DNA from: an uncultured Chloroflexia bacterium
GTDB taxonomy: Bacteria; Chloroflexota; Ktedonobacteria; Ktedonobacterales; JADMIN01
NCBI GenBank assembly: GCA_963718915.1
Contig: CAVRAI010000015.1
Span: 720,001 to 752,000, forward strand
DNA length: 32,000 bases
Reading direction: 5' to 3'
Shown here: positions 1 to 32,000 of the stretch, one piece after another
Numbering within the stretch: position 1 is the first letter of the stretch
Layout of the letters: every line of letters begins with the position of its first letter
Program-made: the position numbers and the translations under genes
The notes under the pieces: model-generated
Seen by the model: only the letters and a program-made list of their open reading frames with translations
Databases searched by the model: none
Told to the model about the DNA's origin: nothing

Positions 1-879
1 AGTCGGCGTCTCTCCGCTCCCGAAGTGGCGGCGCTGAGTGATGGGCCGTTGGTGAAGCTGCGACAAGACGGGCAGCAGGCGCTGGCGGAGGAGGTGCTCG
101 CGGGGTTGGATGCCTTGATTGGCGACTGTCTGGCATTCGCGCCCACGGCGCGCCCGACGGCGCAGCGGGTGCGGGAGCGGTTAGCGGCGCTGGCCGAGCA
201 GGCAGGCCTGGAGCCACTGACTATCCCGGTGTATCCACATACCGACGAGAGTAAGGCAATCTTCTGGGGCAACCTGGGCATCACCTATGGTGAGATGGGG
301 CAGCATGAGGAGCAGTTGCGCCTGCTGCGGAAGTCGATCACGCTCACGCCTGACAATCCCCAACGGCTTGAGACGCTGGGCAATGCTCTGGGCAAGGTGG
401 CTCAGGTCGAGCAGCACGCGGCAGAGGAGGCTGTTAAGCAAGGAGACCATGCCAGGGCGCAGGCGCTTGCTGCACAGGCACGCTCACGCCTGGAGGAGGC
501 GGTGGGCGTTTTCCAGGAGGCGGAGGCGCTGCTGACCCCGGAATGGCTGGCGCGCTACTCGCATCTCGCGAAGTCGATCCCATTCAATCTGGGCGCCGCG
601 CTCGGTGATCTGCAACGCTATGCCGAATCTTTGGATGCCACTCGACGCGGGCTGGAGGTCGATCTGACCGATGCCATGTCGTATCGCCAATTGGGAGTAC
701 TTTACTGGCGCTGGTCGCGCGTGGACGGAACTCCCGCTGCCACACAGGTTGAGCGGTTGGAACAGTCCGAGGCGCATATTCAGCAGGCGCTTGAGATTGC
801 CCCCCTCTACGGCGGTGGGCAAGAGTTACTCGCCTTCATCCAGCGTGAATTGGCCACAGCACGGCATAATCTCGAGTAA
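1..879 (+). CDS. 3' part of a larger gene: end of a Ser/Thr-kinase-like domain followed by TPR-like helical repeats (5' end lies outside the window)
   Basis: Frame 1 is open from base 1; the ORF track merely begins at an internal GTG at 25. The segment ...CLAFAPTARPTAQRVRERLAAL resembles the C-lobe end of Hanks-type kinases. Downstream segments such as GNLGITYGEMGQHEEQLRLLRKSITLTPDNPQ look TPR-like. Stop codon at 877-879. Confidence 0.5.
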   Translation, partial: SRRLSAPEVAALSDGPLVKLRQDGQQALAEEVLAGLDALIGDCLAFAPTARPTAQRVRERLAALAEQAGLEPLTIPVYPHTDESKAIFWGNLGITYGEMGQHEEQLRLLRKSITLTPDNPQRLETLGNALGKVAQVEQHAAEEAVKQGDHARAQALAAQARSRLEEAVGVFQEAEALLTPEWLARYSHLAKSIPFNLGAALGDLQRYAESLDATRRGLEVDLTDAMSYRQLGVLYWRWSRVDGTPAATQVERLEQSEAHIQQALEIAPLYGGGQELLAFIQRELATARHNLE

Positions 880-990
880 CGCCTGTTTTACACGCTTCTG
901 CATTCCTACCCGCGCCAAAGAAATAAGCAGCGGAGCTTTCGCAATTCATCTCTTGATGGCTGTGCTGTCCAGCTATGACGCGAGCGACCG

Positions 991-1019
991 ATGACGTCAG
1001 CGACCGGTCATGTTATACT
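991..1019 (+). promoter_or_regulatory. Candidate sigma-70-type promoter for the helicase-nuclease gene
   Basis: Extended -10 TGtTATACT at 1011-1019. Weak -35 ATGACG at 991-996 with a 17-bp spacer. Lies about 95 nt upstream of the GTG start at 1114, in a 234-bp intergenic gap. Confidence 0.3.
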
Positions 1020-1113
1020 GGGCGCTGCCTGGGAGAAGTATCCGATGCCAGAACCACCGGAGTGAGTTCCCAGCATCAGGAGGCGAGAACAAGCTGGGAA
1101 GGGATGCACTACT

Positions 1114-4100
1114 GTGCAGCATCTGACGATCCGCGTGGTCTGGCACGATAACAGGTGGAATGGACGGATTTGTAACGCGCCATCGCTCAATGGCTATTGT
1201 CTGGCGCAGGAGCGTATACGTAAGGATCGCGATGACGCGAAAGAGGATCGGCTGGCGGGGCGTTCATGGCGGAGCCTCAGGCGCGGCGAGTTGCCCCCAT
1301 GTGTAGCTGAATCCGGCGGCTTCATGAGCGACAACGAATGGGTACGCTCATTTGATCCACCGTTCCAGAACACCTTACCAGCAACCCATGGCGCTCTGCG
1401 CAAGACGACCATGCGCGTCGAGCCGTATACCGCGCTTGCCGTTCCCTTTCGCTGGATGCTACGCGAGCATCAGCGACGGATTGATGATAGGCTGCCAGAG
1501 CCACTCCCCGCCGACGAAACACCGCCACTCCACACGTCATGGGTGTTCAACCGCATCAGACAGGAAGCGATTGGCAGCCAGTTCTTCGGGCAACTCACAC
1601 CGGAGCAGTCACTGGTCTTCTTCTATTGCAAAGAGGGTCAACCCCTTGGCGACAGCATCTCGCGGCTGGTCGTCGGCGTTGGACGCATCCAGGCTATCGG
1701 GCTACAGAGCTACTATGATAGCGACGGTGAAGTGAGCTATCCAATCTGGGACCGCAAAATTCACCATACCATCCGGCCTGATGACGACGATGGGTTTCTG
1801 TTGCCCTATCACGACTACCTCACGCCTACTGGTGATCCCGACGAGGATCTGCGCCGCCGCAGCCTGCTGGAAACAATCGCCATCGCGGTTGACCCTGCGC
1901 ACATCCCGGCGTTCTCGTACTCGGCGGAACTGGCTTCATCCGATGTCGCCCTCGCGACGCTGATGCGCTGCCTGGATGCTGTTCGCCTTATTCGCATGCA
2001 CGGCATCGCAGACGGGACGTGGGATCAGCGCGAACAGTGGGTCAACGACCAGATCGCCGCCACATGGCGCGACCGTGGCGAATTTCCGGGCGTCGGATCC
2101 GCGCTGGAAGCGCTCGGCTTGCGTATCGGAACATCCCTGATGCTGGACCTGACGCGGCTCGGCATGATTCGCCCAGAGAGCAATCCCTGGCCTGTCGTGG
2201 ACGCCATTTTACGCGGGACGCAATCAGCGCCACTACCCTCGTATGAGCCGCACCTCGCCCCCGTACGTCTGGTCTGGGCAAATCTGCCCGACGAGCGCCG
2301 CAACCTACTCTATTTGCTTGCGCGATTTGACCTCTCACCCGAACAGGCGCGGCGCTGGTATGAGCCATCTGAGCGCGCAAAGATAACCCTCACCGCGTGT
2401 AGCGATGGCGATATCCTGGCGAATCCCTACCGTATCGCAGAAGCCGACCTGGGAGACGACACCTCACCCGCCATCACCATGGAAATTATCGACCGGGGTC
2501 TCTTCCCCGACGATGCCATCCGTGTGCATGACCCACCGCCTCTGTCAGCCGCCTTTGAAGATCACAACGACATCCGTCGAATCCGTGGCGCGTTGGTAAC
2601 TGTCCTGCGCGCGACGGCCAGGTCGGGCGACACACTGCTCAATGCAGTAGATGCCCTTGAGCGTCTGCGCAAGCTCCCAATCATCCCACCGCCAAGCAAT
2701 ATTGGCGTAGATTGGCTCACTGCCTACCGCGACCCGCTTGCAGACGCTGTCGCCGTCTATAACGTTGCATCTGGTGATAATGACAACGTCGAAATCAGCG
2801 TTGTTCAACTCACCGAGTTGCGCAAACGCGAAGACCTCGTGCGCAAAACGCTTCAGGGGAGAGCCGCCGCGCCGCTCGAATCGCTCCGGGTGGACTGGAA
2901 GTCGCTGCTTATCGAGGCTATTGGCGACGCCTACCAACCCCGGAACAAGCGCCATCACGACGCCCTGGACGAACAGGCGACGGCCCTCGAACGCATTACG
3001 TCCCGCAAGCTCTGCGCACTGACTGGACACGCGGGCACTGGCAAGACGTCGGTTATGGGCGCGCTCCTGCGCTGCCAGCGACTACGCGAGGAGGGCATCC
3101 TGTTGCTCGCGCCGACGGGCAAGGCACGGGTGCGGCTGGAGCAGACGGCAGGGAAAAATGCGGAAACACCACGTATTCGCGCCTTCACCATCGCCCAGTT
3201 CCTCTATGACCTTGGGCGGTACGACGGGGATCACCAGCGTGCGCTATTCACCGGAGACGCCACCTACAGGCACGCGCGAACCATCATCGTCGACGAAGCA
3301 TCCATGCTCACGCTGGATGACCTCGCTGCCTTACTTCTCGCCCTCGATCTCCTGCATGTGCAGCGGATCATTCTGGTCGGCGACCCAAATCAGTTGCCGC
3401 CCATTGGTGCAGGCCGCCCGTTCGCGGATCTGGTGTCATATCTCGATGCGCTAGCCACCGGCGATGGCGCTGCTGATACGGCGGATACCACAGCCGCTGG
3501 CGCGCTGGGCAAGCTCAGTATCGAGGTGCGCACACGGAGCGGAGACGCGCCCTCCGATGCGCTGCGACTCGCCTCCTGGTTCTCTCGTGGGCCACAACCC
3601 GTCGATGCCGACCGCGTACTGGATCAGGTCACTACGGGCGCGCAACTCAACGATCTGGATATCAGCTTCTGGCAAACGCCTGAAGATCTGCGTGCGCGCA
3701 TTCTGGAGAAATTCCAGACGTACCTGGGACTGGAGCATCGCAGCGACATCGCGGGCTTCGACCGCGCCCTTGGCATAGGAGAGGGTGGCCGGGTGCGCTT
3801 CGATGCGCCAGACGGCGTCGAACACTTCCAGATACTTTCGCCGACGCGCATGCGGCCACATGGCGTCTATGACCTGAATCGCTGGTTGCAGCGACGATTC
3901 CGCGCCGACGAGCTACGCAGAGCGCATTACAGCAACGGAAAGAGCCTCGGCCAGGAGGAGATTGTTCACAAGGACAAGGTTATCCAGGTTCGCAACGAAT
4001 GGCGCTGGATGTATGACCATCAGCGCCGCCTGAAGATGAGAGGCGCTCTTGCCAACGGTGAGATTGGCATAATCGCCAGAGGTCAGGGCGACTTCATGGA

Positions 4101-4821
4101 TGTAGCGTTCTCTGGCCACGCGCACCAGACCACTGGCTATATCGCGTCGCCGTATGTGGATCGTGAGTGCCCCCTGGAGCTCGCATATGCGCTGACGGTT
4201 CACAAGGCGCAGGGCAGCCAGTTTGATATTGTCTTCGTCATCATTCCTGAGCAGAGCGTGCGGCTCTCGCGCGAACTGCTCTACACGGCGCTCACCCGCT
4301 CGCGTGAACGTCTGGTGTTACTGGTGCAGGGGGATGACGCGAGCCGCCTCTATGCGTACAGCCTGCCCGGCGCGTCCGACACGACTCGCCGCAATACCAA
4401 TCTCTTTACCCCAGCGGTTCGCGACCCTGCCTCTGACTATCCAAACGCCAGATATCTCATTCACCGGACCCCCGGCGGTCAACTCGTGCGCAGTAAGTCG
4501 GAACTGGTCATCGCGAATATGCTCGAACACATGGATATCCCCTACAAATACGAGGAGCCGTTCTTTGGGGAGACCGAGCCGGGACGGCGCTTCCCAGACT
4601 TCACCTTCGCAACCGCCGCTGGCAGACGCATCATCTGGGAGCACCTCGGCATGCTCACGCTCCCCGACTATGCGCGCGGCTGGGAGGAGAAGCGTCTCTG
4701 GTACAAGAGAAACGGCTACCTTGAGGGAGCGCAATTGTTCACCACCCGTGACGACGAGCGAGGTGGGCTGGATTCACGCGACGTGCGGAAGGTCGCGGAG
4801 CGTATTCAGGCGCTCATCTGA
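1114..4821 (+). CDS. 1235-aa fusion: uncharacterised N-terminal region + SF1B RecD/TraA-like helicase + C-terminal PD-(D/E)xK-like nuclease domain
   Basis: Uninterrupted 3.7-kb ORF with GTG start and GGGAAGGGA upstream. Helicase motifs: Walker A GHAGTGKTS (nt 3025-3051), LLLAPTGKA, IIVDEASML, ILVGDPNQLPPIG, ALTVHKAQGSQFD, LLYTALTRSRERLVLL. An NPY segment (ILANPYRIAEADLG) resembles RecD2-type N-terminal regions. C-terminal aa 1112-1235: SKSELVIANMLE...RFPDFTF...IIWEHLGM, a restriction-endonuclease-like D...E pattern. The N-terminal MQHLTIRVVWHDNRWNGRICNAPSLNGYCL could not be assigned. Confidence 0.85.
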   Translation: MQHLTIRVVWHDNRWNGRICNAPSLNGYCLAQERIRKDRDDAKEDRLAGRSWRSLRRGELPPCVAESGGFMSDNEWVRSFDPPFQNTLPATHGALRKTTMRVEPYTALAVPFRWMLREHQRRIDDRLPEPLPADETPPLHTSWVFNRIRQEAIGSQFFGQLTPEQSLVFFYCKEGQPLGDSISRLVVGVGRIQAIGLQSYYDSDGEVSYPIWDRKIHHTIRPDDDDGFLLPYHDYLTPTGDPDEDLRRRSLLETIAIAVDPAHIPAFSYSAELASSDVALATLMRCLDAVRLIRMHGIADGTWDQREQWVNDQIAATWRDRGEFPGVGSALEALGLRIGTSLMLDLTRLGMIRPESNPWPVVDAILRGTQSAPLPSYEPHLAPVRLVWANLPDERRNLLYLLARFDLSPEQARRWYEPSERAKITLTACSDGDILANPYRIAEADLGDDTSPAITMEIIDRGLFPDDAIRVHDPPPLSAAFEDHNDIRRIRGALVTVLRATARSGDTLLNAVDALERLRKLPIIPPPSNIGVDWLTAYRDPLADAVAVYNVASGDNDNVEISVVQLTELRKREDLVRKTLQGRAAAPLESLRVDWKSLLIEAIGDAYQPRNKRHHDALDEQATALERITSRKLCALTGHAGTGKTSVMGALLRCQRLREEGILLLAPTGKARVRLEQTAGKNAETPRIRAFTIAQFLYDLGRYDGDHQRALFTGDATYRHARTIIVDEASMLTLDDLAALLLALDLLHVQRIILVGDPNQLPPIGAGRPFADLVSYLDALATGDGAADTADTTAAGALGKLSIEVRTRSGDAPSDALRLASWFSRGPQPVDADRVLDQVTTGAQLNDLDISFWQTPEDLRARILEKFQTYLGLEHRSDIAGFDRALGIGEGGRVRFDAPDGVEHFQILSPTRMRPHGVYDLNRWLQRRFRADELRRAHYSNGKSLGQEEIVHKDKVIQVRNEWRWMYDHQRRLKMRGALANGEIGIIARGQGDFMDVAFSGHAHQTTGYIASPYVDRECPLELAYALTVHKAQGSQFDIVFVIIPEQSVRLSRELLYTALTRSRERLVLLVQGDDASRLYAYSLPGASDTTRRNTNLFTPAVRDPASDYPNARYLIHRTPGGQLVRSKSELVIANMLEHMDIPYKYEEPFFGETEPGRRFPDFTFATAAGRRIIWEHLGMLTLPDYARGWEEKRLWYKRNGYLEGAQLFTTRDDERGGLDSRDVRKVAERIQALI

Positions 4822-4828
4822 CAATTTG

Positions 4829-4853
4829 GTTGTACTCGACGACAACACTTTTT
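4829..4853 (+). terminator. Weak candidate intrinsic terminator after the helicase-nuclease gene
   Basis: GTTGT (4829-4833) / ACAAC (4842-4846) forms a 5-bp stem with an 8-nt loop, followed by ACTTTTT. The stem is short, so support is marginal. Confidence 0.25.
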
Positions 4854-4952
4854 CGCCACGACGAGTCTCACTAGCATAAGCCATCGCAATGACGGCTATC
4901 TCCGGTACAAGCATGGCGTCCGCATCCGCATGACTTCTCAACGTCGCAATGT

Positions 4953-5522
4953 ATGCGCCAGAAGCGAAAGGACTACCGTGGCATGGATTATGAGCGATTC
5001 GCCCCGCTCGTCACGCCTCACACCACAACGATGACACGCATGGCGGCAGCCCTTGTAGGCATTTCCGACGCCGAAGACGCCGCACAGGAAGCGCTCATGC
5101 GCGCGTGGCGTGCGTGGCCTGGGCTGCGAGAGGCCGACTCTACACGCGCATGGCTCATACAGATCACGGTGAACATCTGTCGCACCTGGCGCGCGCGCAG
5201 CCAGAGCCACGACGACATCGATCATCTCGATACCATGATTCCTATAGAGGGCGCCCCATCCGTCATGCTGGGCGCGAACGACCACATCAACGCCCTTGAC
5301 ATGAGGCAGGCGCTGTTGACATTGAGCGCTGACCTGCGCCAGATAGTCGTGTTGCGGTTCTATATCGGCATGGATTCAACGGAGATCGGCGAGCTGCTGA
5401 GTGAACCCCCAGCGACGATTCGCGGTCGGCTGCGACGAGCGCTCATACAGCTTCGGCGCGCGCTCGATGACGGGCGTCAGACGATACCAGCCCATGATAC
5501 GCACGCCAGAAAGGACGCCTAA
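4953..5522 (+). CDS. ECF-type RNA polymerase sigma-70 family factor
   Basis: Region 2-like AEDAAQEALMRAWRAWPGL...WLIQITVNICRTWRA and region 4 HTH LRQIVVLRFYIGMDSTEIGELLSEPPATIRGRLRRALIQLRRAL. The start may instead be ATG 4983, which has AAAGGA upstream. Confidence 0.85.
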   Translation: MRQKRKDYRGMDYERFAPLVTPHTTTMTRMAAALVGISDAEDAAQEALMRAWRAWPGLREADSTRAWLIQITVNICRTWRARSQSHDDIDHLDTMIPIEGAPSVMLGANDHINALDMRQALLTLSADLRQIVVLRFYIGMDSTEIGELLSEPPATIRGRLRRALIQLRRALDDGRQTIPAHDTHARKDA

Positions 5523-6431
5523 ATGCCCACTCAGTTTGAGCTGGATAACGCGCGCGATGACGATATCAGCAATCTGCCAGCGGATGCGCAAGAGGTGTAT
5601 CACTGGCTAACGCAGGAAGGAGCCGTTTCGCGGGACAGTGTCGCACGAATCAACCAGCGGCTTCAGAAGCGTATCACCCAGTTCAGCGCCACCCAGATCG
5701 CCGCCAACATCGCAGCCAACCAGGAGCCTGAGCCATTCGCCACGATCAACGCGCCGACTCCTGCTCCCCATGCGATAGAGATCACCCATCGAGCGTCCCG
5801 CTATACGAGTATGCGCCGCTGGGTGGCAGTGCTGGCGACCGTGGCCGTCGTCATTGCCTTTGTCGCAGCCCTCTCCGTGAACGCGAGACTACGATCCGGA
5901 GATCCATCGTCGCACCAGACACCGCCAGTTATTGATCTGAGCGGCGTGCCACTGACGCCGGTCGCGACCCCTGGACTAGCCTCCAGGACGCTCGCCCAGG
6001 TAGTTACCGCGCTCCATCGCCAGGGCAATTGTAATCCAGTTGACCCGTCGTCGTACTTCCATGTTGGCGATGCGGTGTGGGTCTTCGTCATTCTCAAGCA
6101 ACCGGCGCAGGGACACACGATAAGCGTCCGCTGGTTCGCGAACGAGACCGATGTCAGCCCGCCTTCAGCCGATAAAACAACGCTGACCTTGGGAGATAAC
6201 ACCGCTGACGCATGCTTCTCGCTCCAGTATCCCACGCCGGGCAAAGGCTCGGTGAAAGTCTATTGGGATCGCCCGGCGAACGACGATGGCAATAATCCCA
6301 CCGATCCGGCGCTGATGGCAACCATCAATTTCGCGGTTCTACCCGTTGGATACGGCGCCCCGACTCCCGGGCCGGCCGGAACGTCCGCGCTACCGGCGCA
6401 AAACTCCTCGTCATGGTTGCGCCAGTCATGA
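5523..6431 (+). CDS. Single-pass membrane protein translationally coupled to the ECF sigma factor; putative anti-sigma factor
   Basis: ATG directly abuts the sigma stop codon (TAAATG). One transmembrane helix (WVAVLATVAVVIAFVAALSV) separates an acidic N-terminal cytoplasmic segment from an extracytoplasmic domain of about 180 aa. No HxxxCxxC zinc motif is present. Function is inferred from position only. Confidence 0.5.
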   Translation: MPTQFELDNARDDDISNLPADAQEVYHWLTQEGAVSRDSVARINQRLQKRITQFSATQIAANIAANQEPEPFATINAPTPAPHAIEITHRASRYTSMRRWVAVLATVAVVIAFVAALSVNARLRSGDPSSHQTPPVIDLSGVPLTPVATPGLASRTLAQVVTALHRQGNCNPVDPSSYFHVGDAVWVFVILKQPAQGHTISVRWFANETDVSPPSADKTTLTLGDNTADACFSLQYPTPGKGSVKVYWDRPANDDGNNPTDPALMATINFAVLPVGYGAPTPGPAGTSALPAQNSSSWLRQS

Positions 6432-6562
6432 CTTCCCAGGCGAACAGTTATGATAGGCGCACACTATCCCCAGAACGAACACTCGCAATTAGACGTGGAT
6501 GATATAGTGGCATCGGCGCATGATTGAAGTCGGCTTGCGGCGGGACAGGTGAAAGGTGTTGA

Positions 6563-7045
6563 GTGCTGACGATGGCGCATGTTGAACAATCGGGTAACGC
6601 GACTACCTGGCGGCGCGTCCGGTGGCGGCGCTGGCTCCAGCGTTCGCTGACCTCGCTGCACATCGTGAGCTACCGCGCCACTGGCGGCCTCATTGGCCAC
6701 CGCGTCGGGCCGCTGCCGAACCTCCTGCTTACCACCACTGGCCGTACAACGGGTAAGCCGCGCACAACCGCGCTGACCTATATCCGCGCGGATGGGCTGC
6801 TGGCGCTCATCGCCTCGAACTTCGGCAGCCGCACCGCGCCACAATGGTACCGCAACCTGCAGACGCACCCCGAGGCGACGGTACAGCTCAAGCGTCGGCG
6901 CTGGGTCGTACGCATGCGGCCCGCGACGCCTGAGGAACACGAACGCATCTGGTCTGTGGCGCTCACTATCTGGCCAGCATGGGCGGGCTACGCTGAACGC
7001 GCTCAACGCGACATCCCCATCGTGGTGCTGGACCCAATAGAATAG
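6563..7045 (+). CDS. Deazaflavin (F420)-dependent nitroreductase-family oxidoreductase (DUF385/Ddn-like)
   Basis: GRTTGKPRTTALTYIRADGLLALIASNFGSRTAPQWYRNLQTHPEATVQL matches the family hallmark (tGRkSGkxR...aS.gG...P.WyrNL..P). The start is uncertain; the ORF track uses a non-ATG start, and the in-frame ATG at 6572 is an alternative. Confidence 0.7.
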   Translation: MLTMAHVEQSGNATTWRRVRWRRWLQRSLTSLHIVSYRATGGLIGHRVGPLPNLLLTTTGRTTGKPRTTALTYIRADGLLALIASNFGSRTAPQWYRNLQTHPEATVQLKRRRWVVRMRPATPEEHERIWSVALTIWPAWAGYAERAQRDIPIVVLDPIE

Positions 7046-7126
7046 GCCTCCTGGTGTAGGAGGCCTTGAACGGCTATATGTCGAGTACGATGGGTTTCGC
7101 AATCATCGCGTCGATCATCCCGTCGA

Positions 7127-8491
7127 TCATCGCGCATCGAAGGGACGCAGGAACTGTGCTGGATGGAACTGAATGAACGATGCGGGAAGGATGTTCGCAG
7201 TGGGGCCGAGCGCGGTGGCCTCCGCGTTCATCGTCTTGGGATCAGTGCTGTCTTTCCACCTGCCGGTATCCAGCCGATTGATGAGTGTCTGGAATGCGGT
7301 GATAGTCTCGGCTGGCGTAAAGGCGCAGTGACCCGCGCGATGTACAAATGTCTCGCGTAGCAGGCTATTGTTGCCCGCCTCTCGCACGACGCTGGCATAC
7401 GCCTGCTCATCCTCATTCACCACCAGGCCATCGCCCGTAGTGTGCATCGTCAGCACGGGAATGTCGATATCACCGTTGAAGGTGATGTACTGGTTCAGAT
7501 AGGCGACGGCACCCGGATCGGCGGAGATGCGCGGCGCCTTTTGCAGCGTCCGCAGGTCAGCGTTGAGGTCGAGGTCGGCCTGCTTGTAGAGGGCAATGAC
7601 CTCGTTCTGGTCAACCGAGTGGGCCAACTGCGCGCGATAATCCACGCCGGTATTCCATGACGGATTGCCACCGGCGCGGCCCTCCAGATCGGTGCGCAAT
7701 GCCCAGGCAAACGGGAAGTCTACCTGCTGCTCCCAGAGGAATTGGTTCGCCTCTTGAGCGGCAAAGTCGTCGGCGGCAGGCTCTGGCGAGGTGGAGCTGA
7801 ACCAGCCGGGCAGATCACCCAGCGCGGCGGCCAGCGACAGACGCGCCCGACCCTGAGGCGTCGCCTGTGCGGTGGCAAGATCACCCTCAGCTGCGGTCAG
7901 GTTGCCGCCGGGATTGGTGATATGGACCACCTGAAGCGCGCCGCTCCCCAGCAGCAGGTTGAAGGCGAAGGCGCTATCCAGCGCCTGGTTCCAGGTACCC
8001 ACGCCTCCCGCCAGTACGCCACACATCGGCAGGGCGGCGTCGAAGCGTTGGGGATTGTGCTGCACGAGGCCAGCGGTGATGATGCCGCCGAGCGAGTGTC
8101 CCCAGGCAATCGTGCGTGTTGGGTGGCCGACATTCTTGTCGAAGAAATTGAGCAGGGCAATCTGATCGTGGAACGCCTGCTGGATCGCCCACCCGGTCTG
8201 GCTGTACGACGAGCCAGCCAGCGCATAGCCATTACTCAGCAACCACTGCCCAGTGACGGGATCGCCGACATCTTGCGCCGGATTCGCCTGTCCGGGGGCG
8301 ACGTAGCCATGGCTGTAGAGTACAAGGGTACCGTTCCAGTTCTCAGGCACCTGGATGAGATAGGCGGCGCCGTCGATGGCGCCGGTGAGCGTCTGCGCTC
8401 CGGTGGCGCGAGCAAGATGGACATTGAAAGCGAGGCTGCTCAACAAGGCCAGCAACATCAGTGGCAGGAACAGACGCAGGCGACGTTTCAT
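7127..8491 (-). CDS. Secreted alpha/beta-fold hydrolase (esterase/lipase-like)
   Basis: Start refined to ATG at 8491, which gives the signal peptide MKRRLRLFLPLMLLALLSSLAFNVHLARA with GGAAAGAGG upstream. Nucleophile elbow GHSLGG; later HTTGDG and RAGHCAF are candidate Asp/His triad segments. Confidence 0.7.
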   Translation of the reverse strand: MKRRLRLFLPLMLLALLSSLAFNVHLARATGAQTLTGAIDGAAYLIQVPENWNGTLVLYSHGYVAPGQANPAQDVGDPVTGQWLLSNGYALAGSSYSQTGWAIQQAFHDQIALLNFFDKNVGHPTRTIAWGHSLGGIITAGLVQHNPQRFDAALPMCGVLAGGVGTWNQALDSAFAFNLLLGSGALQVVHITNPGGNLTAAEGDLATAQATPQGRARLSLAAALGDLPGWFSSTSPEPAADDFAAQEANQFLWEQQVDFPFAWALRTDLEGRAGGNPSWNTGVDYRAQLAHSVDQNEVIALYKQADLDLNADLRTLQKAPRISADPGAVAYLNQYITFNGDIDIPVLTMHTTGDGLVVNEDEQAYASVVREAGNNSLLRETFVHRAGHCAFTPAETITAFQTLINRLDTGRWKDSTDPKTMNAEATALGPTANILPASFIQFHPAQFLRPFDAR

Positions 8492-8720
8492 GCGGGGGCC
8501 TCTTTCCATTCGCACAGATTCGATCCACATGGATCGGCACGAAAGTGAAAAGTGAGATGAGGGCAAGGCGCCCAAACCACCAAATCAGCCGCACTACAAC
8601 ACCACTGGGGATTCGCGGGGAAATCTGCCGGGGAACAAGCAAAGCTGCGTATTGTTGATTATATGCTGCTCTTTTGCCATTGTCCAGTCTGGGGAAGATC
8701 GCATGGGGCGAACACAACGA

Positions 8721-8752
8721 GCGGCGGATCGGGTGTTGTTCCGACCCGCCGC
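8721..8752 (-). terminator. Candidate terminator hairpin downstream of the 8801-9268 gene
   Basis: GCGGCGGaTCGG(g)/CCGAcCCGCCGC gives a stem of about 11 bp with one mismatch and a 7-nt loop. On the minus strand it is followed by the moderately T-rich TCGTTGTGTTCG. Confidence 0.4.
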
Positions 8753-8800
8753 CCGGAGGTGAGCGAGCTTACAAGCGCTTCGTCGTGTGATCAGCGTGAG

Positions 8801-9268
8801 CTAGCGCACGTCGATCTGCGTGGCGTTGATGCTGCCATCATTGTTTTTCGTGCCCTGCACGTGAATCTGGCTGCCCGTGGTGACGGCGCTCGCCGACGCC
8901 GACTGACCGCCTTTGGTGTACTTCGTGCTCGATGATGTGTGGATGGTCACCGTCGAGCCATCCGCGGCTTTGGCGGTGATTGTCTGCCCACTGACACTGG
9001 ATACGGTGTAGGCGTCACACTGGCCCTGTCCACCATGAGGGCCAGACCCCGGTGTGCTTGCTAGCGAGAATTGGGCAATGCCTGGCCCGCCCGCCGCGGC
9101 TTGCGCTGTCTTGAGCATGGTCGCGCCCGCAAACAGCCCCATGCCCAGTGTGAGCGCAAAGGCGAGCGCCAGCAATGCGGGAACCAGCCAGCGACGGCTT
9201 CTGTGCGGAGAAGCCTCCAGCGGTGGTGGTGGAATGGCCACCGGCTCATCGTACGGGTTCATCGGCAT
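8801..9268 (-). CDS. Membrane-anchored protein with a small beta-rich ectodomain (DUF5666-like)
   Basis: Start refined to ATG 9268 (MPMNPYDEP...), with a strong GGAGAGGAG RBS 3-11 nt upstream. TM helix WLVPALLALAFALTLGMGLFAGA. C-terminal QTITAKAADGSTVTIHTSSSTKY...SQIHVQGTKNNDGSINATQIDVR. Confidence 0.6.
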   Translation of the reverse strand: MPMNPYDEPVAIPPPPLEASPHRSRRWLVPALLALAFALTLGMGLFAGATMLKTAQAAAGGPGIAQFSLASTPGSGPHGGQGQCDAYTVSSVSGQTITAKAADGSTVTIHTSSSTKYTKGGQSASASAVTTGSQIHVQGTKNNDGSINATQIDVR

Positions 9269-9564
9269 GTCTCCTCTCCAAGTGAATGTCCCAGCAACGG
9301 GTAGCGCGGGCGCGTCACGCACACTGCCAGGCGGGCGCGCCACGCCTTTGCCACTGCCTGCCGTGTTGGCGAACCAGTGACAGGCGAAAGTGTAGGTGGG
9401 GCAGGTGAAAGAACGGTGGAGAATCGATGTGAGTTCTCACATGAATGCGCCTCCGCGCCGCTGAGGATCGTGCCAGATAATGACAACCGGGATGCGGCGA
9501 CGATGCCCGCACCCCGGCGATGTGTGTCCGTGGATATGTATCCGGCCTCCGGTATGAATCGGCC

Positions 9565-10008
9565 TTACCGGAGCGCCAGTGAATGCCGCAGCTCGCTCAG
9601 CGCTGGATCGTAGACGAGCGCGCCTGCCCCGATGGCCGCGTTGTGCTGCTCGGCGCTCATCAGCGCGCAGTAGAGATCGGCGTGGCTAAGGTTGGCTCCG
9701 CGCAGGGTGACGCCTGTCATGTCAGCGCTAATCAACAATGCGTATGTGAGATCCGCGCACTGTAAATCGGCTCCGACCATAGACGCGCGCCGCAGATCGG
9801 TTGCCCGGAGCGATGCGCCCTCCAGCGCTGCGCCAGAAAGGTCTGCGCCCCAGAGCGACGCGCCGTTCAGGGTCGCGCCGCGCAGATCGGCGTTACGCAG
9901 GCGGATGCCTGTCAGCGTCAGATCGTTGAGTTGCGCGCCGCGCAGGTCAGCGTTCTCGAAGTTGCGCTCACCCGCCTGATAGCGGCGCTGTAGTTCCTGT
10001 ATGTGCAT
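9565..10008 (-). CDS. Pentapeptide-repeat protein
   Basis: Start refined to ATG 10008 (MHIQELQRRY...). Contains runs of A(D/N)LxG pentapeptides: ADLRGAQLNDLTLTGIRLRNADLRGATLNGASLWGADLSGAALEGASLRATDL... Confidence 0.85.
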   Translation of the reverse strand: MHIQELQRRYQAGERNFENADLRGAQLNDLTLTGIRLRNADLRGATLNGASLWGADLSGAALEGASLRATDLRRASMVGADLQCADLTYALLISADMTGVTLRGANLSHADLYCALMSAEQHNAAIGAGALVYDPALSELRHSLALR

Positions 10009-10275
10009 GAAAAAGAGTACTCCCCTCGTGTGTGAAAAACCTGGCGAATGGACGCAAAAAGCCCGCCTGACCCACGCCTGGGGTCCGACGGGCAACGCTG
10101 TCCACCTGAGATATGTTGTCGCGATTTTCGCGAACGATTCCGAAATGAGTGGCAGGCGTCGTCGCCTGCCGGAATACATATCACTATCAATTATAGGCCG
10201 AGAATCAAGACATCGCCCAGATGTCGAGACGGCGTTTTCATGAGCGCGATGTCAGTCCTCGGGCTGAGCTGGCAT

Positions 10276-10587
10276 TCATGCGGCATCACTCACGGCGGCC
10301 TTCCACTGGCGTCGCTGCCGTCGGAGTCTGATAAACAGGAAGATCTCTAGCAACAGCGCCACGATCAGCGCGAGGTGTAGCCAAACACTATCCGGCAAGT
10401 ATTCTTTGGGAGCAAAGAAGGCTCCAAAGATGAAAATAACAACGAAAATCGGCTGGATGAATCGCCCGAGGAATTGATCGAGTCCTTTGTCCGCAGGTCC
10501 GTCCATCACAAACGGACTCATCCATGAGTATAGGCTAAGGCCGAGAAGAACCATTCCCACCAAGAGCGGCCACGGATGAAAGTACAT
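10276..10587 (-). CDS. Small hypothetical integral membrane protein (103 aa, 3 predicted TM helices)
   Basis: ORF 36 bp downstream of rho on the same strand. Hydrophobic helices LLVGMVLLGLSLY, IQPIFVVIFIFGAFFA, LHLALIVALLLEIFLFI. Locally lower GC. No recognisable family. Confidence 0.5.
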   Translation of the reverse strand: MYFHPWPLLVGMVLLGLSLYSWMSPFVMDGPADKGLDQFLGRFIQPIFVVIFIFGAFFAPKEYLPDSVWLHLALIVALLLEIFLFIRLRRQRRQWKAAVSDAA

Positions 10588-10622
10588 GTAGCATCCTTTG
10601 TGCTCTACAGCACTTCCACCCG

Positions 10623-11885
10623 TTACGGCTGGATACTCTTCGTGATGTTCGCCAGGAACTCCTCGTTGTTCTGCGTCTTGGCCATCTGCGCCAGCATCGC
10701 CTCCATCGCCTCCATGCCCCGCTGCTCGGCCAGGGTGGCGAACATGCGGCGCATGACCACGACCGCCCGGAGCGCGTTCTCGTCCAGCAGCAGTTCCTCG
10801 CGGCGCGTGCCGGTGCGGGTGATGTCAATCGCTGGGAAGATACGCCGATCCGAGAGCTTGCGGTCGAGCGTGACCTCCATGTTGCCGGTGCCCTTGAACT
10901 CCTCATAGATGACGTCATCCATGCGGCTATTGGTATCTACTAGCACGGTGGCGACGATGGTCAGCGAGCCGCCCTCTTCGACGTTGCGCGCCGCGCCGAT
11001 GAAGCGCCGGGGCGGCGTAATTGCGGCGGGATCGAGGCCGCCAGAAAGCGTGCGCCCGCTGGACGCGACAGCGAGGTTATAGGCGCGGGTGAGCCGGGTA
11101 ATGCTATCGAGCAGCACCACCACATCCTTGCCGCCCTCCACCAGTCGCTTGGCGCGCTCGTTGACGATCTCGGCGACGTGGACGTGCGCCTCTGGCTCCT
11201 CGTCGAAGGTCGAGCTATAGATCTCGGCCTTGACGCTCCGGCGCATATCGGTCACCTCTTCGGGCCGCTCGCCGATCAGCGCGATCATCAACTGCACGTC
11301 GTTATAGTTGGCCAGGATCGAGTTGGCGATGGTCTTGAGCAGCAGCGTCTTGCCTGCCTTGGGCGGCGCGACGATCAGGCCGCGCTGGCCGCGCCCGATG
11401 GGCGAGAGCAGGTTGATGAGGCGCCCGGTGATGTTGGCGGCGTCGGTCTCCAGATCGAACATCTGGCGCGGGAAGATTGGCGTCAGGCCATCGAAGTTGG
11501 GGCGGTGCTTGGCGGCTTCCGGATCCATGCCGTTGACTGCCTCGACGCGCAGCAGGCCGAAAAACTTCTCGTTGTCCTTTGGGGGGCGCACCTGGCCAGA
11601 GACCATGTCGCCTGTGCGCAGGCCAAAGCGGCGAATCTGCGTCTGCGAGACGTAGACATCCATTCCGCCGGGCATAAAGCGCCCGCGCCGCAGGAAGCCG
11701 AAGCCTTCCTCGACGATTTCGAGGACGCCCGCGCTGAAGATGTTGCCCTGGCGCTCGGTCTCCGCCTGGAGCAGACGAAAGATCAGTTCCTGCTTGCGGA
11801 GCGCCGTATAGCCAGAAAGGTCGCGGTCGCGGGCAATGTCGCGTAATTCGCCGACAGTTTTCGTTTCTAGTTCGGTAATATTCAT
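10623..11885 (-). CDS. rho: Transcription termination factor Rho
   Basis: N-terminal MNITELETKTVGELRDIARDRDLSGYTALRKQELIFRLL, followed by an OB/RNA-binding region (GFGFLR). Walker A PPKAGKT, Walker B VVVLLDSITRLTRAYN. 420 aa. Confidence 0.97.
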   Translation of the reverse strand: MNITELETKTVGELRDIARDRDLSGYTALRKQELIFRLLQAETERQGNIFSAGVLEIVEEGFGFLRRGRFMPGGMDVYVSQTQIRRFGLRTGDMVSGQVRPPKDNEKFFGLLRVEAVNGMDPEAAKHRPNFDGLTPIFPRQMFDLETDAANITGRLINLLSPIGRGQRGLIVAPPKAGKTLLLKTIANSILANYNDVQLMIALIGERPEEVTDMRRSVKAEIYSSTFDEEPEAHVHVAEIVNERAKRLVEGGKDVVVLLDSITRLTRAYNLAVASSGRTLSGGLDPAAITPPRRFIGAARNVEEGGSLTIVATVLVDTNSRMDDVIYEEFKGTGNMEVTLDRKLSDRRIFPAIDITRTGTRREELLLDENALRAVVVMRRMFATLAEQRGMEAMEAMLAQMAKTQNNEEFLANITKSIQP

Positions 11886-12487
11886 GGTATGTGCATTCGA
11901 GAGCCGGGGTGTGGTGGTTCACGCGCCAGTATCCAGGGGCGGATAGCGCTGAATCGCGGCTCTGTCTCCTTTCAGTGAACGAATTGTTGGGGTGTTTTGA
12001 AGGATCTCTTTGATAGGGAATACGACACTGCTACGGGCGTCGTTCAACACACTTCTCTATGCAGCCATACCGCCGGAACATCATGAAACGGCGAGCATTG
12101 CATGTGTGGGGAGGGGGTTGCCCCCCAATAGCCAGGAGCAAATGTACACGGAGATATCTGCCAGCAAGCCAACGCACGCTCCACGCGCCAGTGGTGTGAG
12201 ACATGCTCTCTAGTGATATATCACGTACGAGCCGCGATGTCAAGCACAGTGGCGGCAAGCATGGGCTATATGACTGGCGCTGACTATGACTGTTGGTGGA
12301 TGGGCGCCGCGCCGCAGGGCTTATGAACATTCACTTATTACTCCGAACACATTGCGTTGTCGTGAGGCGAGGCAGGCCGTAGCGTCAACGCTACGGCGAA
12401 TTTCCGCATCTCAACCCCATTCGCCGGGGCCTTTGGGCTTCCAGCATGCTCGCCCCAGCACACTGTACGGTGTTCATTCTAAAAGTT

Positions 12488-12507
12488 CATCAGCCTGCGG
12501 CTAATCC
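12488..12507 (-). repeat. Half copy of REP-like module 2 (GGATTAGCCGCAGG...)
   Basis: The plus strand reads TCAGCCTGCGGCTAATCC, the reverse complement of the GGATTAGCCGCAGGCTGA motif seen at 19827 and 31217. Confidence 0.5.
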
Positions 12508-12635
12508 TGGGGCGAGCGCACCGCTTTGGATGGCAAAGATTGGCATGGTAGCATCTTCTTGCTTTCTCTACTGATTTCCATGCATACTGTGCGCATGCGG
12601 CGACACTGCTCCCCCGCCGCACGGAGGCGCGCTCT

Positions 12636-15586
12636 ATGAGCCAGACGACTATGACTCCGGCGACCGACTCGCCAGCACCGAAACCACCACCGCCGCAATC
12701 GCCGGGTTTCTGGCGTTCGCTGGCGCGTGGCTTTCTTGGACTATGGTGGGTCTTTGTCGTCGCGCTGGCCGCTGGCGTCGCGTCGTATCTTGGCAACCAT
12801 GCCGGGCCGCTGGTCTTGCCGATCATCCCGCAGGTCGTCGCCTGGGCGCGCGCGCTGACGCTTCCCGCGCAGGTTGGGCTGGCGATCCTGATTCTGGCAT
12901 TGCTTGCGCTGATGGGCTGGCTGACGTACCTTGCCTGGCAGCATCGCCAGCGGCAGGCGGCGGAGGAGGTGGAGGCGAACGTTGCCCAGCAGGCAGCGGC
13001 CTTCACCCAGACGATGGAACATGACGTCAATCCGCGACTCGACAACATCGGGGCCACGGTGGACGAGACCAGCCGTGATGTGAAGACGCTGATTCAAGAA
13101 GGGCAGAGCGCGCCGCTGCCGCTCGTCCGCGATCTCGACCGCGTCAGCTTCAGGATGGGCGACCGCGCCGCCGCCAATTTCAGATATGTCTATGGGCCGG
13201 TGCGCGCTATCTTCGACCAGGCAACGGCTACACTGCATGACGCCGCTCAGTATATCGGGGCGAAGCAGGGCATTCTGGTGACGGGCGCGGCCAACGCGGG
13301 CAAGACCCGCCTGGGACTCGAAGCGCTCATCGCGGCGCTGCCCGACTGGGATACACTCGTCTGGAATGTTGGCGATGGCGAGAGCAGGATACCATCGGCG
13401 AAACAACTGGAAGGGCGCAGCGTCGCCGTCTTCCTCGACGACATCCAGAACTACGCCGCTGGTGGCGACATCGCGAGTGGTTCGGATGGGCGATCAGCTC
13501 AATCGTCGGTCGCTGGCCCAGGGGCGACCTTGCGGACACTCTATCAGCGCGTCTGCCAGGACTCCGCTCATGTCGTCATCGTCGCCACTTGTCGCCATGA
13601 GGACCAGAAAGCCGCCGAGGGTAGCCTGGGCTGGTTTTTCGAGAAGCTCGACGAAGTAGCGATCCCCACGTTCAACCGTGATGAAGGGTCATTGGAGGCG
13701 CGGGAAATCATCGCCGAGTTCGCGGAGCAAGGCGCGATTCGCGACGAGTGGAACGGCACGCTCGGCTCGCTGGTGCTCGGCCTGGGCCGCAAACGCCAGC
13801 AATATAGAGACCTGGTGCTTCAGCATAATCCCGATAATCCTGCCGTCCCCGTGCTGCGCGCGATGAAGCTGCTGACCATTGGTGGCGTCCTCGATCTGAC
13901 GGGAAGCCGCGTGCGCGCCGTCTGCGACCAGATGCTGCACAGGTCATCGCTGGCAGTGTTGGGCGAAGCATGGGATGACGCGCTTGAGGAGTTGAAACGC
14001 CTGGAGTTCGTCGCGATTACCCCGACCGATGATGGCGACGTGCGGGTGGCGATTCTCAAGGATGATTACTTCAAATATGTCGTGGACGACTATCCGGAGG
14101 ACTACCAGCTTCAGCAACACCGCGCTGGCCTATTGAATGTGCTGGTATCGCTCAAAGACGACGATGCCCTGTTCGATCTGGGTAATGGATTCTACTTTGA
14201 CGATCTATTTACCTCGGCCCTCGCCGCCTACGAGCAGGCGATCCGCCTCAACCCGACAATGCCACCGCCTATAACAACATGGGCACGACCCTCGGCAAGC
14301 TCGAACGCTACGCCGAGGCCCTCGCCGCCTACGAGCAGGCGATCCGCCTCAACCCGACCGATGCCACCGCCTATTACAACATGGGCACGACCCTCGGCAA
14401 GCTCGAACGCTACGCCGAGGCCCTCGCCGCCTACGAGCAGCGATCCGCCTCAACCCGACCGATGCCACCGCCTATAACAACATGGGCAATACCCTCGATA
14501 CGCTCGAACGCTACGCCGAGGCCCTCGCCGCCTACGAGCAGGCGATCCGCCTCAACCCGACCGATGCACCGCCTATAACAACATGGGCACGACCCTCGGC
14601 AAGCTCGAACGCTACGCCGAGGCCCTCGCCGCCTACGAGCAGGCGATCCGCCTCAACCCGACCGATGCCACCGCCTATAACAACATGGGCACGACCCTCG
14701 GCAAGCTCGAACGCTACGCCGAGGCCCTCGCCGCCTACGAGCAGGCGATCCGCCTCAACCCGACATATGCCACCGCCTATAACAACATGGGCACGACCCT
14801 CGATACGCTCGAACGCTACGCCGAGGCCCTCGCCGCCTACGAGCAGGCGATCCGCCTCAACCCGACCGATGCCACCGCCTATAACAACATGGGCAATACC
14901 CTCGGCAAGCTCGAACGCTACGCCGAGGCCCTCGCCGCCTACGAGCAGGCGATCCGCCTCAACCCGACCGATGCCACCGCCTATAACAACATGGGCACGA
15001 CCCTCGATACGCTCGAACGCTACGCCGAGGCCCTCGCCGCCTACGAGCAGGCGATCCGCCTCAACCCGACATATGCCACCGCCTATAACAACATGGGCAA
15101 TACCCTCGATACGCTCGAACGCTACGCCGAGGCCCTCGCCGCCTACGAGCAGGCGATCCGCCTCAACCCGACATATGCCACCGCCTATAACAACATGGGC
15201 AATACCCTCGGCAAGCTCGAACGCTACGCCGAGGCCCTCGCCGCCTACGAGCAGGCGATCCGCCTCAACCCGACCTATGCCACCGCCTATAACAACATGG
15301 GCACGACCCTCGATACGCTCGAACGCTACGCCGAGGCCCTCCAAGCATTCGAGGAAGCCATCAAACTCGATCCCAACAGTGCAGGCGCCTGGCGTAACAA
15401 GAGTGTTACGCTGGCTCTACAGGAACAGTTCGATGAGGCGCTTATCGCCTGTGACAAAGCGATTGAATTGGCCCACAAGACGCCAATGGCTGGAAGTTAA
15501 AAGCCGCGATCCTCGATGAGCTTGGGCGTGAGGATGAGGCGCGCGCCGCCGAGGAACGGGCGAAACAACTGGAAGAGCTATATTAG
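12636..15586 (+). pseudogene. Membrane-anchored P-loop NTPase fused to a TPR array of about 14 repeats (STAND/NLR-like); reading frame interrupted by four 1-nt deletions
   Basis: ATG 12636 with GGAGG 8 nt upstream. TM helices at aa ~33-52 and ~80-100. Walker A GAANAGKT (13284-13307) and Walker B VAVFLDD (13422-13442). The TPR reading continues across four ORF-track fragments (12636.., 14279.., 14482.., 14583..) and a fifth frame that encodes PQDANGWKLKAAILDELGREDEARAAEERAKQLEELY and ends at TAG 15584-15586. Frame shifts 0>2>1>0>2 occur at about 14259, 14441, 14568 and 15472. Confidence 0.75.
14216..15341 (+). repeat. Tandem array of 11 near-identical 102-bp units, each encoding one 34-aa TPR
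   Basis: Units begin at 14261, 14363, 14464, 14566, 14667, 14769, 14871, 14973, 15075, 15177 and 15279. The spacing is 102 bp except where a base is missing. Consensus: ATAYNNMG[T/N]TL[GK/DT]LERYAEALAAYEQAIRLNPT[D/Y]. Confidence 0.95.
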
Positions 15587-15640
15587 CACACCTTAATACA
15601 GCGACACACCGCCTTCATCCTCTTTTTGTGAAATAGTCCA

Positions 15641-15669
15641 TTGTCGCCCTTCCATCGCCGTGGTATAAT
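15641..15669 (+). promoter_or_regulatory. Promoter of the nadBCA operon
   Basis: TTGTCG (15641-15646), a 17-bp spacer, then TATAAT (15664-15669), in an AT-richer gap about 130 nt upstream of the nadB ATG. Confidence 0.6.
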
Positions 15670-15682
15670 TCCCAACATGAGT

Positions 15683-15701
15683 TAGTGTATCACGTACACT
15701 A
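15683..15701. promoter_or_regulatory. Inverted-repeat operator candidate just downstream of the nad promoter -10 box
   Basis: TAGTGTA-N5-TACACTA has perfect 7-bp arms and starts 14 bp after the -10 hexamer, so it overlaps the expected transcription start region. Confidence 0.5.
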
Positions 15702-15797
15702 AACACTAACAGATGTTTAACGGTGACGGATGGCACGCTGTTGGCGCCGTCCGTGAGGGCAGTGAAGACCGTTCATTGCCTGAATGAGGAGTCATAG

Positions 15798-17450
15798 ATG
15801 ACCGCGCCAACGGAGAAAGATATTCCTGTAGTGTGTGATGTCGCCATCATCGGCGGCGGCATCGCCGGATTGACTGTCGCACTGAATATGCCTGAGAGCT
15901 TGCGCGTCGTCCTGATGACCAAGGCGGCGCTCGGCGAGAGCAATACCCGCTACGCGCAAGGTGGACTCGCCGCTGCCGTTGGCCCCGACGACGATCCTGA
16001 GTTGCACCTGCACGACACGCTGGCGGCAGGCGCGGGGCTGGTAGACGAGACGGCAACCGGGGTGCTGGTGCGCGAGGCGCGCGACGCCGTCGCCTGGCTG
16101 ATCGCGGAGGGCGCGCGCTTCGACGAGCAGGCGAACGCCACAGAGACAGTGCGGGACGACCTGGCCCACCGCTACGATCTGGCCCGCGAGGCCGCGCACA
16201 GCCGCCGCCGGGTGCTGCATGCACGCGACGCTACTGGCGCCGAGATCGAGCGGGCGCTGGTCGCCGCGATTCGTGCCCGGCCCGGCGCGCTGGTTCTCGA
16301 AGATACGCAGGCGCTCGATCTGGCCTTGGGCGATGGCGCGTGCGTTGGCGTGGACGTGTTCCATGGCGGCGAGACCCGGCGCATTCTGGCGCGGGGCGGC
16401 GTTGTGCTGGCGAATGGCGGCGCGGGCCAGCTCTGGCTGCGCACGTCGAATCCAACGGGGGCGACGGCCGACGGCCTGGCGCTGGCGTGGCGCGCGGGCG
16501 CGGTGGTCAGCGATGTCGAGTTTGTACAGTTCCATCCCACCACGCTCGTCTCGCCGTCGGGTGAGACGTTCCTCATCTCCGAGGCGGTGCGCGGTGAGGG
16601 CGCCTGGCTGCGTAACGCGGCGGGCGAGCGCTTCATGACGCGCTACTCGTCGGACGCTGAATTGGCCCCGCGCGATGTCGTCGCCCGCGCCATCCTCAGC
16701 GAGATGCTGGCCGAGAACGCGCCATCGGCTTTCCTCGATCTGCGCCATCTGCCCGAACACGAGGTCTACGAGCGCTTCCCGACGATTGCCGCCGCCTGCC
16801 GCAGAGACGGCCTCGATCTTGCCCACGATCTGATTCCCGTCGCACCTGCCGCGCACTACTTCATGGGCGGAGTGACGGTGGACACCTGGGGGCGGACGAC
16901 CGTTCCCGGCCTCTTCGCGGTCGGCGAGGTATCGTGTACCGGCGTGCATGGCGCGAATCGGCTTGCCAGCAATTCGCTGTTGGAGGGGCTGGTCTTTGGC
17001 CGCAGGGTCGCATCGGTGCTGGCGGGCGTGGCGAATCCGGGCGACTGGCCGACGACCTCACCGCTGCCCGGCGTCCAGCGTGACACTGCCGCTATAGTGC
17101 TGCCCGAACGCTCGCTGACCGCGCATGTCGCCGAGGCGATACGCCAGCAGTTGCGTGCGACGATGTGGCGCGATGTCTCGCTGCGCCGCGACGCGCAGGG
17201 GCTGACTGAGGCGGGTGAGACGCTGCGCAGACTGTCGGCGTCCGGCCCGGTGGACCCAGAGACGGCGAATATGCTGCTGGCGGCGCAACTGATTGCGACG
17301 GCGGCGCTGGCACGCGAGGAGAGCCGCGGCGGCCACTTCCGCGAGGACTTCCCCAACCGTGATACGGCACTCGACGGCGTCCATTCGCTGCTGCATGCCG
17401 CGACGGTCGTTGCCCCGTGGGAAGAGCAAGAGGCGGCGGCCCATGCCTGA
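15798..17450 (+). CDS. nadB: L-aspartate oxidase
   Basis: FAD-binding DVAIIGGGIAGL; then YAQGG, RDATGAEI, HPT, and RLASNSLLEGLVFG...EESRGGHFRED, typical of the NadB/succinate-dehydrogenase flavoprotein family. GAGGAG RBS upstream. Confidence 0.95.
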   Translation: MTAPTEKDIPVVCDVAIIGGGIAGLTVALNMPESLRVVLMTKAALGESNTRYAQGGLAAAVGPDDDPELHLHDTLAAGAGLVDETATGVLVREARDAVAWLIAEGARFDEQANATETVRDDLAHRYDLAREAAHSRRRVLHARDATGAEIERALVAAIRARPGALVLEDTQALDLALGDGACVGVDVFHGGETRRILARGGVVLANGGAGQLWLRTSNPTGATADGLALAWRAGAVVSDVEFVQFHPTTLVSPSGETFLISEAVRGEGAWLRNAAGERFMTRYSSDAELAPRDVVARAILSEMLAENAPSAFLDLRHLPEHEVYERFPTIAAACRRDGLDLAHDLIPVAPAAHYFMGGVTVDTWGRTTVPGLFAVGEVSCTGVHGANRLASNSLLEGLVFGRRVASVLAGVANPGDWPTTSPLPGVQRDTAAIVLPERSLTAHVAEAIRQQLRATMWRDVSLRRDAQGLTEAGETLRRLSASGPVDPETANMLLAAQLIATAALAREESRGGHFREDFPNRDTALDGVHSLLHAATVVAPWEEQEAAAHA

Positions 17451-18366
17451 TAACACATCCAATCCATTCCTACAGCCCCCTCTCCCCGTGGGGGAGGGGT
17501 CAGGGGAGGGGGCCGCCTTCGATCCCATCTTCGATACCGACCTGGTTCGGCGCGCGCTGGCTGAGGATGTTGGTCGGGGCGACGTGACCACCCAGGCGAC
17601 GATTGCGCCGGGAACGCGGAGCAGCGCCCGTATCGTCGCGCGCCAGGCGGGCGTTGTCGCTGGGCTGCCCATCGCCGCGCTGACCTTCGCCCAGCTCGAT
17701 CCCGGCGTCCAGTTCGAGACACTCACACCCGACGGCACATCTGTGGAGGCGGGGACAACGCTGGCGCGCGTCTCGGGTGACGCGGCGGCGCTGCTGACAG
17801 CCGAGCGGACGGCGCTCAACTTCCTGGGTCGCCTCTCCGGCATCGCCACGCTGGCGGCGCGTTGTGTCGCGGCGGTAGCGGGCACGCGCGCGCGTATCGT
17901 GGATACGCGCAAGACGACGCCGGGCCTGCGTCTGCTGGAGAAGTACGCGGTGCGCATGGGTGGCGCGCGCAATCACCGTGCGGGGCTGGATGACGGCATT
18001 CTCATCAAAGACAACCATATCGCCGCTGCGGGCAGCCTGACGCTGGCGGTCGAGCGGGCGCGCGCCCATGCCTCGCACCTCCTGAAAATCGAAGTCGAGT
18101 GCGAGAGCGAATCCCAGGTGCGCGAGGCGATCACCGCCGAAGCCGACTCGATTCTGCTGGACAACATGACGCCCGACCAGCTGCGTAGCGCCGTCGCGCT
18201 GATTCGCGAGCAGGCGCCAAATATCACCATCGAGGCGTCCGGCAATATCGGAACCGATCCGCGTAAGCTGGCGGCGGTGGCGGCGACCGGCGTTGACCTG
18301 ATCTCGCTTGGCGCGCTGACCCATTCCGCACCCAACTTCGACGTTGCACTGGACTTCGAGAGCTAG
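17443..18366 (+). CDS. nadC: Nicotinate-nucleotide (quinolinate) pyrophosphorylase
   Basis: ATG 17443 overlaps the nadB stop codon (ATGCCTGA). Contains LAEDVGRGDVTT, ERTALNFLGRLSGIAT, DTRKTTPGLR, KYAVRMGGARNHR and LLDNM. GTG 17488 is an alternative start. The longer ORF-track start at 17293 lies inside nadB. Confidence 0.92.
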   Translation: MPDNTSNPFLQPPLPVGEGSGEGAAFDPIFDTDLVRRALAEDVGRGDVTTQATIAPGTRSSARIVARQAGVVAGLPIAALTFAQLDPGVQFETLTPDGTSVEAGTTLARVSGDAAALLTAERTALNFLGRLSGIATLAARCVAAVAGTRARIVDTRKTTPGLRLLEKYAVRMGGARNHRAGLDDGILIKDNHIAAAGSLTLAVERARAHASHLLKIEVECESESQVREAITAEADSILLDNMTPDQLRSAVALIREQAPNITIEASGNIGTDPRKLAAVAATGVDLISLGALTHSAPNFDVALDFES

Positions 18367-18413
18367 CCCATATTCTTCGCACGGCAATGGCGCCGGATAG
18401 GAGCAACCTACAT

Positions 18414-19676
18414 ATGGCTATCAAGTTGGAGACATTTCCGCAGGGCGAAATCTGCGTCGAGAGCCGTGACGCGCGCATCCTGCCCTCGCTGGACGAGTGG
18501 CGCGAGCGCGAGTCGGGCAACCTGGCGCAACACAAGCCGCGCCACTCCGGATCGGAACGCGCCGACGCCATCCCCCGCGAGTACGCGCTGATGGACGCCG
18601 ACGAGCTTGACCGGCGGATTATGGCGGCGCGGGCAAAGCTGGGGACGCGGCTGGTGATTCTCGGCCACCACTATCAGCGCGACGAGGTCATCAAGTACGC
18701 CGACGCGCGCGGCGACTCATTCAAGCTGGCGCAGTTCGCGGCGGCGCGCCCAGAGGCCGACTACATCCTCTTCTGCGGCGTCCATTTTATGGCCGAGAGC
18801 GCCGATATTCTCAGCGGGCCGCACCAGACAGTGATTCTGCCGAACCCGGCGGCAGGCTGCTCGATGGCCGATATGGCGAACATCGCCGAGGTGGAGGAGT
18901 GCTGGGAGGCGCTGGACGCGCTCTACGGCGACGAGACGACGGGCGAAGAGGGCGAGTCACAATCGGTCATCCCCGTCACGTATATGAATTCCGCCGCCAA
19001 CCTGAAGGCATTCTGCGGGCGCAACGGCGGCATCGTCTGCACCAGCTCCAACGCGGCGCAAGTGATGGCGTGGGCGTTCGCGCGTGGGCGGCGTGTGCTC
19101 TTCTTCCCTGATGAGCACCTGGGCCGCAATACGGCGCTGAAGATGGGCATCCCTGAGGAGCGGATCGCCGTCTGGAACCAGCGGCTGGACTTCGGCGGCA
19201 TCGAGGACGATGAGAAGCTGATGCAGGCGAAGGTGATCCTGTGGAAGGGCTGGTGCTCGACGCATGCGCGCTTCACCGCCGCGCAGATCGAGCAGGCGCG
19301 CAGGGACTATCCCGGCGTGCGCGTGCTGGTGCATCCGGAGTGCCGCCACGAGGTGGTGGCCGCCGCCGACCTCAACGGCTCGACCGAGTATATTGTCAAG
19401 GCGGTGGCGGAAGCGCCAGCGGGGACAATCTGGGCCATCGGCACGGAAATCAACCTGGTGAAACGGCTAGCGAAAGAGCATACCGACCAGACGATCTTCT
19501 GTCTCGACCCTGTCGTCTGCCCCTGCTCGACGATGTACCGTATCCATCCCGCCTATATCGCCTGGGTGCTGGAGGAGCTGGTGGAAGGGCGCGTGGTGAA
19601 CCAGGTGCGCGTGGACGACGAGACGGCGAAGTGGGCCAAGGTGGCGCTGGAGCGTATGCTGGCAAACAGGGGGTAG
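18414..19676 (+). CDS. nadA: Quinolinate synthase (long-N-terminus type)
   Basis: ILGHHYQRDEV, FCGVHFMAES, CSMAD, YMNSAA, VHPEC and PCSTMYRI include the three Cys-containing Fe-S cluster segments. Start chosen at ATG 18414, which has AGGAG 10 nt upstream. ATG 18387 is also possible. Confidence 0.92.
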   Translation: MAIKLETFPQGEICVESRDARILPSLDEWRERESGNLAQHKPRHSGSERADAIPREYALMDADELDRRIMAARAKLGTRLVILGHHYQRDEVIKYADARGDSFKLAQFAAARPEADYILFCGVHFMAESADILSGPHQTVILPNPAAGCSMADMANIAEVEECWEALDALYGDETTGEEGESQSVIPVTYMNSAANLKAFCGRNGGIVCTSSNAAQVMAWAFARGRRVLFFPDEHLGRNTALKMGIPEERIAVWNQRLDFGGIEDDEKLMQAKVILWKGWCSTHARFTAAQIEQARRDYPGVRVLVHPECRHEVVAAADLNGSTEYIVKAVAEAPAGTIWAIGTEINLVKRLAKEHTDQTIFCLDPVVCPCSTMYRIHPAYIAWVLEELVEGRVVNQVRVDDETAKWAKVALERMLANRG

Positions 19677-19715
19677 CGAGCCATTTAGCCGTACTAGGGC
19701 CGCAGGCGACCGAGA

Positions 19716-19856
19716 GCGGGCGGTTGAAACCGCGCCTCAACGGCCTACGGCCACAAAACCCGCCTGCGCGGGTTTCAAAGCGCTGACCTGCCGAAGCTGT
19801 GCCATTGCAAGAATCCTCAGATCGCGGGATTAGCCGCAGGGCTTCAGCCTGCGGCC
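19716..19856 (+). repeat. Composite REP-like intergenic element, copy A (module 1 at 19716-19783, module 2 at 19827-19856)
   Basis: Module 1: GGCGGTTGAAACCGCGCC..GGCCTACGGCC..AAACCCGCctgcGCGGGTTT, three short hairpins. Module 2: GGATTAGCCGCAGGgcttcagCCTGCGGCC. About 85% identical to 31114-31248 in the same order and orientation. Confidence 0.8.
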
Positions 19857-19909
19857 TGTGCGCCTCACCAGCAGTGCCGCCGTCTGCCATTCATCTCAGC
19901 CATGTGCTC

Positions 19910-20761
19910 CTACTCCGCGCTCCACCGCAGGCTACCATCATCGGCGTGGGTGACGCGACCAAAGTTGGCGATATGGGCGGCGGTCAGCAGCGCGTGTTCG
20001 GCCAGCGCGTCCTGGAGCAGCCACTTCCGCGTCGCCAGCATCACCTCGGCGTCGGCCCAGCCCACCATCCAGTCGGGATGCACCACCTCGATGGCATGGT
20101 GGAACGCATCGCCGACAATGTAGAGCGTCTCGCCCGCCGACTGGACGCGCACGATCTGATGTCCCGGTGTCTCCCCCGGCGCTGGCAGGATGTCTATTCC
20201 CTCCGCGATCTGCTCTGGCCCCTCGACCAGATGCAGCATGTTTCGTTCGTGAAGCACGCCCAGCGTTCGCGCCTCCAGCGATGTCGCATCCTGTAACGCG
20301 GTCTGCATCTCGGCATTCGTCCAATCGCCTGCGCCCAGGTAGTATCGCGCCTGCGGGTAAGTGGGCGCGTAGCCGCCGTCAGCGGGCGAGGTGGCGCCCG
20401 CGAAGTGATCCCAGTGGGCGTGGGTGATGACCATATGGGTGATGTCGTCCGGCTGGACACCGAGGCTGGCAAGCTGGTCAGGAATCGCGGGAGGCGGCGT
20501 ATAGTCGGGCAGCGCGTACTCCGAATCAGGCGTCATCGTCGCCCGATAATCGTTGGCGTCCACCAGGATGCGGGCGTCGTGATGCTCGATGTAGACGCTC
20601 AGACTCGGAGACACGTCTGGCCGCTCGAAGATGTCGGCATACTGGGGACGCCAGAGCGCCTCAGGTACGTCCAGTTCCCGCGAGAGTATCAGGCGCATAT
20701 CGCCCGCGTTGATGAGGGTCACGCGCGCGTCGCCCACGCGCACCGTCGTCATTTCCGGCAT
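19910..20761 (-). CDS. MBL-fold metallo-hydrolase
   Basis: Start refined to ATG 20761 (MPEMTTVRVGD...), with GGAGG 6 nt upstream. Metal-binding motif ITHMVITHAHWDHFAG, later PGETPGH and DAFHH. Confidence 0.85.
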   Translation of the reverse strand: MPEMTTVRVGDARVTLINAGDMRLILSRELDVPEALWRPQYADIFERPDVSPSLSVYIEHHDARILVDANDYRATMTPDSEYALPDYTPPPAIPDQLASLGVQPDDITHMVITHAHWDHFAGATSPADGGYAPTYPQARYYLGAGDWTNAEMQTALQDATSLEARTLGVLHERNMLHLVEGPEQIAEGIDILPAPGETPGHQIVRVQSAGETLYIVGDAFHHAIEVVHPDWMVGWADAEVMLATRKWLLQDALAEHALLTAAHIANFGRVTHADDGSLRWSAE

Positions 20762-20885
20762 CTGCGGCCTCCGTCCTCGCTCACTTGCCCACATACTCGG
20801 CTATAACCATGATACATGATGTGAAGAAGCGCGGGCGGGGGTCGTTGCGAGGTATCTGGCTCCCCTCTCCTATGGGAGAGGAGAA

Positions 20886-21326
20886 TTGAAGTATCTCCTG
20901 GACACCGGACCATTGGCGGCCTATCTCCTTGGCCGCCAGGGAGCTGTCGCACGTCTTGATGCGCTGATTCACCATGGCGAGGCAGCCACCAGTTCGTTGG
21001 TCTATGCGGAGGCGATTGAATATTTCCAGTCCTTTGCCACATTTGGGCAGTTGCAAGCAGAGTTGCGGGGCATCTTGCATGACCAGGTGAAGCGGCTCTA
21101 TCCCACGTACGCCGTCTGTGAGCAGTACGCGACGCTCCGGCGCACTATGCGCCAGATGCGTATCCCGACTGGCCAACCCGTCGGACTGATCGGGGACATA
21201 GATACAATGATCGCGGCAACTGCCCTTGCTCATGGCTTGACGGTCATTACGATCGATGGCGATTTCAGCCGGGTACCGGGATTATCCTATCAAGTCCTCA
21301 CCCTGGCGCAGTTGCGTTTCGTCTAA
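20886..21326 (+). CDS. vapC: PIN-domain ribonuclease, VapC-type toxin
   Basis: TTG start gives MKYLLDTGPL.... Acidic PIN residues are in the expected order: D6 (LLDT), E42 (YAEA), D105/D107 (IGDIDTMIAATA), D124/D126 (DGDF). 146 aa. Confidence 0.8.
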   Translation: MKYLLDTGPLAAYLLGRQGAVARLDALIHHGEAATSSLVYAEAIEYFQSFATFGQLQAELRGILHDQVKRLYPTYAVCEQYATLRRTMRQMRIPTGQPVGLIGDIDTMIAATALAHGLTVITIDGDFSRVPGLSYQVLTLAQLRFV

Positions 21327-21392
21327 TGCCTGTGCGCTCTCAGTGAGAGCTATCACTCCGCCCCCGCGGAAGCGGTTAGTGCCCACAATGGC

Positions 21393-22676
21393 TCATGCAT
21401 GTGTGGTGAGGGGTGAGGTCAACGTCCGCGCCCGCCAGGCCAGAAATATCGCGAACACTAGCGCCACCGCTATCGAACCCGCGCCCGCGATGAACGGCAA
21501 AGTCAGCGCCACACGTGAGAGCGCCGCGCCAGTAATTGGGCCGAAGAACCATGAGAGTTGCGACGGTAGCAGCGAGAAGTTGAGGATGGGCGCGCGTCGC
21601 TCCGGTGGCGAGAGCAGCGCCAGCAGCGCGATGACCGTCGTGCCGATGCCGCCCTGGAAGAGTCCCATGCCGATGATATCGAGTTGCAGCGGCAAAAGCG
21701 AGTGGGCAAACGCGGCCACCGAGAGGCCCGCCATGATCCCAGCCAGACAGATCGGCAGCACAATCCAGCGGCCCGCCGTATCGCCGATACGTCCCCAGAT
21801 GGGTGTCATGATCGCCATCGCGATGCCCGCTAGCGTCAGTGTCAACCCAATCACCCCCGCAAGTTCGCGCGGATCGCCGGTATACCAATGTTGCAGCAGA
21901 ATCGGGATGAAGGGCGAGGCGAGCGAGTAGCCATACATCGCCAGGAAGTAGAGGATGAATAGCCGTAGCACAATTGGCGACGAGACAATCGCATGCACCG
22001 CCGCGCGCAGCATCCGTCCCACCGTCTCGCCGGTACGGGACTTGTGGATCTCCTCACGGACGATGATCGTCAGCACCAGTCCCATTAGCGCCGAGAGGCT
22101 CGCGTCTACCCCTAGCAGTACGCGGATGCCTGGCCCTTGCGCGATCAGCCCGCCAAAGAATGGGCCAATGGACGAGCCAATCGGGAAGCCCGCGCTGGCG
22201 ATACCCACGGCCATGCCGAGACGTTTGCGTGGCGTGACATCCGCCAGCATCGCCAGCATCACGCCGGTATTGCCCAGCACGAAGCCGCTGAAGAGCTGCG
22301 CCACCGCCAGCACCCAGACATTGGGCGCCAGCGCGGCGACGGTGAACATGATGCCCTCGACGTAGGCGCTCCGCACGATGATGAGCTTCCGCGAGTAGCG
22401 ATCAGCCCAGACACCCCAGAACGGGAGGAGCGGCAGCCCAATGACGAACCCCAACGCCGCCAGCACGCCTGTCCAGGTGGCAATGTTGGGGAGAGGCACG
22501 CCGAGTTGTTGCAAATAGAGTGGCCGGAAGGCGTTGAGGTGGCCAAATGCCTGCGATTCGACGACGCCCGCCATGGTGAAGACCAGCAGCAAGACGATCC
22601 AGTGGTTCGCGTGGCGCTGCGGCTTTTCCGCCGTCGCGTCACTCTGCTCGTCCGCGCTGGCCGTTTCAAGTGTCAT
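21393..22676 (-). CDS. MFS transporter
   Basis: Start refined to ATG 22676 (MTLETASADEQ...); the upstream 108 codons of the ORF-track call look non-coding. About 12 hydrophobic helices. MFS motif A-like GVWADRYSRK. Confidence 0.88.
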   Translation of the reverse strand: MTLETASADEQSDATAEKPQRHANHWIVLLLVFTMAGVVESQAFGHLNAFRPLYLQQLGVPLPNIATWTGVLAALGFVIGLPLLPFWGVWADRYSRKLIIVRSAYVEGIMFTVAALAPNVWVLAVAQLFSGFVLGNTGVMLAMLADVTPRKRLGMAVGIASAGFPIGSSIGPFFGGLIAQGPGIRVLLGVDASLSALMGLVLTIIVREEIHKSRTGETVGRMLRAAVHAIVSSPIVLRLFILYFLAMYGYSLASPFIPILLQHWYTGDPRELAGVIGLTLTLAGIAMAIMTPIWGRIGDTAGRWIVLPICLAGIMAGLSVAAFAHSLLPLQLDIIGMGLFQGGIGTTVIALLALLSPPERRAPILNFSLLPSQLSWFFGPITGAALSRVALTLPFIAGAGSIAVALVFAIFLAWRARTLTSPLTTHA

Positions 22677-22822
22677 GAAGTATCCCTGTCCCCTGTGTAC
22701 CTCATCTGTTTCGATGGGCGAGTCCCATTGTATAGCAACCTCCGAATCGAAAGCTACTATCTGGGAATCACTTTGCGGATGGAGAGAATCAGCCGGGCAT
22801 CGCCGTATATTGCGGTAGGAGT

Positions 22823-23857
22823 ATGAGCCGCCAGCGCGAGGAAAGGGCTTGGCGTATGATGTCACTTGCTGGATGGATGGCGAAGAAACGGCTACGTTCC
22901 CTGTTGTGGCTGCTCCCATTGCTGAGCCTGGCGCTGGCCACACTTGCTTGCGGCATAAGTTTCGGCTCGCACGTGGGGTATCATCCCCCGCCCGTGACAC
23001 ACCTCCCCGCTTCGCAACTGCGCCTGGAGATCCAGATCGGCGGCCAGTACGAACAGTATGGTAATCCGAGTGGCGCGCCTACCGTTGGGATCGCGGTGCG
23101 TGTCCTTGAGGGAACGAAAGCCAGCGAGTCATCTTTGGCCGATAAGGCAACGTTGACCTGCAACGGTGTCGATATCAAACGGAACGCCTACGGCTTCTCG
23201 CCACCATGCCCGCGCCAGCCGCCAGGGGGAGCGTATCGCCTTGTCTATACCGACGAGCATGGCGCGAAGACAACTGTCGTCATCCCTGTTCCTACTGGCA
23301 CGTTCGCCATCGTCTCACCGCAGGATGGCGCGGCAGTTCCGATCCCCACGAGTGGAACGCTTCCGGTACGCTTCACGGTCCCGATGGCGTCCGCCGACGG
23401 CAGCGTCGCCATAGACAATGTCACAGCGGCATGCAGCGTCTCGGATGCCCAGCCGTGCGGCGCGGTCTACGCCAATCTGCGCCCCACCGCAACCGCGACG
23501 CCGGGCCAGGGTCGTGGGATCTCCGCACTTGCTCCTCTCAGTGAAGGCATAGGGAACGCGACGCCGCTGCCGGGGAAAACACCGACAGGCGTCCCTATTC
23601 CCACTTTGCCTCCCACTCCGTCGCCAGGCGCAACGCAAACGCCGACCACACCCTTCCCCACTCCAACTGTCGTCGTGACACAGCACGGAGACACGGGAAC
23701 CATCCTGTTGTCCGGCGATTACTCCGAATTTCAACCCGCGAAAGGCTTCCTTTCGATGACCGTCGAGGCGCATGAGACGCCTGATCCCGGTGACTTTTCT
23801 TCCGTGTCGATCACCTACACGGATACCCTTCACACCCAATTCACCTGGACGCGGTGA
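22823..23857 (+). CDS. Secreted or lipid-anchored protein of unknown function, paralog 1
   Basis: Signal sequence ...KKRLRSLLWLLPLLSLALATLAC. Conserved PPVTHLPASQLRL, LTCNG, CPRQPPGGAYR and a Pro/Thr-rich linker. The start is uncertain (22823, 22856 or 22877). Confidence 0.65.
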   Translation: MSRQREERAWRMMSLAGWMAKKRLRSLLWLLPLLSLALATLACGISFGSHVGYHPPPVTHLPASQLRLEIQIGGQYEQYGNPSGAPTVGIAVRVLEGTKASESSLADKATLTCNGVDIKRNAYGFSPPCPRQPPGGAYRLVYTDEHGAKTTVVIPVPTGTFAIVSPQDGAAVPIPTSGTLPVRFTVPMASADGSVAIDNVTAACSVSDAQPCGAVYANLRPTATATPGQGRGISALAPLSEGIGNATPLPGKTPTGVPIPTLPPTPSPGATQTPTTPFPTPTVVVTQHGDTGTILLSGDYSEFQPAKGFLSMTVEAHETPDPGDFSSVSITYTDTLHTQFTWTR

Positions 23858-23873
23858 GAGGAGGTGTAGCCTG

Positions 23874-24848
23874 ATGGTCAACGCGCGTATTCCTATTGGC
23901 CGGGTTCGGCGTCTCTTGCTGTGGCTGTTGCCGTTGGTGAGTCTGGCGCTGGCCATCCTGGCCTGTTCCGCCGTAAACATTACCCCACGGCGTCCCGTTC
24001 CTCCGCCTGTTACGCACCTGCCAGCCTCACAGTTGCGCCTGATGATCCAGATTTTCAGGCAGTATACCGACGCGCCCACTGTGCAGACACTGATCCACGT
24101 CTATGAGGCGCAGAGCGGCCAGGAGGTTTCCCTGGCCGACAAGACCCGCCTGACCTGCAATGGCAGCGATGTAAAGTATAGTTATCCGAACAACGCGAAT
24201 CCGGCATGTCCGCGCCAGCCGCCCGGCGGGGCGTACCGCTTCACATTTACCGACGAGGACGGCGCTGCAACAACCGTCGTCGTGCCCGTCCCCGCTGGCC
24301 AGTACGCCGTCCTGTCGCCGCGCGCTGGCTCGACGGTTCATATCCCCAGGGATGGAGCGCTCGCCGTACGCTTCACCCTCCCCATCCCGCCTCCCAACAG
24401 CCGCATCACATTGCTCGAAGTGATCGCGGCGTGTCAGGGGACATCTAGCGCCTCATGTGACTCGATTGCGAACAACTTCTTTATCGCGGCGACGCCCACG
24501 CCACTCACGGGGGTTCCCAGCCCCACGGCTTTCGTCTACCATGGTCCGCCAACGCCGACGCCGAGCAGTAGCAAGCCCACCGCGACGGTCTACGAAAATC
24601 GCGGGCCGCCCACCCCAACGCCACCGCCAGGCTCTACCCCGACGGCGCCAGAGTTCGACGGGACGGTGACGCAGACTGGCGGCGTGGCGACTGTCGCGCT
24701 GACCGGCGACTATGCCCCGTTTCTGCCAGGACCGGGCAGCATCGAAATCAGCATCGCGGAGCAGATCGCGCCAGATCAGGGAGGCTTCGCCGCCGCCAGC
24801 GCCACAATGGGCGGCGACGTGACCGCCAACATCACCTGGACGCGCTGA
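23874..24848 (+). CDS. Secreted or lipid-anchored protein of unknown function, paralog 2
   Basis: Start refined to ATG 23874 (MVNARIPIGRVRRLLLWLLPLVSLALAILAC), with GAGAGGAGG upstream. Shares the same conserved blocks as 22823-23857 (PPVTHLPASQLRL, LTCNG, CPRQPPGGAYR, final ...TWTR). Confidence 0.7.
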   Translation: MVNARIPIGRVRRLLLWLLPLVSLALAILACSAVNITPRRPVPPPVTHLPASQLRLMIQIFRQYTDAPTVQTLIHVYEAQSGQEVSLADKTRLTCNGSDVKYSYPNNANPACPRQPPGGAYRFTFTDEDGAATTVVVPVPAGQYAVLSPRAGSTVHIPRDGALAVRFTLPIPPPNSRITLLEVIAACQGTSSASCDSIANNFFIAATPTPLTGVPSPTAFVYHGPPTPTPSSSKPTATVYENRGPPTPTPPPGSTPTAPEFDGTVTQTGGVATVALTGDYAPFLPGPGSIEISIAEQIAPDQGGFAAASATMGGDVTANITWTR

Positions 24849-24967
24849 CGCCGCGCCCCCGGCTTGCGTCCCCATTCTGGGGTACAATACTGTCTGGCGA
24901 TGCCCCCGCCCACTGAGCCTGGGCAGGCCTTCCGCCGCTTCGTGTGTACGGTGGAGCATCGTCTGGG

Positions 24968-25030
24968 TAGCCCGCGCAAGGCGGGCTTTGCGGATGCGCA
25001 GCATCCCTTAGGCGCGGCTTGAGCCGCCAG
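24968..25030 (-). repeat. REP-like module 1, copy C, in inverted orientation
   Basis: AGCCCGCGCAAGGCGGGCTTTGCGG...TTAGGCGCGGCTTGAGCCGCCAGC aligns to the reverse complement of module 1 (..AACCCGCGCAGGCGGGTTTTGTGG...TGAGGCGCGGTTTCAACCGCC). Lies just upstream of mutL. Confidence 0.6.
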
Positions 25031-25056
25031 CGCATTATTGCCTCAGGGGGCCGTGT

Positions 25057-26889
25057 ATGCCAATTCGCCAGTTGCCGCGGGATGTCGCCGCCAAGATCGC
25101 CGCCGGTGAGGTGGTCGAGCGGCCAGCCTCGGTGGTGAAAGAGTTGATCGAGAACGCGCTGGATGCCGACGCGCGCACGATTCGGCTGGAAATCGCCGGG
25201 GGCGGCCTCGACTTGATTCGCGTCAGCGACGACGGCAACGGCATCGCGGCGGATGAGATGGCGCTGGCGTTCGCGCGTCACGCCACCAGCAAAATCGGCG
25301 CGCTAGCCGACCTCGAACACATTGCCACCCTCGGCTTTCGCGGTGAGGCGCTGGCCAGTATCGCCGCCGTCGCTCGTGTCACGCTGCTCAGCCGCCCGCG
25401 CGGGGCCACCGCCGGGGCGCAGGTGAGTGTCGACGAGGGCGTGTTGGGAGAGGTAACGCCCGCTGGCGCGCCCGCCGGGACTACCATTACCATTCGCGGA
25501 TTGTTTGCCTCCGTCCCCGCCCGCCTCAAGTTCCTCAAGACACGCGCCACCGAGACCGCCCACTGTCTGCGTCTGCTGGAGCAGTACGCGCTGGCGTGGC
25601 CGAACGTCCGCTTCACCGCCATCAGCGAGGGGCGGCAGGTCTTCAGTACGCCAGGCGACGGGAAGCTGCTGAGCGCCATCGTCGCCGTCTATGGGCTGCG
25701 GGTCGCCGAGCAGATGGTCGCGCTGGATGACGAAACCGAGAACGAACCACCACATGCGCACACGGCCAGTGAGCGCCCGCGGGTCAGCGGCTACGTCAGC
25801 CGTCCCTCATGCTACAAGGCGACGCGGCAGTTCATCTCGTTCTTCGTCAATGGCCGCTGGGTGCAGAGCCGTACGCTCAACTACGCCGTCGAGGAGGCGT
25901 ATCACTCGCTGCTGCTGACCGGCAGACATCCCATCGCGGTCATCAATATCGCGCTCGATCCGGCGGAGATGGATGTCAATGTGCATCCGGCCAAGACGGA
26001 GGTGCGCTTCCTGCGCGAGCGACTGGTCTACGCCGCCGTCCAGCGGGCCGTGCGCGCGGCGGTTCTCGCCACCGCCGAGACGCCGGAACTCTCCGGGCGG
26101 GCGTTCAGCCCCCCCGCGTGGCCGTCGCCTGACTCGCCATTCGCGTCGCGGGAAGGTGCGCTCCCCGGATCGCCACCGTCGGCTACACCCGACTCGCTCT
26201 GGCAGGGAGAAAGTGTTGCGGCGGGCCAATCGTCTGCGCGCGGCGCGGCGGGCGGGTTCGCGGTGCCCGGCGTCGCGGCGGATGGCGCGGTCGGCGGCAG
26301 GAAGCTTCCGGCGCTGCGCGTGCTGGGGCAGGTCTCGCAGAGCTATATCATCACCGAGGGGCCGGATGGCGTCTACATGGTAGATCAGCACGCTGCCCAC
26401 GAGCGCATCTTGCTGGAAAAGATGGTGGCTGAATGGCGCGCCCGTGGCGTCGCATCACAAGGGTTGCTGGAGCCGCAGACGGTCGAACTGGCGGCCACCG
26501 AGCGCGAGGCAGTCGAAGATCACCTGGAGCAGTTGCGTGGCATCGGCTTCGAGATCGAGCCGTTCGGCGGCGACGCGCTGCTGGTGCGCGCCGTCCCCGC
26601 GACGCTCAGCGCGCAGGCGCATCCGCAATCGCTGCGCGAGCTACTGCTAGAATTGGTCGGCGCCGATAGCGAGGCGGCCAGCCACGGCGAAACCTGGGAA
26701 GAGCATGCGCTCGCCAATGTCGCCTGTAAAGCGGCCATCAAGGCGGGCCAGCCGCTCTCGCCCGAGGAGCAGCGTGAGATGATCCGCCAGCTTGAAGGGG
26801 TGGACGCGCACCAGAGTTGCTGCCACGGCCGCCCAACGATGGTGCATCTCAGCCTCGCCGCGCTCGAGCGCGAATTCGACCGCCGTTAG
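25057..26889 (+). CDS. mutL: DNA mismatch repair protein MutL (endonuclease-type)
   Basis: N-terminal GHKL ATPase domain IRQLPRDVAAKIAAGEVVERPASVVKELIENALDA. C-terminal DQHAAHERILLE endonuclease motif and CHGRPT. Confidence 0.96.
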   Translation: MPIRQLPRDVAAKIAAGEVVERPASVVKELIENALDADARTIRLEIAGGGLDLIRVSDDGNGIAADEMALAFARHATSKIGALADLEHIATLGFRGEALASIAAVARVTLLSRPRGATAGAQVSVDEGVLGEVTPAGAPAGTTITIRGLFASVPARLKFLKTRATETAHCLRLLEQYALAWPNVRFTAISEGRQVFSTPGDGKLLSAIVAVYGLRVAEQMVALDDETENEPPHAHTASERPRVSGYVSRPSCYKATRQFISFFVNGRWVQSRTLNYAVEEAYHSLLLTGRHPIAVINIALDPAEMDVNVHPAKTEVRFLRERLVYAAVQRAVRAAVLATAETPELSGRAFSPPAWPSPDSPFASREGALPGSPPSATPDSLWQGESVAAGQSSARGAAGGFAVPGVAADGAVGGRKLPALRVLGQVSQSYIITEGPDGVYMVDQHAAHERILLEKMVAEWRARGVASQGLLEPQTVELAATEREAVEDHLEQLRGIGFEIEPFGGDALLVRAVPATLSAQAHPQSLRELLLELVGADSEAASHGETWEEHALANVACKAAIKAGQPLSPEEQREMIRQLEGVDAHQSCCHGRPTMVHLSLAALEREFDRR

Positions 26890-26916
26890 GGTGCGACTGA
26901 CGCAAGGAGTGGCGAC

Positions 26917-28140
26917 GTGCGCGAACTCTCACGGATACTGGCCGACGAGATCAGGCTGAATGGCCCGATCACCTTCGCCCGCTTTATGGCGGTCGCGCTC
27001 TATCATCCAACGTACGGCTACTATGTCGGTGGCGGCGAGGGGCGCGAGCCGGTCGGCTGGGAGGGTGACTACTTCACCAGCGGCGACCTGCATCCACTCT
27101 GGGGCGAATCTATCGCCCGACAACTTCACCAGATGTGGGAGCTACTGGGGCGGCCCGCGCGCTTCGACGTGGTCGAGTCGGGCGCTGGACGTGGCCTGCT
27201 GGCGCGCGATGTCTGGGGCTGGGCGCTGAAGCGCGCGCCTGAGTGGGGCGAGGCGTTGCGCTATACGCTGGATGACCGTACACCCAGCGGAACGACGCTG
27301 CATGCCGCCCGCGAGGCGCGACTGCGTGAGGAACTGGCGCGGCTGGGGGCGCCGGAGCACGCGCTATCCTGGGCGGCGGGGATGGACGAGGCTTTACTCG
27401 CCGCTGGCATCACCGGCTGTCTCGTCTCGAATGAGTTAGTTGACGCGCTCCCGGTGCATATCGTCGAGAAGCACGGCGACGCGCTCCGCGAGATATTCGT
27501 GGACGTGGATGAAGCACAGGGGCGATTCGTCGAACGTGCCGGGCCGCCTTCTGTGCCCGAAGTGGCGGCGTATCTGGATGACTACCACGTTCCCTGGCGC
27601 GGCTATTCCGATGGCTGGCGGGCGGAGGTCTGCCTGGAGGCGCGCGACTGGATGCGGCGAGTCGCGGCGGGCATCCATCGCGGCTTCGTCTTGACGATAG
27701 ACTATGGCGACACCGCGCGCAGGCTCTATACCCGCGACCGTAGGCGCGGCACCCTCGCCGTCTATAGCCAGCATCAGTTTGGCGAGCGACCGTTGGCGCA
27801 GCCCGGCATGCAGGATTTGACGGCGCACGTCAACTTCAGCGCGCTCATTCAGACGGGACGCGAGAACGGTCTGCGGCTGGCGGGGCTGACCACCCAGGCG
27901 GCGTTTCTGACGGCCCTGGGTCTGCGCGAGCGGATGGCCGCGTTGAGCGCGCCAGCTATCGGACGCGGTGGTATCGTGGGCAATAGCCAGCTCGACCATC
28001 TGCGGCGTATCTCGGAGCGTAACGCCCTCGCGGCCCTGCTCAATCCGGCGGGACTCGGCGGCTTCAAGGCGCTGATCCAGCAGCGCGGCGTGCCGGGCGC
28101 GGGTCGTGCGCTGCTTGGCCTGCAATCCGCTCAGAAATAG
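26917..28140 (+). CDS. SAM-dependent methyltransferase, MidA/NDUFAF7 (COG1565/DUF185) family
   Basis: GTG start with AAGGAG upstream. GPITFARFMAVALYHPTYGYY, VVESGAGRGLLARDV, SNELVDALPVH, TIDYG and DLTAHVNFS match the family pattern. Confidence 0.8.
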   Translation: MRELSRILADEIRLNGPITFARFMAVALYHPTYGYYVGGGEGREPVGWEGDYFTSGDLHPLWGESIARQLHQMWELLGRPARFDVVESGAGRGLLARDVWGWALKRAPEWGEALRYTLDDRTPSGTTLHAAREARLREELARLGAPEHALSWAAGMDEALLAAGITGCLVSNELVDALPVHIVEKHGDALREIFVDVDEAQGRFVERAGPPSVPEVAAYLDDYHVPWRGYSDGWRAEVCLEARDWMRRVAAGIHRGFVLTIDYGDTARRLYTRDRRRGTLAVYSQHQFGERPLAQPGMQDLTAHVNFSALIQTGRENGLRLAGLTTQAAFLTALGLRERMAALSAPAIGRGGIVGNSQLDHLRRISERNALAALLNPAGLGGFKALIQQRGVPGAGRALLGLQSAQK

Positions 28141-28195
28141 ACGTCCGGTACGATATCTGCAACCATATGAGACGACATGCGAGGAGGGTTTGCCC

Positions 28196-29042
28196 ATGCC
28201 ACGCCATCTGGTCTGCCTGACGTTCGACTTTGACGCGCTCTCGCTCTGGCTCGCGCGCGGGAATCACCTCGCCGACGCCGATCTCGCAGGGGGAGTTTGG
28301 CGCGGTTGGCGCGGAGCGCATCCTGGCGTTGCTTGCCAGCCACAGCATCCACGCCACCTGGTTCATTCCCGGCCATACCATCGAGACGTATCCCGACCTG
28401 TGCGGGCGTATCCACGCCGCGGGCCACGAGATCGGCCACCACGGTTACGCGCACGAAGCGCCGGTCAATCTCGCGCGCGAGGCGGAGGAGGCGGTACTGG
28501 TGCGCGGGAACGAGGCGATTCGCAGTCTTACGGGCGCTCCGGCGACCGGCTACCGCTCGCCCGCCTGGGATCTCAGCCCGCATTCGGTCGATTTGCTGCT
28601 GGCCCACGGCTTCATCTACGACAGCAGCATGATGGCGAACGACTACACGCCGTACTACGCGCGACACGGGGACGTGATTCCGCTCGACCAACCAGCCCAG
28701 TTTGGGGAGACGACGCGGCTGATCGAGCTACCGGTCAGTTGGTCGCTGGACGACTTTCCCCACTTCGAGTATCTCTGGACGGCGACACATTTGCAGGGCG
28801 GTCTACGCCGCGCCGATGACGTGCTCGCCAACTGGCTCGACGACTTCCGCTACATGGCGCGCACGCAGGAGTGGGGCGTGCTCACGCTCACCTTCCATCC
28901 GCAGGTAATCGGGCGCGGGCATCGCATGCTGATGCTGGAGCGGCTGATCGAGCAACTCGAAGGGCTGGGAGCCACCTTCGCTCGTATGGATGCCGTGGCC
29001 CAGGAGTTTGCCCAGCGCAGCGCAACGCCCGGCACGAACTGA
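28196..29042 (+). pseudogene. Polysaccharide deacetylase (NodB/PuuE-like) with a +1 frameshift near codon 22
   Basis: ATG 28196 encodes MPRHLVCLTFDFDALSLWLARG, the family N-terminus including the FDFD motif. The family sequence then continues in another frame (ITSPTPISQGEFGAVGAERILALLASHSIHATWFIPGH...HEIGHHGYAHE). Removing one G from the run at 28259-28261 restores a single ORF. Confidence 0.7.
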
Positions 29043-29057
29043 TAGCAGACTTCTATC

Positions 29058-29086
29058 TTGAACGCTACCGCCGCTGATGCTACACT
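29058..29086 (+). promoter_or_regulatory. Candidate promoter of the TIR-FGE gene
   Basis: TTGAAC (29058-29063), a 17-bp spacer, then TACACT (29081-29086), about 50 nt upstream of ATG 29135. Confidence 0.45.
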
Positions 29087-29134
29087 GACAGGGCAGCCAG
29101 ACATAGTATGTCGCGTAGCGGAGAGGCAGTGGCC

Positions 29135-30450
29135 ATGAGCGCATTTCATACGACCTTCGTCAGCCATGCCCACGCCGATAACGACCTCTGCGACCGCTAC
29201 GTCGCGGCGCTGCGGGCGCGCGGGATCGATATCTGGTACGACCGAGACAACGCGCAGAACGGCCATCTGCTCGGCTCAGCGATCCAGGATGAACTGAAGC
29301 GCCGTTCGGCGTTCGTGCTGCTGATGACCGAGGCGTCGCTCACCTCATTCTGGGTTGACCTGGAGACGCAGACCTGGCTTGGCCTGATGGCGCAACAGCG
29401 TTCGCGCCTCTTGCTGCCCGTGCGTATTGGCTCCTGCGCCGTGCCGCCAATGCTCAACGCCTTCTTCTGGGTCGATGCGCAGGCGATGCCGTTCGAGAAA
29501 GCGATTGACGCTATCGCAGCCGCGCTGAACGGTACTCCGTCGCCGTCGGCAAGCCACCGTTACCCCACGCCGCGCGACACATTGCCGCCGCTCGGCCCGG
29601 CGCCCGCGCCCGCCAACAGCGCACCCGCGCACCACCTGACGCCGATGCCGCTCTACAATCTGGGCTTTCGCGGCTACACCATCGGCGGCATTGAATGCAT
29701 TCTGCCGCCGCTCTGCCCCGTGCCTGGTGGCGTATTCACCATGGGCAGCGACAAGAGCCGCGATAAAGAGGCGCAAGATAGGGAGACGCCGCAGTATCCG
29801 GTCGAGGTGGACAGCTTCGCCATCGGCCAGCACCCCGTCACCGTCGCCGAGTATGCCTGCGCCGTCCGCGCGAAAGTAGTTCGTGAGCCGCCACAATACG
29901 AGTCAGGTGGCAACAAATATGGGCCAGATTGGGTGACGCAACATACGCATCCTGACCATCCGGTGGTCTGCGTTTCCTGGGACGACGCCATAGCGTATCT
30001 GAAATGGCTGGCAAAGACTGACGGGCCAGCCGTGGCGACTGCCGACCGAGGCGGAGTGGGAGAAGGCGGCGCGTGGCGATGGACGGGCGCATCTATCCCT
30101 GGGGCGATACGTTCGACAAGGCGCGCTGCAACACGGGCGAAAGCGGCATCGGCACGACCACGCCCGTCGGTCGTTATCCCAACGGCGCGAGTCCCTATCA
30201 CGCGCAGGATATGGCCGGCAACGTCTGGGAGTGGACGAGCAGCCTGTTTCAGCCCTATCCCTACCGCAAAAACGACGGACGGGAGAATCCAGATTCTACT
30301 GGTAATCGAGTGCTGCGTGGCGGTTCGTGGAGCGACAATTCCAGGGTTGCGCGCGCGGCCTACCGCTTCGACTTCTACAGTCCGGCCAACTTCAACGTCG
30401 ACGGAGGGTTCCGTCTGGCTCTGGCGCGTGCGGCGGCTGGTTCAGCATAA
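29135..30450 (+). pseudogene. TIR domain fused to an FGE/SUMF1-like (non-catalytic) domain; interrupted by two +1 frameshifts
   Basis: ATG 29135 with GGAGAGG 8 nt upstream. TIR: TFVSHAHADNDLCDRYVAALRARGIDIWYDRDN...AFVLLMTEASLTSFWVDLE. Pro-rich linker. FGE-like: PGGVFTMGSD...YPVEVDSFAIGQHPVTVAEYACAV...VVCVSWDDAIAYLKWLAK. The family sequence then continues in a second frame (TGQPWRLPTEAEWEKAARGDGR, 30021-30086) and a third frame (DGRIYPWGD...NVWEWT...RVLRGGSW...GGFRLA, ending at 30450). Confidence 0.75.
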
Positions 30451-30735
30451 TTCTCTGGTTCTGATTTCTGAATTGCATTTACAATAGAATAACACTGACA
30501 GCAGAAATGGAATGGCGGGGTGTGTTTCTGGCCGCGCGTAGCGCGGAAAATTGGGGGAAATCTAACGTCTCGCCACCAAAAGCCGCTCGTCACCTGTATG
30601 ATCGCTGATGGCCGTTGCCTACCGCAAAGTCCTGCCCTTGAGCCTGCGGAACGATCCGCCTCGTCGTAGCAAGCGTGGGAAGCATGCGGGAGGTCGCTCC
30701 TCGTTGCGTGCGCTCCATGGGGCAGACCGAACCCA

Positions 30736-30963
30736 GTGCTGCGTGGCGGCTCGTGGAACAACAATTCCAGGAACGCGCGCGTGGCCTACCGCAACGACAA
30801 CCAATGGGACAACTTCAACAACAACGAAGGGTTCCGTCTGGCTCTGGCGCGTGCGGCGGATGATCCAGCGTTTCCGGCCAGTAAATCCGCACGAGTCCCG
30901 TTCGCGGGAAATCGACGGACGCGGCCACCATATGCTGAACCAGCGCGGTCATGTCCCGGCTGA
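30736..30963 (+). pseudogene. 5'-truncated remnant of a second FGE-like domain gene
   Basis: [41 protein letters not shown] parallels 30313-30430. It includes a 31-bp identical run, GGGTTCCGTCTGGCTCTGGCGCGTGCGGCGG. No intact N-terminal portion exists upstream; there is an in-frame stop at 30667. Confidence 0.6.
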
Positions 30964-31113
30964 GGCCAGACGACGCCGTACACGTCCTTTTGGCCAGCCA
31001 AATACAAAATAGATCTGCCTCCCGCAACCGACTGAACATGTCGGCACTAACGGCTGTGTGGTGTGTCACCCCTGCCGCGATGCGCGGGGCAGACGCTTTT
31101 TCCTGCGCGATAA

Positions 31114-31248
31114 GCTGGCGGTTGAAACCGCGCCTGAAGGGCCTGCGGCCACGAAACCCGCCTGTCGCGGGTTCCTCAAGCGTCCGCTCGCAATCATCTA
31201 CGGTACTGAACGGCCAGGATTAGCCGCAGAGGCTCTCAGCCTGCGGCC
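31114..31248 (+). repeat. Composite REP-like intergenic element, copy B (module 1 at 31114-31182, module 2 at 31217-31248)
   Basis: GCTGGCGGTTGAAACCGCGCCTGAAGGGCCTGCGGCCACGAAACCCGCCTGTCGCGGGTTCCTCAAGCG, then GGATTAGCCGCAGAGGCTCTCAGCCTGCGGCC. Has the same architecture as copy A. Confidence 0.8.
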
Positions 31249-31292
31249 AGCGTTCCCATAGTCCCGCCTCGCCCAGAAAGCAGTAGAGATCC

Positions 31293-32000
31293 TCAATACC
31301 CCCGATATTGCGGCGGTTGCGGCCAGGCGGGATACGTCCGCGACTTTGGCGGCGGGAGCTTCCGCATGAATGGCCGTAGTATTAGCGCGATGAGTAGCCC
31401 CGCGACGAAGCCACCGACGTGCGCGAAATAGGCGACGCCGCCGCTATTGACCAGTTGCGGGTTGAGGCTCTGCAAGCCTGAGACCAGTTGCAGCACGAAC
31501 CACAGGCCGATGACCACCAGCGCGGGCAAAGTGGTAAACGTGATGATGATGCCGAGGAAGATCAGCGAGCGCACGCGCGCGCCGGGATAGAAGATGAGGT
31601 ATGCGCCCAGGACGCCCGCGATGGCTCCGCTCGCGCCCAGGTTGATGAGTTGCGAGTTGGGGTCCACGAAAATCTGCGCCGCCGAGGCGACCAGCCCACA
31701 GAAGAGATAGAAGATCAGATACCAGAAGTGGCCCAGCCGGTCCTCGACGTTATCGCCAAAGATCCAGAGGTAGAGCATATTGCCGCCGATGTGTAGCAGA
31801 TTCGCATGCAGGAACATCGAGGTGAGCAGTGTGATATAGACCGGCTGCGGCTGTCCATAGGCGCAACCCTGGAACGTAACCTCGGCGTTGTGGGTGATGC
31901 CATACGGGATCGTCGAATAGGCGAACTGGAAGCACTGGCCGTAGACCATCTCGGCAATGAAGACGCCAATATTGATGAGGATCAGCGTGTAGTTGACGAA
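31293..32000 (-). CDS. Rhomboid-family intramembrane serine protease (5' end lies outside the window)
   Basis: FLHANLLHIGGNMLYLWIFG, GASGAIAGVLGAY (catalytic Ser) and FAHVGGFVAG (catalytic His). The frame stays open upstream of the ORF-track Met to the window edge (FVNYTLILINIGVFIAEMV...). Confidence 0.85.
   Translation of the reverse strand, partial: FVNYTLILINIGVFIAEMVYGQCFQFAYSTIPYGITHNAEVTFQGCAYGQPQPVYITLLTSMFLHANLLHIGGNMLYLWIFGDNVEDRLGHFWYLIFYLFCGLVASAAQIFVDPNSQLINLGASGAIAGVLGAYLIFYPGARVRSLIFLGIIITFTTLPALVVIGLWFVLQLVSGLQSLNPQLVNSGGVAYFAHVGGFVAGLLIALILRPFMRKLPPPKSRTYPAWPQPPQYRGY

Follow-up and report, generated by a model that had tools for sequence, protein, structure and literature searches.

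A RecD-type helicase with a predicted C-terminal nuclease module, from an uncultured Ktedonobacterales-like bacterium, belongs to the candidate defence family PDC-S68

The 1235-residue protein studied here is an ordinary member of PDC-S68, a catalogued candidate defence family. Its gene lies in the window, by which we mean the whole stretch of 32,000 nucleotides that was analysed. The PADLOC profile HMM PDLC05065 matches the protein from end to end (E 0, 1326.8 bits; residues 1-1231 against positions 5-1218 of 1221), and the other two models of the family match it as well (PDLC05066 at 608.9 bits, PDLC05064 at 524.4 bits). The preliminary description of this DNA had held that the combination of domains matches none known, a claim that this high-scoring PADLOC match overturns. 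PDC-S68 is one of 145 bioinformatically predicted single- or multi-gene phage defence candidates (Payne et al., bioRxiv 10.1101/2024.01.29.577857), a set drawn from genes that lie inside BREX, DISARM or type I RM loci (same source). We found no experimental test of PDC-S68, and a full-text search of the literature did not return the name "PDC-S68". We think it probable, with some reserve, that the gene product is an autonomous, ATP-driven helicase-nuclease made of a single polypeptide, most likely one restricting invading phage or plasmid DNA.

The family is large and patchily distributed. More than 1100 homologues match the protein in length, and relatives occur in at least 517 of 185,579 GTDB species genomes, with all major bacterial phyla represented and with 53-56% identity between the Chloroflexota and Proteobacteria sequences. 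The three-part architecture of N-terminus, helicase and predicted nuclease persists in homologues of 80% to about 35% identity, and all 55 full-length representatives examined carry the C-terminal domain.

The open reading frame (Table 1) was confirmed from the sequence, and its GTG start is supported by the homologues, which in alignment open with the same MxHLTxRV. The gene had been credited with a promoter-like sequence of its own; a site is indeed present about 95 nt 5' of the start codon, with a TG preceding the -10 element, but such matches barely exceed chance, as the 800-5100 region holds three sigma-70-like sites against 1.4 expected from shuffles. We found no terminator-like site between the stop codon and the ECF sigma gene that follows on the same strand 131 bp downstream, and thus the earlier statement that the gene has no operon partners is not established.

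Table 1. Features of the PDC-S68 gene and of the DNA just upstream, in window coordinates
Feature	Coordinates	Strand	Basis or remark
Sigma-70-like promoter match	991..1019	+	ATGACG, 17-nt spacer, TATACT; consensus match only
Shine-Dalgarno-like purine-rich GGGAAGGGA	1096..1104	+	9 nt 5' of GTG; read directly
CDS, 1235 aa + stop, GTG start	1114..4821	+	PDC-S68 (PADLOC candidate family) member
Orphan N-terminal alpha/beta domain, aa 1-275	1114..1938	+	AF2 model; conservation
Helical DNA-binding arm (predicted), aa 276-615	1939..2958	+	Resembles RecD2 N-terminal accessory region; weak evidence
SF1B RecD-type helicase core, aa 616-1075	2959..4338	+	Pfam, NCBIfam, motifs
Restriction-endonuclease-like domain (putatively PD-(D/E)xK superfamily, Vsr/EDxHD-like), aa 1112-1235	4447..4818	+	AF2, Foldseek, conservation

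Judged by its motifs, the protein is an SF1B helicase of the RecD/Pif1/Dda class. Pfam places AAA_30 at residues 619-775 and UvrD_C_2 at 1023-1070; Walker A (GHAGTGKT, 638-645, with K644) and Walker B (DEASM, 727-731, with D727 and E728) are present, as are motifs III, V and VI in RecD-like form (GDPNQ at 756, TVHKAQG at 1028 and YTALTR at 1057), so the first reading of a RecD-like core with all motifs intact holds. An SH3-like 2B insert is weakly matched at residues 921-989. Among proteins of solved structure, E. coli RecD (E 8.5e-25) and D. radiodurans RecD2 (E 2.6e-23) come nearest. Assignment to either of these proteins was considered and rejected: the RecD2 equivalog TIGR01448 gives a partial match (residues 484-775) of 194.4 bits against a cut-off of 500, and TIGR01447, for RecD, the exonuclease V alpha subunit, gives 159.8 bits against a cut-off of 310.

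The N-terminus had been described as an unassignable region of about 430 residues. An orphan part is real and covers residues 1-275, but by Pfam the unmatched region extends to about residue 615, and its second half, from about residue 276, is weakly RecD2-like. Pfam has no match in the N-terminus of the window protein or of any of 40 diverse homologues, and no PDB relative of it was found by sequence profile. AF2 models residues 1-620 with a pLDDT of 89.6 and a pTM of 0.86; when the N-terminal model was compared with the PDB by Foldseek, as had been proposed, no match was better than E 0.3 and none fell in residues 1-275. Conservation within these 275 residues is pronounced, with R7, W10, H11, W15, C20, P23, N26, C29, P61, C63, H92, W114, W143, Q150, Y171, K173, R184, W212 and H218 all invariant, three cysteines and three histidines among them. 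A phmmer search with the N-terminal domain alone returned 1081 representatives of clusters formed at 50% identity, and the full-length ones all share the architecture of the window protein. We infer that residues 1-275 form a candidate metal site and a sensor or regulatory module.

Residues 276-615 weakly resemble a RecD2-type arm of helix-hairpin-helix and winged-helix elements. Within them an HhH-like FPGVG motif (residue 324) is followed by helical repeats and by a winged-helix-like unit at about residues 487-566; the TIGR01448 alignment starts inside this arm, at residue 484. The only Foldseek PDB matches of the 1-620 model are winged-helix proteins, and the best BFVD match is a Megavirus protein annotated as a "RecD2-like helix-hairpin-helix domain" protein (E 0.027, probability 0.93, 426 columns).

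The C-terminal 125 or so residues model as a restriction-endonuclease-like fold, in agreement with the compact module first proposed from the sequence. The AF2 model has a pLDDT above 90 in its ordered core, roughly residues 1119-1235, and across 35 sequences, down to 37% identity, S1127, K1128, E1130, P1161, D1162, F1163, E1176 and H1177 do not vary; the residues suggested earlier as mutation targets, K644, D1162 and E1176, are all at invariant positions. Strand 3 lacks the canonical (D/E)xK lysine and has E-H-L instead, and K1193 is nearly invariant. The Foldseek comparison that had been proposed for this module returned mostly PD-(D/E)xK nucleases as its top matches, weak ones (E 0.05-1, TM 0.3-0.58) that include I-Bth0305I, the R2 RLE domain, DrdV, Exo5, Cas4 and TnsA. 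Statistically this support for the nuclease fold is slight, the best E being 0.05, a point that counts, like the missing lysine, against the defence reading that we favour. Pfam gives weak TPD and DUF1122 matches. One of the better likenesses is to the EDxHD/Vsr-like catalytic domain of I-Bth0305I (PDB 3R3P; Foldseek probability 0.84-0.85, target-normalised TM 0.58), which shares a compact alpha-beta-beta-beta-alpha core where helix 1 has an acidic residue, strand 2 has PD and strand 3 has E-H, although with an E of 0.15, 19% identity and no DUF559 or Vsr match in Pfam, membership of that group is not established.

These parts suggest how such a protein could work. The arm (from about residue 276) and the SF1B motor would engage DNA at a free 5' single-stranded tail, at an end or at a fork, and the motor would then translocate 5' to 3', if polarity and substrate are as in the RecD/RecD2 family. 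The tethered PD-(D/E)xK-type nuclease, with E1130, D1162, E1176 and H1177, would cut the threaded DNA, as its modelled fold and invariant residues imply. More speculatively, residues 1-275, perhaps by way of a Zn or Fe-S site, might serve as a sensor or licensing module that limits activity to foreign DNA or infection-specific structures.

To see what company the homologues keep, as the preliminary description had advised, we considered an independent sample of 78 loci from many phyla, fetched by homology from GTDB species genomes. The association on which PDC-S68 had been predicted was reproduced in it. A DrmD/BrxH-like SNF2 helicase lies within about four genes of the homologue, mostly on the same strand, in 21 of the 78, and a type I HsdM gene is found in eight, five of which have HsdS too; DISARM-like, BREX or RM-I contexts make up 37% of the sample. 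Large DrmMI-like or type IIG-like methyltransferases are often directly upstream. The same loci also carry Septu PtuA, DRT1a, HEC-07, TmtA-like, SMODS with S_4TM (CBASS-like) and WYL regulator genes, BREX PglX, PglZ and BrxA were found in one locus (L003), and BrxL, PglZ, MADS genes and other PDCs were also seen in the remaining loci. The neighbours are not conserved from locus to locus (738 neighbour proteins form 640 clusters), and in 14 of 53 cases a same-strand upstream gene ends 30 bp or less from the start. The window protein itself has no Drm-profile match (DrmA, B, C, D, E or MI) among its PADLOC hits, and the Drm-like genes are neighbours of the homologues, not relatives of the protein. 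The anti-phage or anti-plasmid reading offered at the outset therefore fits the company of the homologues, while the window copy sits in a housekeeping region.

Closely packed gene arrays raise the question of whether the protein is autonomous at all. It might instead supply the nuclease activity, or a back-up for it, in methylation-based systems such as type I or type ISP RM or those with a DISARM-like or BREX-related SNF2 helicase and a large N6-adenine methyltransferase; the partner's methylation would then set self against non-self, and the window copy would be an orphan that lost its partners. Co-directional arrays running from SNF2 helicase to large methyltransferase to PDC-S68, with gaps of 5-25 bp, recur in six loci (L016, L024, L027, L038, L075 and L079), and in L027 unrelated metabolic genes (peptidase S9, tannase) stand on either side, which makes the triad look self-contained. 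On the 23.9-kb Paracoccus plasmid p7, 19 bp separate the PDC-S68 gene from a type ISP RM gene directly upstream, and a 2026 survey of BREX-related systems located auxiliary or back-up nucleases in such loci (PMC12839542). The partners, however, are of many kinds (DISARM-like, BREX, type I, type ISP), and the same inter-gene positions are filled by Septu, DRT1, CBASS-like and HEC-07 genes, which are clearly autonomous, a placement that corresponds to the "embedded independent system" pattern (bioRxiv 10.1101/2024.01.29.577857). At least half of the 78 loci, and the window, are without such a partner within about six genes, and motor, DNA-binding arm and putative sensor domain are all built into the protein itself. 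We regard dependence on such partners as unlikely, though worth keeping in mind.

A bolder proposal, to which we would give little credence at present, joins the two arrangements. Residues 1-275 could be an undescribed metal-centre fold, built on the three invariant cysteines and three invariant histidines, that senses the state of the DNA (methylation status, ends or infection-specific structures) and licenses the motor-nuclease. Equally tentative is the suggestion that the triads are a new three-gene RM-like system, in which PDC-S68 would be the missing restriction effector beside the SNF2 helicase and the N6-methyltransferase, with solo copies acting alone.

The window copy is solo and lies outside defence islands and mobile elements: no defence, RM or mobile-element neighbours were found within the window, and the flanks of the gene encode TPR, ECF sigma and anti-sigma, peptidase S9, Rho, NadB, NadA and MutL proteins. 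The gene upstream (ORF 25-879) had been called a kinase-TPR gene; the TPR repeats are there, but a kinase domain is not visible within the window. Two close relatives (L083 and L086) have the gene at the same site, a syntenic housekeeping region with F420H2-reductase-like, peptidase S9, DUF5666, pentapeptide, Rho and NadB genes as shared neighbours. Syntenic orthologues, which the preliminary description would have counted against a defence role, were thus found, in this narrow lineage only, and the solo window copy has probably been inherited vertically within a narrow Ktedonobacterales-like lineage. Another pair of relatives (L087 and L088) shares a second housekeeping site, GrpE-DnaJ-POR. 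Housekeeping sites in related genomes would also fit cellular DNA maintenance.

Such sites, together with a GC content like that of the surroundings and a MutL gene about 20 kb away, are what might be expected of a vertically inherited housekeeping gene for a repair or recombination helicase-nuclease with Dna2- or AddAB-like end or flap processing. We find this improbable: the family occurs in well under 1% of species among the matches listed and is scattered over all phyla at 50-56% identity, its scores fall far below the NCBIfam cut-offs for RecD2 and RecD, and over a third of the sampled loci are in the defence contexts described above, with some copies on plasmids. Between syntenic relatives the PDC-S68 protein is 74-76% identical, compared with 93-99% for Rho and 84-91% for peptidase S9, and one close relative (71% identity) adjoins SNF2 and DEAD helicases and bpMoxR/VMAP conflict genes. 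Least probable of all, and very doubtful in our opinion, is service to a mobile element (plasmid or island maintenance, or competition between elements) in place of host defence: 24 plasmid records have a homologue (by MOB-suite 22 non-mobilizable and two mobilizable, with small ones of 23-24 kb among them), on B. cereus megaplasmids an integrase is just upstream of the gene, which directly precedes drmA-DUF1998, and two unannotated gut "Bacteriophage sp." contigs hold relatives, yet most copies are chromosomal, the window copy is without mobile-element hallmarks, and plasmid copies again adjoin RM or DISARM genes.

PDC-S68 is widespread across phyla and plasmids, yet it is a database label only, and a fifth of the protein is without a domain assignment. 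If it does restrict phages or plasmids, it would be a new single-gene RecD-type helicase-nuclease immunity system, and what the orphan domain senses might explain the nesting of such genes in DISARM, BREX and RM loci. For annotation, "PDC-S68-family candidate defence helicase-nuclease" is to be preferred to "AAA family ATPase" or "RecD-like helicase".

Among known systems, MtsD of MANTIS (Gao_RL) and DruE of Druantia III resemble the favoured reading as motor-driven nuclease defence effectors, although neither has a sequence relationship to the window protein and both need partner proteins; MtsD, in which SF2-like ATPase domains are combined with a PLD nuclease, takes effect after a methyltransferase module, and DruE is a helicase of the YprA family. 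Nhi, Hna and Hhe likewise place a superfamily-1 or -2 helicase and a nuclease on one polypeptide in defence contexts. Nhi and Hhe are Upf1-like SF1 proteins and Hna is an SF2 protein, and their domain order and helicase family differ from those of PDC-S68. The Nhi model matches the P-loop region only (residues 625-760, E 0.0013, 15.5 bits), the 23 PADLOC families listed at E <= 1 include no Hhe model, and Pfam finds no DUF4011, DUF559 or DUF3320 in the protein, in keeping with the earlier remark that it differs from these types. Dna2, AddB and Exo5 combine an SF1B motor, or a motor partner, with a PD-(D/E)xK nuclease and process DNA ends or flaps, but their nucleases are N-terminal to the motor and surrounded by a four-Cys Fe-S cluster, whereas the predicted PDC-S68 nuclease is C-terminal and Cys-free. 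A Dna2/AddB/Cas4-type Fe-S nuclease was rejected on the same grounds, residues 1100-1235 containing no cysteine and the three invariant cysteines lying in the unrelated N-terminal domain. RecD2 (D. radiodurans, PDB 3E1S and 3GP8) and RecD of RecBCD (PDB 1W36 chain D) share the SF1B motor with all motifs, the SH3-like 2B insert and a RecD2-like HhH accessory region before domain 1A; the PDC-S68 protein, neither a RecBCD subunit nor a core gene product, adds the 275-residue orphan domain and the fused, predicted C-terminal nuclease. With PDC-S68 as catalogued (models PDLC05064-05066) there is no structural difference, each being a single gene, and the distinction is one of place: homologues are embedded in or adjoin DISARM-like, BREX and type I RM loci, while the window copy stands alone in a housekeeping region.

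The window gene adds a new member to a family already catalogued by PADLOC. In a PADLOC-DB scan the PDC-S68 model PDLC05065 matched the protein over its full length (1326.8 bits, aa 1-1231 against profile positions 5-1218 of 1221), and two sister PDC-S68 models scored 609 and 524 bits. The main novelty claim of the preliminary description, that this architecture matches nothing known, therefore falls. The PDC ("phage defence candidate") set comprises 145 single- and multi-gene candidates, derived from genes that lie inside BREX, DISARM and type I RM loci; their own authors explicitly term them untested (bioRxiv 10.1101/2024.01.29.577857). A full-text literature search for "PDC-S68" found no paper naming the family, the name is absent from one part of the supplementary tables of the PDC paper, and a survey of B. 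cereus defence does not name it.

The sequence itself had been described correctly. Homologues from many phyla share the opening MxHLTxRVxWHD, which makes the start call sound, and a purine-rich GGGAAGGGA can be read directly from the sequence 9 nt 5' of the start. A Pfam scan placed two domains in the protein, with none in aa 1-600 or aa 1100-1235, and all of the helicase motifs listed in the table are intact, giving an intact RecD-type SF1B motor. Among solved structures, E. coli RecD (E 8.5e-25) and D. radiodurans RecD2 (E 2.6e-23) come nearest, and they match in the motor region only. Neither equivalog assignment holds, as the NCBIfam scores are 160 for RecD (cut-off 310) and 194 for RecD2 (cut-off 500). 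The Nhi model in PADLOC-DB matches the P-loop only (15.5 bits), the match to type IV-D CRISPR RecD is limited to the helicase core, and the PADLOC families listed at E <= 1 include no Hhe or Drm model.

Coordinates of the features discussed (aa, residues of the protein named; other positions in nucleotides)
Feature	Location	Detail
Helicase-nuclease ORF	window 1114-4821 (+)	GTG start, 1235 codons
Promoter-like site	window 991-1019	
HhH-like motif	aa 324	FPGVG
AAA_30	aa 619-775	Pfam
Walker A	aa 638-645	GHAGTGKT, includes K644
Walker B	aa 727-731	DEASM
Motif III	aa 756	GDPNQ
UvrD_C_2	aa 1023-1070	Pfam
Motif V	aa 1028	TVHKAQG
Motif VI	aa 1057	YTALTR
ECF sigma/anti-sigma-like pair	window 4953-6431	directly downstream of gene
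Orthologous ECF sigma pair	L083 7486-9705	directly upstream of gene
613-aa ORF, then 345-aa TPR ORF	window 12636-15519 (+)	between Rho and NadB
TIR_2/FGE-sulfatase-like ORF	window 29108-30487 (+)	459 aa
Three-gene set	L027 3443-13717	
Defence island	L040 5062-16856	Verrucomicrobiia MAG
Giant downstream genes	L060, L063, L065, L068 ~13650-20600	2305-2310 aa, same strand
Schlafen AlbA_2	P0174 (1406 aa), aa 1255-1390	C-terminal to PD-(D/E)xK-like domain

The C-terminal nuclease-like domain is conserved. In 35 sequences with identities as low as 37%, S1127, K1128, E1130, P1161, D1162, F1163, E1176 and H1177 are invariant and K1193 is nearly so. The AF2 model is confident (pLDDT >90 in the core), with an alpha-beta-beta-beta-alpha-beta layout, and its Foldseek matches are mostly PD-(D/E)xK nucleases (the I-Bth0305I catalytic domain, the R2 retrotransposon endonuclease, DrdV, Exo5, Cas4-like ACE1, TnsA and VRR-NUC). 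The model, these matches and the invariant residues fit the restriction-endonuclease-like module proposed earlier, but the matches are statistically weak (E 0.05-1). Pfam found nothing above threshold in 35 C-termini, with TPD and DUF1122 below it, and the C-terminal profile had only spurious matches among PDB sequences. On the predicted structure, the domain is probably a divergent restriction-endonuclease-like nuclease of Vsr/EDxHD flavour, having E...PD...EH in place of the motif of classical (D/E)xK nucleases.

The N-terminal region had been described as matching no domain family, and this stands in part. The AF2 model of aa 1-620, which spans several domains, is confident (pLDDT 89.6, pTM 0.86), yet Foldseek against the PDB gave no E better than 0.3, a Pfam scan of 40 N-termini gave nothing above threshold, and a profile of the first 480 aa retrieved only spurious matches from PDB sequences; between them, this profile and the C-terminal one picked up NifE and the complex I subunit NB2M. 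This leaves the 275-aa N-terminal domain unassigned. Residues ~276-615, however, weakly resemble RecD2: the PDB matches are winged-helix regulators of ~100 aa, in agreement with the helix/strand pattern at aa ~487-566; the best match among viral models is a Megavirus "RecD2-like helix-hairpin-helix domain" protein (E 0.027, probability 0.93, 426 columns); the alignment to the RecD2 model TIGR01448 begins already at aa 484; and there is an HhH-like motif. From these weak matches, the segment is best read as a putative RecD2-type DNA-binding arm.

The family is large and uniform. A search of 5.8 billion proteins returned more than 1100 relatives, the best 120 of which are nearly all 1222-1246 aa long with 53-80% identity; the sources named among those listed are Ktedonobacterales (closest), Archangium, Sorangium, Pseudomonas fluorescens, Rhizobium, Accumulibacter and Nitrospira. 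Scanning one genome per GTDB species gave at least 517 relatives, the listed matches coming from Chloroflexota, Pseudomonadota, Myxococcota, Acidobacteriota, Actinomycetota, Bacteroidota, Planctomycetota, Verrucomicrobiota and Bacillota. The homologues in 78 loci fetched from these genomes align end to end at 35-54% identity (1215-1305 aa), except for a few frameshifted copies. With the N-terminal 275 aa as query we obtained 1081 cluster representatives, of which 548 have E <= 1e-10, and the best 150 are all of the same architecture or fragments of it. The nuclease domain is present in all 55 full-length proteins among these 150, so the three modules form an obligate unit. Four of the 150 have an extra C-terminal tail, which in one (P0174) is Schlafen AlbA_2 and in P0214, P0260 and P0266 is an unassigned stretch of 260-290 aa. 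In a phage collection, relatives of the N-terminal region (29-33% identity) occur on MT837260.1 and MT839248.1, short unannotated human-gut "Bacteriophage sp." contigs of 7.3 and 4.4 kb, which may be misclassified bacterial fragments or genuinely phage-borne copies.

The preliminary description had suggested an anti-phage or anti-plasmid role, to be judged by whether homologues lie in defence islands, and many of those sampled do have defence genes beside them. After ORF calling in the 78 loci, we clustered the proteins encoded up to six genes away on either side. These 738 neighbour proteins formed 640 clusters; synteny is therefore not general, and the recurrent clusters are defence genes: a DrmD/BrxH-like SNF2 helicase in 21 loci, mostly on the same strand, type I HsdM in eight and HsdS in five, large DrmMI-like or type IIG-like methyltransferases in at least 12, and, in four Bacteroidota loci, a 2305-aa TmtA/MkoA-like giant directly downstream. 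Individual loci carry BREX PglX-BrxH-PglZ-BrxA (L003), Septu PtuA (L022), DRT1a (L075), HEC-07 (L037) or a WYL regulator (L043), and among the immediate neighbours in the 39 loci without recurrent ones are BrxL, PglZ, MADS genes, TmtA and other PDCs. In 14 of 53 cases, the upstream gene on the same strand stops 30 bp or less from the homologue's start. The family also occurs on 24 plasmids, including a 23.9-kb Paracoccus plasmid on which the homologue comes 19 bp after a type ISP RM gene and B. cereus megaplasmids on which it precedes drmA-DUF1998-helicase. The association with defence loci is strong and, since the loci were sampled by homology alone, independently reproduces the one behind the PDC label. 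We consider an autonomous defence helicase-nuclease the probable reading, by a modest measure. A partner-dependent effector in methylation-based systems would suit the methyltransferase neighbours; the window copy stands alone, and we regard this alternative as unlikely.

Some arrangements recur more closely. In L027, as also in L024, L038 and L043, the PDC-S68 homologue is co-directional with the genes for a DrmD-like SNF2 helicase and a large type IIG/DrmMI-like methyltransferase, the gaps being 5-25 bp; in L027 the three are flanked by peptidase and tannase genes, without DrmA/B/C. This triad could be a distinct three-gene RM-like system. The four Bacteroidota giants start ~10 bp past the stop of the homologue, and the two genes may form a conserved module. 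L040 is a dense nested defence island, with a CBASS-like pair (SMODS nucleotidyltransferase and S_4TM effector) between a type I HsdR and the homologue, and a DrmD-like helicase after the homologue.

The window itself is housekeeping DNA, with genes for TPR, ECF sigma and anti-sigma, peptidase S9-like, DUF5666, pentapeptide-repeat, Rho, NadB, NadA and MutL proteins. The upstream "kinase-TPR" ORF has, within the window, TPR repeats only; the proposed promoter-like site exists, but its consensus match is weak; and the lack of operon partners could not be upheld, as the 131 bp down to the ECF sigma gene on the same strand contain no terminator-like site. Two close relatives, L083 and L086, have the gene at the same site, where the flanking genes are far more conserved (Rho 93% and 98.6%, peptidase S9 84% and 91% identity to the window copies) than the PDC-S68 gene (74% and 76%). 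Thus the gene in this lineage is a vertically inherited, faster-evolving solo copy. Synteny of orthologues, which had been named as part of what would count against a defence role, holds within this narrow lineage but not across the 78 loci. Two further relatives (60% identity) both have the gene at another housekeeping site, GrpE-DnaJ-POR, and a 71%-identity relative adjoins SNF2 and DEAD helicases and bpMoxR/VMAP conflict genes. The solo copy keeps a cellular repair role alive, although the housekeeping evidence from one lineage does not outweigh that from the family as a whole, and we think such a role quite improbable.

Other features of the window deserve mention. The ECF sigma pair (sigma 81% identical) adjoins the gene downstream in the window but upstream in L083, and is not at that position in L086, which suggests that the DNA around the gene has been rearranged locally. 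The 613-aa ORF has no Pfam match, and tblastn with it and the 345-aa ORF found no match in the otherwise syntenic L083 and L086; the two look like a lineage-specific insertion. Among the housekeeping genes, the 459-aa ORF joins an N-terminal TIR_2 (E 1.4e-17) to an FGE-sulfatase-like domain (E 1.3e-18), an architecture typical of conflict or immunity proteins.

A mobile-element function, for all the plasmid-borne copies, seems to us very improbable. As an autonomous defence enzyme, the protein would, by analogy with RecD and RecD2, load on 5' tails, ends or forks and translocate 5'->3', the tethered nuclease cutting the tracked DNA; the orphan N-domain might, speculatively, be a sensor or licensing module, possibly metal-dependent. 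Other helicase-nucleases were rejected as identities for the protein: MANTIS MtsD carries SF2-like ATPase domains and a PLD nuclease, Druantia DruE needs partners and has no sequence relationship to the window protein, and the BREX-related helicase-REase is of Swi2/Snf2 type. A translocating motor with a tethered nuclease would resemble other motor-nuclease defences.

Follow-up and report, generated by a model that had tools for sequence, protein, structure and literature searches.

The STAND class of P-loop NTPases was reportedly delineated by Leipe, Koonin and Aravind in 2004, and the traits ascribed to it served here as membership criteria; MalT and AfsR are NLR-like yet regulatory. Prokaryotic STAND defence proteins (Avs, bacterial NACHT and nSTAND) are encoded by one large gene in the order effector, switch and sensor, use TIR, caspase, Mrr-type nuclease and transmembrane (TM) effectors and occupy an accessory, patchy position (PMC13581612, PMC8195603, bioRxiv 10.1101/2022.07.19.500537), and the gene described here, taken with its family, is alike in all these respects. 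Highly conserved repeats are carried by fungal as well as bacterial NLRs (PMC4986451; bioRxiv 10.1101/2020.01.06.895854), and the repeats observed here agree with that pattern. The gene was found in a stretch of 32,000 nucleotides of an uncultured Chloroflexia bacterium, a filamentous soil dweller of the Ktedonobacterales (the window, all features of which are given on the + strand), and its product displays a two-helix membrane anchor, a coiled stalk, an ATP-switch core and a row of TPRs, the layout of innate-immune NLR receptors. It is a stand-alone accessory gene whose product combines a swappable head, a core in which the Walker A, Walker B and sensor-1 residues are preserved, and 13 TPRs, and it probably represents a STAND/NLR-like AAA+ NTPase clade of Ktedonobacterales-type Chloroflexota that has no name yet.

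Gene Structure and Genomic Location

The NTPase-TPR gene (12636-15586) encodes a product of 984 aa once four 1-nt deletions are put back, which agrees with the initial annotation, where one protein of about 980 aa had been read across the frame breaks and four indels had been marked for repair; in the unrepaired sequence, the ORF at 12636-14477 is open across 613 codons. The start codon is supported by the homolog P0099, which has the same N-terminal MSQTT, and the repaired C-terminus, ...AIELAPQDANGWKLKAAILDELGREDEARAAEERAKQLEELY, agrees with that of the intact ortholog P0004, which has a TIR head; P0053, another intact ortholog, has a short TM head. Homologs of the core reach E = 1e-144, a similarity well past chance. 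Zero family matches were obtained in PADLOC-DB v2 for aa 1-542 at E <= 1, zero in NCBIfam for the NTPase part and zero in Rfam for 9-18 kb of the window.

Blastn against the empty site of a close relative, contig L015, delimited a single-gene cassette between rho and nadB (12285-15637), which includes 351 nt upstream, the gene and 51 nt downstream; L015 shares homology over 10629-12284 and 15638-17450, with 56 nt in between, and the insert of 3.35 kb is missing from it. Another contig, L002, spans 12269-15640, i.e., the insert only. The same rho-nadB site harbors a different TM head in contig L001 and a TIR head in contig L011, rho being 94% identical throughout, and the DNA homology to both begins at 13119/13120 (~aa 162), just inside the core. 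One site therefore presents the same sensor core with a TM head, a different TM head, a TIR head or none, which constitutes a natural experiment. No target-site duplications, inverted repeats or recombinase were found at the insert junctions, and the promoter/terminator scan returned only a promoter-like site of nadB, outside the insert. The core is constrained yet faster-evolving than its flanks, with a dN/dS of 0.37 versus 0.06-0.13 in the flanking genes.

A scan of genome contigs matched only five loci, as it depends on two exact peptide patterns. Other copies of the family adjoin IS21, integrases, primases, phage genes or an NB-ARC-TPR gene, and no conserved neighbour gene was found across 12 contexts. 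Plain metabolic neighbourhoods make up about one quarter of the examined contexts, so no statistical enrichment in defence islands is claimed. The immune reading had been held to fail if homologs never occurred in accessory contexts; such contexts were observed, both in the 3.35-kb insertion itself and in the mobile-element neighbours elsewhere.

Conservation and Predicted Structure of the NTPase Core

Alignments, a profile search and a core model exposed a conserved family core (aa 160-505; 13113-14150) encompassing a pre-P-loop motif, a nucleotide-binding domain (NBD), a helical domain, a winged helix and a TPR linker. Full-length family matches in the profile search span profile positions 2-343, and the AlphaFold core model has a pLDDT of 86.9 and a pTM of 0.83, the pLDDT of a longer model being 84.6. 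The family-specific motif SFRMGDxxAANF precedes the NTPase (13146-13181), and its residues G175, D176, A179 and A180 are nearly invariant in the alignments. Aligned family members share the Walker A consensus GxANAGKTRL, represented in the window by GAANAGKT (13284-13307), with G217, N220, G222, K223 and T224 nearly invariant, while Walker B is VAVFLDD (13422-13442), with D268 invariant and D269 nearly invariant. Strand 4 ends in ATCR at the sensor-1 position (13572-13595), where C319 and R320 are invariant; the positions originally assigned to GAANAGKT, VAVFLDD and VVIVATCR were all correct. R320 stands at the end of the strand predicted by AlphaFold at 312-320, is invariant in 59 sequences and, judged by position, may be the counterpart of the STAND sensor-1 arginine. 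We take ATCR to resemble the TTR motif of NB-ARC proteins, and in the PDB profile search it was aligned with ATNR of Cdc48/p97, which sequence profiles matched weakly; this search was run on the core only, as the full alignment drew mostly TPR proteins. Direct reading of the stretch after ATCR, HEDQKAAEGSLGWFFEKL, found no RPGRFD-like motif. The helical domain contains the invariant motif (D/E)W(D/N)GTLGSLVLGL (13746-13784; alignments), and a winged helix with a VLxAMKLL motif is predicted at aa 403-473 (13842-14054) from the AlphaFold secondary structure and Foldseek; the AlphaFold core as a whole exhibits five strands, helices at 353-396, and then three helices and a beta hairpin at 403-473. 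SFRMGDxxAANF, ATCR and DWDGTLGSLVLGL are the family's own motifs.

Structural matches over 370-430 columns were obtained by Foldseek to ORC/Cdc6, SAMD9 and Avs4. ORC/Cdc6 lead for the core (E 1.8e-7 to 7e-7), with Avs4 (8dgf_B) at E = 9.5e-6; among the PDB matches listed, the highest TM-score to the core, 0.49, belongs to SAMD9 (9zjv_A), and SAMD9 (9zjs_A) is the top match of the longer model (E = 1.3e-7), and the Foldseek ranking sets STAND proteins apart from neither ORC/Cdc6 nor classical AAA+. Among 20 members searched against Pfam at E <= 1, AAA_16 matched 20, nSTAND_NTPase5 17 and nSTAND3 15, covering the P-loop to Walker B, with best member E-values of 1.2e-5, 4.7e-6 and 1.7e-4, respectively, all sub-threshold; the core of the window protein reached 19.5 bits (E = 9.4e-4) against nSTAND_NTPase5 (PF25199), below the gathering threshold of 34 bits. 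NACHT (PF05729) matched one of the 20 members (E = 0.035), short of a family match, NB-ARC (PF00931) was absent from the best 25 of the 26 families at E <= 1 in these members, and classical AAA (PF00004) matched eight of the 20 at a best E of 9.5e-4, short of membership. No match to a housekeeping ATPase family, the result that had been named as contrary to the initial annotation, was found, the best Pfam models being the sub-threshold nSTAND_NTPase5, nSTAND3 and AAA_16. Its description as a compact NTPase that could not be placed by eye in NACHT, NB-ARC or KAP, a candidate for an uncharacterised clade, held against the curated models, none of which was passed.

The STAND traits observed comprise a Walker A of the form GxxxxGK[ST] with a Walker B strand bearing two acidic residues; an arginine ending the sensor-1 strand (ATCR); an NBD followed by helical and winged-helix domains in the predicted structure; and C-terminal superstructure repeats combined with variable N-terminal effector domains (13 TPRs; swapped heads). 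The predicted NTPase fold has a STAND-type layout resembling ORC/Cdc6, SAMD9 and Avs4. The family is new and its kind is known, as judged against curated models, with the 589 clades of the 2026 STAND survey outside the comparison.

Membrane Heads and Their Exchange

Two TM helices are predicted in the head of the window protein. The first (aa 28-53; 12717-12794) carries a conserved LGLWWxFxxAL motif in the alignment of this head type and coincides with an AlphaFold helix at 24-55 (Kyte-Doolittle 19-residue mean 1.96), and the second (aa 71-102; 12846-12941; Kyte-Doolittle mean 2.38) belongs to a long AlphaFold helix at 76-140, which continues past the membrane segment to about aa 140. The loop between them, aa 54-70 (GNHxGPL...PQ), has zero charged residues by charge counts, and a helical stalk with a variable linker, modelled by AlphaFold at aa 103-159 (12942-13112), ends the swappable head. 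Two or three hydrophobic helices had been expected at aa ~33-100; two were recovered, and hydropathy and AlphaFold gave no third. Had they not been membrane-spanning, the proposal would have suffered, but spanning is predicted and such heads occur in 91 of the 131 family members with an intact core boundary (~70%). The head type of the window is conserved in P0099, P0073, P0079 and P0117, as seen in the alignment. The conserved motifs of the TM heads go beyond bare hydrophobicity. The constitutive TM hairpin may be an anchor only.

The family forms about 150 clusters at 50% identity, with named members only from Ktedonobacterales/Chloroflexia, and public records label it 'tetratricopeptide repeat protein' or 'hypothetical' only. 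Other heads present at the same junction are TIR_2, Peptidase_C14, Mrr_cat/Mrr_cat_2, DUF4062, NNH1 and HTH_31, all over the Pfam cut-offs, the last in one family member. The swapping of heads at one junction among members strongly supports the NLR/STAND logic that had been proposed, and the succession of NBD, helical domain and winged helix predicted for the core agrees with it.

In a non-immune role, the protein would be a membrane-tethered STAND switch acting, like MalT and AfsR, as a regulator, or as a scaffold, with its TPRs binding an endogenous partner at the membrane of a filamentous, developmentally complex bacterium. The HTH_31 head of one member, the copies amid metabolic genes and the lack of a PADLOC match are compatible with such a role, and STAND clades outside defence occur scattered among those that serve it (PMC13581612). 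It is nevertheless very unlikely, as TIR, caspase, Mrr nuclease, DUF4062 and NNH1 heads are typical death or defence effectors, presence/absence and head polymorphism occur at one locus, copies neighbour mobile elements, and the repeats are hypervariable in the way typical of non-self recognition.

TPR Array

The TPR array (14166-15586) contains 13 units and a C-terminal helix, as indicated by Pfam TPR_1 (E = 1.3e-122, 13 stretches) and the unit table; the array had been correctly recognised and its number of repeats, about 14, is corrected to the 13 found by Pfam. Near-identical tandem units of 102 nt occupy 14216-15341 (TRF: 11.1 copies, 95% matches; column counts). Column counts over ten full units found 94 of the 102 nt columns identical and eight variable columns distributed over six codons, of which five alter the amino acid, at canonical TPR positions 5, 9, 12, 13 and 34, i.e., in helix A and the inter-repeat turn; each variable site has two states only. 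The variable residues were mapped to the concave face from canonical TPR numbering, not from model coordinates. The repeats show the identity of at least 85% and the few surface variants by which highly internally conserved NLR repeats are defined, and a Reticulibacter isolate genome repeats the pattern of this array, in which helix A varies and helix B stays constant. No stop codons or larger lesions were seen in the TPR repeats. Near-identical repeats with few variable contact positions are the pattern behind rapid specificity change in fungal NLRs.

Frame Breaks

Four 1-nt deletions interrupt the reading frame: ACATATG to ACAATG at 14256-14258 and CAGGCG to CAGCG at 14440-14441, both recognised from the repeat consensus or the near-identical contig; GCCACC to GCACC at 14567-14568, from the repeat consensus; and a fourth at 15467-15476, most simply CCCC to CCC, from L002 and P0004; with this deletion mended, the C-terminus resembles that of P0004. 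Programmed frameshifting was ruled out, as four separate +1 events would be needed. The ORFs at 22823-23857 and 23772-24848 were considered as one frameshifted gene and rejected, being two separate genes in L015.

Each of the four breaks is the loss of one base, in three cases within a short homopolymer, and at three of the four sites contig L002 carries the base that restores the frame; losses of this type in near-identical tandem repeats are documented as an artefact and consensus trap of long reads (PMC12222747), and split genes, nadB among them, also occur in the closest assemblies, which consist of Flye-style or Nanopore MAG contigs. Consensus errors of long-read metagenome assembly are the probable cause of the four deletions. 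Very recent inactivation is a serious, if not the favoured, possibility: the copy would be a recently pseudogenised relic in the window genome, its translation ending after 613 codons, so that the head and NTPase core would be followed by an out-of-frame stretch replacing the TPR sensor. Four frame breaks inside 1.3 kb, and a fifth 1-nt deletion in the other conflict-type gene of the window, TIR-FGE (~30020-30070), speak for decay, the more so as the housekeeping genes of the 32 kb are all intact and sized as in L015 and random assembly errors are unlikely to spare the other ~24 kb that are coding; loss of accessory immune genes is also frequent, and the site in L015 is empty. A dead gene is harder to reconcile with the first 540 codons, which hold each residue invariant in 58 homologs, with repeats still identical at 94 of 102 columns and free of stops or larger lesions, and with the deletion type, the bases kept in L002, the known consensus trap and the similarly split Nanopore-style contigs noted above. 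All five frame breaks of the window fall in two conflict-type genes while its housekeeping genes are unbroken, a confinement that real decay and error fit equally. As a practical warning, such TPR arrays draw frameshift calls in long-read metagenome assemblies.

Proposed Function

On the best reading, the repaired protein would be an NLR-like sensor with its output exerted through oligomerisation and the membrane. The TPR array would bind a foreign, probably protein, ligand, and binding would release autoinhibition and lead to NTP-dependent oligomerisation of the core; oligomerisation would in turn cluster the pre-inserted TM hairpins and perturb or permeabilise the membrane, and the infected cell or hyphal compartment would stop growing or die. 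The hairpin might instead be only a localiser, placing an NLR-like sensor where, for example, it watches for DNA or proteins that enter from phages or by conjugation, with output through an unlinked effector or NTP depletion. This is quite unlikely; the hairpin appears constitutively inserted, whereas plant and fungal NLRs have pore formers that are inducible, and at ~70 aa the short heads look too small to form a pore, yet no neighbour gene is conserved in the 12 contexts, TM heads fill the same slot as enzymatic effectors elsewhere in the family, and their conserved motifs exceed what bare hydrophobicity requires.

A bolder form of the sensor reading, speculative and unlikely, would make the protein a pre-installed bacterial resistosome, in which an always-inserted 2-TM hairpin turns into a channel or lesion only on ligand capture by the TPRs, a small set of two-state TPR cassettes is shuffled to renew the range of ligands recognised, and heads are exchanged at aa 161 in the rho-nadB hotspot. 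Sensor diversification and output swapping in bacterial NLR-like proteins are made testable by this locus, and what records call 'tetratricopeptide repeat protein' appears to be a family of NLR-like switches in filamentous Chloroflexota.

Comparison with Known Systems

From the prokaryotic STAND defence proteins the window family differs in having no PADLOC match and no curated Pfam STAND pass, in its own motifs, in TM hairpins as the majority head and in a distribution seen so far only in Ktedonobacterales/Chloroflexia; Avs4 (8dgf_B) is alike by Foldseek (E = 9.5e-6). Pfam nSTAND_NTPase5 (PF25199), nSTAND3 (PF20720) and AAA_16 (PF13191) are the best-scoring curated NBD models, but neither the copy in the window nor the best E-values among members reach the gathering scores. 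ORC/Cdc6 have the lowest Foldseek E for the core and likewise follow the NBD with a lid and a winged helix, but they are housekeeping replication proteins without TPR array, TM head or effector swapping, at 12-14% identity.

Membrane-acting outputs are represented by plant CC-NLR resistosomes, fungal HeLo/HET-S and bacterial CBASS/Thoeris TM effectors, which resemble the proposed mechanism in that an oligomerised sensor gathers membrane-active helices; their helices insert upon activation or sit on separate proteins, whereas the window hairpin is predicted to be always inserted. Human SAMD9/SAMD9L have a bacterial relative in Avs5; SAMD9, an antiviral factor, has the best listed TM-score to the core and likewise places TPR-like repeats after its P-loop NTPase. 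It is only 11-13% identical, carries SAM, SIR2-like and OB modules in place of any TM head, and its E is no better than that of ORC/Cdc6. Fungal HET-E/NWD NLRs share near-identical units, repeat numbers varying between alleles, combinatorial N-termini and difficulty of assembly (PMC4986451, PMC12222747), but they are eukaryotic, with NB-ARC/NACHT domains and mostly 42-aa TPRs, while the variable sites of the window array are two-state. Among bacteria, NLR-like proteins that combine TPR sensors, TM effectors and internally conserved repeats make up a kind that is already well known.

Gene Reconstruction and Repeat Array

The gene at 12636–15586 (+), lying between rho and nadB, opens at 12636 with a 613-codon ORF, and the remainder of the protein continues in other frames across a tandem repeat at 14216–15341 (102-nt period, 11.1 copies, 95% matches). 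Single-base deletions at about 14257, 14441 and 14568 were revealed by unit-to-unit comparison of the repeats, and a fourth, at 15467–15476, was located against the near-identical metagenome contig L002 and the C-terminus of an intact ortholog, P0004. Putting the four bases back yields a 984-aa protein, in line with the initial annotation, which had read a single product of about 980 aa through the frame breaks and whose motif coordinates, such as Walker A at 13284–13307 and Walker B at 13422–13442, were exact on re-check. The TPR array proposed there was also recovered, with 13 repeats counted by Pfam instead of about 14, and of the two or three hydrophobic N-terminal helices, two TM helices (aa 28–53 and aa 71–102) and no third were predicted by hydropathy and an AlphaFold model (pLDDT 84.6). 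The predicted topology has an uncharged inter-TM loop with R/K on both cytoplasmic sides, and in the model a long helix extends past the second TM helix to about aa 140.

We lean towards sequencing or assembly error as the origin of the frame breaks, the rival explanation being real decay of a copy that is simply dead. All four are single-base deletions, and a fifth was observed near 30020–30070 in the second conflict-type gene of the window (29108–30450, +), in which TIR_2 (aa 17–134) is fused to an FGE-sulfatase domain. Decay is favored by the confinement of the breaks to these two conflict-type genes, with some 24 kb of coding sequence elsewhere in the window spared and the housekeeping genes unbroken, their sizes agreeing with those of L015, a related contig with an empty rho–nadB site. 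Error is favored by the position of three of the four breaks in short homopolymer runs, which they shorten, and by L002, which has the frame-restoring base at three of the four sites. In addition, genes are split in the closest assemblies, which consist of noisy long-read contigs, and misassembly of long reads is documented to produce single-base deletions in NLR repeats of this kind (PMC12222747). The first 540 codons retain every family-invariant residue, which would make any inactivation very recent.

Differential conservation was observed within the repeats, where 94 of 102 nucleotide columns are identical among ten full units and the canonical TPR residues W4, L7, G8, Y11, A20, F24, A27 and P32 are all matched. 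The eight variable columns sit in six codons, five of which alter the residue (N/Y, T/N, G/D, K/T and D/Y) at canonical positions 5, 9, 12, 13 and 34, that is, in helix A and the inter-repeat turn, which by this numbering would lie on the concave face that binds ligands in TPR–peptide complexes. Since nearly every combination of the two-state sites is present among the units, shuffling between repeat units is suggested, and the same split into a variable helix A and a constant helix B was found in the Reticulibacter isolate genome.

NTPase Core and Family Diversity

The NTPase had no PADLOC match and no meaningful NCBIfam match, and it reached the threshold of no curated model; in Pfam its best match, nSTAND_NTPase5, scored 19.5 bits where 34 are required. 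Weak Pfam matches among 20 family members were to AAA_16 (20/20), nSTAND_NTPase5 (17/20), nSTAND3 (15/20) and NACHT (1/20). The earlier guess of an uncharacterised NTPase clade is borne out; the family has no name and falls under every curated threshold (Pfam, PADLOC and NCBIfam). Its peculiar invariant motifs include SFRMGDxxAANF upstream of the P-loop, GxANAGKTRL, hhFhDDLQ, VATCRxED and DWDGTLGSLVLGL. In a core-only model (pLDDT 86.9, pTM 0.83), a five-stranded NBD is followed by helical and winged-helix domains. Foldseek searches of the PDB placed ORC/Cdc6 at the top (E about 2e-7); among the matches listed, the highest TM-score, 0.49, was to SAMD9, while Avs4 was matched at E = 9.5e-6 and FtsH and p97 at similar E-values. 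By this predicted layout and these matches, the core fold is of the ORC/Cdc6–STAND type of AAA+, groups which structure by itself does not separate.

A word-indexed search detected 61 relatives, and a profile search of 1.84 billion representatives detected 146 clusters with a cut-off of E <= 1e-30, rising to 368 with E <= 1e-10 and to 1056 with E <= 1e-3, with matches spanning the entire core. The named sources are solely Ktedonobacterales or Chloroflexia MAGs and Reticulibacter mediterranei, and the members are publicly annotated as TPR protein or hypothetical protein, nothing more; relatives 95% identical to the window NadA are labelled Ktedonobacterales bacterium.

Among 131 members whose N-terminal core boundary is intact, 91 carry TM heads, 29 carry heads without TM helices that are 40 aa or longer, and 11 have fewer than 40 residues ahead of the core. 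The window head type (LGLWWxFxxAL and YLGNHxGP motifs) was found again in several clusters, and the non-TM heads include TIR_2, DUF4062, Mrr_cat/Mrr_cat_2, Peptidase_C14 (caspase), HTH_31 and NNH1, the helical domain found at the N-terminus of bacterial NACHT proteins, each exceeding its Pfam cut-off. NLR-like logic is argued for most strongly by this exchange of heads, in many combinations, on a switch-plus-repeat body that stays constant. Rival readings are a membrane-tethered, non-immune regulator and a sensor whose hairpin serves merely as an anchor.

Insertion and Probable Core Exchange at the rho–nadB Site

In L015, whose NadA is 95% identical to that of the window, rho is followed by nadB without the gene; homology to the window ends at 12284 and restarts at 15638, with just 56 nt between those points in L015, and by this alignment the gene at 12636 is an insertion. 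A search of the insert junctions for duplicated target sites, terminal repeats or a recombinase came up empty. L002 (ena:ERZ25039457:contig_86273; 3407 nt) matches the cassette defined against L015 almost exactly (94.5% identity with 41 gap positions against window 12269–15640) and resembles an assembly-graph bubble, suggesting presence/absence or allele polymorphism in its population. Directly right of the junction, a sigma-70-like site (15641–15669, +; TTGTCG, 17-nt spacer, TG-TATAAT), whose TATAAT is kept in L015, is probably the nadB promoter, undamaged by the insertion.

Two further contigs carry family members at the same site: L001, with a core of 92% DNA identity, a longer TM head unrelated to that of the window and an apparently shorter TPR array, and L011, where P0004 has a TIR head and a core of just 55% protein identity although rho is 94% identical. 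Homology of the window to both begins at 13119/13120, about residue 162, close to the conserved-core start (aa 160). Between the window (13120–14200) and L001 (9531–10612), core dS was 0.12, versus 0.36–0.65 for the flanking rho, nadA, nadC and S9 peptidase, dS values that the noisy L001 contig can only inflate; dN/dS was 0.37 for the core versus 0.06–0.13 for the flanks. Judged by these rates, the core is constrained and faster-evolving than housekeeping genes, and its exchange or conversion seems to be more recent than the divergence of the surrounding chromosomes.

Genomic Contexts

Various neighbourhoods were observed for other members, such as an AEP primase region; an SMC-like cluster and integrase; integrase and YopX genes; a terminase fragment; ParA and D5_N; and, for some, metabolic genes. 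No conserved neighbour gene was found across the contexts examined, so the protein presumably works alone. On contig L009, member P0011 adjoins an HTH_3–NB-ARC–TPR protein (946 aa, 3555–6395) with IS21, WYL-regulator and integrase genes close by, a small island of two different NLR-like genes. The member on MAG contig L007 (7569–10267) lies in three separate ORFs (257, 467 and 193 aa), on a contig that may also contain long-read frameshifts; its GC3 of 0.37–0.48, versus 0.6–0.75 in adjacent genes, and the GC3 of 0.31 of the L005 copy (7773–10442) suggest recent foreign origin for both.

Elsewhere in the window, a separate 284-aa TPR protein (25–879, +) lies at the left edge, followed by an AAA_30/UvrD_C_2 helicase (1114–4821, +; 1235 aa) and a pentapeptide-repeat protein (9565–10179, −). 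The final ~128 nt of the TIR–FGE gene recur about 400 nt further downstream as a non-coding near-copy (30735–30865), with mismatches mostly at the adenines of the near-copy (AAC to GAC, TTC or GTC); a few mismatches at bases other than A and a 3-nt indel are also present. The pair carries the VR/TR signature of a diversity-generating retroelement, and no reverse transcriptase was found within the remaining 1.1 kb of the window beyond the near-copy.

Proposed Mechanism and Relation to Known Systems

The protein has a three-part architecture with intact catalytic motifs, a head that is swapped with death/defence effectors and a hypervariable sensor face, and the gene is accessory and polymorphic. 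If the protein behaves as Avs, bacterial NACHT and eukaryotic NLRs do, a ligand would be captured by the TPR array, NTP-dependent oligomerisation would come next, and the TM hairpins would then cluster and damage the membrane, leading to growth arrest or death. What is newly brought out is the family itself and a clean head-swapping hotspot. Bacterial NLR-like STAND proteins of multicellular bacteria are already well known (PMC7159879, PMC8195603, PMC13581612), and the family has in common with them a TPR sensor, a TM or enzymatic effector and repeats that are conserved within the array; the pattern in the window array is that of the 'highly conserved repeats' which have been described in fungal NLRs and also noted in bacterial ones (PMC4986451; bioRxiv 10.1101/2020.01.06.895854).

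Follow-up and report, generated by a model that had tools for sequence, protein, structure and literature searches.

A near-identical TPR array, variable at predicted ligand-face positions, in an NLR-like gene of a Ktedonobacteria-class Chloroflexota bacterium

A 32,000-nt stretch of DNA (hereafter, the window) from a soil bacterium of the class Ktedonobacteria, which are filamentous Chloroflexota, contains a tandem array of near-identical 102-bp TPR units. The array represents highly internally conserved (HIC) repeats in an NLR-like protein, a known pattern of fast-evolving, immune-type receptors. On balance, we favor the reading that its units have been homogenized and their cassettes shuffled by recombination, and that it would form a TPR solenoid with which a membrane-tethered, NLR-like (STAND-type) NTPase senses its ligand.

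Results

The array lies within a gene that, as assembled, is split into separate ORFs (12636-14477, 14279-14578, and 14482-15519/14583-15500). Its features in window coordinates are as follows:

12636-15586, + strand: whole gene, 984 aa after repair of four 1-bp deletions; two transmembrane helices, STAND-like NTPase, TPRs
12636-13100, + strand: N-terminal module, residues 1-155; putative membrane anchor or effector
13101-14159, + strand: core of P-loop NTPase, helical, and winged-helix regions
13284-13307, + strand: Walker A, GAANAGKT
13422-13442, + strand: Walker B, VAVFLDD
13746-13793, + strand: family signature EWNGTLGSLVLGL within the NTPase core
14160-14260, + strand: first TPR; helix A is degenerate (DDALFDLGNGFYFDDLF), and helix B (from 14216) belongs to the homogenized repeat
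14216-15341, + strand: homogenized 102-bp tandem array, 11.1 copies, with 10 complete TPR units at 14261-15278
14258-14259, + strand: 1-bp deletion 1, ACATAT to ACAAT at the polymorphic codon pair 33/34; first frameshift
14440-14441, + strand: 1-bp deletion 2, CAGGCG to CAGCG in a GG run; second frameshift
14567-14568, + strand: 1-bp deletion 3, GCCACC to GCACC in a CC run; third frameshift
15342-15586, + strand: divergent C-terminal part, comprising helix B of a hybrid unit, two more TPRs, and the stop codon (15584-15586)
15474-15475, + strand: 1-bp deletion 4, GCCCCACAAG to GCCCACAAG in a C run (CCCC to CCC); fourth frameshift

The repaired product, of 984 aa, contains 14 TPRs, preceded by a divergent P-loop NTPase of the STAND type with a winged-helix region and, at the N terminus, by two transmembrane helices. 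The two hydrophobic, transmembrane-like segments fall at about residues 28-53 and 75-100 of the N-terminal module and are followed by a charged, probably helical linker. Homologs sharing the NTPase core are Ktedonobacteria proteins, and the NTPase family comprises about 170-420 cluster representatives. In an alignment of 18 family sequences both Walker motifs lie within the most conserved columns: in Walker A the G, K, and T are invariant, as is the first of the two D residues in Walker B, and the second is at least 90% conserved. An AlphaFold2 model of the core (pLDDT 86) placed helices and a beta-hairpin (strands 304-308 and 314-318) C-terminal to the P-loop domain. The best Foldseek matches to this model were SAMD9, ORC/Cdc6, Avs5, and Apaf-1, and AVAST5 was also among its fold matches. 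Pfam AAA_16 was matched by 15 of the 18 family members at E<=0.01 and nSTAND_NTPase5 by 14 (best E-value 6e-6, which is still weak); the window protein itself scored 17.9-19.1 bits against nSTAND_NTPase5, below the cutoff of 34 for curated STAND membership, and Pfam gave no match to NB-ARC or NACHT. The domains occur in the STAND/NLR order, i.e., a variable N terminus, the NTPase, a helical and winged-helix region, and TPR repeats. The data support an NLR-like (STAND-like) architecture for the window protein, with the TPR array as its C-terminal, sensor-type domain.

Most family members carry a two-transmembrane-helix module at the N terminus. In P0004 the N terminus is TIR_2 and in P0007 and P0012 it is DUF4062 (precomputed Pfam); judged by eye, P0026 possibly has a nuclease-like module and P0036 an HTH. 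Typical death or defense effectors include TIR and nuclease domains. At two syntenic loci, L001 and L002, an unrelated module of ~230 residues replaces the N-terminal module of the window gene, with the switch near window position 13120. As predicted from sequence, this N-terminal variety on one conserved core is modularity of the NLR-like kind. The genes flanking the window gene are housekeeping genes (rho and nadBCA, by Pfam scan of long ORFs in the 32-kb window), and no amyloid motif or Bell-domain partner was seen adjoining it. PADLOC models returned no defense-system match to the window protein, only weak generic TPR and spurious matches. Elsewhere in the window, a second TIR-type gene is frame-broken as well, and a polysaccharide deacetylase gene also has a homopolymer indel.

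Tandem Repeats Finder reported one array at 14216-15341 with a period of 102, 11.1 copies, and 95% matches, in agreement with a preliminary description of this DNA; with 11 copies at 95% identity, a chance origin is trivially rejected. In the TPR register, the 10 complete units start at 14261, 14363, 14464, 14566, 14667, 14769, 14871, 14973, 15075, and 15177. On each side of them lies a half-homogenized unit: the one starting at 14160 is homogenized in helix B, and the one starting at 15279 in helix A. Both array ends fall at the identical repeat phase, TPR codons 20-21. The TPR numbering adopted in the preliminary description proved correct: Pfam TPR_1 (E=2e-123) matched 13 stretches, each aligned over 1-34/34, signature positions 4, 7, 8, 11, 20, 24, 27, and 32, which in the canonical 34-residue helix-turn-helix motif take small or large hydrophobic residues, all hold compatible residues, and the unit is in register with solved consensus TPR proteins. 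Amino-acid identity among the 10 units (residues 543-882, 340 residues) averages 93.1%, with a minimum of 85.3%, and so exceeds the HIC threshold of Dyrka et al. 2014, i.e., repeat units >85% identical over at least 100 residues (PMC4986451). This identity and the STAND-like architecture bear out the earlier likening of the array to the HIC repeats of NLR-like proteins.

Across the 10 units, 28 of the 34 codons show no difference at all. The variable unit nucleotides (13, 26, 27, 35, 36, 38, 99, and 100) fall in codons 5, 9, 12, 13, 33, and 34, and the alternative states are N/Y5 (AAC/TAC), T/N9 (ACG/AAT), GK/DT12-13 (GGC-AAG/GAT-ACG), D/Y34 (GAT/TAT), and a synonymous ACC/ACA at codon 33. These are the codon pairs that the preliminary description had listed; its statement that differences were limited to them holds for substitutions but missed three 1-bp deletions, because of which three units of the array are 101 bp long. 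The synonymous change at Thr33, described as single, does concern only one variable site, yet four units carry ACA, in each case beside TAT. All four combinations of T/N9 with GK/DT12-13 are present, as had been claimed, and when D/Y34 is included all eight haplotypes are found among the 10 units; only 7 nt separate codons 9 and 12 at their variable bases. Taken alone, the presence of all haplotypes is not significant (permutation P = 0.065).

Positions 2, 5, 9, 12, 13, 33, and 34 are the hypervariable TPR positions of the concave face (Magliery and Regan, PMC1261162). All five variable residues of the window array (5, 9, 12, 13, and 34) fall within this seven-position set, which was defined a priori (chance probability, 7.5e-5), in keeping with the earlier proposal that the variation lies on the binding surface; the sixth variable codon, 33, belongs to the set too. 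A single-sequence AlphaFold2 model of 14583-15497 had a pLDDT of 50.8 and long fused helices and was unusable for mapping. Because structural mapping on the model failed, the concave-face assignment draws on the sequence register and the literature, and these support a predicted location of residues 5, 9, 12, 13, and 34 on the concave ligand face. Among paralogous arrays, 13 have units similar to these, and in them variation was greatest at positions 2, 9, 12, 34, 5, 13, and 6, with helix B nearly invariant; in divergent paralogous arrays, convex-face positions were equally variable. It counts against a reading as ligand-face diversification that these same positions are the ones under least constraint in any TPR.

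The preliminary description further held that variation was only non-synonymous and attributed it to diversifying selection. Codon by codon the first statement stands, but a Nei-Gojobori count across the array units gave a pS of 0.052 and a pN of 0.034 (ratio 0.64), with third-position changes within ACG/AAT and GGC/GAT counted as partly or wholly synonymous steps. The argument from exclusively non-synonymous change to selection is rejected by this count: there is no formal signal of positive selection across the array units, and diversifying selection cannot be drawn from this array.

Unit counts rise among progressively closer relatives, from 2 in P0003 to about 3 in L002, about 4 in L001, and 11 in both L003 and the window. 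These orthologs and alleles contain the same unit type as the window array and differ among themselves in unit number and composition; unit order, which the preliminary description had also proposed to compare, is in part retained in L003. L003 is a strain-level allele on a separate contig; like all close relatives of the window gene, it derives from long-read metagenome contigs, which are error-prone, and its sequence may be a chimeric consensus. Its last six units are in the window's cassette order with the same flanks and differ from the window by 2 substitutions in 566 bp, both of which are at hypervariable codons and which reproduce a junction that the window array itself contains at another place. 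The two alleles differ by 16% over the 5' half of the array. A protein search with the array found nothing of >62% identity and therefore no more alleles for testing cassette order; an exact-pattern scan of JGI metagenome contigs for the TPR unit gave 0 matches, and a scan of genome contigs returned only paralogs, 35-43% identical.

Since the gene is frame-broken as assembled, it reflects either sequence errors or a dead receptor. The second deletion brings a stop codon (14475-14477) into frame. Compensation among the three array deletions (sum -3, by which the original frame is regained) was rejected, since this stop codon intervenes and the frame is not rescued. The fourth deletion lies 133 bp downstream of the array, at a site where L003 has CCCC. 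Across the 32-kb window, indels break a reading frame at least seven times, and most of those resolved sit in homopolymers; a GC3 frame plot for frameshifts across the window gave too weak a signal. Since the resolved indels are mostly of the homopolymer type and the nearest relatives come from long-read assemblies, we favor consensus error over pseudogenization, i.e., the four deletions are somewhat more probably long-read consensus errors, with real inactivating mutations a weaker but substantial possibility.

Discussion

The reading that we favor is one in which unequal crossing-over and short-tract gene conversion between units would have produced near-identical 102-bp DNA, and in which the same recombination would change unit number and reshuffle the cassettes N/Y5, T/N9, GK/DT12-13, and D/Y34. 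These cassettes are predicted to sit on the concave, ligand-contacting face of the TPR superhelix, and through their reshuffling strains would come to differ in binding surface while the rest of the scaffold stayed constant. If the protein works as characterized STAND/NLR proteins do, ligand binding by the TPRs would release NTP-dependent oligomerization and so activate the N-terminal module, which would be the two-helix membrane segment here and a TIR, DUF4062, or possibly nuclease-like domain in relatives. The sequence shows the anatomy of the gene, the homogenization of the units, where they vary, and how related alleles differ; a recognition function, an immune or conflict role, selection, and a membrane-effector mechanism are inferred.

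A recent neutral expansion, with or without pseudogenization, is the alternative to be taken most seriously, although we consider it unlikely. By this account, the units are young copies of a few founder units that differed beforehand at unconstrained surface positions; their near-identity would owe nothing to ongoing concerted evolution, the variation is left over from the founders and not selected, and the frameshifts are real and belong to a decaying gene. A pN/pS of 0.64, the four frame-breaking deletions, and the likewise frame-broken second TIR-type gene would all fit, and more distant orthologs have only 2-4 units, so expansion of the array is lineage-specific. However, four 1-bp deletions with no private substitution in 1.1 kb make an indel-only pattern that resembles long-read error rather than natural decay, and an ordinary gene, that of the polysaccharide deacetylase, carries a homopolymer indel as well. 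Obtaining eight haplotypes from three sites, moreover, takes several recombination events within 7-60 nt, the homogenized tract overwrote 5' units still common to L003, L001, and L002, and the 13 paralogous arrays vary at the same positions while their convex-face positions do not.

The quality of the assembly bears on a second alternative, i.e., that collapse, expansion, or consensus smoothing created the unit number, the order, or the near-identity of the units. The frame-breaking indels of the window are in keeping with this, as is the location of three of them in the 5' half of the array, where the co-occurring allele L003 differs. Furthermore, the closest relatives are on contigs with Flye-style names and many split genes, and the related genomes are nanopore-only MAGs with one Medaka polish. 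An artifact is nevertheless improbable, because six units in a row recur on a separate contig, that of L003, with both their cassette order and their flanks the same, orthologs hold the same unit type, and smoothing would not yield clean alternative cassettes confined to six codons; the 1.1-kb array is also presumably shorter than typical long reads.

It is similarly doubtful that the TPR solenoid is a non-immune, membrane-anchored scaffold of variable length or an ordinary STAND signal transducer, with no part in the recognition of non-self. Such a role would suit the housekeeping neighbors, the lack of a defense island or of a PADLOC match, and the presence of TPR units resembling those of the window in kinase-TPR proteins of the same bacterial class. 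Against it stand the exchange of the N terminus in homologs for TIR, DUF4062, or (by eye) a possible nuclease-like module, the concentration of variation on the predicted ligand face, and the HIC repeats themselves, which are reported to be enriched in NLR-type proteins (PMC4986451).

A bolder version of the recombination hypothesis, to which we give little credence, is that the array is a running combinatorial diversification device. Frequent gene conversion over short tracts would keep neutral sites identical and continuously re-deal three or four two-state ligand-face cassettes, each lineage would have its own TPR "word," and the indels might be on/off switches. Such a device, located in the membrane-tethered NLR of a multicellular bacterium and driven by recombination, would be a bacterial parallel to variable lymphocyte receptors or to the cassettes of antigenic variation. 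Finally, the idea that targeted hypermutation by a diversity-generating retroelement (DGR) made the variable codons is effectively refuted: DGRs reportedly diversify sensors in multicellular bacteria (PMC10907252), and a DGR-like variable-repeat/template-repeat pair lies in the window at 30304-30446 and 30730-30869, but the unit differences are not adenine-specific (T/G, T/C, and G/T are included), no template copy of the TPR unit exists outside the array, and a Pfam scan of the long ORFs gave no reverse-transcriptase domain.

Among known systems, fungal HIC NB-ARC/NACHT-TPR proteins (e.g., Podospora anserina Pa_2_10340; PMC4986451) have the effector-NTPase-TPR layout in common with the window gene. 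Fungal HIC TPRs and the window family also share units >85% identical over >100 aa, variable positions assigned to the concave face, and N-terminal domain exchange. Repeat-number differences between strains or relatives may be a further parallel, although L003, the strain-level allele, has 11 units like the window array. In contrast to the fungal proteins, the window protein has a bacterial host, a two-helix membrane segment as its N-terminal module, and, in place of NB-ARC/NACHT, an NTPase of a small family whose relationship to nSTAND5 and AAA_16 is weak. Positive selection has been reported for the fungal HIC repeats (PMC4986451), whereas pN/pS in the window array is 0.64.

In bacterial NLR-like proteins, TPR/WD repeat units that are 80-90% identical have been described and rapid diversification, like that in fungi, proposed (bioRxiv 10.1101/2020.01.06.895854). 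That study concerns the same type of organism and the same architecture class as the window gene, but it defines NLRs by NB-ARC or NACHT and is without a description at the level of cassettes or alleles. Internally conserved repeats in bacterial NLR-like proteins have therefore already been noted, and we found no cassette- or allele-level example in the literature consulted. The window locus provides a concrete case, with two-state cassettes at predicted ligand-face positions in every combination, an allele (L003) that differs only at cassette codons in one half of the array and wholesale in the other, and a putative effector module that is swapped at the same chromosomal site (window versus L001 and L002). 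If accurate reads confirm the sequence, the locus would be a tractable model for repeat shuffling in the evolution of bacterial NLR-type sensors, and the small cassette set could be tested directly for ligand specificity.

Kaur et al. reportedly described novel STAND NTPases (nSTAND3 and nSTAND5) of prokaryotic conflict systems. These families (PF20720 and PF25199) and the anti-phage Avs/AVAST STANDs share with the window protein a P-loop NTPase, a winged helix, and a TPR-like sensor, which in SeAvs7 takes the form of a two-lobed TPR domain enclosing the target (PMC13581612). Swappable effectors, including TIR and, in the Avs/AVAST literature, nuclease domains, are likewise common to both. Unlike these proteins, the window sequence matches below curated Pfam cutoffs and fits no PADLOC model, and its family is not known to confer a defense phenotype. 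To our knowledge, Avs sensors are in general irregular and not near-identical arrays.

Identical stacked TPR repeats fold as a regular superhelix. The window unit aligns in register with the designed proteins CTPR3 and CTPR8 (PDB 1NA0, 2FO7, 8BU0, and 9QHB), from which the window array differs in being natural, in having alternative residues at predicted ligand-face positions, and in being fused to an NTPase. As for annotation, the locus is a caution: gene callers break this gene into pieces, and with arrays of this kind they can yield "PPPITTWARPS" proteins that are out of frame.

Array anatomy and unit variation

Tandem Repeats Finder placed the window's single large array at 14216-15341 (period 102, 11.1 copies, 95% matches), and cutting at conserved anchors gave eleven repeat periods. 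In TPR register, the array comprises ten complete homogenised units spaced ~102 bp apart, the first at 14261 and the last at 15177, flanked at each end by one unit that is homogenised over half its length only. Comparison of the ten full units showed that unit nucleotides 13, 26, 27, 35, 36, 38, 99, and 100 vary, i.e., the following codons:

Codon 5: AAC or TAC
Codon 9: ACG or AAT
Codon 12: GGC or GAT
Codon 13: AAG or ACG
Codon 33: ACC or ACA (silent)
Codon 34: GAT or TAT

These codons and alternatives are exactly those listed in the preliminary description, which overlooked single-base deletions; over its 1.1 kb the array carries three deletions and no private substitutions. The alternatives T/N9, GK/DT12-13, and D/Y34 occurred in all eight combinations among the ten units, with no linkage, a result that was not significant by itself (permutation P = 0.065).

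The focal gene and its NTPase core

The gene encodes a STAND-like NTPase ending in TPRs, and the DNA of this array is homogenised. When four bases were restored, a single ORF of 984 residues was obtained, with the following features:

12636-15586 (+): complete ORF
Residues ~28-53 and ~75-100: two transmembrane-like hydrophobic segments, followed by a charged linker
13284-13307 (+): Walker A (GAANAGKT) of a P-loop NTPase
13422-13442 (+): Walker B (VAVFLDD), followed by a helical and winged-helix region
C-terminal part: 14 TPRs (one degenerate, ten homogenised, one hybrid, and two divergent)

The only Pfam match to the TPR-free core was nSTAND_NTPase5, which remained below threshold (17.9-19.1 bits vs. 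a cutoff of 34). At E<=0.01, aligned family members matched AAA_16 (15/18), nSTAND_NTPase5 (14/18), and nSTAND3 (8/18). AlphaFold2, run on the 18-member family alignment, gave a confident model of residues 156-530 (pLDDT 86.3, pTM 0.85), whose top PDB matches in Foldseek were human SAMD9, archaeal/eukaryotic ORC/Cdc6, and FtsH, as well as Avs5 (SIR2-STAND), AVAST5, and Apaf-1. These matches place the modelled core in a STAND/AAA+-related neighbourhood, with a predicted NTPase plus winged-helix layout. PADLOC defence models gave no match to the focal protein.

The family is small: counting representatives out of 1.84 billion, 174 reach E<=1e-30 and 422 reach E<=1e-10. Its members are "TPR repeat proteins" from Ktedonobacterales, "uncultured Chloroflexia" MAGs, and Reticulibacter mediterranei. 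Most members share a short N terminus with two transmembrane helices; the following homologues carry other modules:

P0004: TIR_2
P0007 and P0012: membrane segment, then DUF4062
P0026: candidate restriction-endonuclease-type module (judged by eye)
P0036: candidate helix-turn-helix region (judged by eye)

Such exchange of N termini, with the NTPase-repeat chassis conserved, is the hallmark of NLR-like proteins (PMC4986451). In database searches the focal array itself matched Ktedonobacteria TIR-TPR and Ser/Thr-kinase-TPR proteins best (50-62% identity; P0063-P0084). These have its helix-B motif (EALAAYEQAIRLNP), indicating that several protein families in the lineage use this TPR subtype. Another TPR protein lies at 25-879 (+), the window beginning inside its gene.

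Position of the variation and selection

When aligned with structurally solved consensus TPR proteins, the unit kept their register. In TPRs, positions 2, 5, 9, 12, 13, 33, and 34 are the most variable and all lie on the concave face, and the ligand contacts of HOP involve positions 2, 5, 6, 9, 12, and 13 (Magliery and Regan, PMC1261162). All five amino acid-variable positions of the window's array belong to the seven-position set (chance 7.5e-5), as does silent codon 33 (5.2e-6 for all six). Judged by register and literature, the array's variation is therefore limited to ligand-face codons, and the preliminary assignment of residues 5, 9, 12, and 13 to the concave face stands on that footing. 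Among 13 paralogous arrays (mean unit identity 59-75%), within-array entropy peaked at positions 2, 9, 12, 34, 5, 13, and 6 and was near zero throughout helix B, whereas 13 divergent arrays from this family varied as much at convex-face positions 18, 22, 26, and 29 as at concave ones. It follows that homogenised arrays specifically retain ligand-face variation.

The variation had also been read as a sign of diversifying selection. Selection on the variable codons is plausible but not demonstrated, as formal counting across array units gave pS 0.052 and pN 0.034, a ratio of 0.64, because the two-base codon swaps contain silent third-position steps. Since these third-position differences are silent, the alternative residues would appear to be old and kept through homogenisation, rather than fresh mutations.

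Frameshifts and sequence quality

The focal reading frame is broken by four single-base deletions, so that ORFs at 12636-14477, 14279-14578, and 14482-15519 / 14583-15500 appear in place of one gene. The array deletions total -3, yet a stop codon intervenes. At least seven frame-breaking indels were found window-wide:

After 14258, 14440, and 14567: 1-bp deletions giving three repeat periods of 101 bp
After 15474: 1-bp deletion in the unique C-terminal part of the focal gene
Near 28260: GG-to-GGG insertion in a polysaccharide deacetylase gene
Near 30010 and 30085: two indels in a TIR/FGE-sulfatase gene

Homopolymer length is what changes in three of the four focal-gene deletions and in the deacetylase insertion, and the indel-only spectrum of the array would better suit long-read consensus error than natural decay. 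The nearest relatives, L001-L003 (related metagenome loci), are ENA contigs with Flye-style names and many split genes, and genomic relatives further away come from Microflora Danica, as nanopore-only MAGs (Flye assembly, one Medaka polishing round). Moreover, the three deletions within the array all fall in its 5' half, the very part in which allele L003 departs from the window, making mixed read pile-ups a plausible cause. We therefore lean towards sequence error in the focal gene. Real inactivation retains a substantial probability. Unlike the genes broken by indels, the ORFs of rho, nadB, nadC, nadA, and mutL run without interruption, as do those for a 1235-aa helicase, an MFS transporter, a methyltransferase, a metallo-beta-lactamase-fold protein, and an S9-type hydrolase; nadA, nadC, the nadB FAD domain, and MutL_C span essentially the entire profile of their single-domain Pfam models.

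The apparent 1-bp G-run insertion splits the deacetylase gene (28196-29042, +), its N-terminal "MPRHLVCLTFDFDALSLWLARG" frame differing from the remainder, which suggests that the window's indels extend beyond immune-type genes. The TIR/FGE-sulfatase frameshifts lie within ~75 bp, and three frames are needed to read that gene. The repeat unit is also free of stops in a second sense frame and one antisense frame, producing spurious long ORFs at 14482-15519 (+) (345 aa, "PPPITTWARPSASSNATPRPS...") and 14532-15344 (-) (270 aa), which gene callers could report as proteins.

Related loci and alleles

Arrays in relatives vary both in unit count and in make-up. L001 and L002 share the window's gene order (rho, focal gene, nadB-nadC-nadA, metallo-beta-lactamase, MFS), with DNA identities of ~79-87% for housekeeping genes and a higher 92-94% for the NTPase core. 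Effectors are swapped at this one locus: the two carry a different, non-homologous N-terminal module of ~230 residues (L001 8825-9530; L002 289-995) in place of that at window 12636-13120, the changeover lying near window position 13120. Their arrays hold ~3.6 and ~2.6 units, respectively, whose type (AAYDEAIRLNP...AYYNKG) is related yet distinct, and P0003, a 63%-identical orthologue, has two window-type units.

L003, a 3.4-kb contig with the window-type N terminus, was the sole allele in the databases searched and diverged from the window in a mosaic pattern:

Upstream: 0.27%
N-terminal module: 0.43%
NTPase core: 3.4%
Array 5' half: 16%
Last six units: 0.35%
C terminus: 1.3%

Across the last six units of L003, the cassette order (the alternative residues per unit) is that of window units 6-11, with only two differences, at unit 10 codon 34 (GAT vs. 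TAT) and unit 11 codon 5 (TAC vs. AAC). The resulting unit 10/11 junction, ACC GAT GCC ACC GCC TAT TAC, equals the window's unit 1/2 junction, as would be expected of a short conversion tract between units. Since L003 units 1-5 are of the L001/L002 type or a third type, either the homogenised unit overwrote the 5' half in the window lineage or L003 gained its 5' half by recombination. L003 might be a chimeric consensus and contains numerous indels. These allele-level data are useful as an illustration but depend on two error-prone contigs. Within the L003 array, 2253-2530 holds 2.5 copies of another unit of ~111-113 nt (ALTACD.AIRLNPTLAQAWGNK...), absent from the window, L001, and L002; with its many indels, the true period may be 102.

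Proposed mechanism

The focal array fits the published description of fungal NLRs with highly internally conserved repeats (PMC4986451), and such repeats were briefly remarked on in NLRs of filamentous bacterial lineages (bioRxiv 10.1101/2020.01.06.895854). Unlike those NLRs, the focal protein has an NTPase of a small nSTAND5-like clade, rather than NB-ARC or NACHT, and a membrane module as its N terminus. By analogy with established STAND/NLR knowledge and the fungal repeat literature, new binding surfaces would arise from unequal crossing-over between units and from gene conversion among them; the TPRs would bind a ligand, possibly a phage or competitor protein, and binding would license NTP-dependent oligomerisation, after which the two-helix N-terminal module would act at the membrane.

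Other loci in the window

The gene at 29108-30490 (+) encodes TIR_2 plus FGE-sulfatase (C-type-lectin fold). Its C-terminal ~140 bp (30304-30446) recur ~425 bp downstream (30730-30869) as a second, non-coding-looking copy, which is rich in Asn codons (AAC) exactly at the sites that differ. In the core, mismatches mostly coincide with adenines in this downstream copy; a few mismatches at other bases and one 3-nt indel also occur. From sequence, the two look like a candidate variable-repeat/template-repeat pair of a DGR; a Pfam scan of the window's long ORFs found no reverse-transcriptase domain. The helicase at 1114-4821 (+; 1235 aa) has no Pfam match in its N-terminal ~600 residues; an AAA_30/UvrD_C_2 (RecD-like) helicase forms its centre, and an extension follows at the C terminus. 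The C-terminal part of this protein is kept in L001 at 78% DNA identity.

Follow-up and report, generated by a model that had tools for sequence, protein, structure and literature searches.

The gene described here probably encodes a cytoplasmic two-module protein of the kind termed "DGR-diversified putative antigen sensor", in which a TIR domain is fused to an FGE/C-type-lectin-fold domain. A variable region (VR) at the 3' end of the gene, a template repeat (TR) behind it and complete cassettes in relatives lead us to regard the FGE domain as a hypermutable putative ligand sensor attached to a probable NADase effector. As RT and Avd are absent from the window (the whole 32-kb stretch of DNA that was analysed), the VR is a clean derivative of the TR in its 3' third only and the gene carries two 1-nt insertions, diversification is most likely not taking place at this locus at present. 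The locus is most likely either decaying or reliant on an RT-Avd encoded elsewhere. All features are listed in Table 1.

Table 1. Positions of the gene, its domains and frameshifts, the repeat pair and the RNA element within the window
Feature	Position	Strand	Basis or remark
TIR-FGE(CLec) gene, DGR target	29135..30450	+	437 aa with two inserted bases removed
TIR_2 domain, aa 8-125, W73-x-x-x-E77	29156..29509	+	Pfam; E77 conservation; AbTIR/PdTIR alignment; PADLOC TIR models
Pro-rich linker, then conserved beta-rich N-terminal extension of the FGE domain	29510..29716	+	family alignment, AlphaFold2 model
FGE-sulfatase / C-type-lectin-fold domain, aa 195-428	29717..30420	+	Pfam E 7e-55; Foldseek; Cys-free after RGGSW
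Frameshift 1, extra T, AAGAC[T]GACGGG	30019	+	comparison with intact orthologues
Frameshift 2, extra C, CGTGG[C]GATGG	30077	+	comparison with intact orthologues
Variable region (VR)	30304..30446	+	direct repeat with TR; 3' end CTGGTTCAGCATAATTC IMH-like
663-bp insertion, DGR cassette fragment without RT and without Avd	30451..31113	+	absent from syntenic orthologues
Template repeat (TR), non-coding, AAC-codon-rich	30730..30869	+	repeat of VR; 3' end ATGATCCAGCG IMH*-like
Conserved structured RNA 3' of TR	30870..31105	+	92.4% identical to L092; covariation

Domain architecture of the frame-repaired protein

In the sequence as given, the FGE domain is split over three reading frames and the frame-1 ORF continues to 30487. 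Deletion of T30019 and C30077 restores a 437-aa ORF with a TAA stop codon at 30448-30450. This frame-repaired product matches the Pfam profiles TIR_2 (E 1.1e-17, 65 bits, cutoff 28) and FGE-sulfatase (187 bits, cutoff 23) with scores far past chance, and with both insertions removed the latter match spans profile positions 7-254 of 255. A sequence-only reading of this DNA had proposed a TIR domain fused through a proline-rich linker to a complete, cysteine-less FGE-fold domain, and all of these elements were recovered, with the linker at about aa 133-165 and modelled disorder limited to aa 135-146. A central STAND NTPase was sought in the protein and is absent; the two Pfam domains are the only ones detected, and a third has no room because the protein is only 437 aa long.

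The glutamate of the "SFWVDLE" motif (E77), singled out in the same reading as conserved, is invariant in 84 homologues, and in the alignment W73 and E77 fall on the residues of the W-x-x-x-E motif in AbTIR ("DWTNYE") and in PdTIR. We take this residue to be the equivalent of the catalytic E208 of AbTIR, and the intact catalytic-type glutamate predicts that the TIR domain is probably an NADase effector.

The FGE/C-type-lectin-fold domain, on the other hand, is not an FGE enzyme. Direct reading of the repaired product finds no Cys from RGGSW to the C-terminus, alignments with true FGEs end at GGSW, and the positions equivalent to the Cu-binding Cys pair of FGE are hypervariable in the family. 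Moreover, a scan of roughly 30 window ORFs and of the orthologous loci revealed no sulfatase gene, so that the earlier view of the domain as a non-enzymatic, putative binding module stands. The AlphaFold2 model of the protein (pLDDT 92.8) retrieved ToxD, CalU17, FGE, PvdO and TvpA in Foldseek, with E values of ~1e-17 for the human, S. coelicolor and T. curvata FGEs and 5e-15 for the DGR variable protein TvpA (2y3c).

Variable region, template repeat and cassettes of relatives

The sequence-only reading recognized two modules and a sensor role for the FGE domain, and this part of it holds. What it missed are the DGR VR and a TR 426 nt downstream, which together best explain the FGE domain. VR and TR differ at 16/34 TR adenines versus 8/106 other bases (Fisher p 1.1e-6). 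The corresponding counts in bona fide cis pairs of relatives are 16/31 versus 0/94, 18/30 versus 0/94, 11/30 versus 2/95 and 15/23 versus 2/89. Because of its eight non-adenine mismatches (7.5%) and a 3-nt indel, the window pair is leakier than active pairs and lies between these (0-2% non-adenine mismatch) and remote paralogues (15-24%). Divergence from the window TR at adenines alone is confined to the 3' third of the VR (30384-30436); past 30384 all differences are at TR adenines except for one IMH position. At two positions (30324 and 30356) the VR has the base of the TR-less orthologues and the TR that of the L092 cassette; the window TR therefore cannot be the sole parent of the window VR. 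C30750 and T30782 are diagnostic non-A markers of the window TR module.

The hypervariable codons (about 26; aa 398-423, 30328-30405) form the C-terminal end of the FGE domain, and family entropy reaches 2.5 bits in the VR versus 1.25 in the remainder of the domain. Orthologous VRs likewise differ mostly at TR-adenine columns (16/34 versus 10/100, p 1e-5). The adenines of the TR itself are kept (1/29 changed versus 12/95 other bases). The VR ends in the IMH-like CTGGTTCAGCA and the TR in the IMH*-like ATGATCCAGCG, a contrast that recurs in L062 and L037, and such ends are kept across loci. Sliding-identity comparison of the gene with the cassette paralogue located no recombination breakpoint in the FGE core, and a metagenome search with the exact TR sequence gave no match.

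Both the TR and the RNA element 3' of it lie within the 663-bp insertion, which begins directly after the stop codon of the gene. Intact syntenic orthologues (434-435 aa, 80-81% identity) have no TR at all. The RNA element consists of helices at ~30876-31093 followed by a U run (31096-31100); its 63 pairs are 92% paired, 27 of them show compensatory changes, and every helix is intact. It is as conserved as housekeeping coding sequences, whereas intergenic DNA is poorly conserved. The single-sequence fold of the TR module (z -1.7) is non-significant alone, Rfam recognized no known RNA family over 30300-31300, and a simple terminator and promoter scan returned nothing. A stretch of some 150-200 nt (30475-30670), which separates the VR-side spacer from the pre-TR sequence, matches nothing. 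A truncated FGE gene was considered as the origin of the downstream copy and discarded, given that only the last 45 profile positions match and that the homologues of the copy are the TR modules of complete cassettes.

Such complete cassettes are found in related Ktedonobacterales, in the order TIR-FGE target, DGR RT, bAvd, TR and structured RNA. At 30692-31105 the window shares 86% identity with the L062/L092 TR plus flank, and in L092 a TIR_2+FGE protein (P0020, 68% identical) is followed by RVT_1 and then by the TR. The cassette RT carries the motifs IGNQTSQ and YVDD and is present in L037, L062/L092, L070 and L093, with bAvd between RT and TR in L037 and L092. Among 83 loci with the TR pattern, 68 contain an RT and 16 have TIR and FGE in one ORF. 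A metagenome locus search yielded mainly generic FGE domains and served as negative control only: an RT occurred in just 2/80 of these loci, one of the two being the sole TIR-FGE locus.

State of the locus and alternative readings

The locus might be a dead relic, i.e. a pseudogene accompanied by a TR left over after the cassette had lost its RT and Avd, in which case the DGR signature would be historical and nothing would function now. We consider this possible, while leaning against it. Both frameshifts in the ORF point in this direction, as do a further frameshifted paralogue on the same contig (P0111) and the intermediate non-adenine divergence and indel of the VR/TR pair. The same is true of the absence of RT and Avd: tblastn searches of the window returned noise only, whether the queries were RTs (three) or Avd fragments (three). 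Of the best 120 RT homologues, none is located on the 1,044,980-bp contig of the window. However, the polysaccharide deacetylase next to it, with 96% identity to its orthologues, also has a 1-nt insertion, at 28262, that removes its TFDFD motif, and this speaks for indel errors of the assembly and not for decay. The two inserted bases of the TIR-FGE gene lie on either side of the part that paralogues conserve best, a likely place for mis-polishing. Its frameshifts may reflect either true decay or an error of assembly. The retained TR adenines and the 3' RNA, with all helices intact and 92% identity to that of the complete cassette, also speak against a relic. The sequence-only reading had further proposed a compact single-protein abortive-infection candidate; with two frameshifts and neither RT nor Avd in the window, this copy is a weak candidate for an active system of that kind as it stands.

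A TR that lacks an RT beside it and yet keeps its structured RNA intact invites the question whether templates may become detached from their RT. The TR, the ~230-nt RNA and a U-run terminator might constitute a maintained, independently transcribed template gene used in trans by an RT-Avd elsewhere (a "distributed" DGR), which seems rather improbable to us. If true, separate orphan templates would serve individual members of a TIR-receptor repertoire.

It is also unlikely that the TIR domain acts as a signal generator or scaffold (ThsB-like, with a cyclic ADPR isomer made for an effector elsewhere), or that the protein has a role in kin/self recognition or developmental signalling of filamentous Ktedonobacteria instead of phage defence. 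Signalling roles are discussed in the literature as well (PMC7517822), and several features of the locus would fit them. PADLOC TIR models match the protein, with ThsB-type TIR models among the best. The neighbourhood consists of housekeeping genes (MutL, methyltransferase, polysaccharide deacetylase, rhomboid), and the TIR-FGE gene is kept in synteny in relatives. Several dispersed paralogues are found per genome. That the neighbourhood is no defence island and that none of the PADLOC system models covers the TIR-FGE architecture also count against the preferred reading as a diversified antigen sensor. Against a signalling role, a scan of roughly 30 window ORFs yielded no ThsA-like partner (SIR2/SLOG/TM/Macro). 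Furthermore, TIR domains fused directly to sensors, e.g. TIR-SAVED, TIR-STING and SPARTA, are usually NAD+-depleting effectors.

A static arrangement, in which a TIR NADase is gated by a fixed FGE-fold sensor and hypermutation plays no part, the repeat behind the gene being a partial duplication of incidental origin, would fit the domain architecture and motifs as well as the syntenic orthologues, which work without a local TR. This already disfavoured explanation is very unlikely in view of the adenine bias (p 1e-6), the TR module of RT/Avd cassettes, to which the repeat is homologous together with 236 nt of flank, and the limitation of family hypervariability to TR-adenine codons. An enzymatic FGE-like domain (an EgtB/ToxD/CalU17/PvdO-type oxidase) with the TIR as its regulator was rejected as scarcely credible: the best PDB sequence matches are ToxD, CalU17 and EgtB and there are sub-threshold NCBIfam matches to EgtB and SenA, but all NCBIfam scores are far under their cutoffs (111 versus 360 bits), the DinB iron-binding domain and the Cys pair are missing, the face equivalent to the active site is hypervariable, and biosynthetic neighbours are absent among the window ORFs scanned.

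Proposed mechanism and relation to known systems

For the preferred reading as a diversified antigen sensor, we propose that an RT-Avd complex would copy the TR RNA with adenine-specific errors and that the resulting cDNA would take the place of the VR, whereby the lectin fold would acquire a new ligand-binding face. Receptor specificity would then differ between cell lineages. Binding of an invader-derived ligand might trigger self-association of the TIR domain and NAD+ cleavage, which in turn might lead to growth arrest or abortive infection. If this mechanism is true, the protein would be about the smallest possible hypermutating immune receptor, a lectin-fold domain wired to a NAD+-consuming TIR effector. 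The "bacterial antigen receptor" idea (Doré et al., Kaur et al.) would then become testable with one 437-aa protein and an RT-Avd-TR cassette, for which the intact relatives P0020/L092 and L037 are natural test cases. With several dispersed paralogues in each genome, the family is expanded in Ktedonobacterales and so resembles a receptor repertoire.

The novelty claimed in the sequence-only reading was overstated, since DGR targets combining TIR with FGE-type C-type-lectin (CLec) domains have already been described and proposed as antigen sensors (PMC10907252, PMC7159879, PMC7517822); we found no functional test of these targets in the literature. The class is known by comparative genomics from the conflict-system framework (Kaur et al. 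2020, eLife, PMC7159879) and from the DGR-diversified putative antigen sensors of multicellular bacteria (Doré et al. 2024, PNAS, PMC10907252), and no experimental characterisation of it was found in the literature. Shared with these sensors are the C-terminal FGE-type C-type-lectin domain bearing the VR, an N-terminal conflict-system effector (TIR being among those listed), the DGR RT clade of filamentous/multicellular bacteria including Chloroflexi, and several targets per genome. In contrast, the window protein is a minimal TIR-linker-CLec form without STAND/NACHT NTPase, vWA-MoxR partner, CHAT or adaptor domains, and this copy comes from Ktedonobacterales and has a TR without RT or Avd. 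Cyanobacterial multidomain DGR variable proteins (Vallota-Eastman et al. 2020, PMC7517822) likewise combine a C-terminal CLec VR with N-terminal signalling or effector domains, including TIR-like ones, and occur as remote variable proteins and paralogues. They belong to another phylum, their N-termini are mostly Ser/Thr kinases or orthocaspases, and they have been interpreted as regulatory tuning, not immunity (PMC7517822).

The C-terminal VR in an FGE-subclass C-type-lectin fold is also common to the Treponema denticola TvpA and Bordetella phage BPP-1 Mtd DGRs, as are adenine-specific TR-to-VR mutagenesis, an IMH-type 3' boundary and RT plus Avd, which here are found in the cassettes of relatives. 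TvpA and Mtd are surface or virion proteins without an effector domain, whereas the window protein is cytoplasmic and carries a TIR. The sensor-fused bacterial TIR NADase effectors (AbTIR, TIR-SAVED, TIR-STING, SPARTA, Thoeris ThsB) have in common with it a TIR_2-type domain with W-x-x-x-E and an expected activation by oligomerisation on ligand sensing. Here, however, the NADase is predicted and the sensor is a hypermutable lectin fold instead of a nucleotide-binding or Argonaute module; compared with Thoeris (ThsA + ThsB), the TIR gene stands without an adjacent ThsA. SUMF1/FGE shares Pfam family and fold with the window protein, which differs from it in lacking the Cu-binding Cys pair and sulfatase neighbours and in its hypervariable C-terminal segment. 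Finally, the gene order of the Ktedonobacterales cassettes (target-RT-Avd-TR, with the structured RNA 3' of the TR) differs from that of BPP-1 (target-avd-TR-Sp-RT).

The TIR-FGE protein and its variable region

The flagged gene encodes, after frame repair, a 437-aa protein in which Pfam TIR_2 spans residues 8-125 (E 1.1e-17) and FGE-sulfatase residues 195-428 (E 7e-55), the latter profile being covered almost in full. The glutamate context that the sequence-only reading had ascribed to NAD-cleaving TIRs has held up: W73 and E77 of the SFWVDLE motif align with the W and E of W-x-x-x-E in the NAD+ hydrolase AbTIR and in PdTIR, and in a family alignment of 84 sequences E77 never varies and S71 and W73 hardly do. 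PADLOC matches (SAVED-TIR, ThsB, and Aga-TIR models) are confined to the TIR part, and none of its defence-system models covers the whole architecture. By direct reading, the protein opens with the first TIR strand and has no N-terminal signal peptide or membrane segment, and is therefore cytoplasmic.

The FGE fold is non-catalytic. No cysteine occurs between RGGSW and the C-terminus and sequence alignments to true FGEs end exactly at RGGSW, bearing out the cysteine-less domain described before; matches to NCBIfam EgtB, SenA, and PvdO are far under their cutoffs. In an AlphaFold2 model (pLDDT 92.8) the FGE domain matches ToxD, CalU17, EgtB, true FGEs, and PvdO, and also the variable protein TvpA (2y3c, E 5e-15) of a diversity-generating retroelement (DGR). 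Neighbouring genes encode MutL, a Methyltransf_28 protein, a polysaccharide deacetylase, and a rhomboid protein; sulfatase or biosynthetic genes were not found nearby.

The two-module reading of TIR plus FGE stands, yet it missed a DGR variable region (VR) and template repeat (TR). The 3' end of the gene recurs 426 nt downstream in non-coding DNA. This copy is rich in AAC codons and translates into a 33-letter stretch, whose counterpart in the gene reads ...GGSWSDNSRVARAAYRFDFYSPANFNVDGGFRLA. Mismatched in the gene are 16/34 adenines of the downstream copy versus 8/106 other bases (Fisher p 1.1e-6), which is the signature of a DGR, with TR adenines mutated in the VR. Variability in the family alignment peaks at the same codons (mean entropy 2.5 bits at aa 398-423 versus 1.25 in the rest of the FGE domain). 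Likewise, orthologous VRs diverge mostly at TR-adenine columns, e.g. 16/34 against 10/100 (p 1e-5) between the window and its syntenic orthologue L001. Overall, the original observation is confirmed, while its interpretation holds in part and has been refined substantially.

Features of the TIR-FGE locus, its relatives, and other parts of the window
Feature	Position	Strand
RecD/UvrD-like helicase	1114-4821	+
STAND/TPR ORFs	12636-14477; 14482-15519	+
NAD biosynthesis cluster	15798-19676	+
nadB	15798-17450	+
nadC	17293-18366	+
nadA	18387-19676	+
Tandem paralogues	22859-23857; 23874-24848	+
Polysaccharide deacetylase	28196-29042	
ORF as listed	29108-30487	
TIR-FGE (repaired, ATG to TAA)	29135-30450	+
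VR	30304-30446	
Insertion	30451-31113	
Unmatched segment	30475-30670	
Near-copy of TR segment	30613-30627 (vs 30780-30794)	
L092-like segment	30692-31105	
TR	30730-30869	
Structured RNA, directly 3' of TR	30870-31105 (helices ~30876-31093, U run 31096-31100)	
bAvd halves, L092	8481-8693 (N-terminal); 8678-8902 (C-terminal); together 8481-8902	
Structured RNA, L092	9110-9344	
Structured RNA, L037	3106-3360	-
Structured RNA, L049, L066, L070, L080		

An orphan template repeat and the complete cassettes of relatives

Syntenic orthologues share the order MutL, methyltransferase, deacetylase, TIR-FGE, and rhomboid, with TIR-FGE intact at 434-435 aa and only ~160-180 bp from its stop codon to the rhomboid gene. 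In the window, a 663-bp insertion directly follows the stop codon. Its opening tens of bases resemble the spacer between VR and reverse transcriptase (RT) in L092, a related cassette, and its segment from 30692 to 31105 is 86% identical to the L092 pre-TR sequence, TR, and 3' flank. The ~150-200 nt in between match nothing in related cassettes, and hold a 15-nt near-copy of a TR segment. No trace of an RT or of the accessory protein Avd was detectable in the window.

A degenerate TR pattern, run against species-representative genomes, was found at 83 loci, mostly in Chloroflexota, of which 68 have an RT homologue and 16 have TIR plus FGE within one ORF. Cassettes of Ktedonobacterales are ordered target (VR), RT, Avd, TR. 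In L092, the target P0020 (TIR_2 plus FGE, 437 aa, 68% identical to the window protein) is followed by an RVT_1 gene and the TR; its bAvd is split in two reading frames, the cassette being otherwise complete. In the related locus L037, RT and TR are separated by a bAvd-like gene (PF22296, E 4e-15), and cassette RTs bear IGNQTSQ and YVDD, two motifs that typify RTs of DGRs. Adenine bias recurs in the clean VR/TR pairs of L070 (16/31 adenines vs 0/94 other bases and 18/30 vs 0/94), as well as in L062 (11/30 vs 2/95) and L037 (15/23 vs 2/89). Moreover, the window, L062, and L037 agree in how VR ends (CTGGTTCAGCA) contrast with TR ends (ATGATCCAGCG), the pattern expected of IMH and IMH*. Among 80 control loci encoding generic FGE-domain relatives an RT was nearby in only two, one of which (L093) is the sole TIR-FGE locus of the set.

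The window's TR is only in part the template of its VR. From 30384 to the IMH region all VR/TR differences fall on TR adenines (30386, 30397, 30398, 30400, 30404), and the next 31-nt constant stretch is the same in both, including 6 nt missing from L001. The mismatches at non-adenine bases are all found 5' of 30384, as is a 3-nt indel; at positions 30324 and 30356, the VR has the state of the orthologues L001 and L002, the TR that of both VR and TR of L092. Partial 5' conversion is known for DGRs from marker-transfer experiments. In the simplest reading, the TR module is a member of the lineage of L092-type cassettes, the last homing from it converted the 3' part of the VR only, and no full-length homing has followed. 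The window's non-adenine mismatch of 7.5% is intermediate, that of remote paralogues against their own genome's TR being 15-24% (complete genome CP126532.1).

Further, Chloroflexota DGRs with RT-Avd-TR order carry a structured RNA of ~230 nt directly on the 3' side of the TR. The 236-nt flank is 92.4% identical between window and L092, as conserved as housekeeping coding DNA compared between both genomes (83-92%), whereas most of the remaining intergenic DNA cannot be aligned. A common fold of seven flanks, derived from the same sequences on which it was scored and two of which are close relatives, has 63 predicted pairs, with 92% of cells paired (35-48% with partners slid) and compensatory changes in 27 pairs (4-11 when slid), values reached by 0/500 shuffles. 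It ends in a hairpin and a U run and has no match in Rfam. By position, its analogue in the Bordetella phage DGR is the 'Sp' region, which also lies 3' of the TR.

Integrity of the reading frame

The locus was listed as one 459-aa ORF, in which sequence resembling real protein stops after ~300 residues. In three-frame translation, the FGE-like domain crosses from frame 1 to 2 near 30017 and to 3 near 30078. DNA alignment with two intact syntenic orthologues places the breaks at single inserted bases, T at 30019 and C at 30077, both outside homopolymers. Removing both restores the 437-aa ORF with its TIR_2 and FGE-sulfatase matches, so that the earlier sequence description, including the need for frame repair, was correct.

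True pseudogenisation of the gene is possible, if somewhat doubtful. The adjacent deacetylase, otherwise 96% identical to its orthologues, carries an extra A near 28262 (GGGAATC vs GGGATC), which shifts the frame after codon 22 with loss of the N-terminal TFDFD motif and suggests indel errors in the assembly. P0111, a second TIR-FGE paralogue on the same contig outside the window, has its frameshift a few codons ahead of the first one in the window, reflecting either a systematic assembly error in a paralogue-conserved segment or parallel decay. Both TIR-FGE insertions border the segment best conserved among paralogues. Errors in assembly or polishing would account for all this no less well than true decay.

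A putative DGR antigen sensor

RT and Avd would make an error-prone copy of the TR RNA, with the errors at adenines, and this cDNA would replace the VR, which might create new specificities on the lectin-fold face. By analogy with sensor-fused TIR effectors and the antigen-sensor proposal (PMC10907252, PMC7159879), ligand binding might then drive TIR association and NAD+ cleavage, with growth arrest or abortive infection as the possible outcome.

Conflict-system DGR targets with FGE-type C-type-lectin (CLec) domains, some with TIR domains, and RT clades common to multicellular bacteria including filamentous Chloroflexi have been described (Doré et al. 2024, PMC10907252), as have DGR-tied hypervariable 'FGS' domains, always C-terminal to other domains (Kaur et al. 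2020, PMC7159879), and cyanobacterial variable proteins with N-termini including TIR-like ones (Vallota-Eastman et al. 2020, PMC7517822). No functional test of a TIR-CLec DGR target came up in our literature search, and TIR-FGE thus adds to a known, computationally described kind. Compared to described DGR antigen sensors, the protein is a minimal two-domain form, and its locus has an RT-less TR module. Genomes of Ktedonobacterales each hold several dispersed TIR-FGE paralogues, i.e. an expansion. The class is exciting and testable, yet was outlined before, and the window copy is incomplete and possibly broken.

Elsewhere in the window, a RecD/UvrD-like helicase of 1235 aa aligns over the full length with PDC-S68, one of PADLOC's candidate defence families (1327 bits). 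Weak hits to nSTAND_NTPase5 and TPR were obtained for a pair of neighbouring ORFs that differ in frame; the second begins within a TPR repeat, and both may be a single frameshift-split STAND-TPR gene. GC content rises to 0.70 between positions 16 and 18 kb. The TIR gene, whose product is predicted to consume NAD, follows ~10 kb downstream of the nadB-nadC-nadA cluster, a proximity that is probably coincidental. Two tandem paralogues, ~40% identical to each other and without a Pfam or PADLOC match, are kept upstream of mutL in L001 and L002.
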